Shown: in pieces, positions 1 to 64,000 of the stretch
Position numbering within the stretch: position 1 is the stretch's first letter
Layout of the letters: each line of letters starts with the position of its first letter
Source: Amphiscolops sp. MND2022
Lineage: Eukaryota
Direction: 5' to 3'
Assembly (NCBI GenBank): GCA_964187785.1
Contig: OZ076409.1
Coordinates: 41,046,001-41,110,000 of the forward strand
Length of the DNA: 64,000 nucleotides
Notes under the pieces: generated by a model
Told to the model about the DNA's origin: nothing
Seen by the model: the letters and a program-made list of their open reading frames with translations, nothing else
Databases searched by the model: none
Made by a program: the position numbers and the translations under genes

Positions 1-1959
1 AAAACAACTGAAGGCGTTCTCCTGTAGGCTTTTTGATGGGATATGTGCGAGTTTCTGATAAAAATGATAAAAATTCAAGCTTTAATTTGACACAAAAATT
101 GTCGAAAAGTCCTAAAAAATCCAGTTTATGTAGGTTCTTCATGTTATTTGAGTATCATTTTTGAGAATAATGGTAAGGTAGATGGTTCAAAATATTCCGA
201 GGTGATAGAATTAGGTATGTAGTTTTCATTCTGATGAGAAAAAACAGTCTTTTACATCAGAAATTTTTCAAGTTTGTCGTTTTTCCTGCAGTTTGTGTTC
301 AATTTTTTTAAATTTCTGTGATCAAGAAAGTTCAAAACACTCAAAAACGATGAAACTAGCTATGCAGTATGCTATCTTAAAGAGTGTTGGAGTATTTAGC
401 ATCAAAAGTACTTCAAAAGTGGCCCTGATTAGTCCGATATAAAATGTCTAAATTCATCGTTTCTTATACAAAGTTCCAAATTTTTTGAGAAGTTTCCATC
501 GTTGGAAGAAGAAAAACCCTCAAAAGCGAACGAATGCGTTGTTCAGTAGGTTTTTTGCAGGTGAATTGCAGTTTCACGTTAGAAAAGAGCCTCAAAATGA
601 CCCCAAAATAATCGAAAAACGTTTTGGCAGTTGCTTGACAAATTAGTGAATTTCTATTGAAAGTTACCAAGTTTTCGTAATATTCTAAAAGTCTAAATTT
701 TTTGAGTAGGCATGCAGAATATCCAAAAAAATATATACAATTGTGTATGCAAAAAGTTCGTCAGAATGATTTGAACTTTAGCGAAAATCCGTTTTTTTGT
801 TTTTGAAATGTTGATTTACTTTTATGTAAACGTTTCGAGCTATTTTGTAATTCAAGAATGAGTGGACCCGTTATTCAAAAAGCGTTTTTCAAAAGACATC
901 TACAGTTTCTTATAAAAGTTCCTCAAATGACCGCAAAGTTGTCGAAAAGCAAAAATCAACAATGTTTGATATTTTTTCAACTTCACGCAAATTTAAAGAA
1001 AATTTGATTGGTTAGGTTACACGCAATCTGACGAAAAAACAAATAGGTGTTTGGTGTCTTCTTAAAGTGTTTCCTTCTGAAATGGCATAACATTATTTAA
1101 AAAGTGTCAAACCTTTTTCTATCAAACCTCTAAGCGTTTTCATAGTGTAATGGCTACTCTTGAGTCTCAAAAATATGTCATTGCTTGAACAGTTTGGACG
1201 GAAAATATCCTGCTGGTCAGCGGGCGTCTTGTTGAAAATAAAACACGTTTATTATAGTGGTGTATTGTCGTTTGTTTAAATCCGCAAGAACTGACCAGAT
1301 TAGTTCTACTCAATTCTACAGAAATTTAAAATCTTGACATGCTCCATTCGGCACAGTGAACTGAACTCTATACTAAACGCTTTTTTTGATTTAAACAAAA
1401 TATGGTTTTATATCCGTATTTTTTCGTTAAATCCGAAGTAATTGATTTTTTTGGTTGAAAGGAAGCAAAAAATCCTTCGATGAATTGGTAATTCTGGTGC
1501 GAAGAAAAGCAAAAAAGGCCTTTTAGACCCAAAAGGATCCCCTTCTCGGTTTGTTTGGTTCTATGAAAATGAGAATTTATTCAAAAAGAATCCCTGGCGC
1601 TTTGAAGAAAATCTGCGTTTTTGAGCTTTAAGCGGCGCGTCTACTTGTGCCTTTCCCTGGTTGTTTTGCTTGGAGCGATCTTAAACACTCTAGAAAACGT
1701 TGTGAAACTTGCAAAGAACCTTCCAATTTTTATAAGAACTTAATGTACTCTATCAAAGAATGTATAAAGAAATAACGTCACAACATTCGGAAGCAATCAA
1801 ACAGCAAATAAGCACGAAACAACCGACTATCAAAAGCACGAGTTTGAAATTATCCACAAAATCGAACCTTTCAAGCCATCTACTTTTTCATCGTTCAAAA
1901 CTGCTCACAGAACTGTTGCCACTGAAAGGTTCGATTATGTGGATTGGATAATTTCAAAT

Positions 1960-2560
1960 TCTGAATGACATTGAATTCGATTTCTCTCGATATCCATGAG
2001 ATTTTTCCAATATTCATTGACTGTCTCGTTATCTTCCTGTTTGGTTATTGAAGAATTGAGCTCTGATGGCGTATACCTTTCTTGTGGGTGAAAACGTCCT
2101 CTAGAACAATTTTGGTAGTTCTTGTAGACTGATGTCTTTTAGTTCTTCTCCCCAATGGGCTCTTACTATCTGATGTTTTGCCTTCGGACCCAATGCCCAA
2201 ATGACATCGCCTTTGATAGGATGAGTTATTTGTTCGTCCAGGGAATCTGCTCCCAGATACATCAGTTCGTCCAAGTTTTTCTGGTATGTGAGGTCAATGT
2301 ATTCTAAGATTTGTTCCCACCACATTCTCGGGATTGTTTTCGTCCGATACGTTTCTCTATTCGAAATAAATTGGTATTTTGTATTTGTTTTTCTCCATCC
2401 TTTCTTTAACCGTGGTTTGATTCGGGGCGGTCTGGTAGGGTGTGTTTGTAGTATCCATATTTTCTCGTCCTTTATGCCGACTGCGGAATGTAATAAACTG
2501 ATGAAAAGGAGATGAAATGAATCTTTAGTTGTAAAAGGCAACGTATATACTAGAAAGGAA
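1960..2560 (-). pseudogene. Decayed Ty3/Gypsy-type gag fragment
   Basis: ORF 2101..2541 (PRMWWEQILEYIDLTYQ...KGDVIWALGPKAKHQI) continues through broken frames into RAQFFN...QEDNETVNEYWK, which reads like a retrotransposon gag capsid segment. Ends approximate. Confidence 0.5.
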
Positions 2561-4583
2561 ACTCAGTATTGTAAGTATTGTAAGTGTGTGCATTATACTT
2601 TATCAAACATGAAGCACTAGATGAATGAATGTAGTGTCTAAGATGTTCAAGTAAAGTAAAGCAGGTACTTCTATGTCAGAGTTGATTGACATCCTCTATT
2701 CTTCACTTCTTCCTCGTCCAAAACTTCTGCTATAACTGTTGCCAATCTCAGTCCAGGAAAAAATAAAGAAGCTAATTGCCGAAAAGGCCGACAAATCACC
2801 ACAACTACAGAGTCTGACAAATGTCAGTTTTCTGTACAAGTGCTTCCTAATTGTGAGGGAGGAGAAAACCAAGTTTCACAGAAGCAGTGGTTTTAGGCTT
2901 TATTCTACAGGATATAGTGAATTTACGCCTTATTCCACCAAAATACATTCATATTAGGCCTTTTTCGAAAGTTCCAAAAAACGTCCAAACACTGGAATAA
3001 CAAATATAAAGCGGAACAGCGACTGGAATTGATGACAATACGTATATACAACGCAATAACGACTAAATTTGATGAACACAGTAATTTCAGGCCTGATTCC
3101 ACCAGAAACAGCAGTTTTAGGCTTTTTAAAAACAGTAATTTAAAGCCACCGAATTTATTCCACCGAATTCAGTATTTTTATACCTTATTTTATCAAGTTC
3201 AGTGATTTTATGCCTTATTTCACCAATATACAGTGATGATAGGCAATATTCCACCGGATTAGCGATTTTGGCGATCAGAAAAGAATCCAGAAAATCCAGA
3301 ACTTTTTGACTAATTTCCTTGGATCCGAACATTGTTCGAAAACTTCGATGTTTTTTATCATCAAAAAATAGAATTTTCCGCAGAAGTTCACACGAAAATG
3401 TCCGCAAAACCCTCTAATAAATGCTTTTTTCAGCTTTTCCGGCTTTGCGACGAGCTACGGCGACGAAAAATAGTTTGAATGTTTTTACCAATCAAAACCG
3501 CTGATTTTAATGTCTGACTTTCAAAGTAATCCTCAAAAGATCATATGGACCTTCTTTATCGCCATTTTCCATTTTACCAAACTCGGAAAGTAAAAAAGTT
3601 TTTCTAGCAATTTAAGTTCAAAAGATGTTTTCTAAGAAAAAAATCCAGTTTTACAAAATTCGTTGCCAGACTGGCTCTCGTAGACTATTTGTTTGCGTCT
3701 TTTTGTAACATCTGTGCTTGCAAAATTTGAGGATTTTACCTGCGAAAACCTGTAAAACTTCCTGTAAAACGCGGGGTTTCTCTTCAACTTCCTTGTTGTT
3801 GCTCTGAAAACATTCCAAATTGTTGAGGAATCCCATTGAATACCTGTAAAATTAGTGACCCATAATGAATATTCTAGCATGAAAACTTCTCTAATCAGCT
3901 CCTAAAAGCCTCCTTCCTAAACTTTCATTCATGCGACAGTCACCCTGGTTGAGAAATTTTAAAAAAAATGTTGCAGGAATCCTAGTAAGTATTTGCAGGC
4001 TAGTGCATTCTGCCGGCATTCTTGAAAGGGCCTTCACATTTAGTGTACAGCTTGCAAGATTTTTTTGTTGTTCTGGAAACTTGTTGCAGAAAACAGACAG
4101 ACCTTGTCTGAATTTTTAGCAAAAACATTGAATTTAGTAATCGCAGTCATTGATTGCTAATCCAGCTGAAAGTAAATAAAGCTAAATGATAAACAGCATG
4201 GTAGTACGTATAATTTTTACTGATACCTTCTTCTGAAATAAAATTTATTTTATCGCTGCGTTTTTTATCGATTTTTGAAAACTCCGAAAGCTTCCTGTAT
4301 ATGTAACTTGAATTCAGTCTAGACTTGATTAAATCTAATGCAAACGCTTTTATCGATCTTTTTTCCTTCACTGCGTTTAAATTGTGATTTACTGAAGTCT
4401 AAACAAAGCAGCCGAGACAAGAATATGTTCTTGAGTTTCGAATTTTCGAATATTTTCATTGTTTTATGTACGCGGAACGAAAACGATTCACTGCTTTTTC
4501 CAGTGTTGCAATTCAGATTTCCCTGGACTTTCAATTTCCAATGGTGATTCCATACTGTTCCCCTGTTCCTGAAATGAATTAGG

Positions 4584-4789
4584 AAATCGAGTGGAAGCAT
4601 TATAATTTTTTACGAGTGAATTTTCTGATGAGATATTCAATCTCTGATGATATTCAATTTGTGATGAGATATTCAATGAGACTATATATAGTCTCATTGA
4701 ATATCTCATCACAAATTGAATATCATCAGAGATTGAATATCTCATCAGAGAATTCACTCGTAAAAAATTATAATGCTTCCACTCGATTT
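4584..4789. repeat. 206-bp loopless palindrome (one mismatch) with internal TGATGAGATATTCAA sub-repeats
   Basis: Centre GACTATA|TATAGTC at 4686/4687; arms pair out to 4584/4789. The ORF track gives nearly the same peptide on both strands. Confidence 0.95.
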
Positions 4790-5970
4790 ACTATAGTCAA
4801 TGTGAAAGCTATAAGCTTCTCGTGAAAATATCAGGTCCAACTTGGCTATTAATTTTGTCAAAAAGTGTGAGAACTCAAGTTGTATTGTTCAAAGCGTCTA
4901 AATTTCAAATCCATTTCTTGTACGGGCAGTTCTCAAAAAATTAATTGGCAGCCCACTTAATTGATGATCTCACCACAGCTAAAGTCAGTTTCGATCGAAC
5001 GTTGGACCTTGTTTCATATGACTAGCCCCCCAAATGAAACGTTGCTATTTAAATATATAAACGTTGCCAATTGGATTCAAAAGTATCGAAAAATTCTGAA
5101 CATGTCGAAAACCTTAGAGACAATTGTCCTTCAGGTATTTGTAACCATATCAAATTCTTTCATTTGTGCAAAAATGTTTTCAGGAAAAAAATGGTTTTCT
5201 TGTTGGGAGGAAAATAAGAAGCAAGGTGTACCTGGGGAATAAGAAACCTGGTCCCAGAAGTTTACTGACTGATTATGATACATTGAGGGGGTTTTCAGGA
5301 CACGCCAACCAAAATTTTTCACCTGCTCGCGAATTCTTTAAACTGACTTATTGGCGGTAGCTAGACTCTAAACTTGTTAACGCATATGATCGATCGGCAC
5401 ATGTGTGAAAATTTTCGAATTCTTTTCAGTCCAATTCGTGTTAACATCTCCGACCGAACTCTTTCCATCAATTAGGTTGTTATTAGGCAAACATTAGGTG
5501 TCAAAGTTCGTTTATCTTTTACGTCCAATGAGTGACAAATGACAACCGTGTAAACATAGTTTGACTTCTTTTTAGTTACATGGACATGGGAAGACTTAAG
5601 TCTTCTTCTCTAATTGCCCCTCCAATATTTTCATGCTGCAAATTCGTGTTCTTTTAAATGAACGTGATTTAACTAGTTCTCTCGAGAGGTTGTTGAAGTT
5701 CATTGATTATGTGAAATTCCTTTCGAGCTATCCTAATTTCATGACATTGAAGCGTCCAGAAATGATTTTTGATATTGGTAAAAGAGAAAATTATCAGATA
5801 TATTTGATAATAAAAACATCAAATGCCGCGTATAGGCCATACATTAAATTTTCCGAATTTTGTTTCCGAATTTTCCGAACAAATGTCTTTGAAGGTTGCC
5901 AGGAACAATTTAAAATTTGCAAGTTTTATTCGACTACTACTACCAAGTTTTAATTACGCATCTGTCACCT

Positions 5971-6925
5971 CGGGTTGAACCTCCATGGATATCTTTCCAA
6001 TATCTTGTCAAGATTTTGCCATGGTACGTATTTTGCCAAATTACGCATTTTGCCATGGTACGCATTTTGCCATGGTACGCATTTTGCCATGGTACGCATT
6101 TTGCCATGGTACGCATTTTGCCATATTACGTATTTTGCCAAGGTACGCATTTTACCATAGTACGCATTTTGCCATGGTACGCATCATGGCAACCCCGGTT
6201 GACCCTCTTACTAGCATCTCCAAGTTGGCCGTCTTGGCAAGATCTTGCCAAATTCTTACTACATCTTGGCAACCATGGAACCCATGGCAAGATTCTTATT
6301 AAGATCTTACTGAGATAATACATCATTCCAAGATCGTACCTTATCACGATGGACAAAATTCTAAGATTATAAAAAACACTATACCTCCGGTACAAGCAGC
6401 CGAGACTATCTAAAGGCTAATTTCACCCAACAACGACTATTTCTACTCGTTTTCATAATCAAAATGCTTCAACCCGCTGAAATAAATTTGCATGCAAAAT
6501 GTGCGAAAAATTACGATAACGTATTCTGGCTTCCGAAATTCTGACGAGAATCCTAATAACTTCTCACCTGCTTAATACTGAAACATAAGAATGTACCAAA
6601 TAAGAAGGGACTTTTGAAAATTTGTAACGTATCACTCCTGTCGATCCCAGACACGGAGAAAAATGCTCTTAAACGTCAAAAGCCACTATCGAAAAGTTAC
6701 ACAGGGAATTATAAGAAATCCGGAAACAATTTAAATCTGCAAAAAAGTTGATTTGTTGACTTCCTTTCAGATTTTTTACTGGCCAAATAGGATTTTGTAA
6801 TGAAATTTTTCTTGAGATCATGGCTCTCTTAATAAGATCTTACCATGACATCTTGCAATTCTAGGCAATATCTTGGCAAGATCTTGCCAAGATCTTACTA
6901 AGATATCCATGGAGGGTCGACCCGG
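5971..6925. mobile_element. MITE/foldback-like element with terminal inverted repeats and CAAGATCTTG sub-repeats
   Basis: CGGGTTGAACCTCCATGGATATCTT at 5971 versus AAGATATCCATGGAGGGTCGACCCG ending near 6925. The body (6195-6925) is collinear with 21475-22393. Confidence 0.65.
6012..6185. repeat. 17-bp minisatellite (ATTTTGCCATGGTACGC)n
   Basis: About ten tandem copies seen directly; explains the repetitive ORFs (MVRILPWYAFCHGTHF). Confidence 0.95.
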
Positions 6926-6927
6926 GA

Positions 6928-7087
6928 AGGTACGCATTTGACCATATTACGCATTTTGCCATGGTACGCATTTTGCCATGGTACGCATTTTGTCATGGTA
7001 CGCATCATGCCAAGGTACGCATTTTGCCATATTACGTATTTTGCCAAGCTGCGCATTTTGCCATATTACGCATTTTGCCATGGTACG
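6928..7087. repeat. Second array of the same 17-bp minisatellite
   Basis: About nine tandem copies of ATTTTGCCATGGTACGC variants. Confidence 0.95.
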
Positions 7088-9554
7088 ATCTTATCAAGAC
7101 AGGCATGTTTCAAACGGAAGTTCCGAGAAACGTCCTTTTAGAAAAAAGAAGAAGAAAAACATTGCTTAGAACTGCGTGATAGGGAAAAAACAGCTGCAGA
7201 AAAAATTAAATTATTTTTGATGAACAGTAAAATGACATATAATCTGAAATTTACTCGAAATTTTAAAATTACTGGTAAGAATCTTTACAACCGCAAGAAA
7301 AAGACAAAAAACCACTGAACTCATATGATACGGAAATACATGTCTAAAGAGCACTAAAACTACTATAAAAAATCTCAACAATTGCATTTTAAACTACAGG
7401 AATAACATCTAAAAATGACTAAAATAATATCTAATTATTACAGGAAAAAATCTAATTACCACTAGAAAAAAAAATCAAAAACATCATTTGTATAAAAGTT
7501 CAAATCACTAGAATAGTATCTGAAAATGATGAATTTTAGGTTTTATTCCACCGGAATATCGAAATTTTTGATGAAACTTTCACTGATTCGATTTAATTTT
7601 ATTAAGCTGCCTACAAAATGTATCCTAAACTTGTAGTTTTCAGGAGTCAGAAAAAATTTTTGACTACTTATGCAATCGTGTCGTTTTTTTTCTCCTGACC
7701 TTCCTATGAAAAATTCAAATTTCTCAAAAAATGTCCAAACTATTCCAATAAAATTTTTCACAGTCATTATACACCCAAAGGTGCTCCTGCTTGCGCAATG
7801 GCATCAAAATCGTATGACTAGGAAGTGAGAAATATAGCCTAAATTACCCCAAAAATGACCAAAATACAGCCATTTTTAGACTTTTTTGGATTTTCTCAAA
7901 AACTCTCCATACGATTCGAGGGAAATTTTATATTCGAAGGTCATTCTACACCATGTTAGAGTCTTAGATGTGCAGTGGCGTCAAAATCGTATGGCTGGGA
8001 TCTGAGAAACAAAGTCAAAATTAGCCCAAAAATGACAAAAAAGCCAATTTTGGACTTTTTCGATTTTTTCAAATATTTTAAACTGCTTGAAAACTTTTAT
8101 GGAGTCTCTCTACACCATTATAAGGGCTTATTGTGTGCAATTTCATCAAATTCGTATGACTGGGGTTCGAGCGAATCAGAAGGAAGAAGACATAAACCGA
8201 CTCCTTTACCGCACATGCGGCTCTGGTTCCGAGTGAAATCAGTGAAATTTCAATGCATGGAACTTTCCTTGAGAATTTTATAAAACCATGGAAAGTTAAC
8301 TTGATAACGTACAAAAACTTGTAAAAAGTTCAAGCAGCTTCAACCAGGGCGAAAGCAAAGGGATCGCGCCGGTGAAGAAGTGGGAATGTTTTCAATGTTA
8401 CTTGAAGTAGTGGAAGCTCATTGTAATCTTACAAAATGTTTCCATGTATGCTCCCTGAATTTTCCATGTTTTGTGAAAAAAGCATGCATGATTAAATGCA
8501 GCAAGCAATTTTGACTATGGACCTCATTTAGGTGGTTTTAGTTTTAATTCTAGTTCTATAATAAAAACTACAGCCACAGGAATGAGATTCAAAGTTCCCA
8601 TGGTCGACGATGATTTCCCGCAATCTCATTCCAGAAATTTTGAATTCTTACAAGAAATCAATGTTTACTGTAAAAAAGCGCGTAAAGACCCGGTATAAGA
8701 ACTAATTTTTAGAAGTGTAGCTATTTCTTGAACTCTTAGGAAGATTCTTGCCATGGGAGTCATGGCTTACAAGTTGTAGTAAGAATTTGGTAAGATCCTG
8801 CCATTGCAGCCGTGATACCAGTAAGAGGGTCAACCAGGGACGATAAAAACTAGAATCTAATCCTCAGGAATGTCCTGAGAATTCTCACAGAAACTTCAAA
8901 CAAAGCATTTTCAAAACTAGGTGAAGTTCTGACACACTTTTGACCCTTTCGAAAATGTGTGTTATTTGAGAGCATTTCACACTCAGAGAAAAATGCTATG
9001 TCTTTTTTTCTCCATAGCACTGTATCACTGTCAGTTGATTAATTTTGCCGTTTATGCGAAGTATTAAATTTTTCTTATTTCCGATAGGTTTTGCCAAAAA
9101 GAGAGCGGTAGAAATACTCTTCTTAAATTACCATTTTGTGGACCTATAAACGGCTATACAAGAACTTTTAAAAATCAAAGTTTCAAGATGATCAATCTTC
9201 TCCCCTAATGAGTTTTGTAAGAGTATGCGAAAATATAAAACACCATCGTGGGTTCGAATCCGTTCTGATGCGTTACATTTTTAGCGTAAAATTTCCCGAT
9301 GCTTAGCGGGCGTCTTCTTCTTTATTCGCTTCCTGACTTACCGTTCCCCAAAGTCTCTAGTTTTTTAGTTCAATATTAGGGGTTTATTATTAGTCTTCCT
9401 ATTGCGTTTACCACATTTTCATTTGTGACTTTTGGTGATAGTCTCGTTTGTTTAGTTTACCGGTAACTTGGTTTCTAACTCAAAAGCGATAATTCTGATA
9501 TCTGTTGTCTTTCACTTGCTTTTTCTCACTCTCTCTCTCTCTCTCTCTCTCTGA

Positions 9555-10886
9555 TTGATTGCTTCCGGCCAATTGTATTCTTTAGATTGTCTGCTTGATA
9601 TCGTTCAACCTGTCCTTACCGAAAGGCGGTCTTTTATCCGTTCTTCCAGGTTTGAAAACTCCCGTTTCCTGTTTGCTGCTCTCGCATTCATTGTTTACCC
9701 GTTTCCCAGGAACTTCGCTTCGTTTTACCTTAGGTCTTGAAATCAGCTATATTGTTTTCTGGGCTTCCGTTGCCTTCAGTATCTCGTTTACTTTGACATT
9801 ATAGCTATCAGTGAACCCGTTATAGTAACGAATTCTTCAGTCATTCCATTGATCTCGACTTGAGCCGTATAGTGTTTCAAGGTTAACCTTGTTTGTTTCT
9901 TCTAAAAGGTTATATGTTTTCATCGGATTTGCTTCTTGTTTCGTCAGTTTTGTTCTTTTCTCATTCGGTGAATTTTCTAGTGTCTGATTCTCACACCTCC
10001 AATGTTTGCATGCCCTTGCAAAGTGTCTTTTCTTTACGCAATTTATACAGTTTGATTCTGCTGCGAGGCATTCAGGTATTGGGCTCCAGTTTGATTCGTT
10101 GCAGAATCGGCTTGATCGAATATAAAATTTTAGGTTTGTCGTTTTTGTTCCTAACTTTTCCAACTTTTGTATAGATTCTTCTATGAGCGTTTGTGTTTCG
10201 TTGACCGAATTTAGTACTCCTAATGCGTCGTTTTTCTTGTTTTCTGCTCACGTATAATACTTGATTTGTTAATTTCACTGGTTTCCTCTTTTCTAAGACT
10301 GTCACTTTTCATCATTTTGTCTCGTAGGGGTTTCTATGTTATGAATTTCCTTTCAGTTGATTTTAGTAGCTCTTCCGCTGTCGCGTCTTGATTACACTCT
10401 TGTTCTATGCACAATAGTTATGTCCGGAAGTCTTCTGGTGTTCGGTTCTTCGACTGTTTTGCCCAAAAACACCTCACAGCATGTGGTATATATCCTGTTT
10501 TGGTAAGTAGGACTTTTTAAATGTTTGATGGGGTATTTTAATTCCAACTCGTCTACGTCTGCTCCGTCATCTGATATAATGCTTATGACCCGATGCCCCA
10601 AACGAATCTCTTTTTTGTAGTTCTGCTTCTTTTCCAGTCCAATCTGTGTCTGCCATTTCTTGTCTTTGGACTAGTGAGATGATGTCTATCTTGTGTTCTC
10701 TTTTTGTGAAGTGCCGAAATCGGCCGAGTTATTGTCTCGGTGTGAATACCGGTTTCCCGTCTGATGCTTTGGCCTTTAGGTTTGGTACGGTTGATTTCTC
10801 TACCATCTTCGGTTATCTGTTCCTTTGTTAAGTTAAGTTTCATTAATAGTTACTGATAACAAAATCGGCTGACTGCCCCATGTTGT
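9555..10886 (-). pseudogene. Decayed 5' part of an LTR retrotransposon (LTR end, PBS, gag relic)
   Basis: Minus strand reads ...ACAACA|TGGGGCAGTCAGCC at 10886-10867 (LTR end followed by a TGG primer-binding site). Broken ORFs include a zinc-knuckle relic CLAAESNCINCVKKRHFARAC. Confidence 0.5.
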
Positions 10887-13800
10887 GTTCTTAGCTAAAT
10901 ATTAAGAAGAGAACTTTGTTTTTAAGAATACTTTCTTCTATCGCCCATTCCACATAAAGATATCTTCAACTATGTAATGAATGCATCAAATTTACATAGC
11001 ATGCCATTTGTCAGTAACAATTCTGCTTTGTCTAACGTTGGAAACTAAGTGAAGGTCAAATTGGTTTCAACCGTATAACACAACGACCTTCAACGACAGA
11101 AGTATACCGATTCAAATGTTGCAAAAGCCTTTCAATGCTGTTGAGACAGTTTGAAACTAAAAATTAAGAATGATCATTTTAATGTTTTGAAGCACATTTT
11201 GAATCTAAAATGCAACTGAGACAACGAGAATGTGTTTCACAACTCGAAAAGCTTTTCTGCTGCATATTATTTCCAGTTCACGCCATGGGAGAAATTGAGA
11301 GTCGGATACAAAAAGCGGCGATATTAAAATCTGAAAAACACCCATAATGCTCAACATTGCAATGTTCAGAGTTGAGTATTACGCATTTATAGTTGAAAAA
11401 AGGCTTTTGACACTCTTTTTTATGGAAGTGATGGGAAAAATCGAATTTTGAAAACTTGAATTTCATTGAAAAGTGGTGTAATCGTTTTGCAACTGAAAAT
11501 TTTTTTTGACTTCTCGATGTTCTCGAAAAATGATTGCAAAAAGTGTACTTTTTTTCAATTACGAAGGTTTTTCGAATAGTGTTCAGTCCACGCATTGCCA
11601 TGCATGACATCTCTGAGTTTACATTTTCCTTGCATGGCCATGCATAGATTCGGACAATTTCACATGGTCATGTGTTTTATGATTATTTTTAAAAATTTGA
11701 TTTTAGTGAATAATTGAAAATTGAATTGAAGTTAAAATGAAATTTATCAACCTAATTAATTATACGTGATTTCAGTGCTGAAAACACAATTATGCTTTTC
11801 TAAGTCGGTTCAACAAGCTACCGTACAATATTTCAAAACATGTTGGTGAGCAATGGTCGGCTTAAAGCTGGGGCGTTCTCATGGTCACAAAAGTCTGGTT
11901 GATCACTGTTGATCATTCCATTTCATCGTTTCTCGGTCAAATGCGTTATTTTTTCATCACAACACTAAACTAGCTGGGAAGGACTTGGTCAAAACCCGAA
12001 AATAGAGAGTCGAGAAAAACTTGAACGTGGTACTTGACCCTATGCAGGCCAAATGCTATAACCACTGCATCCTGAAAAAAACACGCCCACAAAAATCTTC
12101 AGACCCATTTTACTATAGTGGCAAAAAGACAAAAACGTGATTGAAATTTTAATCGAATAGACGGAATAGAAAGCACATTTAGCATCAATGTACAAGGAGG
12201 TCTCCATCTTGAGAGTACACCATTTAACAAGATTCCCAGCAAACTATCGGCAATCACCAATAAAAGCTACAAGAACATTAAAAAACCGCTGGGCGCTCAT
12301 AGGCATTGATGTAACAGGTCACTTAATTTCAATTTTTCCCTTTCAGTATCCTTCTAATCGTTTCAGCGAGAACTTATTAGGTAAATCAAGGTTAAAACAT
12401 GAAAGAGGCCGTCATTTTATGTCAATTAGGGATGGTTCACCATCCTGTTGTATCCAGTTCCTTTGCATTTTTGCTTTAATAAAAAAGGAAATCTGGAAAA
12501 TGTATAAAATCTACTTGGGTAGTATTGTTGGCATGTTTTTTAACTGACTGTTCAACATGAATATTAATTTACTTTATTTCATTTTTCAAAAAACATTTCC
12601 AAAAATTGCTAATGCCGGTAAAATCTTGTACATGTTTGTGTTCACAGAAAGGTGGCAAAATTTAAGGCCTCTTTTCAGTCAATCAGGTCGAACATAATTT
12701 TATACTACAAAAGTTTGTGGATATCGGCTTTTTTCTTTTTGAGATTTTGCCTTTTTTAGTTTCTTGTTAACTCGAACTTTAAAAATCCCTGAAATTTGCA
12801 CCCATTTGAATATCACTAATTGAATTTTTCACGGATTGAATTCCATAAAATAACCTCCGGATCATTCACTTCATAAGGGATATAACATCAATTCAGTTGA
12901 GCCATATACTTTGACCACGCTATTTCATGGAGCACACATTTTTGAAACACTGATGGTGCTTTATATTGGACCTGTATTCTCCATCGAAGGTATAATTGTA
13001 TAAATTAGCATAACGTAGTCAACTAAGGCACACAGTGAAGAATTAAGAAGCTACTTCAAACCAAAAAGTGAAAACATCAAAATTACCATTTTCTGGCATA
13101 TGATGCGGATTTCTTCATTATTGATCTCCTCAAATGAAGCGCAAGTTTGCCTGAATAGTGGAATCTGGCTGATTTAATGCTTCAGGATGAACTATTTGAT
13201 TCGTTGCAACATTCCTAATATGGATAACTGAGGTCTCAACAGCGAATATTATAATCACCAATTCCAGCTTCTGATTATACAACTGAAGACAATTAATATT
13301 TAAAAATGTTAGTGTGAAAAAAACTATGTAGGTACTGCTATGATAAAAGATGAAAAAGATAAAAGCCATATTATGATCATATTTGAGAAAAAAGAAAGTC
13401 ATGACATGTTCTGGATATTTTTAGTCGACTGGCTTGGTGAGAAAGGTGCCCGACTAATACATCGATTACTGTTTTTTAGTTTTTTTTTCTAAGTGGACAA
13501 GCTGTAAGCGAACGTTCCACTTTTGAACAGAGCTTGTTCACACCGCCAGTTGTTACGATAGACGCTTCCCAAGTAGACTGTCGTCAGTTCTATGCCTGCT
13601 GAGGACTAAATATCTTTGTTTTTAAAGCCTGAAGATATCTTATGAGTTTATCGGCACTAATCTGCCTGATTTTTTTTGCCTATTTGGAAACACTGTGTGA
13701 CTTTTCGGGTGATCATCTGGAAAACTGATATGGAAATTGGCCTAATTCTCAGATCGCAGTGACAAAAAACTGAGAAAAAATTTGATCTACCCGAGATAAT

Positions 13801-14639
13801 ATCTTCATCGAAGTCTGAAGGTTTCATCGAAATATGGAGTAGGAATCATTCAGATCGTTGAAGAGTCTCCTTTGCCAATCTATTTTGCAGACAACCGAGG
13901 TCACAAATCAGTAAGGTTCGCATTGACAGGTTTGTGGCCACCTCGTGGGCACACCATTGTTTTGGAGACGTAATTTGGTTGAAAAGTAATTAGTGGCTGC
14001 TCTACATGTAGCAGCATTTCTCTGGGTCTAGCAAATTTGGAAAACAATTACAGTAAAAAAATGTTTTGTTATCCAGTTATCTCCTCCTCGTTGATTTTTG
14101 TGTATCATGCCTCTAAAAGTTGGTTATCTGAGCAGTAAAGATATAGGTCAGAACGAAATTAAATAACACCGAACGGATTCCGTTTGAAATGCGTTTGATG
14201 TTAGTATTTTTGGCTGTGGATCAATTGGAACCGAATTATCGCTGATAGTATTTGGAACTCTATCCGCTAGGATAATGTATTGGGTATTCGCAATGGTAGT
14301 CCGTCCTCAAATCAATACATTTCACTAAAATTTAGATCAAAGTGCCCTATTTTCTTCAAAACCAAAAAAGTTTGAAGTTTTTTATTTGAAGTTTTTCGAT
14401 TGAGACAATGAAAGCTGCTAAGCAATTAAATCATTAGGTCTCCCAGGCAATATGTTGTGATGGTCACAAGACAAAAGCGCCCCAGTCAAAAGCGCCCAAA
14501 ATATAAAATCAAAAGCACCCCAGTCATCAAAGGCTACATGACATTTGCTGACCTTTTCCACCACTCACTTTAAGTTCCGCACTCCAATTGAATAATTATG
14601 ATTTTTTCATGTTAAAACATTGTATTGACTATCCTAGTA

Positions 14640-16098
14640 GAAACTACTTGAACTTTTTTTACGTTTTTCTAGGTTACCAAGCTAATTTTTCAGTATTTTA
14701 TATAATTCTCAAGGAGACTTCCATGCATTGAAATTTCACTGATTCAATTGAATTTTATCAAGCTGCCTAAAAGATGCATCCTAAAGTTGGCGGCAATTCC
14801 AAGACAAGACGTTTTGAAAGTTTCATTACGAAGCAATTCTAATTTTGAAAGCAGCTCTGACCTCAATAATTGTACCGCGATTTCAATGCAAATAAACTTC
14901 AGTCATATTATAAGCTTCAAAGTAGCGTCATATTCAGCGTGCTATTTGACTAACAGTGATTACATAAGGTACTTACTTGAGAAACTTACGCGTGAAAACA
15001 AAGTGATCGAGGCGGCGAAGAAGTGGAATTGTTATCAGTTTTAAGTGAACTAGTGGGAGCTGCTTTGTAATCTATGAGCTCTTTTAGTATTTTCTATGTT
15101 TATCATTGCATTCAGAAAGCATGCATGGATGCAACATGGAAAACGTTCCGGCAGGTTCAACTGGCAATTTAGGTCGTTTTCAATTGGAATTTATTATGTG
15201 TGAAAATTTCAAAATTGGCACTAGCAGTGAATCATTATTTTGTTGTTTGAACACCGTCAATTAGATTCAGTTAGAGGCAATGAAATCAACTCACAAATTA
15301 GCGAACGCTCAGTGTTGGGGCGCTTATGACTGTAAACGGGTGTGATACATGTACTCATCCTTGGATTGAGCTTAGTGACGATGGGGAGGAAAAATTTCAA
15401 CCCTGCTGGTTGTATTTACAAGTTTTTTCCTTTCAGGTATATCACTGATTAGTTGTAAAACTTAGTCATGTATTCGGCGCTTTTCGGATTAAAAAATCTA
15501 CTATGGCAGTCCCTTTTTGAAACCAGCGAAAGACTTCTATAAGCTGAGCTATTCTATTACAAGAAGCAACTACGTAGCTGTAATTTAGTTATACCTGACT
15601 GCCACTTGGCCTAGAGGATGAAAAATTTCGGGACCATGCATGGAAACATTTTGCAGGATATCAATGCATCCTCCACTATTGGAATTAAAACTGAAAACAT
15701 TTCCACTTCTTCACCGCAGCGATCACTTTGTTTTCACGCGTAAGTTTCTCAAGTAGGTACCTTATGTAATCACTGTTAGTCAAATAGCACGCTGAATATG
15801 ACGCTACTTTGAAGCTTGTAGTGTGACTGAAGTTTATTCGCATTGCAATCGCGGTAAAATTGATGACGGTCTCAGCTGCTTTCAAAATTAGAACGTCGCC
15901 CTAATGAAACCTGCAAAACTTTGCGGCGCAGAATTGCCGCCAAATTTAGGATGCATTTTATAGGCAGCTTGATAAAGTTAAATCGAATCAGTGAAGTTTT
16001 AATGCATGGACGTTTCTTTGAGAATTTAATAATATCATCAAAAATTAGCTTGATAATCTACAAAATCATGCAAAACGTTCAAGCAGTTTAAACCAGGG
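14640..16098. repeat. Inverted pair of a dispersed ~500-bp repeat (about 14640-15150 plus, 15640-16098 minus)
   Basis: ORFs 14748+ and 15685- share SFKVASYSACYLTNSDYIRYLLEKLTRENKVI. Further partial copies lie near 8230-8500, 18570-18990, 43340-43510 and 44790-45250. Confidence 0.8.
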
Positions 16099-16535
16099 TA
16101 ACGCGGTTTTCCTGAGCTCTGAGAAGCAAGAGTGCATGGGTTCGATCACTGAACCGATTTTTCATTGCTTGCAAAAGTTGAGTAGAAACCATTGGTTTCC
16201 AGTTTTTCAGCACTAGGCCGGTTTCCTCAGATTTTTTTTCAAATCTGAACCACTGCCTTCAATTTTCAGCAGAAACAAAAATATGCGAGCATAGATGACT
16301 TTTTAGGTATTTCGGCACTATGCGACTTAACGATGTTTCCAGTTGGGGAAAAGGCGGTTTTCAAGTATTATGCGAATCCTTTCGGGTATTTTTCAGCATT
16401 GTAAAGTTGATAAAATTTCCTCAATTGTGTTACTTTGCATATTTAAAAAACTTTGTTTTTCTGAACCTTGAGCGGGCAGCGACTAGGGCCATTCCCTGCT
16501 TGTTTCAATTGCAATTTACTCAAAAAATTTTTCAG

Positions 16536-16697
16536 AAATCACAGAAGCCAGCCAAAAACAAGATGACCAAACAGCTAAATCAAGTGAACCTTTGGGTCAG
16601 CAACAGTCTCTGCAGATGACAAACTTAAGTGGTGACGTAAATACCTCGCGAGGGAATGCAACCTTGCAATGGGGACCCTCTGTCTCCTCAACACAAG
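16536..16697 (+). CDS. Candidate internal exon of a host gene (unknown low-complexity protein)
   Basis: tttttcAG acceptor; open frame ITEASQKQDDQTAKSSEPLGQQ...SVSSTQ; ends CAAG|gcatct (GC donor, phase 1). Confidence 0.45.
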
Positions 16698-17966
16698 GCA
16701 TCTCATTGTTTTCAAAAAAAGGCAACTCACAAAATCACTTTCGTGTTTAATATTTTCCGTCCATATTCCATATGAGAAAGGACAGACTATAGAAGTGGCT
16801 TTTTTATGACTAGCAAACTGGAAGACTAGGTAACTTTCTATAACTTTCTCCCGCCACTTTGCCTGGTGGTTAGTGTGTCTATGTGAGTGTAGACAGTGAC
16901 TTGAGTGCAGAGGTTCATGTGCTTGAATAAAGCGGTAGTGGAAAATTTTAAAACCTTTATAAAGCTAGGCTAGATCAAAAGAGTTTTTTGTTACTTTGCT
17001 TGATTTTTTTTCATCACATTAAAGGGTCCCCCTTTGAAATTGTTGATGCTCCAGCAAAGACAAAATGTTTGGTGGGCCTGAAGGGCCCTTTTTAAATTTT
17101 TGAGACTGCCAAACTTTCCAAAAAATCCTTATCAACTTTTTTTCACAAAAAAGTAGCTTTTAAATATTTTCAATCAGGGAAAACATTTTCAAGGTTTACC
17201 CCTCAGGTAATTGTTTGGTATTGTGAGATTGATGAAAATTTACCAAAAAAGAGTTCTAGAGCATATTAAACAAGATGCCGGCTTTGCACCGGGATATTTT
17301 TTGCCTTCAATTGGCTAACAATGGACGCTTAATCGAAAGTTTACCCCTCTTTAGTGAAACGCAATTTACTTCGTATATAACGTTAAAAGTTCGAATAAAT
17401 TGTGCTTGGACAAATGCCAGCTCTTTTTTCTAAGCACCAGGATATTAAGTAAAAAGTGAAGGTTTAGCAAAATTTGGGAACAAAAACGCAACACATATGA
17501 TTTTTCTCCCCCATACACAAATAAATTTGTGGGGGAGGAAAAAACTTTTACTTTTAAGCCTTGAGGTGGGCGCCAATTTGGGCCGTTCCCACCTTGTTAT
17601 TTAAAAAAACTATTTTTCAGATATTCCAATTAAAATACCCAAATGATACCCAATACACAGATGAACTTATTTAAAAAACATACCACCAAAGGAAACTGCC
17701 CCGAAATGTTTTGAATATGAACAAAAATGCCAGAAATTGCCTAAAAGAAACTAAAAAGACTCAAAAAATATTAAATTATTTTGATTCCACCAACAGGTCT
17801 AGCCACGGGAGCTCAAAACTTTATAAACTCCAGTAAACGAATACTTTTGCGAGACATTATTGGTCAAACGGCGTGAATATAAAACAAATTGAACAAGTGT
17901 AAAGGTGGAATTTTTAACTATTGATGATCGCTCGTTGAATGAATGAATGAAATGCCTTTGACGCAG

Positions 17967-18164
17967 CGCCCATTCCTGCCATTGTGGAGACTGCAATGAG
18001 TAGTACTGATGAAAATTTGCACCAATTGTCAGTTGAGATTCAGGGATTCGAGCCCGCCCAAAGACCAGAAACGCCTCCCAAAAGACCTCAGAGCTCGTAC
18101 AAGTTCGTAGAGATACAAGCAATCGGCGACTCATCAGGGCCAATCACAGCCATCGACCAATCAG
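17967..18164 (+). CDS. Candidate host-gene exon
   Basis: acgcAG acceptor; phase 1 matches the previous exon; PIPAIVETAMSSTDENLHQ...RPETPPKRPQS...TAIDQS; ends TCAG|gcagga (GC donor, phase 1). Confidence 0.5.
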
Positions 18165-18991
18165 GCAGGACTTGCAAATCTGTGACGTTATTGATACTAA
18201 ATGATATAACCGAATGCCTACTTGGATAATATTTTGGACAATGTTTCTTGTTGGACGGAGCAAAATCCAAAAACCAACCCAAACCCCCCAAGGTACTCCT
18301 TGTTTCTTATTCCCCTGGAAACGATAACGACTTTTTTCTTCGAAAACAATTTGCAAGAATGAAAGCATTTGATATGGTTATAAATTCTTGAAGGATTGTC
18401 TCTACAGTTGTTTTGACACATCCATCGAAATAAGACCCTGATTTTCAGTCGGCGCATTTTAGTTTTAGTGACTTTTAGAGACTTTTAGAGTTTCTAGTTT
18501 TTTCACAGCATGCAGGGTAATTTCTCATAAAACGTAGAAAATTCAGCAAGATTCCAGCGGTAAATCTTAACGTTCTACAACTTTTTGTAGGTTACCAAGC
18601 TAAATTTTTATGATTTTATAAAATGCTCAAGAAAATTTCCATGCAATAAAATTTCACTGATTTAATTTATTTTCATCAAGCTGCCTATGAAATGCATCCT
18701 AAATTTGGCGGCAATTCGGAGCCCCGAAGTTTTATAGGTTCCATTAGGAGAGACCTCAGTTAATAGTACGACAATTTCAGCGCAAATGAACTTCAGTCAC
18801 ATTATGCGTTTCAAAGTAGCGCCATATTGAGCGTGATATTTGACTAATGGTGATTGCATAAGGTACTTACATAAGTTACTTACATGGAAGCTGCGTTGTA
18901 ATTCTACAAAATTTCTCCAAGCAGGTTCTCAGAATTTTCCGATTTTTTAAAAAAAATGCCTTGCGTGCATGGAAGCAGAATGAAAAACTTC

Positions 18992-20648
18992 TTTTACGTC
19001 TGCAAGGTAAATTAACAAAAACACTTACCAAGCTTTACGACGGCCTGGTTGTCAAATGGCGGACAATTCTAAAACTACTTTGCCCAGGAAAGGCACTTGC
19101 AAAATCCACTACACACAATAATTTCGAGATGTCCTTCCTCTTCAATCTCCGGACAATATTTATTGTAAAGTATCTTGCCTTTTAGGATATAGGTGATTCC
19201 ACTCAATCCGTCTGAGTTCAAATGAACGTTATCCTTTTTAGGTGTTTCTTGCCAAACACTTGCCCGGAAATTCCTCTGAATTTCCAGCCTTCTTGACAAG
19301 AAGCAAGTAAAGAATTAACTTCTTTTGCTTGGAGTGGTTGAGAGTTGCGTAAAGGTATACCAAGTACGAAAACCTTTTTAGCTTTGGTAAATAAAGGATT
19401 TGCAAGATCAGATATCTGTCGAACCAAGTTTTTTGTCGTAGTGGCAAATAGGTTGTTACCGCCTATAAATAGGACGATGATATCATAAAGATTCTTTTTG
19501 GGTATAAAATTGTAAACGTGCTCTATTTTTTCTCCAGGCAGTGATAAAACTCTAAAGTTAGCAATATCAAGCCCTTTTCCTTGGCTATCAGAAATTAACA
19601 AATTTCTGGTTTTTGATACTTTGAGTAGATGATATCGCATCTATCTCGATATGAAAAATCAGCCAAAATTACTTTGAATAAATTTCGGAAGTCGGTGAAG
19701 CAATTACTGCATCTTTGACTTTGCACTTATTCTGTTTCACAAACATAAAGTAGCTTTGGAGCTCTAAATTGTGATTATAGGAATCAACTTAGCTGTCTCG
19801 ATGAGGGGTAGCGTTGTTGATCTGCTAAACCAAACGATAAGTCCAAGTCCTTGCGTCCACGATAACTTTCTCAAGCAAAAATATCGCAAACATATGCAAT
19901 ATAATAAATTGACGTTGGAATTTCGAAACAATATAATATCACTTGTTCAACTCCAAAAAGCTCTTCAATAGCCAGCGTTAACTGAATTAATTGTACGAGA
20001 AACTTCCGAGCTTCCACTTTCTTCAATACTTGAGTAGCAAAGTCGACTGATTTGGATCTCTACTTGGATGCTGTTGTTTCTTAGTAGGAGTTAACTCTGG
20101 TTACTTTAACATACAGGAAATACCTAATGGTGGATGTTTGTGGTTTAGTTTACCATCACCATACAAGCGCCTTGATATATAGAATAAGCAGAAACAAACT
20201 ATTTAGCTGGGCTGGAGGTATACACCAAAACATGTAAAATTATAAATAAAAAGCATACATTTAAGCAAGAATAAGGCATAGATTTTCACGTGTTATTTGC
20301 TGTTAAATAATCAGCGAAGTTCACAAACAGTCCTCATGGGTCCTACGGACACTTATGTAGCCCAAATATGGAGTTCATAACAAGTTAAATACGATAAACA
20401 AAGATTAAAATCCAAATTTACAGTAATTTTGGAAAAAGAATCAGAAATGGGGCCTAGAACACGAAAAGAAAAATTTTTCTCTTCAATTTTCACTTTTTTG
20501 GCTGGATAGCTTCTAGGGGTCAAATAATTGTGATTGGTTGAAAACTAGCGCTCAAATACACTTATACACAATTTAACAGCACTTTTAGTTAGGCTATATC
20601 GACCTATTTTTTCGCTAAGATTTTTGAATTTCGTTTGAGGCGCCAACA
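18992..20648 (-). mobile_element. Solo LTR of a Bel/Pao family (1657 bp), related to the LTRs at 54931 and 62744
   Basis: Minus strand begins TGTTGGCGCCTCAAA and ends CTTGCAGACGTAAAA, like the Bel/Pao LTRs. Long collinear similarity over about 19670-20420. 5-bp TSD ACTTC at 18987-18991 and 20649-20653. Confidence 0.92.
19075..19640 (-). CDS. SGNH/GDSL-type hydrolase ORF inside the solo LTR (one frameshift in an A-run near 19235)
   Basis: Motifs in the expected order: LLISDSQG (block I), SLPG (II), LFIGGNN (III), and after a 1-nt shift KKDNVHLN (block V, DxxH). About 188 aa, ending CSGFCKCLSWAK. Confidence 0.8.
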
Positions 20649-21474
20649 ACTTCCCTGCAAGTTCGACTAGGGTTGTGGATCTACCATGCATTTTCCAATA
20701 CCGTATGACTGCAATTAAATTATCACAAACAAAAATATTTCCCACTTCGTTCCCACAAACACACGATCAAGTTCTCAATTAATCATCTGATATAATCAAC
20801 GCTTCTCAAATAGCACGCCGAAGATGACGCTAGGTTTCAGTTTGTAACTTGACTGAAGTTGGTTTGCACTAAAAGGGCGGCAAAATGGCTAACTACATAA
20901 ACAAAACTGCAGAACTTCGTTGCTTCAGATCGCCAAAACTTTGATGAATCTTTCAAGCAGCTAATAAAAGTCGAATACAAGAAAGAAAAATTACAGTAAC
21001 TTAAACAATGACAGTCACCCTGAGAAGACCACTTTTACAAGTTTTTCAAATTTCACAAGGTGGAAATTTGAGCTTAGAATTTAGCTGATGTCGAGCTGTT
21101 CATCTTTTCAGATTAAATGAAACGGATGGCATTTATTCTTTTCGGATCATCTCTTTCACTGTTTTTATGATTTTATTTTTTTCGGATTTTACTCTTTTTA
21201 TGATATAACAATATATAGTTAAATAAATTGAAATTACGTTTAAAATTCAGATTTAGCGTTTTTTGCCTCTTTGCAGGCCGAGACTGGTGTTTAGAACCCA
21301 GCTACTACCAATACTGCTTTTTGAGCCTTTTGCATTTTCGCCAGTTTTGGCCGTTAAAGGCTTGTTTTATACTTCTGAATGAGAATATCAATATTTCACG
21401 TCTGGAAGCGAAAATCGTCTCGAAAAGCCATTATTTTTAACGCAATTTCTCTCTATGAGCAAGTTTTAACCTTT

Positions 21475-22393
21475 CCGGTTGAAACTCTTACTAGCATCTT
21501 GACAGTCATGGCAAGATCTTGGTAAAGTTTTACTACATCATGGCAACCATAGATCCTATGGCAAGATTTTTACAAAGAAGTATCATTATCCGAAGAACGT
21601 ATCTTATGACGATGGACAAAATTCTAAGATTATAAAAAACTCTATACTTTCGGTACAAGCAGCCGAGACTCATCAATTCAAAGGCTCATTTCATCCAACA
21701 GCGACTAGTTCTACACATTTTCATTATCAAACCCTTGAACCTGCTGAAACAAATTTGCGGGTAACAAGGTGCGAAAAAATACAATAGCGTATTCTGGCTT
21801 CCAAAATTTTGGCGAGAATCCTAATAACGTCTCTTCTGAGAAATGCGAACGCATCAAATGAAAGCTCATTTCGAGGGCTTTTGAAAACTTGTAACTTATC
21901 ACTCCTGTCGATTCCAGAGGCTGAGAAAAATGCTCTCACAGCCACTATCGGTAAGTTACACAGGGAATACTTAGAAATCCAGATATCTTTGTAAGTTGAT
22001 ATCTTACGCCGAAGTTCACACGCATTTTTGAACGGCGGTCGATGCCCCGTGTTGGGAAATTTTTCAGCTCGACTCGTTTTTGACGCTGTTGTTGGTGACG
22101 GTTTTGCAATTGATGGAACATTTTAATAAAAGTCTCCCTAAATAAACAGCATACAGACTCTTCAATCAAATTTTATACCTCGCTAACAGAAAATCTGCAT
22201 AGACGTTGACTTCTTTTCAGATTTTTTCTTGCCTAATAAGATTTTACAAAAAAGTTTCTTGGGAGCATGGCTCTCTTGATAAGATCTTACCATGGCAAAG
22301 TGAATACCATGCCAAGATCTTGACAAGATCTTAGCCAAGAATATTCCAAGAATTTTCCAAGATCTTACTAAGATATCCATGGAGGGCAACCCG
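21475..22393. mobile_element. Second copy of the CAAGATCTTG-rich MITE-like family
   Basis: Collinear with 6195-6925, sharing GATGGACAAAATTCTAAGATTATAAAAAAC and the terminal AAGATATCCATGGAGGG. Confidence 0.75.
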
Positions 22394-22644
22394 TGCGACA
22401 ATCGATGTTGTAAGAGATATTGTTATGTCGACATCAATTGCTTTATTGGACCAAAAATTTGAGCGCAAACGATGTCGATATAATGATTTTTGAACCTTGG
22501 TTCTCGTATATCAACCCCCGCGCGAGCTTAGGGAGGAATAAGGAAAATGGTCCAATATTTTTCTATTCGAAAAACGTTTGAAAATTTTTATTCAAACTTT
22601 AATGCTGCAAAAATTGACTGGATTGACTGGTAAAATTTAGGCAG

Positions 22645-24386
22645 TGTCGTAAGCATTAGCGTCGACTACACCATCTTTTCGGCGATTACAATTAGGCTTA
22701 CTAGCTGAACTGTCTTTAGGGTTAGTATTTTGCAGTCCTTCAGAATTTGCTTCCGGTCTCTCAGACGGAACGTCCCATCTATTCTGAGTCAAGTATCCCG
22801 ATCCGGCACTTAGAGCAGATTGAATCTGAGGCAATACCTGATTGCTAATTGCGTCGCTAATCGCCTTTTGAATCTGGGAATTGACACTACACATTATATC
22901 ATCTAGTTCTCTCGACAGCCTCGAGTTCAACTCGCTTGACAATTTGTTAATCTCAGCACTAGAATTACCTCCTGTTGAAATCTGGCCATAATCGGCATTA
23001 TTACTAGGACCTGTGTCCCTTATGGCTGAGTACCTGTTTTCACCATTATTCTCTAATTTGTCTGCAGAAGTACTGCCAGGCCTTCTGCCAAAATTGCTGC
23101 TGACACTTTCATCTCTCTCATTTCTATTGAAATGGTTTTCCCCTAACATAATATCAAGGTTTTCAATGTCAGACTGCATTTCTATTCCTCTTGACTTCCT
23201 AGCCTTTTTCTGTCTTCTTGTAGTAGGCATTAAGAATTCGAGGTTGAATAATTTATTGGTGATCTAAGTTTTACAATCTATAAGAGCAAAACAAACTGAG
23301 TGAGAGTATCATAAAGAAAAATGTGTCCACCTCTCGGAACAGGTAGGTATATATACTTCCGAGAGAATGGAATTTACATATTTTGATATAATACCCGCAA
23401 TTTACAAATTCCTTAAGTCACGAGGTTAAGGCACAACACTGGTTAAAATGAGGCGGTTAGCACCTTATCAAAGAACTCTAGGAATTCATACTTGTTAGGG
23501 TCACGAAGTTATATCCTTCCATTCGGAAACATCAACAATATTACTACATATCATCATAGTTGAGTGGCATCGGCAACAAACATCAAACAAATAATCATAA
23601 CGCAACTATCTAAAGAATGTCCATCACGGAATGCTGCCACGTGCCTGCGAATGTCGGCCGTTGCAACAAACGAGTAGCTTTAGCGTAAATCACGAAACAA
23701 AACACAACATGTCCTAAATCGGCCATTGGACTTTAATTCATTCAGAGCGAATAGCCTAGTTAGTCCAAAAGACTGGTACTAAGAATTGGGCTGGTATGGG
23801 GGTACTAATTATTTCAAACAGCGTAAAGGCACTAATTATTAACTTCAGGTGTAAATAGAAAGCTTACATGACTATTGAGCACTACAACATTATTAATACA
23901 ATAAGCTACAACAACGATTAAAGAAATAGCCTAATCCGGCCATCTGCCTAGTATTCCAACTAATTTAATGCACCATTAGGACAAACGGCCATATCCGGCC
24001 AATTTATTAAAGCAGTATAGCATCATGAAATACTTGAATATGATTGGTTGGTACATTAAGCTCAAGTGACGCTCTCGGACTGAAAGCTACGTACACTCGA
24101 ACTCGTTTCCTTTAAGCCGTTTAGTAGCTTGCGTTGAACTACAATTTATACTGAGCATCGTTCTTTTACAACTTGCAACTTCACTTGTCTAATGTATTAT
24201 TAGCAGACTAATACGCATTGTATCATAATAAAATTGTAATTGATCTAGGCAAACATAAATTTTGGGAGTGAGTTTTTAGAGTTTAGCGTAAACCTGTTCA
24301 AAATGTTGGTAGGGTTCCGGGAATTATCTCTTGACTGGCTGCTGAAGTCGTTATTAAAGTGCCATCACAGGCGGCAGCCTGCGACA
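22645..24386 (-). repeat. 3' LTR of the Gypsy element
   Basis: Near-identical to 36969-38710 (about nine substitutions seen by eye). Contains the duplicated gag N-terminus (ORF 22637..23230). Confidence 0.97.
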
Positions 24387-25082
24387 CTGCGGGTGTTATG
24401 AATAGAAAAGAGCCGGCATTCAGTCCGTTCTCGTAGGCCTCTCTCCTGATTCTCGTTATGTAATCTGGTTCTCCTCGTGGTTTAGATCTCTCACATACCA
24501 GTCCACTTTTTCCTTTTTGATTGCCTCCACTGACCTGCCGCAGACCATACAGCCAGAATACAGCTTCGTACTGACGTTTTCATAGGGTCTTGTATTCTGC
24601 ACATGATAAGAGGCGTGAAAACCCCCCATTGCTGGCTGCATAATAGGAGTGTCTGAGCTAGGCCCCCTCTCGTGTTCAGGGGGTGACATTGGTGTGTCTG
24701 GGATTGGCAACAAGGTTTTGCAGATTTCTATGCGCAATTTTCCTGCTTTTTTCGGCGGAGCGTAACACATTTCTTTGTCGAAATACCTGTGGTCCAATTT
24801 TGGGGTAATATCGGTTCGTACTTGAGCCGAACTTGGCCCAGCTTCTAGTTCGTCTTCCACGGGTTCGTCCACAGTCATGATCCTGCCTGCTACTAGCATG
24901 GGACTTGACGTGACTTCTCTTTCGATCCTTGCCACGAGCTGCTCTGTATCCGTGGAGCAGTCTGTTTCCCAGTCAGATGATTCGTCTTCGTCACTAGATA
25001 TGTAGATGACGGATCTTTCGGAGTCATCAGAGTCCGATTCTTCTAGGCCAAACAGTTTCCTTGAGAGGTTAAATTTGCTCAT
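24298..25082 (-). CDS. Gypsy accessory ORF3: acidic N-terminus with SIM-like motif and a CxxC; one apparent frameshift near 24490; ends inside the 3' LTR
   Basis: MSKFNLSRKLFGLEESDSDDSERSVIYISSDEDESSDW...CMVCG...VDWYV. An alternative frame continues RSKPRGEPDYITRIRREAYENGLNAGSFLFITPAVSQAAAC...PTF to TGA at 24300-24298. No signal peptide or transmembrane segment, so not a typical env. Confidence 0.7.
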
Positions 25083-25976
25083 TATAATTTTCTTGGCAAT
25101 TTTCGAAGCTAGCTGAGTCAACAGTTTGTCGATGAAATATGAGATAGAATGAATATATCAATTTTAGGAGATTAGCCGAGTTCGGCCTTTTTCCGACAAT
25201 CCGTTTTGGCGGAAGAATTCCTCGGTTGATTCTCCCTATCCGACGTAAACATTTCTGAATGGAATTCCATAATTAGTCGGCTATCTTTGATGATTCAATG
25301 TTTACCCCTCATCAGCAACACCGCTTGGAGAGGTGTGAATAACACTCAAGTTGTTAAAACCAACTTCATGATTTTCAAGTGGGTAATTAACAGGTCGCCT
25401 GAAGGTAATTAGCGGAGCGCGCCGTAACTTCTTCTTAACATGGCGTTAACCAATCAGATTCTTCCGTAGATAAATTGAAAAATTAATAAATAAAATGGCG
25501 GAAAATAATAATTCCGAATATTCCAAAATGGCGAATTTCTAACTAAGGGTAAATAAGGGCAACTGAACAAAACGGCAAAACAACACGGGGCAAACGGCCA
25601 TAACCGGCCTCTAATTAAATAAGCTGTAAATAACAAAGATCTTTGTACACTTCGCTGGCAGACTCCATGTACAGAATAAATATGTAGATAATCCATAATA
25701 TTAGTCTGGTAATAATCTTCAGCCACGAACTCCAACTTTCTAATTCATTATATTTATTTCCTGATTCAATTCCAATTCCATTTGAATTCCGTTTATTCTC
25801 CATTTGTATTCTATTTGGAATTTCCTGATCAGCGATTATCTCGATCTATCTCCAGCTTCGACGCTGACTCTCCGGAGTACTGCGGATTCCCCTTTTACGT
25901 CATAGCCGATCCTAGTCTGTTCCCTCATCAACTCTATCCAGATCAGGATCGATTCCAGAAAGGCGCCCCTTGCAGA

Positions 25977-28900
25977 ATGTCTTCAAATACAGGTTGGTTT
26001 GAATTTTCATTTTGAACAAACTCAACTTGATCAGGGTTAATTTGTTCACAAGATGCTTCCTGTTTCCACTAATGAGCACATGATAACTCATTTCATTCAA
26101 GTTTTCAAGATACTTCCGGAAGTTTTCTAATGCGGTAAAATGGATTTCTTTCAAGGAAGCTTACCGCCAAATTTCATTCTCTTCTGTTTAGATAATCAGA
26201 ATACTGATGAACGTCAATCCAGAACCAACGCCGCACTTGTGAATCTTTCTGAGCCCTCTCAAAGTTCGATTCCTATTCCTGTTTTAAGAGCTACTCCGAA
26301 TCCTGTTCCTTCTCCGCCTCCATTTCCTCCAATCAGAGCTGTTCACACCCAAGCTCCACAGATGGCTGCCGATTCCCCTTTCAGCAGTGGGAGTAATGTT
26401 GACGTCACGGCTTACGCGGATGAGGTAGTCCAGCGAATGGAAGTCTCACAGGAGCCCATTGACACTAACCTCGTTAATCCCACTGAGGAACGGTCCTTTA
26501 CGGCTCAAGATCAAGATACCTTAAATGCGAGCCAAATCCCCGAATTTGTGAGAACCAGCACTCCAACTCTACCTGATCGGTCCGGAGCAGAGGAGGTCAG
26601 CCTCTCGTTACTTGAATCCACACTGTCAGTGGCACCACAGACACAACCTGGCTTCCCTGAACTACAACTTGCCCAGATTCAGACTCATGAGACACCTGTG
26701 GTTTCCTTCTTGCAAACCGACGAGGAAGCCTCGTCTTCCGTGCATGAGCCTCCTCCACTTCCCGGAGGAACCGGACAGCTCAAAACCCCAGGGGACCACA
26801 GTGATACCAATCACACTATGGAAACTACTAGCCAGTCTGAAATCCCTCCTTATACGCTACCATCCCTTTTGGCGCGGAGTCAGCGTCGGAAGGGTGTGAA
26901 GATTCAAGGTCGGAAGCACATGATCCAGGACCACCAGGGACGTCCAAGTTCGTCCGTCAACCACAAGAGGAAGTTTTGCGAGATCTGTCAGGGCGAAGCA
27001 GGGCTACCCTGAAACAGTATTTTGAGACCGACGATCCCTACACCTTCCCAGTTGGGCAGAGGGTCGTAGCCTTCACGGAGCCACAAGTCTACCATCTGCT
27101 TCGAGTCCTGACTGATGAAGCCATAAACATGACTTGTACAACCATGGAAAGGATGGTAATTGGAGCTGTCAAAGGGACACCAGTGACTGTCCCATCACAC
27201 GCCGAGAAATTTCGAACGCGGGCCCGGACTCCCACCCCAGGACCTAATCAATCAGCTGAGTCTGGTTCCGATGGATTCTCAGCTGAACTTAGCTCTGGGC
27301 CTGGTCTCCAACTTGACTTGAGTACACTTCAGGATGTAACCGATTTCCCCTATCTATCTTGAAGATAGCGATAACTCCACGGAAAAGGCCCTGATTGATC
27401 AGGTTTATAGTAACATTGTTCCCGAGAGCCTCTCCCCAGTGGCACAACAAAAACAGCCATTAGATTCGTCAGGGGAAGGGGCTGAAACAGCAGAAAAGAG
27501 TAGCCTCGACGTCACCTTATCCGAGGTCCGTGATCGGCTCCCTGACCGAAAGTCCCGTCAAGGGATAACAATGACTAAGAAGGGCAAATCCAAGAGGATT
27601 CCAAGACGAGGGGTACCAATGCGCGAGGAGATCTTCTCTAAGATTGGGTGGACTAGGTCCTTCATTTCCGGCCCGGCTGATCCTCTGCATAACCCTCACA
27701 TGGTGTGGTGCCACATGTGCAAAATAATTTCAGCATCAAGACCAAGGGCACTGTGGAGATCCTGCGTCATCACAGGACGGAAAAACACCTCCGCCGTGAC
27801 CAAAGATGGCGGTATGAACATCTCAAGACCATTGATGATGTGACCGGGAAGGTCCAGCACAGAGTTCGCGGGAGGGATGGCAAAATCCTTAACAAGATTG
27901 ACCTCGCACATGAGCTTCCCAAGTTCATTGACGCGGAGCTTGTTGACGTTGGCGTGAGACATCCCTTCTACGAGGACTACTTAAAAGGACACGCCTTTGC
28001 TCCAGTTACCCCCCAAACGCGGTTGCAGACCCAAATTTGTCTCTTGGGAGACTTCGTCCAGGACTCAGGCAACCTAACCATCCTCCGTAGATTGTGGGCA
28101 AGGGCAGGGAGTTATACTGGATTCCAGACAGCTTTCCAGGATTTTGACTGGAGCGAAAATCACATCATGGTAAGTTCACCCGTTTATTCTCTTGTAAGGG
28201 TATACGTAGTGTAAGGGCGACTTAGCTGGAAATGAGATCACACAATCATCCAGATTTGTTCCTTTTCAGGCCATTTTCCAACACATCTTTAACTGCATGA
28301 TGGAGGACGTGGCCGAACAGGTCGTCGCTTCCCAACACTTTGGGATTGAATTCGAGAGGAGAGGAGCTAACCGATTCATGTCTCTTCGATACTGGAAGGG
28401 CGCAAAACTTTGCCGTATCTTCATCTGCCGAAGTAGTCTCGCTACCGTAGGGCTCACTGAAGAATTGGGTTCTCTGTCTCGGCTATTGTCTGTCATATCA
28501 ACTGCTCCCGACGTAGTCGCGATTTCAGGATGTGCCGTCGACCTCATAAGGACAGTGGACCAACATCCTTCCTATCCACGTGGGGTTCAGAGCTGCTTCC
28601 GCTTCGAGTCACTTGACTTGAGGACCTTAATGCACAAGATGAACTACAGTGTCTTTGGGCATATAGACATGTTTTCCGTCCTCCAAATGCTTCTGGTCTC
28701 GCTTGGAGGTTGTCTAACTGAGGACTGGGTCGCGGAGTCAGCTGAACTTGTCCGGGTAAGTCTACTTTGTGACTCTAATTTGCACAGCACCGGTGACGGG
28801 GGGCTGGTAGTCAATGACGGTTAGGACTTCAATCATATGAGCTACTTTATTTAGGCCATTACGACCTGTAAGCTGGAAGTAGCCAAAGTACCTGATTTGT

Positions 28901-30419
28901 GTCGCGATCTGTTGAAAAGGTGGAAGTCGGTCCTCCGCTATCTCACAATACACTCGCAGCGACAGGAAAACCAGGGGGTCCACAACAAGGTTATAACCCA
29001 CGAAAATATCTGTCTCTTTTCGGAGAGGGTCCCAATGACCGTTCTCTCTTACCGACATAGGTAGGGTTATTGTATCATGTGCACATCATGTGTTTCCACA
29101 GGTCCAGAGCTTCGAGTGGTCCCTTATTATGGACAACTTCTTCGCTGTCAAGTTGGAGTTGTTTCAACGTTTGGTCAGCGTTTGTAAGTATTTCTAGCTT
29201 GATAAAGTCACTTCGGTCTGTTGCCCTTCTAGGCACCTTTAATTCTAATGTTTTAGACGTCACCAGTTTCGTCATCAGTTTGAGTCAGAGGCGAGATGCT
29301 ACCTTCTTTCTCTGTGGGGAGGTATGTAAAAACATCAACCGCCTTTGCTTTCGTATTTATCAGCCCGATACAGTACCCCTGGAAAGTGCTTGGTTCCTGC
29401 TGATGGATTTCCGGCTCAGTCAGGGCAAACTCATGAGTGACGAAGATTTCCTAGTGCGTCTCAAAATTGCCAGCAAGGTGACCACTGCGAGCAACCTGAA
29501 GGCAGCCGGACTTCATTTCAACAAGAAGTCAAGCAAGGCAGCCATCAATAAGACCGCTGAAAGTGCGAAGTCAGATTTCGTGGGAAGCGCAAGGGATTTC
29601 ATCAAGTTCCTGTTATAAGGGGTGCTCCAGCATACCGAGCTCGGATCCGATCTCATCAAAAGATTGGCTGCATTTGACCCGCACATCTTGTTAAGGAGGC
29701 CCGTGGAAGTTGCCTTAAGGCATTTTGATCGCTTGCATTCCACATTTCAGTTGCGTTCTTGGGTTTCGGCGTCCAACGAATCAGTTTGCCGGGACGAATA
29801 TGTTGCCTTGTTGGACTACCTCCGAGCCAATCATTCCTCTGAGTTCAGCTCAGCCAGTAATCCTCCTGACCTCATTGACTTCTTCATGGATCTGGAGTTC
29901 CTCCAAACTCGCGAACACCTTTGTTATTTATTCAAATTGAGCTGCCTCTGTATCACTTCCGTAAATACCGAGTACCCCTCAGTTTCCTTGGGGAGAATCG
30001 ACACAAAGGGGCTCCAATCTCGTTTGGTAGACGTCATCTTGCCTTGCCAAAGTTTTATGTCGACAGTGCCTGATTCCTTGGTTGCCTGCTGCACTAAGTC
30101 TCGACTTGAGAAATTCTCCGAATTGTCCTCATCATTTGGACAATCTGCTTTTGCCCCTGATTACGACCCTTGGATTTACGTAGACGGTTTTGGGCGTTCT
30201 GCGATTTACAAGACTCTTGTCTCTTCCTATCGCTCTGTTCTCTCTGGGTCAGAGTTCCATTTTAGAAGTCCTGGTTTTGCTGATACTTCTTCTGTGCGTG
30301 ATGCTCCTGCCGTCAAGCTGCCTAGTGATAGTAAGCGTAGGCGGATGGAAAGAAGTTGTTCTCGTAGTAGGGCCTCATCTGTCGCCGAAGAATCCCCTGC
30401 TGATGTCTCTAAAAACTAA
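25977..30419 (+). CDS. Antisense, intron-containing cargo gene of the Gypsy element (about 1270 aa): S/P/T/E-rich N-terminus, BED-like zinc finger, hAT-transposase-like body; disrupted in this copy
   Basis: GT-AG introns 25993-26191, 28170-28269, 28756-28854, 28990-29101 and 29184-29256 (and possibly in-frame 29322-29363) join the plus-strand ORFs in phase. Zinc finger WCHMCKNNFSIKTKGTVEILRHHRTEKH. 1-nt indels near 26975, 27360 and 27722, and an in-frame TAA at 29616. Confidence 0.8.
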
Positions 30420-30634
30420 TTGTACATATGTATTTATGTACCTACAAACTGTAAACTTTGTTGATTTTCTGTTTTGTTCCTTTTGATTTCTTGATGTCTT
30501 GATCCCTCATTTATTCCTTTTGTATGGGATCCTTTGAAATGCCCCAGTATTTATTCAAAAGAAGTTCTCAGAGGGGCTTGAAAAGATAAAAGATAGCAGA
30601 AAAGAACTCCCATTTTCGGGAAAAATTCAATTCT

Positions 30635-33600
30635 TTAGTATCTGAAGTCTTCTGAGTAGTTTGGGTTGGGGTTAGGTCTGAGATTATATTTCCCTCCTCT
30701 AGGGCTCAGACTTTCATTTCTAGCATCGTTTTCAGGTATTTCGGGCACGATAATATCATCCCCCCTTTTCGGAGAATTTTGTGCGTCGTCTTCATTCGTC
30801 AAATTTCTTTCTGAGAGAATTTCATCATTTTTTGGTCTTTCATCCATATTCGGCAAAGTTTTTTCTTGACTTTTCGGGTGAACGGCCGAATTTGGCCGAT
30901 CAGATTTGTCATTGCTAGCCGCATCACTAGCTTCATTCCTTTTTGTGACGTCATGATTTAATCTTTCATTCCGGCTCCGCGTCGCGTGGTCAGCGTAGTT
31001 TGTTTCGTCTCTCGTGATTATGTAATCCGCTTCATTCTCGCCTACGTCACTGTAACTCGGTTCTACCGGATTTGGTTGTTTGCCATTCGGCAAGCTAGTC
31101 GGAATAGGATCATGTCCTCGTGTAATAAGCTGCTCGCCAAAGTCAGTTTCCCATGTGATTATATATAAGTCATCTTGCGGAATAACAATTTCTTCGTCAG
31201 GCTGTAGCTGCTGTTCTTGGAAATTGTCCTCAAGAGGCTGATTAGGGACAAACTTTTTAAGGCGAATTCGATGCAAAATTTGAGTCTTGTTTGTATTAAT
31301 CCGTCGTACTATATAGTTTTCATTTGGCAAAACTTTTTGGACTACAAATGGTCCAACCCAACGGTAATCGCGGAATGGAATTTTTGATCCTTGATTGTCC
31401 GCTTTCGGTTGTAAGACAAAACAGTATTCGTTCTCCTTTAGTGGAGCGGCTTTTGCTTTGCGGTCGTAATATTCTTTGTACTTGATGTACGACTGCATAA
31501 TGTTCTGCTTCGTTTTGTCAATCAGGATTTTTGTCCGGTTTTGGATTTCTTCAGCAAATTCGGTTGTGGGGTTGATCTGCTCGTTTGGATTATTTCCAAG
31601 CTTGTGATCTAAAATATTAAATGGAATTCGTCCGTGGAATACTCTCGTCGGCTCACAACCGATGCTGGCGTTATAACTAGTATTATGATTCAGTACTGCT
31701 AATGGCAAGTATTTGTGCCATTGTCGGCGATATTCCCCACATGCCATTTTGAGATTTGTTTTCAATGATGCATGGGTTCGCTCCAATTTCCCAATTGTCT
31801 GCGGGTGTTTTGTTGTTGCGCATTTGAGTGTTACGCCCAAAATTTGCGTAATCTCCGCGATAATTAAAGAAGTAAATGCAGTACCTTTGTCAGTAATGAG
31901 AGTCGTTGGTAAATATGCATGTTTGGTCATGATGTCAATTATTGCCTTTGCTACATTGATCGCTGATGCGTCCGTAAGGGGATAAGCGAACAAATATCTG
32001 GAGAATACATCAATTGCCGTTGGGACATTTTCATACCCTCCACTTGGGGGAAGATTCGGCAATAGGTCGATTTGCATGGCGTCTTCAGGTCCAAGGTCCT
32101 ATTCGGGCAAGTTGAGTAGCTCAGGTGTGATCGTTGCGTTAGGGACTCTCTTGTCTCTGGCACATTGTTCGCACCCTTCTACCCACTTTTTGACGTACTT
32201 AGCCATGCTAGGGTAATAATACCTCTGTCGAATTTTCTGCAGCATTTTTGAAATCCCAGGGTGTTTGTGCGCTGTCCCATGAAGGGACTGAAGCAATTCC
32301 TGGAGTAGGTGCTGCGGGAGCAGAATTTGATGGTATTTAACGTTCCCTGTTTCATCGAAATATTGCCTTGTCAGGATTTCGTCCTTTAGTACAATTCGTT
32401 CCAGATTGTTTGCATAATGCCTGTATCGAGCATCCTGGTGCAGTAGATTTTCTGAATACTCTTCATGGAGCAGTTTTGCTTTCAATTGTTGTAGTACCGC
32501 ATCTTTGGATTGCTCGATAATGATCTGGTTCGTTTTCCTCAATCGGACTTGTATATCGGTGTGTTGCTTGACCAGATTTGTTGACAGAGTTTGTATGGTA
32601 ACAGTGGGCTCATCAGTTGCTGGATTTTTCCTGATTGCTTCTTTCCTTGCCCAATTTTGTTCCTCCGTCTCATCGTCGTCATTGGTGTAGAAGATTTGTT
32701 CTTCTTGTGACACCCCTGCGGATTGGACATTGATTTCGATTGGTAGTGTTTGTACATCTTCACGAATTTTCATTACCAATTTGTCCTTCGGGTCTGCTTC
32801 CAATCGGGACAAATAGTCGGCAGCTGTATTTTGTGCCCCCGGGATGTGCGCACTGATAACAAAATTGAACTGGATAACATAGTCACATGCGTTCCACAGT
32901 GCTGGGGGTATTATTTTCGTTTGGAAAAATCGTGTTACAGCTTTGTTGTCCGTAAGGATGATGACCGGTTTCGGCGCACCCCAAAAGATATGTCCGAATT
33001 CTTTGAATGCAAAATAAATTGCAAGAAATTCTTTAGCATAAATTGACATCTTGATTTGTGCTGGGGTGAAAGTTTTTGATCCATATGCGACCGGTGCATA
33101 CGATTTTCTGAGTGATGTGAATTTCTGGCTTGGGTCGTCTTCAATTAGGACCGCGTACCCGGCTGCACCAAAACTTGCATCAGTCATTAGTGCTATTTGC
33201 TTGTTCGGAATGGGTTGCTGTAGGGCCAAGTCGCAACATTTGTCTAGTGCTTTGTTGATTTCTTCGAATTGCTGGACTAATTCTTTCGATACTAGGACTT
33301 TTTCGTCACTTTTCAGCATCTTGTAGAATGGGGCAAGGCGTTCGGAGAGTCTTGGGACATAATTCCTGTAGTAGTTTAGGAATCCCAAATATCGTTGTAA
33401 AGCCTTTTTCGACTTCGGGAATTTGGTCGTTTCCAGAAAGTTTTGCACGTTCTGTTTCTGGGGTTTAACGCCTTGTGGGGTAATAGTCCGTCCGAGAAAA
33501 TCAATTTCTTTTGCACCGAAGTGGCATTTGTGCATTGTTAATTTAAGGCCTGCTTCCTGTATGCATGTGAATGTAGCTCTCAGGTTCGTTATGAGGTGGT

Positions 33601-35845
33601 CAGCGACATTGGCTGCAATGCCGATATCGTCCACATACTGGGCACACTGATCCGCTTTAAAGACTTTGTCGAGGTATTCCCTCATGAAACTCGAGAATGC
33701 GGATAGTGACCGGCTAAGGCCTTGTGCCAAACGTCTATAGGCGAATGTGCGACTGACAAAATTAAAAGCCAACGTTTCGATTGAACGTTGGTCGGCCATT
33801 GGTAGGCAGTGGTATGCCTGCGAACAGTCTAATTTACAGAACAGTTTTTTGCCTGCCAAGTGTTGAGCAGCATCAACTAGTGTACTGACGGGGTGATTAT
33901 TGTTGATATAATCATCCGAGATGAGGTTGTTGATTTTTCTCAAGTCAACCAAGAGTCGGAGTTTCCCATTCGGCTTCTTTTGTGCGAATATTGGACTCGC
34001 ATATTTCGAGAATGGTAGAGTAGTGATTATGCCATATTTGTGTAACATGGCTAGTTCGACTAGGATGTCCTCCTTCAGGTTGATAGGAGCTGGAAGGCTT
34101 TGACTATAGGCTGAGGAATCGTCCTTAGGTGTCAGTTTCACCTTGAATTCTTCATTCATGCCTATATCAAATCGGTGTCGTGCAAAGATGCCATGGAAGT
34201 CCACTAGCAATTTCTCAATTTTCTCCTTCTCTTCAGGAGTAAGGGTGGAATCTTTCCAGTCAAAGTTTTCTAAGAATTTTGCACGCGATTCTGCATCTGT
34301 AGTGGGGTCGAGTGTCTCCAGGTCCTGTAGGGCCTGTAACTCGCGTAGGATTTGTTTTTGTATAGGTGTGTGTTCCTCAGGATTTCCAGGATTTTCTGGA
34401 GTTGGGAACCAATAATTTTCAGAGTTTTGCGGATTTCTATTGGTCTTGATGAGACTGCTGACGTAATGGGCTGCTTGCTCCTGGTCATTCTGCAACAGGT
34501 GCCAGGTTGATGCCGGATCTACCGGTTTGACATACTTCATCTGTTCTGGTGTCATGACAGAGAAAGTGGCAATATGAAGTCCCTTTTTGAGTTTATAAGG
34601 GTGGTCCGTGAAATTATTCACAGGTATTGCTATACTGCCATTATTCAAAGTGACTAGGGCTGGGCAGAATGTGATGTCGCCTTCTTCATGTAGAAGGTCG
34701 CTCGGTTGCAAAATCCCAGTGACAGCATTTTCAGGATATAGTAAGGAATTAGTCCGAATTAGGACTCTGTCATTTGGCGGAATAGTTATTTCAGCAGGGT
34801 TGAGGATTGGTTCAAGTACGTTTGAGTACTTATGGTCAGCTGTTTTGAGCTGCATTGAAAAGAACGGGAAATTCAAAATTCCTTGTCTCATGTCCAGTAC
34901 TGTATGATTTCGTTGACGGAACATTAGTCCAATGATCGGTCCCGTTAGGTTCTCCATTACTATGAAGATTTCATGGAACTCAATGTCACCAACCTCAAAT
35001 CTGAGCTCTATGGTACTCTTGGGAGTTTCCAATTGGCCATTTGCGACCATTATTTGAAAGTTCGGAGGCGGACCTTCTCGGATAACTGATTGTGGTGATA
35101 GAAGTCGGATTTTCCGGAGGTCCATTTCAGGGATTGCACTGGAAAGTGCTCCAGTGTCAATTAGGCCGTCTATGGTTAATTCCCCAAAGTCCATCGGGAA
35201 GTACAACATTCGCTTTTTGTATTTAAGGTTGATACTGGTCGAAAGTGGTATACAGTCTGGTTCACCCTCTTTGGTAATGAGGATATTTTGGAATTGTTTC
35301 TCGTCCAGTAGTGATTGTGGAATTGGTTCTGTACTGGCTTCGTTAGTTTCGGTTCCCAAAGGGTTCGGGAATACTGGATGGTTAGTACCATCATTCATTT
35401 GCCAGTTTTCGATTAGTGCTCTGGTTTTCTTGTTGTGGGTTATCGGGGGATTTTCATGGACTGTGGTTTGGTAATGGGCTATATCATCCAGGACGTATTG
35501 AAATTGTAGTAGGTCCTGGTTGTAAATCTCACTGTCCCAATAGGGATCTCTGCCGTAATCTGGGTTGATGTACGTTGGATTGTAATCATCGATCAAGGGA
35601 ATGGGCCTGAATCGGGTTGTAAAGGTGGTTGTGTAGTCAGGATCCCAAACAGGAATTGGTTTTTGGAACAGATGGGTATTATTATAGGTAATGACGTTGG
35701 CCTTCTCCATCTGCTGCTGCCAGACAACAGAGGGGTAACCCATCAATTGTTGTTGATACTCATGGAAAGTTTTTGTTGGATGATCCGACCTGATATATTG
35801 ACAGACGGATATTAGTTGGTTGTATTGGAGTCGTGGCGAAGTTAG
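30635..35845 (-). CDS. pol: Gypsy pol polyprotein (protease, reverse transcriptase, RNase H, integrase) with one in-frame TAG at 32101-32099
   Basis: LIDTGA (aspartic protease), KLDCSQAYH and QYVDD (RT), TDASFGAAG and LTDNKA (RNase H), HPG...CEQC (HHCC), QIDL/ITDKGTAF/KLER (DDE), C-terminal YNLRP. ORFs 32099..35746 and 30635..32077 are in the same frame. Confidence 0.95.
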
Positions 35846-37554
35846 TTTTTTGACTCATCTTTGTTTGATGAGGATTGGGTATTGGAGGACGTTGGTTTGT
35901 TGTGGGCTTTGGGTGCCTTAGAGTCAGGGTCAGTGTCTGAAGAGTCTTCAGGCCTGGTACGTTTGGGTTTCAAGTGAGCGCCTGCTCCCTGCCAACATCT
36001 CTCCTCTGGATGGTTTTTCTTGCCACAAGTCCCGCACTTAGGGTACGTTTTCTTCTCTGTCGATTTGCCTTGTTGGGCATCTTTCTCTTTCTTCTTTTTG
36101 AGTTTTTCACAGTCTTTGACCATGTGGCCCTTTTCCTTGCAATAATTGCAAGTTATGTCCGACATTTGCCCAGTGGAAAGAGGGGTTTTAGTCTTAGAAG
36201 ATGAGGAAGTCATTGTTGCCATGGGTAGGTTGTCTGACTCCTCGAGGGCGTTAAGCTCTAATTCCCTCTCCAAATGAGCAACCATTTCGTCGTATGAGCC
36301 ATTTTCTAATCTGGCCATGTTGACTGATCGCTTGAGCTTTGGAGGCAGTTTTGCGTACAATAGACTGTCAATCATTTTTTGTGCATGGTCGCCAAATGCT
36401 TTTTCTGCCCCTTGATTGAGTTCCTCAAGGAAATCCGGTAGCTTCATCGTATTGGGATCAAAGACCAAGCGGTGCCATTTATGCTTGGCAGTCGCTTGTG
36501 ACTCGGGTTTGACGTATTTCCGTCGGAAAATGACTAAGACGTCTTCAAGTGTCTGTCGGTTGGTCGAGTTAATATTTCTGAACGTCTGAAGAGCATTCTT
36601 CCTCAGGAGCGAATGAAAATGATTAATTTTCATCTGTTCAGTCATTTCTGGCTGCATCTTGATCATGGTATGAAACAGATCTTCGAACAGCTCAAATTTC
36701 TCACTTTTGCCATCAAAGGTCATGGTATTTGAGTTGACCGGGCGTATGGTGAGTTGTTGGGCTGCTGGTCGATTCTGCATGTTCGTCAAGACGTCTGCCA
36801 GTCTGGTAATTGGATCAGGTTCAACAACCGTGGCGGGTCTTTCTTGCGCTGGGATCGTCGTGTCAAGGTTGATGTCCTCGTAGGACTGATCAAGATGGTT
36901 TCGTGATAGAATCCGTCCCGTGAGAAACTCAGGAATTTGGTTTGGAGATTCGTTGTCTCCTGTCACCATGTCGTAAGCATTAGCGTCGACTACACCATCT
37001 TTTCGGCGATTACAATTAGGCTTACTAGCTGAACTGTCTTTAGGGTTAGTATTTTGCAGTCCTTCAGAATTTGCTTCCGGTCTCTCAGACGGAACGTCCC
37101 ATCTATTCTGAGTCAAGTATCCCGATCCGGCACTTAGAGCAGATTGAGTCTGAGGCAATACCTGATTGCTAATTGCGTCGCTAATCGCCTTTTGAATCTG
37201 GGAATTGACACTACACATCATATCATCTAGTTCTCTCGACAGCCTCGAGTTCAACTCGCTTGACAATTTGTTAATCTCAGCACTAGAATTACCTCCTGTT
37301 GAAATCTGGCCATAATCGGCATTATTACTAGGACCTGTGTCCCTTATGGCTGAGTACCTGTTTTCACCATTATTCTCTAATTCGTCTGCAGAAGTACTGC
37401 CAGGCCTTCTGCCAAAATTGCTGCTGACACTTTCATCTCTCTCATTTCTATTGAAATGGTTTTCCCCTAACATAATATCAAGGTTTTCAATGTCAGACAG
37501 CATTTCTATTCCTCTTGACTTCCTAGCCTTTTTCTGTCTTCTTGTAGTAGGCAT
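35842..37554 (-). CDS. gag: Gypsy Gag, 570 aa, starting inside the 5' LTR
   Basis: Intact ORF with capsid-like TFDGKSEKFELFEDLF and zinc knuckles CNYCKEKGHMVKDC and CGTCGKKNHPEERC. Confidence 0.93.
   Translation of the reverse strand: MPTTRRQKKARKSRGIEMLSDIENLDIMLGENHFNRNERDESVSSNFGRRPGSTSADELENNGENRYSAIRDTGPSNNADYGQISTGGNSSAEINKLSSELNSRLSRELDDMMCSVNSQIQKAISDAISNQVLPQTQSALSAGSGYLTQNRWDVPSERPEANSEGLQNTNPKDSSASKPNCNRRKDGVVDANAYDMVTGDNESPNQIPEFLTGRILSRNHLDQSYEDINLDTTIPAQERPATVVEPDPITRLADVLTNMQNRPAAQQLTIRPVNSNTMTFDGKSEKFELFEDLFHTMIKMQPEMTEQMKINHFHSLLRKNALQTFRNINSTNRQTLEDVLVIFRRKYVKPESQATAKHKWHRLVFDPNTMKLPDFLEELNQGAEKAFGDHAQKMIDSLLYAKLPPKLKRSVNMARLENGSYDEMVAHLERELELNALEESDNLPMATMTSSSSKTKTPLSTGQMSDITCNYCKEKGHMVKDCEKLKKKKEKDAQQGKSTEKKTYPKCGTCGKKNHPEERCWQGAGAHLKPKRTRPEDSSDTDPDSKAPKAHNKPTSSNTQSSSNKDESKN
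35845..35851 (-). promoter_or_regulatory. -1 ribosomal frameshift slippery site A AAA AAC
   Basis: gag ends TCA AAA AAC TAA. The -1 frame is open from 35845 and is in frame with the pol ORF at 35746 (99 nt apart). Confidence 0.85.
36957..36968 (-). promoter_or_regulatory. Primer-binding site of the Gypsy element
   Basis: TGGTGACAGGAG immediately follows the LTR end. It resembles the complement of a tRNA-Leu 3' end; the tRNA identity is tentative. Confidence 0.7.
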
Positions 37555-38710
37555 TAAGAATTCGAGGTTGAATAATTTATTGGTGATCTAAGTTTTACAA
37601 TCTATAAGAGCAAAACAAACTGAGTGAGAGTATCATAAAGAAAAATGTGTCCACCTCTCGGAACAGGTAGGTATATATACTTCCGAGAGAATGGAATTTA
37701 CATATTTTGATATAATACCCGCAATTTACAAATTCCTTAAGTCACGAGGTTAAGGCACAACACTGGTTAAAATGAGGCGGTTAGCACCTTATCAAAGAAC
37801 TCTAGGAATTCATACTTGTTAGGGTCACGAAGTTATATCCTTCCATTCGGAAACATCAACAATATTACTACATATCATCATAGTTGAGTGGCATCGGCAA
37901 CAAACATCAAACAAATAATCATAACGCAACTATCTAAAGAATGTCCATCACGGAATGCTGCCACGTGCCTGCGAATGTCGGCCGTTGCAACAAACGAGTA
38001 GCTTTAGCGTAAATCACGAAACAAAACACAACATGTCCTAAATCGGCCATTGGACTTTAATTCATTCAGAGCGAATAGCATAGTTAGTCCAAAAGACTGG
38101 TACTAAGAATTGGGCTGGTATGGGGGTACTAATTATTTCAAACAGCGTAAAGGCACTAATTATTAACTTCAGGTGTAAATAGAAAGCTTACATGACTATT
38201 GAGCACTACAACATTATTAATACAATAAGCTACAACAACGATTAAAGAAATAGCCTAATCCGGCCATCTGCCTAGTATTCCAACTAATTTAATGCACCAT
38301 TAGGACAAACGGCCATATCCGGCCAATTTATTAAAGCAGTATAGCATCATGAAATACTTGAATATGATTGGTTGGTACATTAAGCTCAAGTGACGCTCTC
38401 GGACTGAAAGCTACGTACACTCGAACTCGTTTCCTTTAAGCCGTTTAGTAGCTTGCGTTGAACTACAATTTATACTGAGCATCGTTATTTTACAATTTGC
38501 AACTTCACTTGTCTAATGTATTATTAGCAGACTAATACGCATTGTATCATAATAAAAATGTAATTGATCTAGGCAAACATAAATATTGGGAGTGAGTTTT
38601 TAGAGTTTAGCGTAAACCTGTTCAAAATGTTGGTAGGGTTCCGGGAATTATCTCTTGACTGGCTGCTGAAGTCGTTATTAAAGTGCCATCACAGGCGGCA
38701 GCCTGCGACA
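36969..38710 (-). repeat. 5' LTR of the Gypsy element
   Basis: 1742-bp direct repeat of 22645-24386, adjacent to the PBS. Confidence 0.97.
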
Positions 38711-39009
38711 GGCAGTGTGAATAATTACTACTGAACAATACTGTTTGCATCAAATTGACTGTGTCGAGATTTAAAATACTTCTCTGAGAGCGCTTAATTT
38801 CGTAAAACTTCACTTGAAAACTTAACAATGGCTTTTATTAGAATATTGATAAATTAGTATTTTAATAATTATATAAGTTCCAATATAGTAATGCTGAAAT
38901 GGTATACACATTACCTTGCTTTATAAACTAATGAATTACACGATCAGTTAATTAATCAAGAGATTTTTAAATTGTCACGATTTTCAATGTCTGTCTTCAT
39001 CTGGAATAG

Positions 39010-39212
39010 GGATCCAACGGACCCCCCGTAAACTTATCTCATCGAGTTCTCAGAGGTTGTCAGGCAGTCAGCAGAGTGTGGCCTTCAATGTCACGACCCC
39101 TAGACTTGCGACCAAATGGAGGAAACACGCGGGGTCCACGCGCGAAAGACGACTTCCCCGTCAAAATACCTCTCACAATTCGCCCTTCTTGATGGCAGAC
39201 GACCCCCCGCAG
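39010..39212 (+). CDS. Candidate host-gene exon
   Basis: GC-richer island with aatAG acceptor. Phase 1 start matches the exon ending at 18164. IQRTPRKLISSSSQRLSG...MADDPPQ; ends CAG|gcacgg (GC donor, phase 0). Confidence 0.45.
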
Positions 39213-40073
39213 GCACGGATGCTCAGATAACAATTTAATCAGACATGAGAGAATAGAAAATGAATTGAACGAGTCATTGCCTTTTTTAAGCGGCGTTCTG
39301 TTCTCAGAAAAGTGGTTTGATAACTAGTGACTTGCTTGGTTTAGGAGAACTGTAATACTTACAAGCATTTAGCGACACGTTTAATTTTGATGCATTCTTT
39401 GAAAGATTCTTGCAAAGAAAGCATGTTTTCTAAATCAGTAATTTTCTATTTTAAATTATTTTTAGGCCCAAAGATTTTCTCAGAAAATTGAATTTTCCAA
39501 AAGGGTCCCTCTATGCTTTTTTTGAAATTTTTGGTTAGAAAAAGCGTTTTCGAGCCCAAAGGATCCGTCTTTGGGTTTTTCGGTACTGTGGAATTGGGAA
39601 TTTATTCAAAAGAAAATCCTTGACGCTTTGAAGTATTTTGCTCTTTTTGAGTTTTATACGGGACGCCAACTCATGCAGTTCCCAGTTTGTTATGTACTGC
39701 GCGCCCGAAAATTGCCTTTTGGTAAGTTTTCACTTCAACTCGAATTATAAAACTAAATGAGACCTAAACATTCCATTAAAGTTTTCGTCATTGGGAGACC
39801 TTTTTCAGAAACTCAAGAAATCATTAAAATCTTTCAAAATAAAGTCTTCCGTTTTCTTCTCCCAGAAAGCACTCATTCACTTGCAACCCAAACGTTTCGG
39901 CTACAAATATATGACTTGAAAGCTATCGAATTAAAGCAGCATCTTTTGCACAAAAAACATTAATTTTTTTCAAATTTTAAATCATGTTCAAAACACCATA
40001 ACAAAAATCTGAAATATCTGATGAAAGGAATATAATTATAAGTTTAGTGTTATTTGAGCATCCATGTGAACAG

Positions 40074-40193
40074 GCGCACTTCAATGACTTCAGCGAGATG
40101 GTAGATTACGTAGTTAGCTGCAGCAGTTCTTTGAGAAGAGACAGCAGCAGATCCCAGGCATCTGTGGCTTCTGCCTGCACTGCCGCCAAATAA
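40074..40193 (+). CDS. Candidate terminal exon of the host gene
   Basis: aacAG acceptor, phase 0; AHFNDFSEMVDYVVSCSSSLRRDSSRSQASVASACTAAK-stop; AATAAA near 40356. Confidence 0.45.
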   Translation, partial: AHFNDFSEMVDYVVSCSSSLRRDSSRSQASVASACTAAK

Positions 40194-40730
40194 TCCGCAA
40201 CTTTTCCCAATTCTTTTGTGTCCCAAATTTACCCCATTTTCTTTTTTCTCCTTCAGTAGCAAAATGATGATAAAACTAAAAAAACACTCCTTCTTTTTAG
40301 TGATGTAGCAATATTGGATGCGCTATTGTAAAATGATCGCTCACCTACTGAGATGAATAAATAAAGTCACATGGTGGGACACAAAAGGGACACTTTCAAA
40401 CTTTTATGGCTTATAATTGGTTCATGGCTTTTTCATGAGTCGTAATTTTCCTGACGATTAGAAATTACCTGCGTATGTTCTCCTGAACAAAATTGTGAAA
40501 AACAGCTACTTCGGACTTGTTTTGCCCAATTTAATTTCTCCTCAAGCAAATCCAGATGTTGATAATTCGTTTGAAAATGAACATGTTAAACCTTCTGACA
40601 GAATGCAATATTGGAAAACTTCAGAAAGAAAAACACTTATAATTTCAGGGATATCAAACGGTTTTTTCTAAAGAGCTGCAAATTGGAGAAACAATAGTGA
40701 ATACTTATTTCCAAAATTGCGATGCTCACG

Positions 40731-41713
40731 CAGTGTTTACACTCTTGGATTACTTGCCAAGATCTTGGATTTTCCTACAAAATCCTGCTACCTCTTGAAT
40801 TTCTTGAAAAGATCTTGGAAAGTTTTACTTCTGTCAAAAATCTTGAAAAAATTCTTGACACGAAATTGCCAAGGTTTTTATCAAGAAATCCGGGAGGTGA
40901 AAATTTCGAACAATTCAAAATTTAGTAATAACACTAAATTTTGAATTGTTCAAAATTAGGTCTCGAGAAACACTTAATTTTGAACTGTCCGAAATTAGGT
41001 CGCGAGTAACGAGTAGGTCTCGTATTTTGGGCCGTGTTATGGGAATTTGTTTTAAAAAATACCCTTTTATCAGCAATTTTACAGCCAATTTCAATGGGCA
41101 ATTGTCTGCAATTACTATTTCTGCAACTTTTCAATCATATATGATCATATTTGGTTCTGAAATTTGTAATTTTCAGCTCCTAAATCCTTTCTAATTGGAT
41201 ATTGTTTTCAGTTGTTAGATCAAAATTTTGCTTGATTCAGATCAAAATTTGAAATTGTTAAAGAAGAATTCAATGATTTTCCAACTTCATCTGCCTTTTT
41301 TAGATCTTTAATGATCGATTTTTGGTCTGAAAAATTCTGAAACGATCCAAATAGTTTTCGGATTGTAATTCCAAAATATTTGGATCTGATTTTCGATCCC
41401 ATCAGATAATGAATTTGTTCAACTAGGATCTGAATTTGCAATTGTTAGAGCAGAATTGAATGATTTTCCAAGAGTTCTAGGACATTGCGCCCAATAATTT
41501 GAAAGTCTTGAGGCCTCTTGCATTTTCTTGCTTATTCTTGGTTTCTTCATGAAACTCTTAATAAGAATCTTGGCATTTCTCGAATTTCCTGGCACGATCT
41601 TGCAATATCTTGCAAACTCGTGAGTTTTTTGGTGACAAACTTGGAAAGATCCTTACCAAGAAATCCGAGAATATCCAAGATTTTTATCGAGAGTTTCATG
41701 AGTTTTTACACTG
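40731..41713. mobile_element. Non-autonomous TIR element (CAGTGT...ACACTG) with CAAGATCTTG-type subterminal repeats
   Basis: CAGTGTTTACACTCTTG at 40731 versus GAGTTTTTACACTG ending at 41713. Similar single ends occur near 45890 and 46288. Confidence 0.55.
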
Positions 41714-42199
41714 CGCATGACAGATTTTGCGCACATACTCAGGTTTCAAAATAATGGAAACAAAATCTTGTCTTTTGACTGACGGATAACAGCAATTTCT
41801 TGAGAGGGGCTAAGCAGTCGAATCGAAGTGAATCCCCTTTTTTTAAAAAATACTTTGGATAAGGAATAAGTGAAGAAAATATTCCCTTTTTGGGATTTCG
41901 GGAATTTTTATTTAGCTTTGGTTCTTTCGTTTTTTTGGTGATAAGACTAGAGGCTAAGCCTCATATTTTTGCTTAGGTTCATGTTTTTAGTTGGCGCTTT
42001 TCTAGTAAGAAGTGCCCGACTATTACAGTGGCTAGTTTTTTTCTTTTTTTTTCGTCAGACCAAATAGCTCACCCTGTATGTACCACTTTTTGTGCATTAT
42101 GCAATGTACCAAAAGTACTCAGTTCTTGATTTTGAACGCATCCAAAAGCCTCTAACTTGGAATACAAAACCCAGAAGTGTCTTTTATTCCAATTTTTGG

Positions 42200-43860
42200 T
42201 ACTATGAGACTGTCCCGCCCCTTTTTTCGACTTTGTGAGACTTTTCGAAATTTATTAATGTCTCCAAAGGGCCCCCTTCAATTTCTTTTGATATTTTGCA
42301 ACTGGATGGATGTTGAAAAAACCCCAAGGGCCCCCTTTTCCATTTTTCGGCACTAGAAGTCTATGTTGAATATTCTCATTTTTCGCTTTTTTTCGAATTT
42401 TTTGTAAATTTCTCCAAAGGGTCCCTCCTTCATTTTTTTTGATATTTTGCAACAAACAAAAAACCATTCCAAAGCAGAAAGGCCCCCTTTCCATTATTTT
42501 GGCAATTTGAGACTTTCCACGCCCCCTTTTTCGGCTTTGTGAGACTTTTTCGAATTTTTTAAATGTCTCTTAAGGGCCCCTACTTCAGTTGTTTTGATAT
42601 TTAGAACTAAATGAATGTTGAAAAAGCCCAAAGAGTCCCCTCTTTTACATTTTTCGGCACTGAGACTGTTCCAAATGCTGATTTTTTGTTTTTTTTGCGA
42701 AAATTTTAAATGTCTCCAAAGGGTTCCGTCATAATTTTTAAAAATATTTTGCAACAAGCTGGATTTTCAAAAATCCGAAAGGGTCCCCTTTACAATTTTA
42801 AAAGTTTTCGCGCTTTTTGAGCCTTAGATGTAGCGCCGACTTCTTGTTCACGTCTTGTTTCCCGTCTTGTTTCCCATCGTGTTTCCGTATTGTTTCTTTT
42901 TTTCCGTCAGACCACTGAGCTCACCCTGTATGTACCACTTTTTGGTAGAGAGATTAATCGGCTTAGGGAAATCCCAGCGTTCGCGGGTTCGAGAACCTGC
43001 TTCAGTCAGAACATTTTCTGTGCATTTGCAAAACCGGACGAGACTAAAGGGTCCTATTTCAAATCTTTTCGACTATTTTTCGAAAAATTTTCTTTATCTC
43101 CAAAGGGTTCCCCTTTAATTTTCTTGATACTTTTCAGCAAACATGATTTTCGAAAATCCCAAATGATGATGCCAAATCCCAAATCTAAAATGCCTGTTAC
43201 AATTTTCGGCATTTTTAGATTTTTTGAAAAGATTATTTTTGTATTAAACCTCTGACTGGACCAGCAAAATTTTGTTGTTTTTTTAAGACCGGTTTTTTCC
43301 GTACTATGCAACTTTTTTCTAATTTGTTTTTATCGAAGCCCAGTGATAGCAAAGTAATCGAGACGGTGAATAATTGGATTTTTTTGAGTTTCTGTTGAAA
43401 TAGTGGAAGCTGCATTGTAATCCTAGAAAACTTTTTCAAGCAGGTTATCGGAATTTTCTATGTATGGTGAAAAATTACCTTGCATACATGAAAGTAGCAT
43501 GAAAAACTTCCGAACAGATTTATTTCGGGCTTGCACTTTTTCCAGCAAGATATTTTGGAAATATTTACTAGAAAGTTTTACAAGAAACGAAATTTTTTGC
43601 GTGCATAGAGGACTCCTTAGGGTTTTCGGCTATATGTGACTTTTTTCGAATGAAAAAATTCAGATTTCTTTGAATCCACCCAATTCGGGGTAAAAGTAGT
43701 TTCCGAGTCTTTGCGTATCCAGTTGGACATTTTTTAACTAAGTAAAAATGATGAAAAATTGAACTATAGTGTCCTGTGTCCTTTTGCATATTCGAAAAGC
43801 TTTACCCTTTTTTGAATCTTGACCGGTGCGCCGACTTGGGCCGCTCCCGGCTTTTTCTAA
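42200..43860. repeat. Patchwork of a dispersed AT-rich repeat family ending in GCGCCGACTTGGGCCGxTCCCGGCTT
   Basis: Recurrent AAAGGGxCCC and TTTTTCGGCACT units. The same terminal motif appears near 1635-1665, 16470-16505, 17570-17600, 39660-39690 and 43830-43855. Confidence 0.6.
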
Positions 43861-44509
43861 ACTACAGACTCAGTGAATGAAGTAGCCAGGCGAACAAAAA
43901 GAAGAAGGTGCCACATAGTTAGCAAAGCAAAAAGAGAGACCAGTGGAATCAAGAGGAAATGAGACTGAGCCATTCAATCAGTGCTGGATCAGTCAGAGCA
44001 AGTAGTAGCAAGTTCCGTTGAACTCTACGAGAACCAATTTTATTATACCACGCCATTCACCAGGTTCTGGTGCACATCATCAACCCCATTTGAATGTGTT
44101 TATAGAAGCTGAGTGTTAAATCTTCGAAAGATAAAACACTGGTCTCGATATACCTGGTGTATATCGAGTCCAGCATTTTATTTTTCGAAGGTTTAACACT
44201 CAGCTTCTATAAACACACTCAAATGGGGTTAATGATGTGCACCAGAACCTGGTGAATGGCGTGGTATAATAAAATCAGTTCTCGTAGAGTTCAACAGAAC
44301 TTGCTAATACTTGCTCTGATTGATCCAGCACTGATTGAATGGCTCAGTCTCATTTCCTCTTGATTCCACTGGTCTCTCTTTTTGCTTTGCTAACTATGTC
44401 GCACATTCTTCTTTTTGTTCGCCTGGCTACTTCATTCACTGAGGCTGTAGTTTAGAAGAAGCCGGGAGCGGCCCAAGTCGGCGCCCCTGTCAAGTTTCAA
44501 AAGAGGGTA
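43803..44509. repeat. About 700-bp foldback inverted repeat (350-bp arms, ~5-nt loop, scattered mismatches)
   Basis: Centre CTCGATATAC-ctggt-GTATATCGAG near 44156; arms pair out to TACCC/GGGTA. Confidence 0.95.
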
Positions 44510-44663
44510 TACCCAAACGAACAAAACCATTGAAAAAACCGGGAGTGATATTTATAACAACCGAATATGCTTCAGCCGTGACTAAAATTACAAAGGGATG
44601 ATTGGCAGCCTTTACAATACAACATAGAGTAATCGTCCTGCTATCGCACTAGTAACTGGTTAG

Positions 44664-44771
44664 CTAAGCAGTTTCTGTGAAAACCATTAGGAAAACCATA
44701 TCATGATTTTATAGGACGTCCTATAAAATCATGATATGGTTTTCCTAATGGTTTTCACAGAAACTGCTTAG
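44664..44771. repeat. 108-bp perfect palindrome
   Basis: Centre GGAC|GTCC at 44717/44718; 54-bp arms. Confidence 0.95.
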
Positions 44772-44787
44772 TTCTGCTTAGTTTCAC

Positions 44788-44930
44788 AAAAACTTCGCCA
44801 AATTTAGCATGCATCTAGTAGGCAGCTTGATAAAATTCTCGAGGAAATTTTCATGCATCAAAACTTCAATGTTTCAATTCATATTTATCAAGCTGCCTAC
44901 TAGATGCATGCTAAATTTGGCGAAGTTTTT
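44788..44930. repeat. Inverted repeat with ~47-bp perfect arms and ~49-nt spacer
   Basis: AAAAACTTCGCCAAATTTAGCATGCATCTAGTAGGCAGCTTGATAAA and its reverse complement. Confidence 0.9.
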
Positions 44931-45579
44931 CCAGTTTCATTAGAGTAACAGTTTTATTTCTAAAAGCAGCTGCGACTTCATCAACTTTACTGCCATTTAA
45001 ATGCAAATAAATTTGAGTCACAATGTATGTTTCGAAATAGCGTCGTGTTCAACGAGCAATGTGATAACAAAGTGATCGAGACGGTGAATACTTGGATTTT
45101 TTTAGTTTTTGGAAACAAGATATTTTTAGTTTTCCAACAAGATATTTTGGAAATATTTACAGTTTTTATTGAAATATTGGAAGATTTTTCAATGTTTTGT
45201 GAAATAGTAACTTTGCATTCATAGAAGCGGCATGAAAAATGTCCCAGGAGATTCAATTTGTGTAAAAACTATTGTACAGTAAGACGAAGGCATTTGGAAG
45301 CTAATTTGGCTAGCCAATCGAGTTTACTGAAAATAAAACTGGCCTTTATTTGCGATCCTTTGACTATAAGGCAGTGTGTGCTAAAGTAGTAAGATGCAAC
45401 CAAACTGAGTCTAAATAAATGCTTGTACTGTTGCTGTTCAAAAGTTGGCGTATTTACGCTTTTTGCTTGATTTAAGTGTTTTTGTTACTCAAAATTTTTA
45501 AGTTGCTAGTTGATAACCACGGTTATCTGGCTTTGTGATCGATGATTTGATTAATTTTATAGAATTAATAACACATGGA

Positions 45580-45779
45580 AATGATGAAAAATTGATCAAA
45601 ATAGTAATAAAATCAAGATATTAAATCATGATATAAAATCTTGATGAGGACCATACTCCTCAGGTTTCTGCCGTGGAGCGCTCCACGGCAGAAACCTGAG
45701 GAGTATGGTCCTCATCAAGATTTTATATCATGATTTAATATCTTGATTTTATTACTATTTTGATCAATTTTTCATCATT
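45580..45779. repeat. 200-bp perfect palindrome
   Basis: Centre GGAGC|GCTCC at 45679/45680; 100-bp arms. Confidence 0.95.
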
Positions 45780-45920
45780 CGCTTGAAATTGCAATTCGTG
45801 GATTTCTTGGTAAGAATCTTGGCAAGATTCTTACCAAGAAATTCAGGAATATCCAAGATTCTTATCAAGAGTTGCAAGAGTTTTTACACTGGGTGACCTT
45901 TAATGAGCACCTGAAAAATC

Positions 45921-45972
45921 GCTATCACCAATTGACCTTGAGATATATATCTCAAGGTCAATTGGTGATAGC
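45921..45972. repeat. 52-bp perfect palindrome (imperfect extension to about 45906-45986)
   Basis: Centre GAGATAT|ATATCTC at 45946/45947. Confidence 0.92.
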
Positions 45973-46919
45973 TACTTTTTAGGTGCTGCAACTCGAGACT
46001 GCTGTATAGTCACCCGTGCCGACTTTCAGCTGAATCAAAGACAAAAAATTTATAATGACGCGCGTCGAACAACAGCAAAATACTTTTAAACAAAATTGAT
46101 GTTTGTTTTACAACTTTATTCATTCTCTTGACACTCTTGATAAGACTCTTGCCAAGAATACTATCAAGAAATTCAAGAGGTTTGTGTGAAGCAAGAATAA
46201 ACAAGATCTTATCAAGAGTTTCAAGAGTAAACAGGAATATGTAAGAATATGCAAGATCTTGGCAAGAGTTCCAAGAGTTTTTACACTGGGCAAGGAAAGG
46301 TCAAATAAGAAAGTTACCGTTTTGTATAACTTCAAAAGGGTCCTTTAGGCCTACAAGGCAAGCGTGTTATATCACCATAAGTTGAGCTTTTACAAGGATC
46401 AAATCGATATATCAAAAGTTATTGCAAAAATTGCGAGCTATCGAGTTTTAGTGTTTTTTGAATCGATCGTGCTAACAAAAAAGCCAATATTTCTAAACAG
46501 CATCTGATATTCTTTAAAATCCAGATGACAAGTTTTAAAAAGTGTTTTGGCTAGCTAGCTGAAAACCATCGACACTGAGGGACAATTGGCGGAGCTACCC
46601 AAGAAAAAAAGATATATGTTGTTAGGATTGCAATGCAGGTCCTTGAATAACAGCAGACCAGGCAAATAGAATTTATTAAATCTTGGCATGTCAGATTTAT
46701 CTTTTGCAGTTTTGCCAGTTTTTATTGAAAACAAGACTGGAATGGCATAAGTCGGCTACCCGCTTAGAGCTCGAAACAAACAAAAGTACTTCAAAGCGTC
46801 AAGGACTCTTTTTTCACAAATTCTCAATTTCACAGTACCGAAGAAGAAATCCAAAGAGGGTCATTTTGGCACTAAAAGGGCTTTATTGTATTGATTCACC
46901 TAAATCATCAATGACATTG

Positions 46920-47690
46920 TGTAACGGCAAGCTGTTATCGGTCGCTTAACACGTTAACAGAGGTGGAGGAACCTGCAGGAATGGGTGATTCGCTCGGGAC
47001 AGGCGCCCATCGCCACAGATCCATTTTGCCTCCAGGGGTAATACGTCCCGGGGCCGCGGGTGCTTCGACGAATACTGTCCAACCGGTCCTAGTCTTTGAT
47101 TGCTAATAGTAACGGGCATCTTTCTGGCTCTCTAAAGACCACCGCTTAACTAGCATATAAAAACAATGCCAAGAATAAGGTAAATTTCCAGTTCCAGGGT
47201 GACATATGAATAAGATCTAAAATTGGGGAATAAGATCTAAACTAGCGCTAGCGCTACTGAATACAGCCAAAATCACTGAAAATACATGAAAACAGGCACG
47301 AATATGGCAAACCACACAGCTAAAAAGCTGGGGCGCAGGGGCTCCAAGCACCAAACAAGGATCCTTAGGCGAAAAGACTCATTTTTACGGTTTCCGCTAC
47401 ATAGGGTAGCATAATGCTGAAAATCGATAAAACCGGTGTTAGCACCTCAAAAAGAGTCTATTTTCGGATGTTCTTGCCGTCTCTGGCTTCTGTCATGGCG
47501 GCGCGCCCGTGTTTTTGCTCGTTCTTGCTCTTTGTTGTCGAAGTACCTGCCAATTTCGTGGAAACAGCGAAAAGAGCAATCACATGCTCAGTGCCACGTC
47601 ACACATCGAATTAGAATTTTTGACAAAATTTCTGAACATGTCAAAGTTGCAAAATCGGTTGATATTGCTGTACCAGAGCTTGCCGTTACA
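46920..47690 (-). repeat. 3' LTR of the non-autonomous element
   Basis: About six substitutions versus 53792-54562, counted by eye. Confidence 0.92.
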
Positions 47691-48783
47691 TCACTCCCCG
47701 GGCTTTATGCATGACGTCCCTGTCATGCGGAGAGGCTGGCATTGAATACATCGCCACATCATGAGTGCAATCCACGGGGATCTCAAACTGGTGATGTTGC
47801 AATGGTCCAGTGGCACTGTCATCTTTTGCTGATTGGGCAACCGTGAGGTCTTGCTTCTTGCCATCCAGAGAACCTGCATCGTCCAGAAACTGTTGAAACA
47901 GAGCTAGCTCGAGAGCTAGAAAACCAGTACTCAAAAATGCACCTTGAAATTGATCAAATCCAAGATTCCATACTTCAATCAAAAAAGCACCATTTTTTAG
48001 CACGAGTTTTCTGCAAAAGACTGAATAGGTTACTGCTAGCACTTTGGTTTTTGGACGTCTAAAAATTCTTTTACGGAGCGCTCACGCTCCAAAGCGCACG
48101 TGGTTCTCAGCAAAACATCTTTTCCACGGCAATAAAATTTCAGTTTGCAGCAGTCAAAAGTTCTTTTCGCTAAAACTTCTTTTCAGTAGAAAAACCACTG
48201 TTTAAAAGGAAGACAAGCTGTTTCTTTGACACTTTTTGTTCACAGTTAAGCTTGGTTTGGGCAACACGCACTGAAGTGCAGCTCCATACCTGTGTAGAGT
48301 TCTGTAGCATCTGTCAAGGAGCGCATCAGAAGCAAACTACGAACTGCTCGTAAGAGTAAGCACTGGAGTAAAGTAGACAAAAGTAGATCAAATCTTGCCA
48401 TTTGCAGATCAGGAGCGCGCGCGCTTCTTATTTTTCCGGATATCACGTTCGAATCTGGAGGAAACTTCTGGAAATCTTGAAAAAAAACAAAAATAGCACT
48501 TTTCGGGCGTAGCAATACATGTAGAGTTTTTGGGTTATTTATTGAATTAACAGAAGTATTTGAATTCAAACATCTCAAATAAAACTAAAACAAAATGTCG
48601 CGACGTACGTTCACATGACTACTAAAATTACGAAACAAAGTTGCAGAAAAAACTGCTCCAACAAGAACATCAAGGTATCCATTACCAAACGTAGTGATAT
48701 CCTCCGGGCGTTATCCAATTGAGTTGATGAGTGCAGGGGTGTTTGTCTTCAACTGAGGCTCCCCGGTCGTTGAGCACCCTCTT

Positions 48784-49776
48784 TCACATGAGGATAGTGA
48801 GGAATGGACGAAATTGAATGCCTGACATAAAAATGCAGCAGGAAAAATTAAGCGTTGACGACACCTCCTCCCCCTTTGAAAAGAAGTGGAGTGTGGTTTG
48901 GACTGGATAGACATCACCATCCAATAGCAGCAGGACGTGCAACAAGCATGAAGCATCAGGAAATCCGATAAAGAAAACTGTGGAGACTGGGTCTGTCTCA
49001 AGACTGGAATAGTTGTTCGGAGGACGGCCACGCCTATGTCCCTTCGGTCGAAGCGACCATGCTAGAACTTGGCGTGGTGGACGGCCACGGCGACGTCCAT
49101 CGTAAAGGGACAACAGAACTTTTTTCCATGAGTGCTCACAGTCTGTGCGGGGTGGTCGACCACGTCTATGACCAGTTGGTCGAGTTTTAGCTGAACCACC
49201 AGGCAACCAATTGATAAAGACTGGCGGGTCCACCTGAATAAAATCCTGTAGCCCACGTTTAGCAGAATGTGGCTCAAAGGAGTCTTTCCGCAAATTCGGT
49301 AGCAACTTCGTAGTTGATATTAGGGACTTTGTTCCAGGGAAGTGAGAGTTGCTTACAGAATCTTGCGATAAGGAAGTGGAGGGTGAGATTGATATTCGTT
49401 CATTCTTCGTATCACTTGAGTGGAGGTTGCGCTCGCGCAACCCATTATCATCGGCGTGATATTCAGCCAAAGTCTCAGCAATACACAAAGCAATCCATAT
49501 GGTTGTGGTGTGCAAAGATATTGGGTCCACCCCCATGTCTTTTGTTGGCGGTGTCAATGGTTCTGATTCGACGGCGTCTGAAATATTGATCTGCATTTGT
49601 GCTAGCGCTCGAGCTAGCGCTCGCGCTAGCAGTTTCTCCCTGCAAAGCGTGCTTTGTTCCAAAAAGTCTGATATCTCATCCATCCAGAGTCCCGTAGTCG
49701 AGAGTGCGTCCCAGGCACGCAACACTGCTGACTTGAACTGTTCAGGATCAAATTTCGAAGACCCATAGGAGTCCAT
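48784..49776 (-). CDS. 330-aa ORF with three AT-hook-like motifs
   Basis: GHRRGRPPR, GRRRGRPPR and GHRRGRPPN. It is the only long ORF in the element and has an ATG start. Confidence 0.65.
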   Translation of the reverse strand: MDSYGSSKFDPEQFKSAVLRAWDALSTTGLWMDEISDFLEQSTLCREKLLARALARALAQMQINISDAVESEPLTPPTKDMGVDPISLHTTTIWIALCIAETLAEYHADDNGLRERNLHSSDTKNERISISPSTSLSQDSVSNSHFPGTKSLISTTKLLPNLRKDSFEPHSAKRGLQDFIQVDPPVFINWLPGGSAKTRPTGHRRGRPPRTDCEHSWKKVLLSLYDGRRRGRPPRQVLAWSLRPKGHRRGRPPNNYSSLETDPVSTVFFIGFPDASCLLHVLLLLDGDVYPVQTTLHFFSKGEEVSSTLNFSCCIFMSGIQFRPFLTILM

Positions 49777-52700
49777 AATTTATGACGCCTGCCGGCAATT
49801 TTTTTGAACTGTGGGATTTGCCTCGTTTGCACCCAGGAAGGTCTATTGGGTCCCTTCCGTTGGAAAATGAAGGCTTTTTGGGTTTGTCTCCTGTACAGCG
49901 GAAGTATTGAAGGTTTACACTGATAGTTTTTCTGGCGTTTTTTGGAATTTTGTTCAAGACGTGTGTCTGAATTGAGTCAAATTCAGTTATATCAATCCTA
50001 CTGGGTAAAAAATGACACAGCACGTTTCGTCAGCCACACAAGTCTGAAAAATATTCTTCCGTAGCTGATAATTGTCTCCAGCTCCAAGCTAGAGCCTTTT
50101 TCAACGATTTTTGGATTTTTCAACTTTTTTCGAAAATCACTCAGATGGCTTTTACAAGTGCTGGAAACGTGGTATCGGGCTCAAAATTGGTCACGCGATC
50201 ACACGTATAGCCAGCTACACTACAGTAACAACCAATGAGAATTCAGACCACTGGGCGAGATTTAGATCTGGTACGGACGTTCCGTATCACCGTGTTTCGA
50301 TTGACACTATTTTTCACATGCAATCAAAGACTCTCGTCCACAGTGCTGAGCTCTCGAGCTCACTTTTTCAGCAACGGTGCACCAAATGACACTAATAAGA
50401 ATAGTCCAGGGCAATGTAATCCCAACTTCCCAATAAGGTGCGCCGACAATTCCAAAAAAATGATCCAATTCGTTACAATACACAGGATATCACAACTTCA
50501 AGTAACAAAATGCTATGATTCAGCAAGGCAGCCCACTCGTTACTGATCAAATATTACACGCACAGTAATGAACGAACTACTGGGAGAACAAACTAGGGGT
50601 TTCCACAGGTTTCCAACACGTAGAAAGGACTTTTTTCTCACTTTCCCAGTTTTCGTCTCGGTGAAACCTCTAACTGACACAATGAATATGCACGTCCAAG
50701 AAGAGTCAAAACTAGTTCCAAGGGTTGTAGCGTGCTGGAAGGTATCCAGCACTTCCGGATTGATGCACTGACCTAGAAAATGAGTCCAGGATCGGGGTAT
50801 TAGGATCCAGTCACAGGTCAGAGGATTTTCAGATATTTTTTGGGTTTTTCAGCTTCACTTGAAAAAAACTCCAGAGGCTAGCGCTAACGCTAGAAACGCA
50901 GGATCGGCTTCAAAATCAACCACACATCCCACGTAAGTTGAGATACACGGGAATAATAGCTGATTTGTGCTGAGGTGACTAGGTGAAGGTTCAACACAGT
51001 AGAGACTTTCGGTATCACCGTGTTCCAAGATGTACTGTTTTTCACGTGTCAACCCAGATTCTGGCGAACTGCAAACAGCGCTCACGCTCGTTTTTTCGGC
51101 AACATTACGATAAGTTTGCACTGGTTACGATAGTGGGCAGCAATTTGGCCCCACTCTTTGAATAAGGTGTTCAGGCAATCCCACAAGACTTCGTAGAATT
51201 CGCCTTCTTGCGCACCTTCTTGTGCAGTTTGTTTTAGTCAATTTCTCAACAGATATAGTAGCAATTGACACCAAACTTGGCAGTCGCTGTCAGTAGGCAC
51301 CAACCACGCTGTTAGAATAGTAAAACAGACGCTGGTAGGCTTCAGGGGGTCTCCTCAAGGATTTGGCCCTCTGCTCGTCTCGGTGAGGACATAAGAAAAT
51401 TGATGTTTTTTCAACGTCCAAGATTTTTCAAAACACGTTCTAGGGCTTGTAGGCTGTTCAAATTTGCACAGCGCTTTCTCACAAGCACACTGAGCCAGAA
51501 AATCAACCTCGTTTAGGGCAAAAAGGCTCCGGTCACTCACAGGAAGAATTTCAAAGAATTTTTGGTTTTTCCAAAAATCGCACAACAACACTCAAGAGGC
51601 TCGTGTGTGCGCTGGAAGCGCTGTATCAAGCCCAAAATTGACCAGCAGATCTTAGGTACACGTAGGTTTACGAAAATGAACACAGAATTTAGCTGCGCCC
51701 CTTCTACACAGTTTCACTTAGGTACAGACGTGCGGTATCACTATGTACCAAATTACACTGTTTTTCACGTCTTTTTCAAGATTGCGGTCCACTTGAAGGA
51801 GCTAGCAAGCTCAAATTCTCTGCAGCAACGTAGGAACTAGCACAGGTTACGATGGTGGGCTGCAATATAGCCCCACCCGTCGGCTAAGGTACCCGGGTTA
51901 CTCAGAAAAATTAAGAAAAAACTGCCTTTTTGCGCACCTTTTTGGGTGCCACGTTTTTCCTATTTTCTCAACAAGTATCACACTGATCGGCACCAAACTT
52001 GGTAGTTTATGCCAGTGGGCACCTACAATGCCACTAAAATGGTCGAATTGAAGCGCGAGCGCTTTTTTGAGGTTTCGATCCACTATGTACGTTGTACACG
52101 AAAAAACACTGTTTTTGACGACTTTTTTCACAAATTGACCAAGAGGATCACCTCAGAAAGTGATACGGCGGGCAAAATGGGACCAACGTGTTGCCCCACT
52201 ATCCGTAGCACTGTTATAAACCCTCAATTGGTTGTGCCCGTTAGGTATAAGGCACTGACAGTCCTGCAGTTTTGGATTTTTTCGGTCCTCTTACGCTTCT
52301 CTGAAGTCGAAACGTCAGAGAGCTTTTCTTAACTTTGGTGAGCGATACGCTCACCAAATTTTCGGCACTAACGTTAATTTTGATGGTAGTTACGAAAATG
52401 CAACCACTTTTTGGCTAGGGTTCAGGAATCGATGACCCGACCCTAGCTCAGAGACAGTCCGGTTTTGTGGACAATTGATCAAATTCAGTGCGTTTTTCCA
52501 CTTTTCTCAGCACTGAATGGGAGTTTTTACACGCGGTTTTCACCACCACGCGTTATTTTTACTACAAAAACAGAAAATGAGAGCGCGCAGGCTCCCAGGT
52601 CACGAAAACACTGAGTGCTCCAGAGGTTTTAATGATGCACTCCGGCACTCCTGAAACTGGCCAATAATCAAGGTTTTTCGACCCCTTCTCACCAAGAAAA

Positions 52701-53758
52701 CGTTACAAGCTCTCTTAAATCCTCTTTTCGGTACTGTGGAGTGTGCCCCAAACTAATAGCAGCACGGAAGAGGCAATTACATCACAATCCAGCACTCTCC
52801 CAGTGGCATTTCATAGTGGTTTCTTGCCAATTTCGCCAAAAACCGGGTTTTTTCATGCAAAATGTGTCTCAAAAAGGTCTCCAACGGCCTTTCTGGTTGT
52901 CGTTACATTATGTAGCATAACCCTCAAGGTTTTGGGCTGCTTTCTATTCATTTTTGCAACTAATGTGGCTAATACTTCGAGCGCTCGCGCTCGTACCAAG
53001 AAAAGTACTCAAAAACGCCAAAAATCACGTTTTTGCGACTTTTGCACTAAAAATCGCACTTTTTTCACTGAAAACAGGTGCAAAAGCACACACTGAGCTG
53101 CAACAAAGGAAAACAAGCCTTACCAAACAATTCCCCGTCGCAAAAGGTGTATTCTCAAAATTTTCGCCAACCATGAGCCATTTGAGCGACACTTCTGGTC
53201 ACAGGGGTACATCTTCACCACGCTTTTTCTCCACATCCAGACCAGATAGAGACACGCGGTTTAGTCCATTAGCATCGTCTACTCTTGCACTTGCTGTCCA
53301 CCAAAAACCATGCCTCTAGGACGTCTCCACGAGAAATGGCAGTAGGAAGTAGGCAACACACGATTTGACCCCGCTGCCGCCTCGCTGGCTCGTGGCTGAC
53401 CATCCACCAGTCACCTTCTTGCATGGCATAAAATGGCTGAAAATAGCTCAAAAAACCTGTTAAACACCCGTAGCCACGTGGTACGGTCCTCTACACCTGC
53501 AAAAAAGATACCCGCTGATGGGAACCTTGCAATTTTAGACGATATCTGTCAACAAGTACCTGTTATAAAAACATACCAAAGGTACTCGGAAAAATCCCCT
53601 GAAAGACTGGAAAAATACCAAAATATAACGTCATATCATCTAAAAAATTTGGAAAAACTCTGGGTAAACGTCTCCTTCCAGAGTCCAATCGTTCTTGGCG
53701 TCCAATACCAGGGGGTCGGAAATTTCAAAACCATATAATAGGGCAGTAATCGGAAGCG

Positions 53759-53776
53759 ATCCCTCTGTGGTCGCCA
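53759..53776 (-). promoter_or_regulatory. Primer-binding site, tRNA-Arg-like
   Basis: TGGCGACCACAGAGGGAT lies 15 nt inside the right-hand LTR and resembles known tRNA-Arg primer sites (TGGCGACCAC...GGGA). Confidence 0.7.
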
Positions 53777-53791
53777 AAAAATGAGGTCTCA

Positions 53792-54562
53792 TGTAACGGC
53801 AAGCTGTTATCGGTCGCTTAACACGTTAACAGAGATGGAGGAACCTGCAGGAATGGGTGATTCGCTCGGGACAGGCGCCCATCGCCACAGATCCATTTTG
53901 CCTCCAGGGGTAATACGTCCCGGGGCCGCGGGTGCTTCGACGAATACTGTCCAACCGGTCCTAGTCTTTGATTGCTAATAGTAACGGGCATCTTTCTGGC
54001 TCTCTAAAGACCACCGCTTAACTAGCATATAAAAACAATGCCAAGAATAAGGTAAATTTCCAGTTCCAGGGTGACATGTGAATAAGATCTAAAATTGGGG
54101 AATAAGATCTAAACTAGCGCTAGCGCTACTGAATACAGCCAAAATCACTGAAAATACATGAAAACAGGCACAAATATGGCAAACCACACAGCAAAAAAGC
54201 TGGGGCGCAGGGGCTCCAAGCACCAAACAAGGATCTTTAGGCGAAAAGACTCATTTTTACGGTTTCCGCTACATAGGGTAGCATAATGCTGAAAATCGAT
54301 AAAACCGGTGTTAGCACCTCAAAAAGAGTCTATTTTCGGATGTTTTTGCCGTCTCTGGCTTCTGTCATGGCGGCGCGCCCGTGTTTTTGCTCGTTCTTGC
54401 TCTTTGTTGTCGAAGTACCTGCCAATTTCGTGGAAACAGCGAAAAGAGCAATCACATGCTCAGTGCCACGTCACACATCGAATTAGAATTTTTGACAAAA
54501 TTTCTGAACATGTCAAAGTTGCAAAATCGGTTGATATTGCTGTACCAGAGCTTGCCGTTACA
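53792..54562 (-). repeat. 5' LTR of the non-autonomous element
   Basis: Direct repeat of 46920-47690, adjacent to the PBS. Confidence 0.92.
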
Positions 54563-54930
54563 TTGAATGTAACCTCAAAAATTGGATCATGTGATTTTTT
54601 CCACTTTAGAAGGACGCGAAACATCAAAACAGATTCGAACCACTGCCTCCTCCCTAGTAAAACGCAATTGAGATCTGTTATAACGACAAAGATTCGGATA
54701 AGACGTGCTTACCTGTAGGCCAAGTGACAGTTAAAAGTTACTAAGTTAACTTGAAGAAATGTGTATGAAATCTGTCAGTTCGCTGGTCTTAAAAAAGCGA
54801 TGCTATAGTCAGGTCTTCTTTTGGAAAAGCGCCGACTAAAAAAACAGGAGCACACTCTTTAATTGCTATCGAACGCAGACTTTGGACGCAACTGATTAGC
54901 GGCAAAAAAGTTTCGCACGAGAATAACGGA

Positions 54931-56081
54931 TGTTGGCGCCTCAAAATTTGTTCCGAAAAATTGAAGGAAAAATAAGTCGAGTTAGTCAATTTCAAAATGC
55001 TGTAAAAATGTGTAGAATTGAATTTGAGTGCTAGTTTTCGCCCAATCGACATATTTCGACCCAAATGAGAGATTTAAACTATAAAATCGAAAATCGAAGT
55101 CAAAAAATTTTCAATTCCCCTCTTACGTCCCATTTTGGATTCCTTTTTCAAAGTCAGTGTATATTTGGACTTTATTCTTTGTTTATCGTATTTAACTTGA
55201 TATGAACTCCATATTTGGGCTACGTGGGTGTCTCTAGGACCCATGAGGACTATTTGTCAACTTCACTGAGTATTTCACAGCAAATAACATGTGTAAATGT
55301 ATGCCTTAATCTTGCTTAAATGTATGTCTTTTATATATACTTTTACATATTTTGGTGTATACCTCAAGCCCAGTTAAATAGTTTGTTTCTGTTTATTCTA
55401 TATATCGAAGCGCTTGTATGGTGATGGTAAATTTAACCACAAACATCCGCCATTTGGTATTTCCTGTATGCTAAAGTAACCAGAGTTAACTCCTACTAAG
55501 ACACACAGCAACCAAGTAGAGATTCGAATCAGTCGACTTTGCTACTCAAGTATTGAAGAAAGTGAAAGCTTGGAAGTTTCTCGTACAATTAATTCAGTTA
55601 ACTCTGGCTATTGAAGAGCTTTTTGGAGTTGAGCAAGTGATATTATATTGTTTCGAAATTCCAACGTCAATTTATTATATTGCATATGGTTGCGACATTT
55701 TTGCTTGAGAAAGTTATCGTGGACACAAGGATTGGGATCGATCAATTGGTTTAGCAGATCAACAGAAGCTACTCGTCATCAGGACAGCTAAGTTGATTCC
55801 TATAGTTACAGTTTAAAGCTACTTTATGTTTGCGAAACAGAATGAGTGCAAAGTCAAAGATGCAGTAATTGCTTCACCGACTTCCGAAACTTATTCAAAG
55901 TAACGCAAGCAAAAATTTTCATTGAAATTAGTTGCGAATTACCTATTGAAGGTTCTTGATAAGTGGTTTTTGCAAGTGCCTTTCCTGCATATATCAGATA
56001 TAGAAATTGTCCGCAAGTTGTCAACCAAGCCGTCGTAAAGCTTGGTAAGTGTTTCTGTTAGTTTACCTTGCAGACGCAAAA
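54931..56081 (+). repeat. 5' LTR of the Bel/Pao element
   Basis: Runs TGTTGGCGCC...AGACGCAAAA; highly similar to 62744-63894. Confidence 0.95.
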
Positions 56082-56084
56082 TTT

Positions 56085-56102
56085 TGGTGCCGCGACCCGG
56101 GA
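56085..56102 (+). promoter_or_regulatory. Primer-binding site (tRNA-Phe- or His-like)
   Basis: TGGTGCCGCGACCCGGGA, 3 nt after the LTR. Confidence 0.75.
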
Positions 56103-56178
56103 AGGCACTCTGCAAATTTAATCCACTTGAGCTTTGTGAAACTTGCCTATCTGACAGCTGTGAAAAAAGCAAAAGACA

Positions 56179-59100
56179 ATGGCTGAAGGTGGGCTTTATG
56201 ATCCTCAATTCATTACCGTGTCAAAAAATGGAACTGAAAGAAAAGTCCCATTTTCGGATTCGTTAAAAAACTCATCCACATTGAGCGACTGGATCAATCA
56301 TGAAAAACGGGTAGTTGACATTGTCTCGACCATTCGAAATATGGAACTTGACTTGCGAAATATCAAATCAAGCAATCCAGTTCTTTGGATCGATAAGGGC
56401 AATTTTTGTTTAAAGTTTTGGGCGTCTAAGGATGAATTGAAGAAAGAATTCGAACTGTATCTTCCAATGTTGAAAGAAAAGAACCAAAGTGATCGCAGAA
56501 CGGCTCTTAGAAAACTAAATTTGGAATTCGAAGAAAGATTCACAGAATGGTGTGAAGACCTCCGAAATCTTGGATTTATCGGTAGCCTTCCCCAGAAGTT
56601 AAAAGATGAAAGAGATTTGCTGAAGTTTTGTAGGTCCGTGGATCAATTTTTCGAAACGACACGAAACTTGTCCAGTGAACTAGATACGATTAACAATTTG
56701 ATGAAACAAGAAGAAAGGTCAAGTAAAGTGAAGTCATCCATACAAAAACTTCAAGAATTGAAAACTAAGCTGGACAAGGTTTACGAAAGTGTGTGTAGCC
56801 AGCTAAAAACAGAATCAATTGGGGAGTTGTCAATGTTTGAAAGGAATGTTAGAGATTTCAGTGTGAAAATACAACAAGCGACGACAGATTCATTGTACTA
56901 TGTCGATCGTTTGAATGAAGTAAAAGATCATTGGAACCAACCAATAACCTCAGATGGGGTGGGGGAAACTACATCAATGAAAGACATTCCAGTGACATCG
57001 ACTGGCGATGAAAGTAGTCAAACTCGGATTTTGCGCCAAAGTGCAAACGATACACTAGAAAAGAGTCTGAAATTGCTAAGAGATGTTAACCAATCCACAG
57101 CGTTTGATAAGAGTGAGAACCGTACGGAAGTTGCTCCTCGGCAAACAGGTTCAGCGACTTTCAGTACAGTGAAACGACGTTCATTAGTGGACTTCTCACC
57201 TTCAAGAACCTGCCGAAAAGTGATACCTGCAAACGGTTGGGCTTAAGAGTGGGTTCCGAATTGTCAAGGGTTAGTGAACTACGACGCTTAGAGATGCATG
57301 CTAAAGTGCTAGAACAAAAGCCTCAGTTAGAAATTGAGAAAAGGCAGCGAGAACTGAAAATGGAGAAAACGAAAAAGCAAATGGAAATGGAATTGGAGAT
57401 GCATCAGAAGCTCCTAGATCTACAAGCGGAAACTGAAATTGCTGAAATGGAAAGCAGAAAAGCGCTTGAGCAGCACGAAATGAGACTACAAATAGAAGAA
57501 GCTGAGGGGTCCGTTCGTGCTTTGTCGATTTGTCCCAGCTTGATGTCTCTCACCCTTGGAGAAGACAAAAACAGTGACATCAGAAGCTGGTTGAAACGAA
57601 GTGATGAAAATCTCGAAAAGGGCTTTCCACAACCGAAGGAATCTAGTAGAGAGGTAGAAATCAAAAGTGGATCAAGAAGACTACCTCAGAGATTTCCAAA
57701 ACACTCTCCTCAAAAAAATCAATTGCTGACTTCGCAACCTCATAGCAGAGGTACCAGTAAGTCACCTCCGAGAAAAAGCACTGCAATCAATTTTCCAAAA
57801 ACAAAACCTTCACTTCAGCAAGGCAATTACGAACCGAAGTCAAAACATGAATTCGCGAATCCCACTTTCAAAGTAGAAAATCCTTTTCCTTCCTTTACCC
57901 CAGCAGTACCTCTACAGCAACATGTCCATTTTGTTTGAACAAGTTTACCTAAGCTAAAATTATCTGAATTTCACGGAGATCCATTGGAATGGCCGTAATG
58001 GTCCAGCTTGTTTACAGCAACCATCCATAATGCACCAATCGATGACAATGCAAAAATGAGTCATTTGAAAACGATCGTTAAAGGTAAAGCCAAGGCGGCA
58101 ATTGCTGGTCTTGAGTACTCAGGAATCATGTATAGTGCTGCATGGAATGCTTTGGTTACCAATTTCGGACGTCCGCAAACAATTGTGAATGCGCAGATGA
58201 AGCAAATCCATCTGAATCCGTTTATCAAGTCGCATGACTCAGCAGCTATTATAAAGTATGCTCAGTTGATCACTACTTGTGTCAATGTATTGAAACAATT
58301 TGGTTTCACTGGAGATTTGTACTCAGAATCAGTCCTTAATTCAGCTTTGAGAAAGTTACCTCCTGAATTGAAAACAAAATGGTTTTTCCTTGCAAAAAGC
58401 AAAAGCTACTATAATGCAGATCTTTGCAAGTTTAGCGAGTGGCTAAATGATGTTGCCTATGTGCATGATGAAATGATGGTGCAATTCAAAACACCATTTG
58501 AGAAAAAAGCCACTGGATCAACCGAAAAGGTTAAGACTTCAACATTTGCTGCCAATGACCAAGGTAAACCAACATCAACTTCTATTAAGCAATGTCCATT
58601 AAAAGATGGCGAACATAAAATTTGGATGTGCAACAAATTCAAACAGCAAGCTGTCAACGAAAGATATGAAACGTTGAAAAAACTGAAACTATGTTTCTGT
58701 TGTCTTAATTCTCACCTGATTAAAGACTGCAAATCAGAACGTGTCTGCAATGTGAATGGTTGCACTAAGAAACACAACAGGCTTCTACACTCTGATGCGC
58801 AGAAAATAGATAAAGTCACATATGACAAGAAAACAGAAGACTCGGTGCCTCAAAGCAGGGCCGGCAGCTCTTCAATGATGTCGACAGGCAATAACGGTTT
58901 CTTACAACTGATTCCTATTTCGATAGGTAAAGAAAAACGATGCGTTGAAACCATTGCGCTCTGTGATACCGGATCCACTGTTTCGTTTATGGATCAAAGT
59001 TTGGTTGATCTTCTCAGGTTGAAAGGTAAAGAGTCCGTAATGTCCGTTGCTGGCATTCATGGTTTGTCTGATTTGAAAACGCAAATAGTAACAGCCAAAG

Positions 59101-62100
59101 TGGGTTCCAGCGAAGCAGAAACGGCTGGAGAGACTGTAACGTTCTGCAGTCACCCTAACCTAAATGTTGGTGAAAAAGACTATGACTTCAGAAAACTAAA
59201 AGAAGAGTACCAATATTTATCTGATCTGCCTAATATTAAAGTCTCAATGACTGATGTTAAAGTGATTTTCGGACAGCATGCTTATCATTTGATCAGGCCG
59301 CTGGAATACAAATCTGGCGAAAGAAATCAACCATGAGCAGTTAAAACAGCACTAGGTTGGACCATTAGCGGAGCCTTGCCAAAAAAGGAAACAAGTAACA
59401 TATCGGTTTCTTGCAACCTTTCAGTTGCACCCGACCCACTGGCAAATCAGATGAAAAAATGGTGGGACATGGAGACATACGCGTCAGTGTGTGATGTCTC
59501 TGGTCGATCCAAAGGAGAAAAGAGAGCACTGTCAATTTTAGAAAGAATAACAAAGCATAACGGTGAACGTTATGAAGTGGGTTTAATGTGGGCTGATGAC
59601 AATCCCGATCTGCCTAACAATTATTACTCAGCATATCAGCAGTTCTTGTCGATGGAAAAAAAGATTTGAGAAAGACCTTGAATTGAAAGAAGCTTACAAA
59701 GCTACCATTGAGAAGGACTTGGAAAACCATTTTATTCGAAAACTGGATCAGGAAGAAGTTTCCAGTACAGAGAATGATATGCAATGGTACTTACCTCATC
59801 ACCCAGTGAAACATCCACATAAGCCAGGCAAGGTCAGAGGAGTTTGTAATGCGGCTTCAAAGTTTAGATGCGTTTCGCTAAATGACAAACTTCTAAGTGG
59901 ACCTGATTTATTGCGCAACTTAGTGGGAATTGTTTCCAGGTTCAAAGAGCACCTGATAGCAATCACTGCCGATATAGAGTCAATGTTTTTACAAGTAGCA
60001 GTTCCGAAAGAAGAATGTAGAGTTCTACGTTTTCTTTGGCGAGATAAACCAGAAGATAACATTGCAATTTTCGAGTATAATAGGCATGTGTTCGGAGCAA
60101 AGAGTTCCCCAACGTGTGCCAATTATGGTTTCCAACAAGGCGGTAGAGATAACAAAAAGGAGTTTCCTGTAGCAGCCGCTACAATAGACAGAAACTTCTA
60201 TATGGACGACCTCGTCAAGAGTGTTGATACACCTCAAGAGGCCATTGAATGTTATCAACAGTTAGTGGAAACACTGAAGCGCAGTGGCTATACTTTAAAG
60301 AAATGGGTGAGCAATTGCCCTGAAGTGCTTGAAGTTATCCCCTCGGAAGACCATCTGGAATCTAATGAATTTACATTGAATGCGGATTCATCGCCCATCC
60401 TAGGTCTCGAATGGACCATAGATTCGGATAGTCTTCAAGTCTGCCGAGGACCAAACAAAGAATGTCCACAAGAAATAACGCAACGAGTGGTACTATCTTT
60501 TGTTTCATCGGTATTTGATCCCATGGGAATCTTCGCACCGTTTACCATGCGAATGAGAATGCTTTTGAAGAGGATTTGGATCCGTTTTGGTCAGTCGTGG
60601 GACGAAAATATCAATGAAGAAGATAAAAGAATATTCTTCGAGTGGGTACAAGAAATGCAGACAATTAAGCAGACATCTCTTTCCCGGAAGTATTTTTCCA
60701 ATATCCCCAAGAACGTGCAGTTACATATTTTCAGTGATGCCTCTTTGGAAGCAATGTGCATTGTTGCATATCTTCGAGGAGAACTCGAAGATGGCATCGA
60801 AGTGTCCTTTGTGTTGGGCAAATGCAGAATAGCTCCTATCAAACAGTTGTCTATTCCTCGTCTAGAGCTACAAGCAGCCTTGTATTCTGTGAGGTTGAGA
60901 AAGTTGATCATTCAAGAACACGATTTACCTATTAATGGTGTAACTCATTGGACAGATTCCGTTACCGTATTGCAATGGTTGAACTCCGCGGACAAAAAGC
61001 AGAATGTCTTTGTTGCCAATAGAGCAGCTGAAATTCTGGAAAACTCCTCCATTGACGAATGGAAACATATCCGAGGCGAGTTGAATCCATCTGACATTGG
61101 AACTCGTGGGATAACTATAGAAAAGTTATCTGAAAGCGAATGGTTAACCGGACCTTCTTGGTTGAAAGACCAGCCTGAGGATTGGCCGTTATCTTTGCCT
61201 CCAATTCACGTGAATTCTGATGATCATGCTGAAGTTGCACTAATTGCGAACACAAGTATGACTCAGGAGCCACCTGTTGATTGGAAAAAATTAGTAGTTT
61301 CTCGAAATGCGTCCGTGTTATCGCGTTTTGTTTGCGGTTGAAGTATAAAAGTCAATCTAAAGTTTTACTTGTTGAAGAATTGAATCGATCAGAGGATAGA
61401 GTTTTGAAAATGATTCAGAAAGAATCTTTCCCGGACCTTTTTGATGAGAAGGAAAGTTTCGGTAAAACTAAAAAAGGCGGAAATCTATCAAAATTTGCAC
61501 CCTTCTTTGATGAAAAAGGAGTTATCAGAATTAGGGGTCGCATCAAACATGCCAACTTGAGCTTCGAACAGCGTCATCCAGTATTGTTATCTACGAAACA
61601 CGACATGGTAATGACCATGTTGCGAGATCTACACTTCGAACACAATCATGAAGGTGTAGAGTATGTGAGAAGTGTTATTCAACAGAAATTTTGGATAATC
61701 GGGTTACGAAATGCTTTGAGGAGTGTTAAAACTAGTTGTGTATTCTGTCGCAAATTACGTGCACAGAATAAAACCCCGTTCATAGCCGACTTACCCCCAG
61801 AGAGACCTGATTATCAGTCATATCCGTTTACCAACGTTGTGGTGGATTATTTCGGTCCGTTTGAGGTGAAATTATTAGGAAGATCTATGAAACGTTGGTG
61901 CTGCTTATTTACATGTTTAACTACCAGAGCAGTACATATCGAAGTGGTTCGAAGTCTTGACACAGATTCTTGCTTGGTAGCTATCAACAGATTTATTGCT
62001 AGACGCGGCAAGCCGACTACTATCATCAGCGATAATGGTACTAACTTCGTTGGATCAGCAAGAGAGTTGAAGGAGTACATCAACTCATGGAATCAAGATC

Positions 62101-62777
62101 AAATAACGCCAGAGCTTGCTCAGAAGCACATTGTATGGAAGTTTAACCCTCCTGGCGCACCCCATTTTGGTGGTGTATGGGAGAGATTAGTTAGAAGTTG
62201 CAAAAAGGCAATGGTGGCTATATTGGGTAATCGATCTCTTACAGATGAAGTTTTATTGACAACTATGTGCTTAGTGGAACAAACATTAAATGCGCGTCCT
62301 ATTACTCCAGCAAGCGATGATCCTGAAGATCTTGAACCACTTACACCGAACCATTTTATTATTGGTCGAGCGAATGTTTGCATTCCCTTTATTCCAAACG
62401 CAGAGGTTTATGCTAACCAAAGAAAGATGTTCAGATCAAGCCAAGCTTATGCAGACATGATTTGGAACAGATGGGTGAACGAATACCTCATTTAGAACAA
62501 TGTAAGAGAACAATGGAAGGAGCCAGAGCCAAATATTCAAGTTGGAGATCTTGTTTGGCTGATAGAAGACAATGTTAGAAGGTCTCACTACAAGATGGCG
62601 CGAGTCATTGAAGTATTCCCTGGAAAAGATGGTATTGTGAGATCAGCACTAATCAAAACTGTCAATGGAACCCTGAAACGACCTGTGGTTAAACTGGCAC
62701 CACTTTTTGAAAAGCGTTTTCGCGCTGAAAACGGGGCCGGCATTGTTGGCGCCTCAAAATTTGTTCCGAAAAATTGA
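56179..62777 (+). pseudogene. Bel/Pao gag-pol polyprotein with several stops and frameshifts
   Basis: LPKLKLSEFHGDPLEWP (Bel/Pao gag), triple Cys/His knuckles (CPLKDGEH..C, CFCCLNSH..C, CNVNGCTKKH..LLH), LCDTGS protease, FYMDD RT, FSDAS/IPRLEL/WTDS RNase H, DYFGP/SDNGTNF/GGVWER integrase. Stops at 57938, about 57998, 59336 and 62495; frameshifts near 57240, 59665 and 61290. Confidence 0.93.
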
Positions 62778-63894
62778 AGGAAAAATAAGTCGAGTTAGTC
62801 AATTTTAAAATGCTGTAAAAATGTGTAGAATTGAATTCGAGTGCTAGTTTTCGCCCAATCGACATATTTTGACCCAAATGAGAGATTTAAACTATAAAAT
62901 CGAAAATCGAAGCCAAAAAATTTTCAATTCCCTTCTTACGTCCCATTTTGGATTCCTTTTTCAAAGTCAGTGTATATTTGGACTTTATTCTTTGTTTATC
63001 GTATTTAACTTGATATGAACTCCATATTTGGGCTACGTGGGTGTCTCTAGGACCCATGAGGACTATTTGTCAACTTCACTGAGTATTTCAAAGCAAATAA
63101 CATGTGTAAATGTATGCCTTAATCTTGCTTAAATGTATGCCTTTTATATATACTTTTACATATTTTGGTGTATACCTCAAGCCCAGTTAAATAGTTTGTT
63201 TCTGCTTATTCTATATGTCAAGGCGCTTGTATGGTGATGTTAAATTTAACCACAAACATCCGCCATTTGGTATTTCCTGTATGCTAAAGTAACCAGAGTT
63301 AACTCCTACTAAGACACACAGCAACCAAGTAGAGATTCAAATCAGTCGACTTTGCTACTCAAGTATTGAAGAAAGTGAAAGCTTGGAAGTTTCTCGTACA
63401 ACTAATTCAGTTAACTCTGGCTATTGAAGAGCTTTTTGGAGTTGAGCAAGTGATATTATATTGTTTCGAAGTTCCAACGTCAATTTATTATATTGCATAT
63501 GGTTGCGATATTTTTGCTTGAGAAAGTTATCGTGGACACATAGATTGGGATCGATCAATTGGTTTAGCAGATCAACAGAAGCTACTCGTCATCAGGACAG
63601 CTAAGTTGATTCCTATAGTTACAGTTTAAAGCTACTTTATGTTTGCGAAACAGAATGAGTGCAAAGTCAAAGATGCAGTAATTGCTTCACCGACTTCCGA
63701 AATTTATTCAAAGTAACGCAAGCAAAAATTCTCATTGAAATTAGTTGCGAATTACCTATTGAAGGTTCTTGATAAGTGTTTTTTGCAAGTGCCTTTCCTG
63801 GACATATCAGATATAGGAATTGTCCGCAAGTTGTCAACCAGGCCGTCGTAAAGCTTGGTAAGTGTTTCTGTTAGTTTACTTTGTAGACGCAAAA
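62744..63894 (+). repeat. 3' LTR of the Bel/Pao element
   Basis: Preceded by purine-rich GAAAACGGGGCCGG; direct repeat of 54931-56081. Confidence 0.95.
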
Positions 63895-64000
63895 ACGGAT
63901 AAAATTGCTAAAACATTGGAATTGTGCCTGTTATTCACCAACCCGCAGGCTGCTGCATCTCTTCTAGTGTGCACAATTTGTCATATTCACAAGATTTTAG

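What the first reader, a model, noticed from the sequence alone, without database searches (positions are those of the whole stretch)
18992..20648. An SGNH hydrolase gene embedded inside a Bel/Pao LTR
Seen: a TSD-bounded solo LTR contains a ~188-codon sense ORF with all four SGNH blocks (SDS, PG, GGNN, DNVH) and a Cys-containing tail; the only lesion seen is a 1-nt A-run shift. The related LTRs at 54931/62744 match on both sides but replace most of the ORF with about 60 bp, keeping only the GFCKCLS-coding end (near 55965-55985). They look like deletion derivatives. Established: SGNH esterase domains are known from ORF1 of some non-LTR retrotransposons (CR1/L2 type) and from the Oskar OSK domain; I do not know them as LTR-encoded genes. 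Inference: an accessory enzyme or RNA/lipid-binding protein that persists even after solo-LTR formation.
Basis: partly seen in the sequence, partly recalled or inferred. Interest (0 to 1): 0.8.

Follow-up and report, generated by a model that had tools for sequence, protein, structure and literature searches.

The report
Shared esterase gene inside retrotransposon repeat
A family of jumping genes carries a conserved esterase-fold gene inside both of its terminal repeats, likely read by ribosomes before the main genes, and close relatives of that gene ride on several unrelated kinds of jumping gene in the same genome, so it likely is a swappable helper that would act on the host cell.

Summary
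Confirmed. 18992-20648 is a solo Bel/Pao LTR with a 5-bp target-site duplication. It holds a 188-codon SGNH gene broken by one frameshift. The gene is no secondary insertion: 28 hit pairs lie one element apart, and 10 of 11 loci read in full carry it in both LTRs. dN/dS is 0.06-0.24 between subfamilies, and the model has the SGNH fold (pLDDT 92, Z 17) with conserved S-G-N-D-H.

The ORF and the spacer to gag are almost free of AUG (4 seen, 80 expected) and the start context is weak. The gene therefore likely lies in the transcribed leader (R/U5) and is passed by leaky scanning. A Bel family carrying it after pol shows no AUG loss.

The same lineage (33-53% identity) precedes gag/ORF1 in other Bel, Gypsy, Copia and LINE families and a DNA transposase; its tree rejects grouping by class. 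The short LTR is a successful deletion subfamily, so the gene is dispensable in cis.

Esterase ORFs in retroelements are published (rotifer Vesta, ZfL2, Ngaro, Helitron); this placement and breadth were not found in print. The scan noted this family before on other DNA (e1-9086399). Activity, substrate and transcript ends are untested.

The parts
18987..18991 (.). Target-site duplication, left copy (ACTTC)
18992..20648 (-). Solo LTR of Bel/Pao subfamily A1, 1657 bp, ends TG..AA
   Evidence: (96% to the LTR of full element L031)
20649..20653 (.). Target-site duplication, right copy (ACTTC)
19690..19717 (-). 28-nt block conserved across subfamilies about 50-77 nt upstream of the SGNH start; candidate transcription start region (inferred)
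19218..19640 (-). SGNH ORF, first frame: start codon in weak context, blocks I (SDSQ), II (LPG) and III (GGNN); one internal ATG at 19486
19075..19314 (-). SGNH ORF, second frame: block V (DNVH, 19233-19222), Cys tail (19113-19093), stop (19077-19075)
19000..19029 (-). Splice-donor-like and acceptor-like motifs between the SGNH stop and the LTR end, seen in A1, A2, A3, A5 and the short LTR but not clearly in A4; role untested
54931..56081 (+). 5' LTR of the short-LTR (SGNH-deleted) subfamily, 1151 bp
55932..56003 (+). Remnants of the SGNH ORF start (start codon lost) and end (GFCKCLS) across the deletion
56085..56102 (+). Primer-binding-site-like sequence shared by all BEL-A subfamilies; no matching tRNA gene found
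56164..62495 (+). Broken Bel/Pao gag-pol (DUF1759, RT, Peptidase_A17, integrase), 93-97% identical to subfamily A3, which carries the SGNH gene
62744..63894 (+). 3' LTR of the short-LTR element, 97.7% to the 5' LTR, TSD ACGGA

Best explanation
This is a solo LTR of a Bel/Pao family whose LTR carries a conserved, stand-alone SGNH-fold gene that likely lies in the transcribed leader as a first cistron passed by leaky scanning, and whose product is predicted to be an active esterase that would act in trans on a host substrate. Shown: the gene is in both LTRs, is under purifying selection, keeps the catalytic residues, is nearly AUG-free up to the gag start, and has close relatives in Gypsy, Copia, LINE, other Bel and DNA-transposon families of this genome. 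Inferred: transcription starts inside the LTR upstream of the weak SGNH AUG; some ribosomes make the esterase and the rest scan 680-770 nt to the strong gag AUG. Because the gene lies 5' of the primer-binding site, reverse transcription copies it into both LTRs and solo LTRs inherit it. Inferred, weaker: elements with unrelated replication machinery all keep it, and SGNH-less derivatives still spread, so its target is probably a host lipid or acylated protein (defence or trafficking) and it works as a shared good.
For: Both LTRs: 28 pairs 7.5-8.6 kb apart among 131 of 150 hits; 10 of 11 loci read have LTR pairs at 95-99.9% identity, 6 of 10 with full-length ATG-started frames in both; internal Bel/Pao domains. 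Selection: dN/dS 0.06-0.24 in 13 of 15 subfamily pairs, 2 saturated; shifted-frame controls pN/pS 0.67-2.07 against 0.10-0.50. Fold: pLDDT 91.7; Z 17.0, rmsd 2.1, 156 aligned to a sialic acid esterase; Z 15.8 to PAF-AH. Residues: S 27/28, G 26/28, N 28/28, D 27/28, H 28/28. Scanning: 4 ATG in 3507 nt of six BEL-A ORFs against 80 at the pol rate, antisense CAT normal; no internal in-frame Met in 15 of 15 5'-placed rows, while the family with the gene after pol has 9 and 6 out-of-frame ATGs as expected; Helitron-linked sister genes have 7-17; pyrimidine at -3 of the SGNH start in 13 of 14 rows, purine at -3 and G at +4 at the gag start in 4 of 4 BEL-A rows. Sharing: contexts; 33-53% identity across classes while BEL-A4 and LINE or Gypsy RT segments give no significant alignment; AU tests reject Bel (p=0.003) and LINE (p=0.001) monophyly. 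Dispensable in cis: 12 of 13 short-LTR elements parsed are full length with 97.7-99.6% LTR identity, and 2 of 8 A4 elements share the same broken frame in both LTRs.
Against: No transcript start, poly(A) site, strand or translation was observed; the only RNA runs were low-depth contigs of one metatranscriptome sample. No activity or substrate was tested. Pfam scores stay below the curated cut-offs. The subfamilies are not independent, so the pooled AUG P-value is overstated. The AU groups were tested after a first tree had been seen, and most deep branches are unresolved. The DNA-transposon link rests on 2 copies. The hairpin found after the gene in other carriers was not found in BEL-A. Short-LTR copies could depend on other helpers rather than on SGNH in trans.
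Confidence: 0.62

Rival explanations
1. Same placement and translation, but the protein is a structural or membrane-targeting partner of the element's own particle, as proposed for the ZfL2-1 ORF1p esterase (membrane binding, single-turnover hydrolysis).
For: ZfL2-1 esterase is active and binds acidic phospholipids (PMC3905857 passages). These proteins are basic, pI 8.7-10.1, and are made from the same RNA as Gag.
Against: The same lineage precedes a DNA transposase, which makes no such particle. It is stand-alone and has no coiled-coil fusion. Derivatives without it spread.
Confidence: 0.2
2. The protein is mainly an RNA-binding regulator (OSK-like or Rev-like) that recognises the tandem hairpins after its stop codon to export, localise or protect element RNA.
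For: Two or three hairpins follow the stop in Bel-C, Gypsy, Copia and LINE carriers. All 59 model hits with E<0.01 lie there, 2 of them in a held-out family. The inner helix is 100% paired with two-sided changes in 3 of 6 pairs. OSK matches at Z 12.4. A Cys tail is conserved.
Against: BEL-A, the family in question, has no hit at E<1. The catalytic residues are kept. The model was trained on 4 families and missed LINE2, LINE4, BEL-B and the DNA transposon. Host proteins could read the hairpins instead.
Confidence: 0.12
3. The gene lies in U3, like MMTV sag or HIV nef (recalled), and is expressed from a subgenomic RNA or from solo LTRs.
For: 50-85 nt remain between the stop and the LTR end, which could hold a short R-U5. 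One Bel family carries the gene at the 3' end.
Against: Out-of-frame AUG loss through the ORF and spacer has no purpose in U3, and the 3'-placed family does not show it.
Confidence: 0.05
4. It is a neutral passenger or a LINE fragment inserted into one LTR.
For: This copy is broken, and a related gene leads LINE families.
Against: It is present in both LTRs of many elements, with dN/dS 0.06-0.24 and no own TSD or tail seen.
Confidence: 0.01

Closest known systems
GDSL/SGNH ORF3 of bdelloid rotifer Vesta LTR retrotransposons, shared with Athena/Terminon elements (PMC5408684; parts 1-3 of 5 read, abstract to discussion; supplement not read)
   Same: Stand-alone SGNH ORF with intact catalytic residues in an LTR retrotransposon; ORF type shared between unrelated retroelement classes; function unproven.
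   Different: Vesta carries it once, after pol. Here it is in Bel/Pao, inside both LTRs and upstream of the primer-binding site, AUG-depleted, with a Cys tail, and one lineage spans Bel, Gypsy, Copia, LINE and a DNA transposon.
Esterase domain of ZfL2-1/CR1/RTEX ORF1p (PMC3905857; passages; PDB 4c1b)
   Same: SGNH fold (Foldseek E 3.2e-4), 5' position on the element RNA, basic surface.
   Different: There it is a domain of ORF1p behind a coiled coil. Here it is a separate ORF, and in the LINE carriers it precedes a distinct ORF1.
SGNH ORFs of Ngaro elements (PMC9210276 passages) and Helitron-borne texim (PMC4021074 passages)
   Same: Accessory SGNH hydrolase on mobile DNA. A tail-less sister clade here also precedes Helitron RepHel ORFs.
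   Different: Not in LTRs, and no AUG-free bicistronic design is described in the passages read.
Leaky scanning through AUG-free ORFs I and II of rice tungro bacilliform virus (PMC5902531 passages)
   Same: Long upstream ORFs without internal AUG let ribosomes reach the downstream polyprotein over about 900 nt.
   Different: A plant pararetrovirus with unrelated proteins; here about 680-770 nt, inferred and not measured.
OSK domain of Oskar (PDB 5a4a)
   Same: SGNH fold, Z 12.4, rmsd 3.1, 155 aligned.
   Different: OSK is non-catalytic (PMC3905857 passage) and only 9% identical; this family keeps S, G, N, D and H.

Membership tests
SGNH/GDSL hydrolase | Blocks I (Ser), II (Gly), III (Asn) and V (DxxH) | tested here: met
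   27, 26, 28, 27 (D) and 28 (H) of 28 aligned proteins; present in the window copy across two frames
SGNH/GDSL hydrolase | SGNH alpha/beta/alpha fold | tested here: met
   Model of natural relative P0017, pLDDT 91.7; Z 17.0; Foldseek E 3.3e-6 to PAF-AH
SGNH/GDSL hydrolase | Pfam curated score cut-off | tested here: inconclusive
   Lipase_GDSL hits mostly below cut-off in BEL-A; above cut-off in the Bel-C and Copia relatives
SGNH/GDSL hydrolase | Ester hydrolysis | not testable with these tools
   needs an assay
Bel/Pao LTR retrotransposon | DUF1759 gag, then protease, RT, Peptidase_A17, integrase, DUF5641 | tested here: met
Bel/Pao LTR retrotransposon | Direct LTRs, primer-binding site, purine tract, 5-bp TSD | tested here: met
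Bel/Pao LTR retrotransposon | Canonical TG..CA termini (recalled norm) | tested here: not met
   Ends are TG..AA, fixed by adjacent TSDs
Vesta-type GDSL ORF3 | Single ORF between pol and the 3' LTR | tested here: not met
   In BEL-A it is inside both LTRs; met only by the separate Bel-C family
LINE ORF1p esterase (ZfL2/CR1 type) | Domain fused within ORF1p behind a coiled coil | tested here: not met
   Stand-alone ORF of 188-211 aa with its own stop in all carriers read
Oskar OSK domain | Loss of catalytic residues | tested here: not met
Secondary LINE fragment in one LTR | Single copy with its own TSD or tail | tested here: not met
Leaky-scanning bicistronic RNA | Weak first AUG, no AUG up to a strong downstream AUG | tested here: met
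Leaky-scanning bicistronic RNA | Both ORFs on one capped RNA and both translated | tested here: inconclusive
   RNA contigs cannot show ends or strand

The most novel reading that the evidence does not exclude
One esterase lineage serves as a genome-wide counter-defence or trafficking enzyme for mobile DNA. Bel/Pao, Gypsy, Copia, LINE and DNA transposons swap it as a plug-in first cistron engineered for leaky scanning, often with its own RNA hairpins. It acts in trans on a host target, so SGNH-less cheater subfamilies spread, and in this family every solo LTR is a potential stand-alone expression unit.
Probability: 0.3. Interest if true: 0.9.

Novelty: new variant of a known kind. Interest (0 to 1): 0.72.

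Why it matters
Why transposons keep esterases is an open question (PMC3905857, PMC5408684: activity shown once, role unknown). This genome supplies a natural experiment: one enzyme lineage in five element types, in three positions, with a matched loss subfamily and a positional control for translation. That narrows the target to something common to all classes and gives small soluble proteins to assay. It also shows a 600-nt gene held in the leader part of an animal LTR, read ahead of gag.

Tried and rejected
Sequence searches of PDB with the fragment and a profile gave no significant hit; the fold search was needed. Pfam found nothing on the 140-aa fragment. RNA: three runs of one sample, contigs only, shares 0.05-0.09, not shown to be free of DNA. 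A GT..AG joint in one contig may be a deleted genomic copy and was not used. No tRNA gene matched the primer-binding pattern. No viral contig encodes a relative, and viral fold hits are generic SGNH domains. No longer, fused relatives were found, which is weak evidence. A U3-versus-U5 boundary from recombination patterns could not be fixed, although cassette, LTR 5' part and gag give discordant identities. No conserved AATAAA exists in the LTRs, so R versus U5 is open. Programmed frameshifting was rejected because sister copies are open in one frame. The hairpin is not in Rfam and not in BEL-A. In one search the BEL-B segment was picked at the wrong motif and Copia had no motif match; both are disregarded. 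Literature: searches found no Bel/Pao or in-LTR SGNH gene; subscription papers, Repbase entries and supplements were not seen and could hold one.

Full report
Observation. The stretch 18992-20648 is a 1657-bp solo LTR on the minus strand between two copies of ACTTC. It begins TGTT and ends AAAA; adjacent TSDs in other copies confirm this non-canonical end. An ORF starts at 19640 with SDSQ, LPG and GGNN. DNVH, a Cys-rich tail and the stop at 19075 lie in a second frame. The LTRs at 54931 and 62744 match both flanks at 86% and bound a broken Bel/Pao gag-pol.

It is a family trait. A search of the own genome scored 150 of 874 candidates, all at E <= 2e-27. Among 131 of these rows (two overlapping and the 17 lowest left out), 28 pairs lie 7.5-8.6 kb apart on one strand. 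Of 11 loci read in full, 10 are elements with the ORF in both LTRs at 95-99.9% identity and one is a solo LTR; 6 of the 10 have full-length ATG-started frames in both LTRs. The internal ORFs carry DUF1759, protease, RT, Peptidase_A17, integrase and DUF5641. At least five subfamilies exist (A1-A5; LTRs 1266-1676 bp), and the stop lies about 50-85 nt before the LTR end. dN/dS between subfamilies is 0.06-0.24 in 13 of 15 pairs, with 2 saturated; within subfamilies it is noisy, 0.2-3.9.

The protein. Pfam gives sub-threshold Lipase_GDSL hits, and the Atlas points to GDSL clusters at 0.92-0.93. A model of natural relative P0017 has pLDDT 91.7. It matches SGNH enzymes: sialic acid esterase Z 17.0, PAF-AH Z 15.8, OSK Z 12.4, and the ZfL2-1 esterase at Foldseek E 3.2e-4. 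Ser, Gly, Asn, Asp and His are kept in 27, 26, 28, 27 and 28 of 28 diverse proteins, and two tail cysteines in 28 and 26. The tail was barely covered by the fold search, and zinc binding is inference. The proteins are basic, pI 8.7-10.1.

Position and translation. Six BEL-A ORFs hold 4 ATGs in 3507 nt, against 80 at the pol rate, while the antisense triplet is normal. In 15 of 15 rows with the gene at the 5' end there is no internal in-frame Met. Out-of-frame ATGs are 0-2 in 14 of 15 (4 in BEL-B), against 2.4-8.6 by codon shuffle. The Bel family with the gene after pol has 9 and 6, as expected, and six Helitron-type sister genes have 7-17. The SGNH start has a pyrimidine at -3 in 13 of 14 rows; the gag start in A2-A5 has a purine at -3 and G at +4. 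In A2, A4 and A5 the first ATG after the SGNH start is the gag start, 678-739 nt on; A3 has one in between. This matches leaky scanning as described for rice tungro bacilliform virus (PMC5902531 passages). It places the gene in the transcribed leader, upstream of the primer-binding site, which explains its duplication into both LTRs. This is inference: the RNA data could not show ends, and R versus U5 is open.

A shared cassette. Wider reads showed the same lineage as a separate ORF in other settings. It lies between the primer-binding site and gag in Bel family B, and after pol in Bel family C. A more diverged member holds the B position in Bel family D. It precedes gag in two Gypsy families and one Copia family. 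It precedes ORF1 in three LINE families of this genome and in two metagenome LINE contigs. It precedes a SET-plus-Tnp2 transposase in two copies. Identity across classes is 33-53%, whereas BEL-A4 and LINE or Gypsy RT segments do not align significantly. AU tests reject one clade for Bel (p 0.003), LINE (p 0.001) and LTR carriers (p 0.002). They do not reject BEL-A (p 0.47), which formed a supported clade in the larger tree. The groups were tested after a first tree, and deep branches are open. A profile search found 747 cluster representatives at E <= 0.001. One tested representative has no close copy here (40% at best), so the family extends to other genomes; none of those looked up has a usable name.

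Hairpins. Many carriers have one to three hairpins just after the stop. A model trained on 7 copies from 4 families gave 59 of 72 hits at E<0.01. By coordinates all lie after an SGNH stop, 57 in the training families and 2 in an unseen LINE-like family. The inner helix shows two-sided changes, though the structure was drawn from these sequences. BEL-A has no hit at E<1, so this feature belongs to the wider cassette and not to this finding.

The short LTR. All 40 scored matches to its junction are 95-100% identical. Twelve of 13 elements parsed are full length, with LTRs of 1146-1152 bp and 97.7-99.6% identity; all have breaks in gag-pol. Their gag and pol are 93-97% identical to A3, and remnants of both ORF ends remain. 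Two of 8 A4 elements carry the same shortened frame in both LTRs. The gene is therefore not needed in cis.

Mechanism. I commit to an active cytoplasmic esterase, made at low level from the genomic RNA and acting in trans on a host lipid or acylated protein. My odds are about 0.95 for the architecture, 0.85 for leader position with scanning, 0.7 for activity and 0.45 for a host target. The rivals are particle or membrane targeting as proposed for ZfL2-1 (PMC3905857 passages), RNA binding, and a U3 gene.

Comparison and novelty. GDSL ORFs in LTR retrotransposons and their sharing with Penelope-like elements are published (PMC5408684), as are SGNH ORFs in Ngaro and Helitron elements. Seven searches found no Bel/Pao or in-LTR case and no AUG-free design; Repbase, subscription papers and supplements were not seen. 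The scan noted this family once before, with a LINE relative, and noted other SGNH captures in this genome that I did not check. Verdict: a real feature and a new variant of a known kind, interest 0.72.

Noticed in passing
window 22645-38710 (-): A 16-kb young Gypsy element with 1742-bp LTRs (99.5% identical, TSD GGCAG). Its gag frame begins inside the LTR, so about 200 codons of gag are repeated in the 3' LTR (22640-23263). A second family with coding sequence in the LTR.
   Followed up: partly
window 24400-30600: About 6 kb of extra, more GC-rich sequence inside that Gypsy element, with several 170-290-codon frames, mostly on the opposite strand and without Pfam match.
   Followed up: no
window 46920-54563: An element with 772-bp LTRs (99.2% identical); the one long ORF scanned (48787-49779) has no Pfam match.
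   Followed up: no
BEL-A LTR ends, e.g. window 18992-18995 and 56078-56081: The whole family ends its LTRs in AA instead of CA, fixed by exact TSDs.
   Followed up: partly
L110:1098-1238, L112:997-1126, L106:1008-1101, L146:3147-3239, L132:465-558: Tandem hairpins with a shared core after the SGNH stop in Bel-C, Gypsy, LINE and Copia carriers; not in Rfam and not found in BEL-A. Bel-D has three repeats of a different hairpin-like unit.
   Followed up: partly
L188:2899-9998, L194:2922-9999: A tail-less sister SGNH clade lies upstream of Helitron RepHel ORFs and is not AUG-depleted.
   Followed up: partly
L131:3367-6663 (-), L150: A DNA transposase ORF with an N-terminal SET domain and a Tnp2-like core, preceded by the SGNH gene in two copies.
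   Followed up: partly
L038:1186-1196: A 9-nt match to the start of the primer-binding site lies about 70 nt upstream of the SGNH start in subfamily A4; possibly a relic of an older LTR end, possibly chance.
   Followed up: no
L031, L032, L048 LTRs and gag: LTR 5' part, SGNH cassette and gag give discordant identities between subfamilies, pointing to recombination.
   Followed up: partly
window 14630-16100, 18569-18883 and 20772-20893; 43803-44509; 4580-4793; 45580-45779: The solo LTR sits inside an inverted-repeat element related to 14630-16100; several long palindromes lie elsewhere in the window.
   Followed up: no

What the first reader, a model, noticed from the sequence alone, without database searches (positions are those of the whole stretch)
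24298..25082. Env-position ORF3 with a SUMO-interacting-like motif, running into the 3' LTR
Seen: a sense-strand ORF where env would sit, with no hydrophobic segments. It has VIYI followed by SSDEDESSD in a very acidic tract, a CMVC motif, and, after one 1-nt shift, an open frame that crosses the LTR boundary and stops 89 nt inside the LTR. Established: a V/I-x-V/I-V/I core plus an acidic/Ser tail is the classic SIM, and SUMO is central to transposon silencing in animals. Inference: candidate retrotransposon-encoded chromatin or silencing modulator.
Basis: partly seen in the sequence, partly recalled or inferred. Interest (0 to 1): 0.72.

Follow-up and report, generated by a model that had tools for sequence, protein, structure and literature searches.

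The report
SUMO-docking accessory gene of a retrotransposon
A family of jumping genes, likely from an animal, carries a conserved third gene with no known relatives whose protein keeps a SUMO-binding-type motif across very distant copies and likely works in the nucleus to help the element escape host silencing.

Summary
The ORF lies in a 16,066-bp Ty3/Gypsy element (minus strand, 1,742-bp LTRs, 99.5% identical). This copy has a frame break near codon 197, but relatives encode one continuous 256-264-aa protein ending inside the LTR. It is not env: no membrane segment, no Pfam, PDB or fold match. The SIM-like core plus Ser/acidic tail is kept in 115 of 132 close relatives and 9 of 15 distant ones (0.35 expected by shuffling), with a free X position; one clade lost it and mostly shows a reversed SIM-like motif nearby. 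Additions: a cyclin-docking-like RKLF and a USP7-type AGPS (close clade mainly), conserved cysteines, a probable internal promoter, and a head-to-head antisense zinc-finger gene. The invariant C-terminal SQAAAC is a DNA-level LTR-end signal. SUMO binding, expression and function are untested. Best reading: a nuclear, motif-rich accessory protein that docks on SUMOylated chromatin factors; anti-silencing is the likeliest purpose (about 0.4). New variant of a known kind.

The parts
22645..38710 (-). Whole Ty3/Gypsy LTR retrotransposon, 16,066 bp, TG...CA ends, 5-bp target duplication CTGCC
36969..38710 (-). 5' LTR, 1,742 bp; gag ATG at 37554 lies inside it (195 codons in the LTR)
22645..24386 (-). 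3' LTR, 9 mismatches to the 5' LTR
35842..37554 (-). gag (DUF1759, CCHC knuckle), read through the TGG-starting primer-binding-like site at the LTR edge
30635..35854 (-). pol in the order PR-RT-RH-IN; one in-frame stop at 32099-32101 in this copy
24492..25082 (-). ORF3, residues 1-197
24298..24491 (-). ORF3 C-terminal part, in the adjacent frame in this copy; continuous in relatives; ends 89 nt inside the LTR
25050..25061 (-). RKLF, cyclin-docking (RxL)-like motif; close clade only
   Evidence: 107 of 122 covering representatives; 0 of 15 distant
24972..25010 (-). SIM-like motif VIYI plus SSDEDESSD (hhXh core, Ser/acidic tail)
24831..24842 (-). AGPS, USP7-type P/A/ExxS motif in a variable linker
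   Evidence: [APE]GPS in 49 of 64 close; 4 of 15 distant have [APE]G[PS]S
24540..24551 (-). CxxC; with C121, C239 and often H160 a predicted zinc site, followed by a predicted two-helix hairpin (about residues 185-222)
24368..24386 (-). 19-nt LTR-start sequence, identical in window, L001 and L002, read by ORF3 as SQAAAC
25083..26139 (.). Spacer between ORF3 and the antisense gene: three YY1-like AANATGGCG (25437, 25492, 25525) and a CCAAT box (25450-25456); inferred bidirectional internal promoter
   Evidence: motif names recalled
26140..30419 (+). Antisense gene head-to-head with ORF3; first exon about 680 codons ending at a GT donor near 28170, with a W-CxxC...H...H BED-like finger; three frame breaks in that exon in this copy; later exons inferred

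Best explanation
ORF3 is a conserved, non-envelope accessory gene of this Ty3/Gypsy family, and its protein likely docks on SUMO-modified nuclear proteins through a serine- and acid-flanked SIM and would thereby help the element's own copies stay transcribed despite SUMO-dependent silencing. Shown: a continuous ~260-aa ORF in many relatives; a SIM-consensus motif held at one position down to 24-36% identity; no membrane segment; conserved cysteines. Predicted: a mostly disordered N-terminal two thirds and a small zinc-binding, two-helix C-terminal module. Inferred: expression from a divergent internal promoter shared with the antisense zinc-finger gene; phosphorylation of the SIM serines as a switch; in the close clade, added RxL (cyclin) and AGPS (USP7) docking sites that would set timing and stability; the C-terminal module or the antisense BED-like protein would supply specificity for the element's DNA or RNA. 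The protein would act as an adaptor or competitor, not as a ligase, since it has no RING.
For: Continuous ORF: 199 hits of 357 candidates, 120 listed at 49-96% identity; 276 of 4,651 with a profile; 356 at E<=0.001 among 1.84 billion representatives; 63 of 84 cluster members fetched are 250-275 aa. Substitutions are more conservative (mean BLOSUM62 -0.07) than single-base neutral changes (-0.41) (crude test). SIM: 115 of 132 covering representatives fit core + 3 D/E/S; in 64 full-length ones 63 keep hhXh, all 64 have an S-x-x-D/E after it, and flanks and linkers are far more variable. Distant set of 15: 9 keep core + 3 D/E/S at the same place (3 of them with Pro first, as in ICP0's PIVI, PMC3174244 passages), against 0.35 expected from shuffles; X is Y, C, N, W or I; a 4-member clade (SH-aLRT 99, quick tree) lost the core and 3 of its 4 have an acidic + hXhh-like motif about 20 residues on. 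SUMO links piRNA targeting to heterochromatin in flies (10.1101/2021.07.27.453956 abstract); viral SIM proteins counter SUMO-based silencing (PMC8616421, PMC3174244 passages). AGPS/PGPS/EGPS are proven USP7 sites elsewhere (PMC6203733 passages). AlphaFold: 163 of 261 residues under pLDDT 50; hairpin at pLDDT 87-95.
Against: No binding, expression or localisation data. SIM consensus is degenerate and many matches are not real (PMC8616421); under 15% of strict RxL matches bound cyclins (PMC12356897 passages), and RxL is absent in 15 of 15 distant relatives. In the close clade the nominally free X position is Y in 63 of 64, hinting at a further or different constraint. 2 of 15 distant relatives (P0480, P0494) match neither SIM pattern. 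No DNA of close relatives was available, so a nucleotide-level cause of the conservation was not excluded by dN/dS. A SIM says nothing about direction: it could recruit repression. A 2019 review knew no TE-encoded anti-silencing factor against piRNA or KRAB-ZFP pathways and argues they are hard to evolve (PMC6719617 passages). This copy is broken in ORF3, pol and the antisense gene.
Confidence: 0.42

Rival explanations
1. Rev/CERV-like factor: a nuclear phosphoprotein that binds the element's unspliced RNA through its Cys/His module and promotes export or processing, using the SIM to localise to nuclear bodies or pores.
For: CERV of C. elegans Cer1 is an LTR-retrotransposon accessory nuclear protein with a C4-type Cys loop and an essential phosphoserine (PMC10309623 abstract and passages). 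ORF3 has four conserved Cys and conserved S/T-P sites. The element has a long internal region with many donor-like sites.
Against: ORF3 is half CERV's size, acidic, lacks an Arg-rich RNA-binding tract, has its own near-invariant ATG rather than a shared Gag exon; no direct sequence comparison with CERV was possible.
Confidence: 0.2
2. Integration or pre-integration-complex tether: the SIM steers new insertions to SUMO-rich heterochromatin or nuclear periphery, playing the part of a chromodomain.
For: The integrase has no chromodomain hit; HIV-1 integrase uses SIMs for cofactor binding and nuclear localisation (PMC10144533 passage); the window is repeat-dense.
Against: ORF3 is a separate gene with no sign of being packaged or fused to Pol (longest listed hits 342-345 aa).
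Confidence: 0.13
3. Tas/Tat-like transactivator whose acidic, aromatic N-terminus is an activation domain; the SIM match is incidental or secondary.
For: 3' position overlapping the LTR and a probable internal promoter resemble foamy-virus bel/tas (recalled); acidic tract with conserved Trp in the close clade.
Against: Activation domains tolerate scrambling (recalled), whereas here a fixed hhXh-SS-acidic pattern is held and apparently replaced by a reversed form when lost; the Trp is not kept in distant members.
Confidence: 0.12
4. Self-limiting repressor: the SIM recruits SUMO-dependent silencing to the element or to competitors for copy-number control.
For: Host silencing factors use SUMO to build heterochromatin; self-control is common in TEs (PMC6719617 passage).
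Against: The family is highly expanded (several clusters of 80-136 member sequences) and has recent insertions (LTRs 99.5% identical).
Confidence: 0.09
5. Env-like or fusogenic protein, or a non-functional open frame kept by cis-acting sequence.
For: Position 3' of pol; the last conserved block is indeed a DNA-level LTR signal.
Against: No membrane segment; open frame with in-frame indels and conservative changes kept to 24-36% identity; third-position variation resumes right after the 19-nt block while C-D-G is kept.
Confidence: 0.04

Closest known systems
Non-envelope ORF3 / additional ORFs of LTR retrotransposons (bdelloid GDSL, DEDDy, CC, TM types, PMC5408684; plant sense and antisense aORFs, PMC7264820; passages seen)
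   Same: Family-specific extra ORF between pol and the 3' LTR; sense and antisense extra genes; separate transcription unit likely.
   Different: No enzyme, coiled-coil or membrane family match; motif-rich disordered protein; sense and antisense genes arranged head-to-head; ORF runs through the LTR edge.
CERV of C. elegans Cer1 (PMC10309623, abstract and passages)
   Same: Accessory protein of an animal LTR retrotransposon with spaced conserved Cys and phosphosites.
   Different: CERV is 517 aa, shares exons with Gag, has three folded domains; 'SUMO' occurs 0 times in that paper's text.
HSV-1 ICP0 and other viral SIM proteins (PMC3174244, PMC8616421 passages)
   Same: Phospho-serine-flanked SIM (ICP0 PIVISDS vs PIYLSSD / VIYISSD here) plus a USP7-binding feature in a disordered viral-type protein.
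   Different: ICP0 is a RING ligase (STUbL); ORF3 has no RING and no sequence or fold link.
VANC proteins of Arabidopsis VANDAL transposons (PMC6719617 passages)
   Same: Transposon accessory gene proposed to protect its own family from silencing.
   Different: VANC is a plant DNA-transposon protein acting on DNA methylation through sequence-specific binding; no homology tested or seen; function here unshown.
Retroviral 3' accessory genes overlapping U3 (nef, MMTV sag, foamy bel/tas; recalled)
   Same: Small motif-rich ORF at the 3' end running into the LTR.
   Different: Host element is an env-less Ty3/Gypsy; no sequence or structural match.

Membership tests
Ty3/Gypsy LTR retrotransposon (host element) | Two LTRs with TG...CA ends and target-site duplication | tested here: met
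   1,742-bp LTRs, CTGCC duplication
Ty3/Gypsy LTR retrotransposon (host element) | pol order PR-RT-RH-IN | tested here: met
   Pfam hits in that order; best PDB hits foamy and Ty3 RT
Ty3/Gypsy LTR retrotransposon (host element) | Placement in a named clade by RT phylogeny | not tested
   no reference RT set at hand
Envelope (env) protein | Membrane anchor / hydrophobic segment | tested here: not met
   max KD19 0.66 and 1.31; 1 of 64 relatives >=1.6
Envelope (env) protein | Homology to a viral fusion glycoprotein | tested here: inconclusive
   no Pfam, PDB or BFVD match
SUMO-interacting motif (phospho-SIM type) | hhXh or hXhh aliphatic core | tested here: met
   VIYI; 63 of 64 full-length close relatives; consensus from PMC8616421
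SUMO-interacting motif (phospho-SIM type) | Flanking acidic residues / phosphorylatable serines | tested here: met
   5-8 D/E/S in the next 8 residues in 64 of 64
SUMO-interacting motif (phospho-SIM type) | Lies in a disordered region and is conserved above its flanks | tested here: met
   pLDDT <50 over most of residues 1-40; rank 12 of 258 windows; 9 of 15 distant vs 0.35 expected
SUMO-interacting motif (phospho-SIM type) | Binds SUMO, dependent on the core | not testable with these tools
   no SUMO sequence was available to the complex predictor; needs experiment
SUMO-targeted ubiquitin ligase (ICP0/RNF4 type) | RING domain | tested here: not met
   only four conserved Cys and one or two His, widely spaced, against eight ligands of a RING (recalled); no RING hit in 52 and 18 members scanned
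Cyclin-docking RxL motif | [RK]xLx{0,1}[FL] consensus | tested here: met
   107 of 122 close representatives; consensus from PMC12356897
Cyclin-docking RxL motif | Kept across the family | tested here: not met
   0 of 15 distant relatives
USP7 TRAF-pocket motif | P/A/ExxS, best as AGPS/PGPS/EGPS, in a disordered linker | tested here: met
   49 of 64 close relatives, linker otherwise variable; 4 of 15 distant; binding untested
CERV/Rev-like export factor | Binds element RNA and is needed for its export | not testable with these tools
   no RNA or cell data
TE-encoded anti-silencing factor (VANC-like) | Expression de-represses cognate elements specifically | not testable with these tools
   no expression or chromatin data

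The most novel reading that the evidence does not exclude
An animal LTR-retrotransposon lineage carries a two-gene counter-silencing cassette on a divergent promoter: a BED-like zinc-finger protein that recognises the element's own DNA and a SIM/USP7/cyclin-docking adaptor that intercepts the SUMO step of heterochromatin formation. It would be a first protein anti-silencing system of an animal retrotransposon, convergent with herpesvirus ICP0 and plant VANC.
Probability: 0.2. Interest if true: 0.88.

Novelty: new variant of a known kind. Interest (0 to 1): 0.62.

Why it matters
Protein counter-defences against silencing are common in viruses but, as of a 2019 review (PMC6719617, passages), none was known from animal transposons against piRNA or KRAB-ZFP pathways. 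A deeply conserved SIM in a retrotransposon accessory protein gives a concrete, cheap test (peptide-SUMO binding, tethering) of whether animal retrotransposons engage the SUMO machinery that silences them. Even if the purpose is RNA export or integration targeting, it is an undescribed accessory protein family in a highly expanded element lineage.

Tried and rejected
No own genome is held, so copy number, dN/dS and linkage in other copies were not measured. No sequencing run was listed: no evidence on expression. Pfam: no hit above threshold for ORF3; weak Spin-doc zinc-finger hits in 12 of 52 members (best E 0.015) and a Rad50 zinc-hook hit in 1 of 18 reflect the CxxC only. PDB sequence search: 0 hits at E<=10 with two ORF3 profiles. 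Foldseek PDB and viral: 0 at E<=0.001; wide VIA search best Z 5.8 on a generic helix pair. ESM Atlas: nothing above 0.83 for ORF3, 0.89 and incoherent for an antisense piece. Homodimer-plus-zinc prediction gave no answer. ORF3 and the antisense protein are not related. No relative in viral contigs; the 17 prokaryotic matches to the 19-nt LTR start encode no relative. A Gag-ORF3 splice was considered from an upstream KIAKK stretch; upstream frames diverge and the ATG is near-invariant, so not supported. The SQAAAC block was rejected as a protein-only motif. Earlier scan notes: nothing. The careful tree did not finish; the quick tree was used.

Full report
Setting. Self-comparison shows a 1,742-bp direct repeat at 22645-24386 and 36969-38710 with TG...CA ends, 9 mismatches and a CTGCC target duplication: a 16,066-bp element on the minus strand. 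It has gag (ATG at 37554, 195 codons inside the LTR) and pol in the order PR-RT-RH-IN, i.e. Ty3/Gypsy. A BEL/Pao element elsewhere in the window (Peptidase_A17, E 1.8e-41) suggests an animal host (BEL/Pao being metazoan is recalled); the host is otherwise unknown.

Observation. A natural relative aligns to residues 1-197 in one frame and to the rest in the adjacent frame, so this copy is broken near 24,490; it also has a stop in pol and three frame breaks in the first exon of the antisense gene.

The ORF is a real gene. A protein search gave 199 hits of 357 candidates (120 listed, 49-96% identity, all unnamed ENA proteins), a profile gave 276 of 4,651, and an exhaustive HMMER scan 356 at E<=0.001 (150 listed). 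Relatives are one continuous 256-264-aa ORF ending in the same LTR-encoded tail; 63 of 84 cluster members fetched are 250-275 aa. Several clusters hold 80-136 sequences, which may span more than one assembly and is not a copy number. From the 150 listed I picked 13 long, low-scoring proteins (24-36% identity); some sit on 1-4-kb contigs and one cluster has a JGI member, and two JGI loci were found (L001, L002; 2 of 197 candidates), so the family likely extends beyond one host.

The SIM. Of 157 representatives, 132 cover the motif; 107 read VIYI and 115 fit core + 3 D/E/S. Among 64 full-length ones (filtered by length and by intact ends; the filter favours an N-terminal LF, so the RxL count is taken) 63 keep hhXh and the core ranks 12 of 258 windows; above it are only six LTR-overlapping windows, two STDTE windows and three windows overlapping the SIM itself. 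In the 15 distant proteins 9 keep core + 3 D/E/S at the same place (6 fully aliphatic, 3 with Pro first as in ICP0's PIVI, PMC3174244 passages), against 0.35 expected from shuffling; P0501 (IIYI-SSNE) is a near miss; X varies (Y, C, N, W, I). A four-member clade lost the core, and 3 of its 4 members show an acidic + hXhh-like motif about 20 residues on (one counted with Phe last); P0480 and P0494 match neither pattern. This is the behaviour expected of a functional short motif. Against: the motif class is degenerate (6% of shuffles give the minimal pattern), X is Y in 63 of 64 close relatives, and no DNA was available for dN/dS.

Other anatomy. The close clade adds [RK]xLF at the N-terminus (107 of 122), matching the cyclin-docking consensus, though under 15% of strict matches bind (PMC12356897 passages) and it is absent from 15 of 15 distant relatives; and AGPS/PGPS in a variable linker (49 of 64; 4 of 15 distant), a proven USP7-binding form (PMC6203733 passages). 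Several S/T-P sites are conserved. C178, C181 and C239 are invariant and C121 nearly so in 18 diverse members. AlphaFold gives a mostly low-confidence chain (163 of 261 residues under 50) with a confident two-helix hairpin after the CxxC (pLDDT 87-95); no fold match was found. The invariant SQAAAC is the LTR start: 19 nt are identical, third positions included, in window, L001 and L002, so it is at least partly a DNA signal that the ORF reads through.

Neighbourhood. Between pol and ORF3 lies a plus-strand gene (26140-30419) with donor- and acceptor-like sites and a BED-like W-CxxC...H...H pattern (55 of 75 long relatives match my pattern; 'BED-like' is recalled, Pfam gives only a weak zinc-ribbon). 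Its first exon is also a large intact family (204 hits of 815). It is head-to-head with ORF3 across 1,057 bp that hold three AANATGGCG motifs (at most 2 in 2,000 shuffles) and a TGATTGG box; the same box lies 350-450 bp upstream of the ORF, same orientation, in L001 and L002 (each alone is not significant). YY1 and CCAAT names and their link to bidirectional promoters are recalled. An internal promoter is therefore inferred. Linkage of the two genes outside this window is not shown.

Mechanism. Most likely ORF3 makes a nuclear adaptor whose phospho-regulated SIM docks on SUMOylated chromatin factors (I put real SUMO binding at about 0.7). SUMO couples piRNA targeting to heterochromatin in flies (10.1101/2021.07.27.453956, abstract; listings), and viral SIM proteins counter SUMO-based silencing, so protection of the element's transcription is my lead (0.42 overall). 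Rivals: CERV/Rev-like export (0.2), integration tethering (0.13), transactivator with incidental SIM (0.12), self-repression (0.09), env or non-functional (0.04).

Comparison and novelty. Non-env ORF3s and antisense extra ORFs are known (PMC5408684, PMC7264820, passages), and CERV is a proven accessory protein of an animal LTR element (PMC10309623, abstract and passages). My paper searches (listings and abstract starts) showed no retrotransposon accessory protein with a SIM; the library is partial, repeat databases could not be searched, and supplements of element surveys (e.g. PMC13524379, of which I saw two passages; PMC11889832, listing only) were not read and may list this family. PMC4231158 was seen as abstract only, PMC13534243 and PMC10144533 as passages. 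Verdict: a real, undescribed accessory protein family with a well-conserved SIM-type motif; function untested; new variant of a known kind; interest 0.62.

Noticed in passing
window 26140-30419 (+): Antisense, probably intron-containing gene inside the element, with a BED-like zinc finger; first exon ~680 aa is a large intact family with no Pfam or PDB match.
   Followed up: partly
window 36969-37554 and 22645-23230 (-): gag starts 586 bp inside the LTR, so every LTR or solo LTR carries ~195 codons of gag beginning with a basic RRQKKARKSR stretch; the frame runs through the primer-binding-like site.
   Followed up: partly
window 24387-24410 (-); L001 1180-1213; L002 1180-1207: No polypurine tract just before the 3' LTR in the window copy (short G-rich runs in L001, L002), but a 19-nt LTR start identical across elements whose ORF3s are only 26-37% alike.
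   Followed up: partly
window 25350-25372; L001 157-181; L002 248-272: A short palindrome-like stretch about 280-310 bp upstream of the ORF3 ATG appears in all three loci; significance not tested.
   Followed up: no
window 46920-54563: Second LTR element with 772-bp LTRs (99.2%) and no gag/pol-sized ORF; one 331-aa minus-strand ORF (48787-49779) with repeated GHRRGRPP and no Pfam hit; possibly non-autonomous.
   Followed up: no
window 54931-63894; 18992-20649: BEL/Pao element with 1,151-bp LTRs (97.7%) and an upstream 360-aa ORF; an inverted, interrupted ~86% relative of its LTR lies at 18992-20649.
   Followed up: no
window 43803-44509, 45580-45779, 44664-44771, 4580-4793: Several long near-perfect palindromes (arms 351, 100, 54 and 107 nt).
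   Followed up: no
window 5938-6266, 6878-7138: Two arrays of a 17-nt tandem repeat.
   Followed up: no

Follow-up and report, generated by a model that had tools for sequence, protein, structure and literature searches.

The window, by which we mean the whole 64-kb stretch of DNA analysed here, holds an LTR element of 7643 bp at 46920-54562, together with neighbouring gypsy and Bel/Pao elements. The PBS, the PPT and the ORF place its sense on the minus strand. Its features, listed in the sense direction, are:

53792-54562, minus strand: 5' LTR, 771 bp, TG..CA, with a 14-bp terminal inverted repeat
53759-53776, minus strand: PBS of tRNA-Arg type, 15 of 18 bases as in the tRNA-Arg of PMC11905727
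49800-53770, minus strand: 4-kb non-coding leader with PATC-like, ~10.2-bp phased AA/TT tracts, peaking at 52236-53770
52290-52490, minus strand: hairpin cluster (folding z -6.6, reached by 0 of 200 shuffles; best of 50 windows)
50060-52235, unstranded: tandem array of three diverged units, each ~722-729 bp long and 52-59% identical, with few indels
48784-49776, minus strand: ORF of 330 aa with a gag-like N-part and three hooks, without capsid
49261-49683, minus strand: gag-homologous part of the ORF, matching P0229, P0228 and P0347
49167-49150, 49092-49075 and 49035-49018, minus strand: three AT-hook-type RRGRPP motifs (the hooks)
47700-48783, minus strand: 3' non-coding region, present in other copies too, as far as 48329 at least
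47691-47699, minus strand: PPT-like tract adjoining the 3' LTR
46920-47690, minus strand: 3' LTR, 771 bp
46915-46919, plus strand: probable 5-bp TSD CATTG, recurring at 54561-54565, where it overlaps the terminal CA

The element is bounded by two LTRs with TG..CA ends, as expected of an LTR retrotransposon insertion, and these differ at 6 of 771 sites (five transitions and one transversion; K2P 0.0078), in agreement with the near-identical 771-bp LTRs reported in an earlier note on this DNA. The tRNA-Arg-like PBS and the PPT-like tract described there were also found, after the 5' LTR and before the 3' LTR, with the PBS lying 15 nt inward of the LTR rather than adjoining it. Its matching bases were counted by hand against a tRNA-Arg sequence, quoted in PMC11905727, that may not be the host's. 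No tRNA gene was found in the window, and an Rfam search gave no matches at E ≤ 5. The CATTG repeat is probably the target-site duplication of the element; its presence at both flanks has a chance of ~0.4% over three registers, and it does not form a clean TSD. Both neighbouring elements, gypsy and Bel/Pao, have clean 5-bp TSDs. Bel/Pao elements are known only from metazoans, and the Bel/Pao neighbour therefore suggests an animal host. A young, multi-copy element whose interior is common to its copies is supported, in line with the young LTR element of the earlier note: 384 protein clusters make up the family of the ORF, and 14 of 281 family proteins read through into the 3' non-coding region.

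The interior encodes no recognisable enzymes, and here too the earlier claim that protease, RT and integrase are missing stands. Pfam scans of all five interior ORFs examined gave no families at E ≤ 1, and tblastn of the neighbouring gypsy and Bel/Pao proteins against the element reached a best E of 0.038 among the matches listed. When 120 gag/pol relatives were compared with the element, seven matched at E ≤ 1e-3, every time within the ORF; none gave a pol match, and no gag-pol remnant was found downstream of the ORF. The element does not encode the set of capsid, protease, RT, RNase H and integrase carried by an autonomous Ty3/gypsy element. It is a non-autonomous LTR element, with the cis parts present (LTRs, tRNA-Arg PBS and PPT) and the enzymes and capsid absent.

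The one long ORF, with its three RRGRPP motifs, was found as the earlier note described it. It is made up, in order, of a 28-aa subfamily leader, the second half of a gag coiled coil, a disordered gag-N linker, the hooks and a frame-labile tail, and is a shortened form lacking about 125 residues found in long forms. The hooks have the central RGR(P) core with basic flanks of an AT-hook and are spaced by 25 aa and then 19 aa. In HMGA, three hooks stand 20-30 aa apart. The RRGRPP motif lacks the proline that precedes RGRP in the HMGA consensus, and Pfam AT_hook did not match the ORF, nor was there an HMGA sequence match (0 Pfam families). The ESM Atlas gave no usable match for the ORF, and an AlphaFold model built from 77 sequences (the window ORF and 76 of 227 relatives) was of low confidence, with pLDDT 56, pTM 0.28 and 139 of 330 residues below pLDDT 50. 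Between the PBS and the ORF there are 4 kb and 25 ATGs, so that translation of the ORF would depend on internal initiation, on splicing or on an IRES.

The N-terminal part of the ORF is related to gag. Over the pre-capsid N-terminus of gypsy gag-pol, the window ORF is 69-71% identical (E about 1e-47), and it is 64% identical to P0347 over a longer stretch. Long hook forms are 76-86% identical, in the best-aligned stretch, to the N-terminus of the capsid-bearing P0229, P0238 and P0430. The capsid of this partner lineage, which also carries protease, RT and RNase H, was assigned because P0238 is 61% identical to P0337, which in turn matches PNMA at 4.8e-6; a PDB sequence search with P0238 gave weak matches only (E ≥ 0.17). 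With a profile of the ORF N-part, matches at E < 0.001 were obtained to 15 of the 213 gag/pol proteins that belong to other lineages, while none of the 213 reversed and none of the 639 shuffled controls matched. Residual coding homology to an autonomous-type Ty3/gypsy lineage is present. By these comparisons the hook gene is a capsid-less gag derivative at the gag position, with the hooks standing where gag continues into capsid. The statement of the earlier note that there is no gag thus stands for capsid and zinc knuckle and fails for the ORF itself, which is homologous to the gag N-terminus. Its idea of an accessory gene separate from gag is not supported, as the N-part corresponds to the N-terminal extension that gag has in a gypsy lineage.

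Junctions between the two kinds of protein run both ways. Among 536 proteins, we observed two kinds of hookN-to-gag junction (8 and 9 cases) and 25 gagN-to-hook junctions, while a capsid motif together with at least two hooks was seen in none. These reciprocal chimeras point to co-packaging by a gypsy gag-pol helper. The 120 family clusters listed comprise 501 sequences. In the literature covered, which consisted mostly of open-access texts, we found no non-autonomous LTR element described as having a gag that lacks capsid and bears AT-hooks.

Several comparisons bear on whether the protein has been maintained. Hooks 1 and 3, chosen for comparison after the motif had been seen, differ at nine sites, eight of them third codon positions (P = 0.001). 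Across 57 old copies, mean pairwise identity was 0.70 in hook columns, 0.48 in other columns and 0.56 in other R/G/P columns, and all three RGRP were retained in 141 of 165 young copies. Changes shared by at least 5 young copies numbered 0 at 18 hook columns and 32 at 108 others (p 0.048); over the three thresholds used, this shortage gave p 0.048, 0.30 and 0.14, and was significant at one of the three. Elsewhere in the protein, the substitutions that young copies share were not more conservative than their private substitutions (BLOSUM -0.57 to -1.0 vs -0.69). A reading-frame test with 25 main-frame and 9 shifted-frame copies gave p 0.20; P0138 (frame 2) was left out of the shifted-frame set, since this protein also has a match in the main frame. 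It appears, from substitution patterns, that the hooks were under protein-level selection, and no clear constraint is seen on the rest of the protein in young copies. The earlier suggestion that the element keeps the gene, if taken to mean present selection, holds weakly, for the protected hooks and not for the drifting remainder.

Upstream of the ORF, the leader is strongly phased. It contains 61 A/T tracts where 9.8 are expected, none of 300 run-shuffles reached the observed phasing, and it supplies the top three of 63 sliding windows across the 64 kb (z 7.7-12). By our own autocorrelation test, which is not the published PATC algorithm, it has the ~10-bp periodic An/Tn clusters over kilobases that characterise PATCs. 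The gypsy and Bel/Pao neighbours show no such phasing. Host DNA at 1-5900 is also phased (0 of 300 shuffles), and phasing with z > 3 was seen in 8 of 63 sliding windows, four of which touch the element; since some host DNA shares the property, it may be a habit of the genome. Short tandem repeats were rejected as the source of the phasing, as TRF finds just scattered 15-30-bp arrays. No further copy of the ~725-bp unit was found in the window with nhmmer. Decayed coding sequence was rejected as the origin of these units, which lack codon periodicity and have transitions roughly equal to or below transversions. Folding reached z ≤ -2 in 5 of 50 windows, all five within the leader, and the hairpin cluster is a candidate packaging or dimerisation signal. 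A shared fold of the three repeats is weak (alifold 0 of 40 shuffles; SCI 0.39, reached by 4 of 40). Covariation counts for the repeats were discarded as circular, the structure having been derived from the same three sequences.

We propose that the element is a recent insertion in an animal genome and belongs to a non-autonomous Ty3/gypsy-derived family that is both large and old. That it is a helper-dependent gypsy derivative with a gag-derived ORF is very probable. Its RNA would be packaged and copied in particles of the gag-pro-RT-RNaseH lineage, and template switching in shared particles would produce the reciprocal gag/hook chimeras. Terminal cis sequences suffice for trans-mobilisation in Ty1 and Ty3, according to the part of PMC4974528 that treats them. 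Part of the particle gene would thus have become a likely DNA-gripping protein, and the long stretch of evenly spaced A/T runs is one to which such a protein could bind. The least certain step is that the product would be a mostly disordered, HMGA-like minor-groove binder, possibly oligomerising through the remaining coiled coil. It may bind the phased A/T tracts of its own 4-kb leader and LTR, and this binding could keep the copies transcribed or open against host silencing. AT-hooks contact AT-rich minor grooves via RGR (PMC11354804, section 2.1.2). To the account as a whole, a gag-derived hook element with a self-binding protein, we give slightly less than an even chance, and the self-binding function itself is put forward more tentatively still. 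A further reading, in which gag was recast as an HMGA-like triple AT-hook protein that forms a self-contained module with its own cognate phased A/T array, seems unlikely; such a module would shield the element from silencing or steer insertion, and recombination would swap it with the helper's gag in both directions.

The ORF could instead be a passenger in an element that, as a LARD or TRIM does, needs no more than its cis signals to move, with the hooks selected in an ancestor, the gene now drifting in young subfamilies and the leader repeats serving RNA packaging or nothing. We consider this rather unlikely, although the lack of conservative bias among shared changes, the non-significant frame test, the frame-labile tail, the at least four N-terminal architectures among the 120 clusters and the confinement of strong folding to the leader all fit it. 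It sits less well with the absence of shared changes at hook columns, significant at one threshold only, and with the retrieval of every successful architecture in frame into the hooks, in a search that favours such copies. A role inside the particle is less probable again: the protein would co-assemble with helper Gag via its coiled coil, with the hooks acting on element RNA or cDNA or tethering the particle to AT-rich chromatin, or would poison helper assembly as Ty1 p22 does. The coiled-coil half is the one N-terminal piece that long forms, window-type forms and mid-deletion forms all retain; AT-hooks are able to bind RNA as well (as described in PMC11354804), and with p22 there is already a case of a truncated Gag that acts on Gag (in the account of PMC4974528). 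The 27 clusters with a partner-gag piece, however, keep just the last few residues of the coil. Ty1 p22 also retains part of the capsid, which has no counterpart in the hook protein.

Simple deletion from an autonomous parent with gag-pol and a separate AT-hook accessory ORF, for instance a duplicated 5' gag segment, seems quite improbable to us. Deletion within such a parent could yield the hookN-to-gag chimeras, P0229 has two related N-terminal segments in tandem, and plant Retand elements bear extra, putatively DNA-binding ORFs (as presented in PMC11963269), but chimeras occur in both directions and the missing gag-pol remnant downstream of the ORF also speaks against it. A hook ORF and partner gag-pol share a contig in 2 of 42 cases, against 6 of 203 for other gypsies (contigs equated by their length, as a proxy); under this scenario that count has P 4e-6 if one third of hook contigs are listed and 0.2 if one tenth are. 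The hooks themselves may have arisen when an in-frame deletion fused the gag N-terminus to a post-integrase pol tail, a single RGRP then being triplicated. This origin, which is compatible with the gag-derived, self-binding element proposed above, is possible though on the doubtful side: RGRP occurs in the post-integrase tail of 8 of 135 cluster members and of P0266 and P0322, with a best alignment to hook 1 of 46% over 35 aa (E 0.03-0.3), but the hook-region profile misses these tails (E ≥ 4.7). Unique host DNA between two solo LTRs, the case named in the earlier note as fatal to its proposal, has next to no probability, as its one recommendation, the imperfect TSD, is outweighed by the PBS and PPT in place, by relatives of the ORF that number in the hundreds and by the sharing of the 3' interior among copies.

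A conserved, structured non-coding interior is one LARD criterion. The element resembles LARDs (Kalendar et al. 2004, via PMC4350172 and 10.64898/2026.03.01.708851) in being non-autonomous and longer than 4 kb with a long non-coding interior for which some structure is predicted, but its gag-derived ORF is still open and bears signs of selection at the hooks, so that internal coding regions have not been lost. The LARD label of the earlier note is accordingly a poor fit, as the passage on LARDs in PMC4350172 describes them as without coding regions, and here a 330-aa ORF has 384 relatives. With TR-GAG, as characterised by Chaparro et al. 2015 (PMC4350172), it shares LTRs, PBS, PPT, a single gag-related ORF, several copies and the lack of enzymes; those elements are under 4 kb, known from plants and algae and defined by a capsid domain, whereas this one is 7.6 kb and has three AT-hooks instead of the lost capsid. 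Retand/Tat elements with additional ORFs, as described in PMC11963269, likewise combine internal tandem repeats with an additional protein for which DNA binding and regulation of the element have been proposed. Those ORFs run antisense between pol and the 3' LTR and have no relationship to gag; the hook ORF is read in sense, derives from gag and follows the repeats. HMGA, in the account of PMC11354804, also has RGR-core hooks in a mostly disordered protein, but no sequence relationship was found, the core is RRGRPP rather than PRGRPK, and the N-terminus here is gag-derived. Ty1 p22 is similarly a shortened product of Gag with the potential to act on the full-length protein; as outlined in PMC4974528, it lacks the N-terminus and is made by an autonomous element, whereas the hook protein keeps only N-terminal parts. 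For the leader, the nearest likeness is to C. elegans PATCs and phased L1 ORF2, which are ~10-bp periodic A/T clusters that occur in transposons and stem from Helitron minisatellites or L1 coding sequence (10.64898/2026.08.08.743475). That source proposes that PATC-type phasing resists silencing and stresses a mechanical over a protein-binding role, and the words LTR and AT-hook do not occur in the available part of its text.

Non-autonomous LTR elements are usually viewed as empty shells or capsid donors. The hook family has apparently swapped its capsid for a predicted DNA-binding module, yet now numbers hundreds of copies. Should the protein bind the phased leader, the family would offer a compact natural test of whether the 10-bp phasing of A/T tracts in transposons works mechanically or through a bound protein, and of the means by which a parasite of a parasite ensures that it is transcribed; should the ORF be a passenger only, the family would be an ordinary non-autonomous one. 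The reciprocal chimeras provide a sequence-only handle on who packages whom.

Finally, we looked for the element in other collections. Protein scans confirmed no relative among 110 pattern matches in metagenome contigs or 8 in viral contigs, a 20-nt pattern did not occur in metagenome contigs, and a 14-nt LTR-end pattern occurred at 120 loci in viral contigs, none with further likeness to the element. Among sequencing runs, none of RNA was listed for this DNA, and one run was listed with a small share of it; one contig of that run spanned the LTR at 46949-47691 with seven differing letters and none contained the interior, which is no evidence either way.

The element works like a non-autonomous LTR retrotransposon. 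Its cis parts are kept, its enzymes and capsid are lost, the N-terminal part of its one long ORF (the hook ORF, 330 aa with three RRGRPP AT-hook-type motifs) derives from gag, chimeras connect it with a gag-pol lineage, and the non-coding leader between primer-binding site (PBS) and ORF is phased. The features discussed here are:

46920-54562, minus strand: the LTR element, with paired LTRs, PBS and purine tract
53776-53759, minus strand: its PBS, 15/18 bases matching the tRNA-Arg sequence of PMC11905727
52290-52490: hairpin cluster, the strongest of the low-z folding windows
22645-38710, minus strand: young, full-length Ty3/gypsy element; LTRs 1742 bp with 9 differences, 5-bp target duplication
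54931-63894, plus strand: Bel/Pao element; LTRs 1151 bp, target duplication ACGGA, pol broken
4580-4793, 43803-44509 and 45580-45779: near-perfect long palindromes; arms 107, 351 and 100 nt, spacers 0-5 nt

The near-identical LTRs, tRNA-Arg-like PBS and PPT-like tract described in the earlier note were all confirmed. The LTRs, 771 bp each with TG..CA termini and a 14-bp terminal inverted repeat, differ at 6/771 sites (K2P 0.0078), a divergence of the same order as in the gypsy neighbour (9/1742) and younger than in the Bel/Pao neighbour (27/1151). A purine tract directly adjoins the 3' LTR. The PBS is set 15 nt inward of the LTR edge, and with this spacer (53777-53791, minus strand) integrase would have a long end to trim; a short inverted repeat was observed at its start, and in the gypsy neighbour, unlike here, the PBS adjoins the LTR directly. 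CATTG on the left flank recurs at 54561-54565, overlapping the terminal CA (chance ~0.4%), which suggests a 5-bp target duplication minus two bases; both neighbours have clean 5-bp duplications.

The earlier note's reading that the interior lacks protease, RT and integrase also stood. A Pfam scan found no family in any of the five interior ORFs, while scoring the neighbours' pol genes strongly, and tblastn of the neighbours' proteins against the element gave no meaningful match among the matches listed. Seven of 120 gag/pol relatives matched the element, every time inside the hook ORF.

The hook ORF belongs to a family, with 384 of the 8000 scored candidates related to it at E<=0.1. An exhaustive search of the 50% representatives returned 108 matches with identity down to ~40%, and those of at least 150 aa that were inspected fell in the same family. 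In several cases, a hook ORF and a gypsy protein came from contigs of equal length. Because family proteins read into the flanking interior, with 14/281 extending into the 3' region as far as 48329 and 1/281 upstream to 50037, the interior is common to other copies, ruling out unique host DNA between two solo LTRs. Among the 120 listed clusters used for classing (all ENA-only and unnamed, standing for 501 sequences), 42 were of a long form, 23 of the shortened type seen in the window, 5 had another deletion and 27 included a piece of partner gag, while the remaining 23 start later or fall outside the classing patterns.

A search among longer proteins found two, each carrying an aspartic protease of the gag type. 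An onward search from these led to a gypsy lineage in which capsid, protease, RT and RNase H are all present; its capsid was called from 61% identity to P0337, itself a match to the gag-derived PNMA family. Long hook proteins share 76-86% identity with the gag N-terminus of this partner lineage over the best-aligned stretch, and the window ORF ~70% over 49683-49261. With a profile built solely from hook ORFs, 15/213 gag/pol proteins from other lineages scored E<0.001, with controls at 0/213 (reversed) and 0/639 (locally shuffled), so the homology is old. No protein among 536 combined a capsid motif with two hooks. The statement that gag is missing therefore held for the capsid and failed for the N-terminal part of the ORF. 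Likewise, the helical N-terminal region exists, and it is mostly the remainder of the gag coiled coil, since, relative to the long form, ~125 residues are missing from the window type, the first half of that coil among them. As a side observation, the gag lineage of P0229 and P0238 had no zinc-knuckle Pfam match; one was found in related lineages, for example P0237 and P0315.

Chimeras were observed in both directions. Among 536 proteins, the hook-ORF N-terminus was joined to gag at two junctions (8 and 9 proteins), and a gag piece was joined to the hook ORF in 25. No single gene order gives both classes by simple deletion, so the plain reading is that two RNAs within the same particle exchanged sequence, and we infer from these sequences that the reciprocal chimeras probably arose that way. 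Ty1 and Ty3 are established examples of trans-mobilisation that acts through terminal cis sequences (PMC4974528), and template switching among non-autonomous families has been reported in plants (10.64898/2026.03.01.708851).

Hooks 1 and 3, a region picked after the motif was seen, agree at 10/11 residues, and 8 of their 9 base differences lie at third positions (P 0.001). In 57 old copies, conservation was 0.70 in hook columns vs 0.48 in other columns and 0.56 in other R/G/P columns, and 141/165 young copies retained all three hook cores. Judged from these comparisons, the hooks were under selection in the past. Shared changes outside the hooks showed no conservative bias, the deficit of shared changes at the hooks reached p<0.05 at one of three thresholds, the reading-frame test of ORF copies gave p 0.20, and the tail after the hooks shifts frame freely. 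This pattern fits short motifs in a putatively disordered chain, and also fits recent decay. A possible source of the hooks is the post-integrase tail of pol, which in other gypsy lineages carries a single RGRP motif, but its similarity to hook 1 is marginal. Such long tails were seen in the related P0416, P0266, P0322, P0456, P0500 and P0504; in the first three, RGRP is followed by a YQLR..YKCGTCG..C.C cysteine cluster, a part without Pfam match in P0416.

The 4-kb leader, absent from the earlier note, includes three tandem ~725-bp units with 52-59% mutual identity, few indels and no codon signal found. It holds 61 A/T tracts of at least 5 (~10 expected) and an AA/TT periodicity of ~10.2 bp, matched by 0/300 run-preserving shuffles. 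The top three of 63 windows for phasing across the 64 kb all lie in it (z 7.7-12), and no A/T phasing was found in the neighbouring elements. All five of the 50 windows with folding z<=-2 were in the leader; the test for a fold common to the three repeats gave a weak signal. Host DNA at 1-5900 and 41001-43000 has its own ~10-bp AA/TT phasing. The palindromic GC-rich hexamers AGCGCT (22 observed vs 3.4 expected, both strands), GCTAGC and GAGCGC are over-represented across 46920-53791, LTR and ORF included.

In the proposed mechanism, the element RNA is probably packaged by the partner gag-pol lineage. Our preferred guess is that the hook protein might bind the phased tracts within the leader of its own element, which might help keep the element transcribed. 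AT-hooks bind the AT-rich minor groove through RGR (PMC11354804). In C. elegans, 10-bp phasing has been linked with silencing resistance, and the same has been proposed for active L1 (10.64898/2026.08.08.743475). That hooks and A/T tracts occur together in this element is no more than suggestive, and we regard a self-binding module as rather unlikely. The ORF may instead be a passenger, a particle adaptor or poison, or an accessory gene that comes from an autonomous parent. Hook ORF and partner gag-pol met on the same contig in 2/42 cases, no more frequently than for other gypsies (6/203), which argues against a hook gene as a regular part of the helper; the force of this comparison depends on the fraction of hook contigs seen.

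A LARD assignment was not borne out, since the element is coding, contrary to the definition in PMC4350172; by the TR-GAG definition there, it fails on size and on capsid. The hook ORF differs from the extra ORFs of Retand in strand, place and origin. A literature search at listing level, of incomplete coverage, found no description of a gag-derived AT-hook ORF in such an element.

Elsewhere in the window, the gypsy gag starts inside the LTR, and ~6 kb separate its integrase from the 3' LTR, with seven opposite-strand ORFs (167-293 aa, 26131-30419) that had no significant Pfam match. The Bel/Pao LTRs end in CAAAA in place of CA, and an inverted copy of the LTR, diverged (86%), is present at 19669-20649. 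The 17-bp tandem arrays at 5938-7138 are part of a dispersed repeat found again near 21475-22393.
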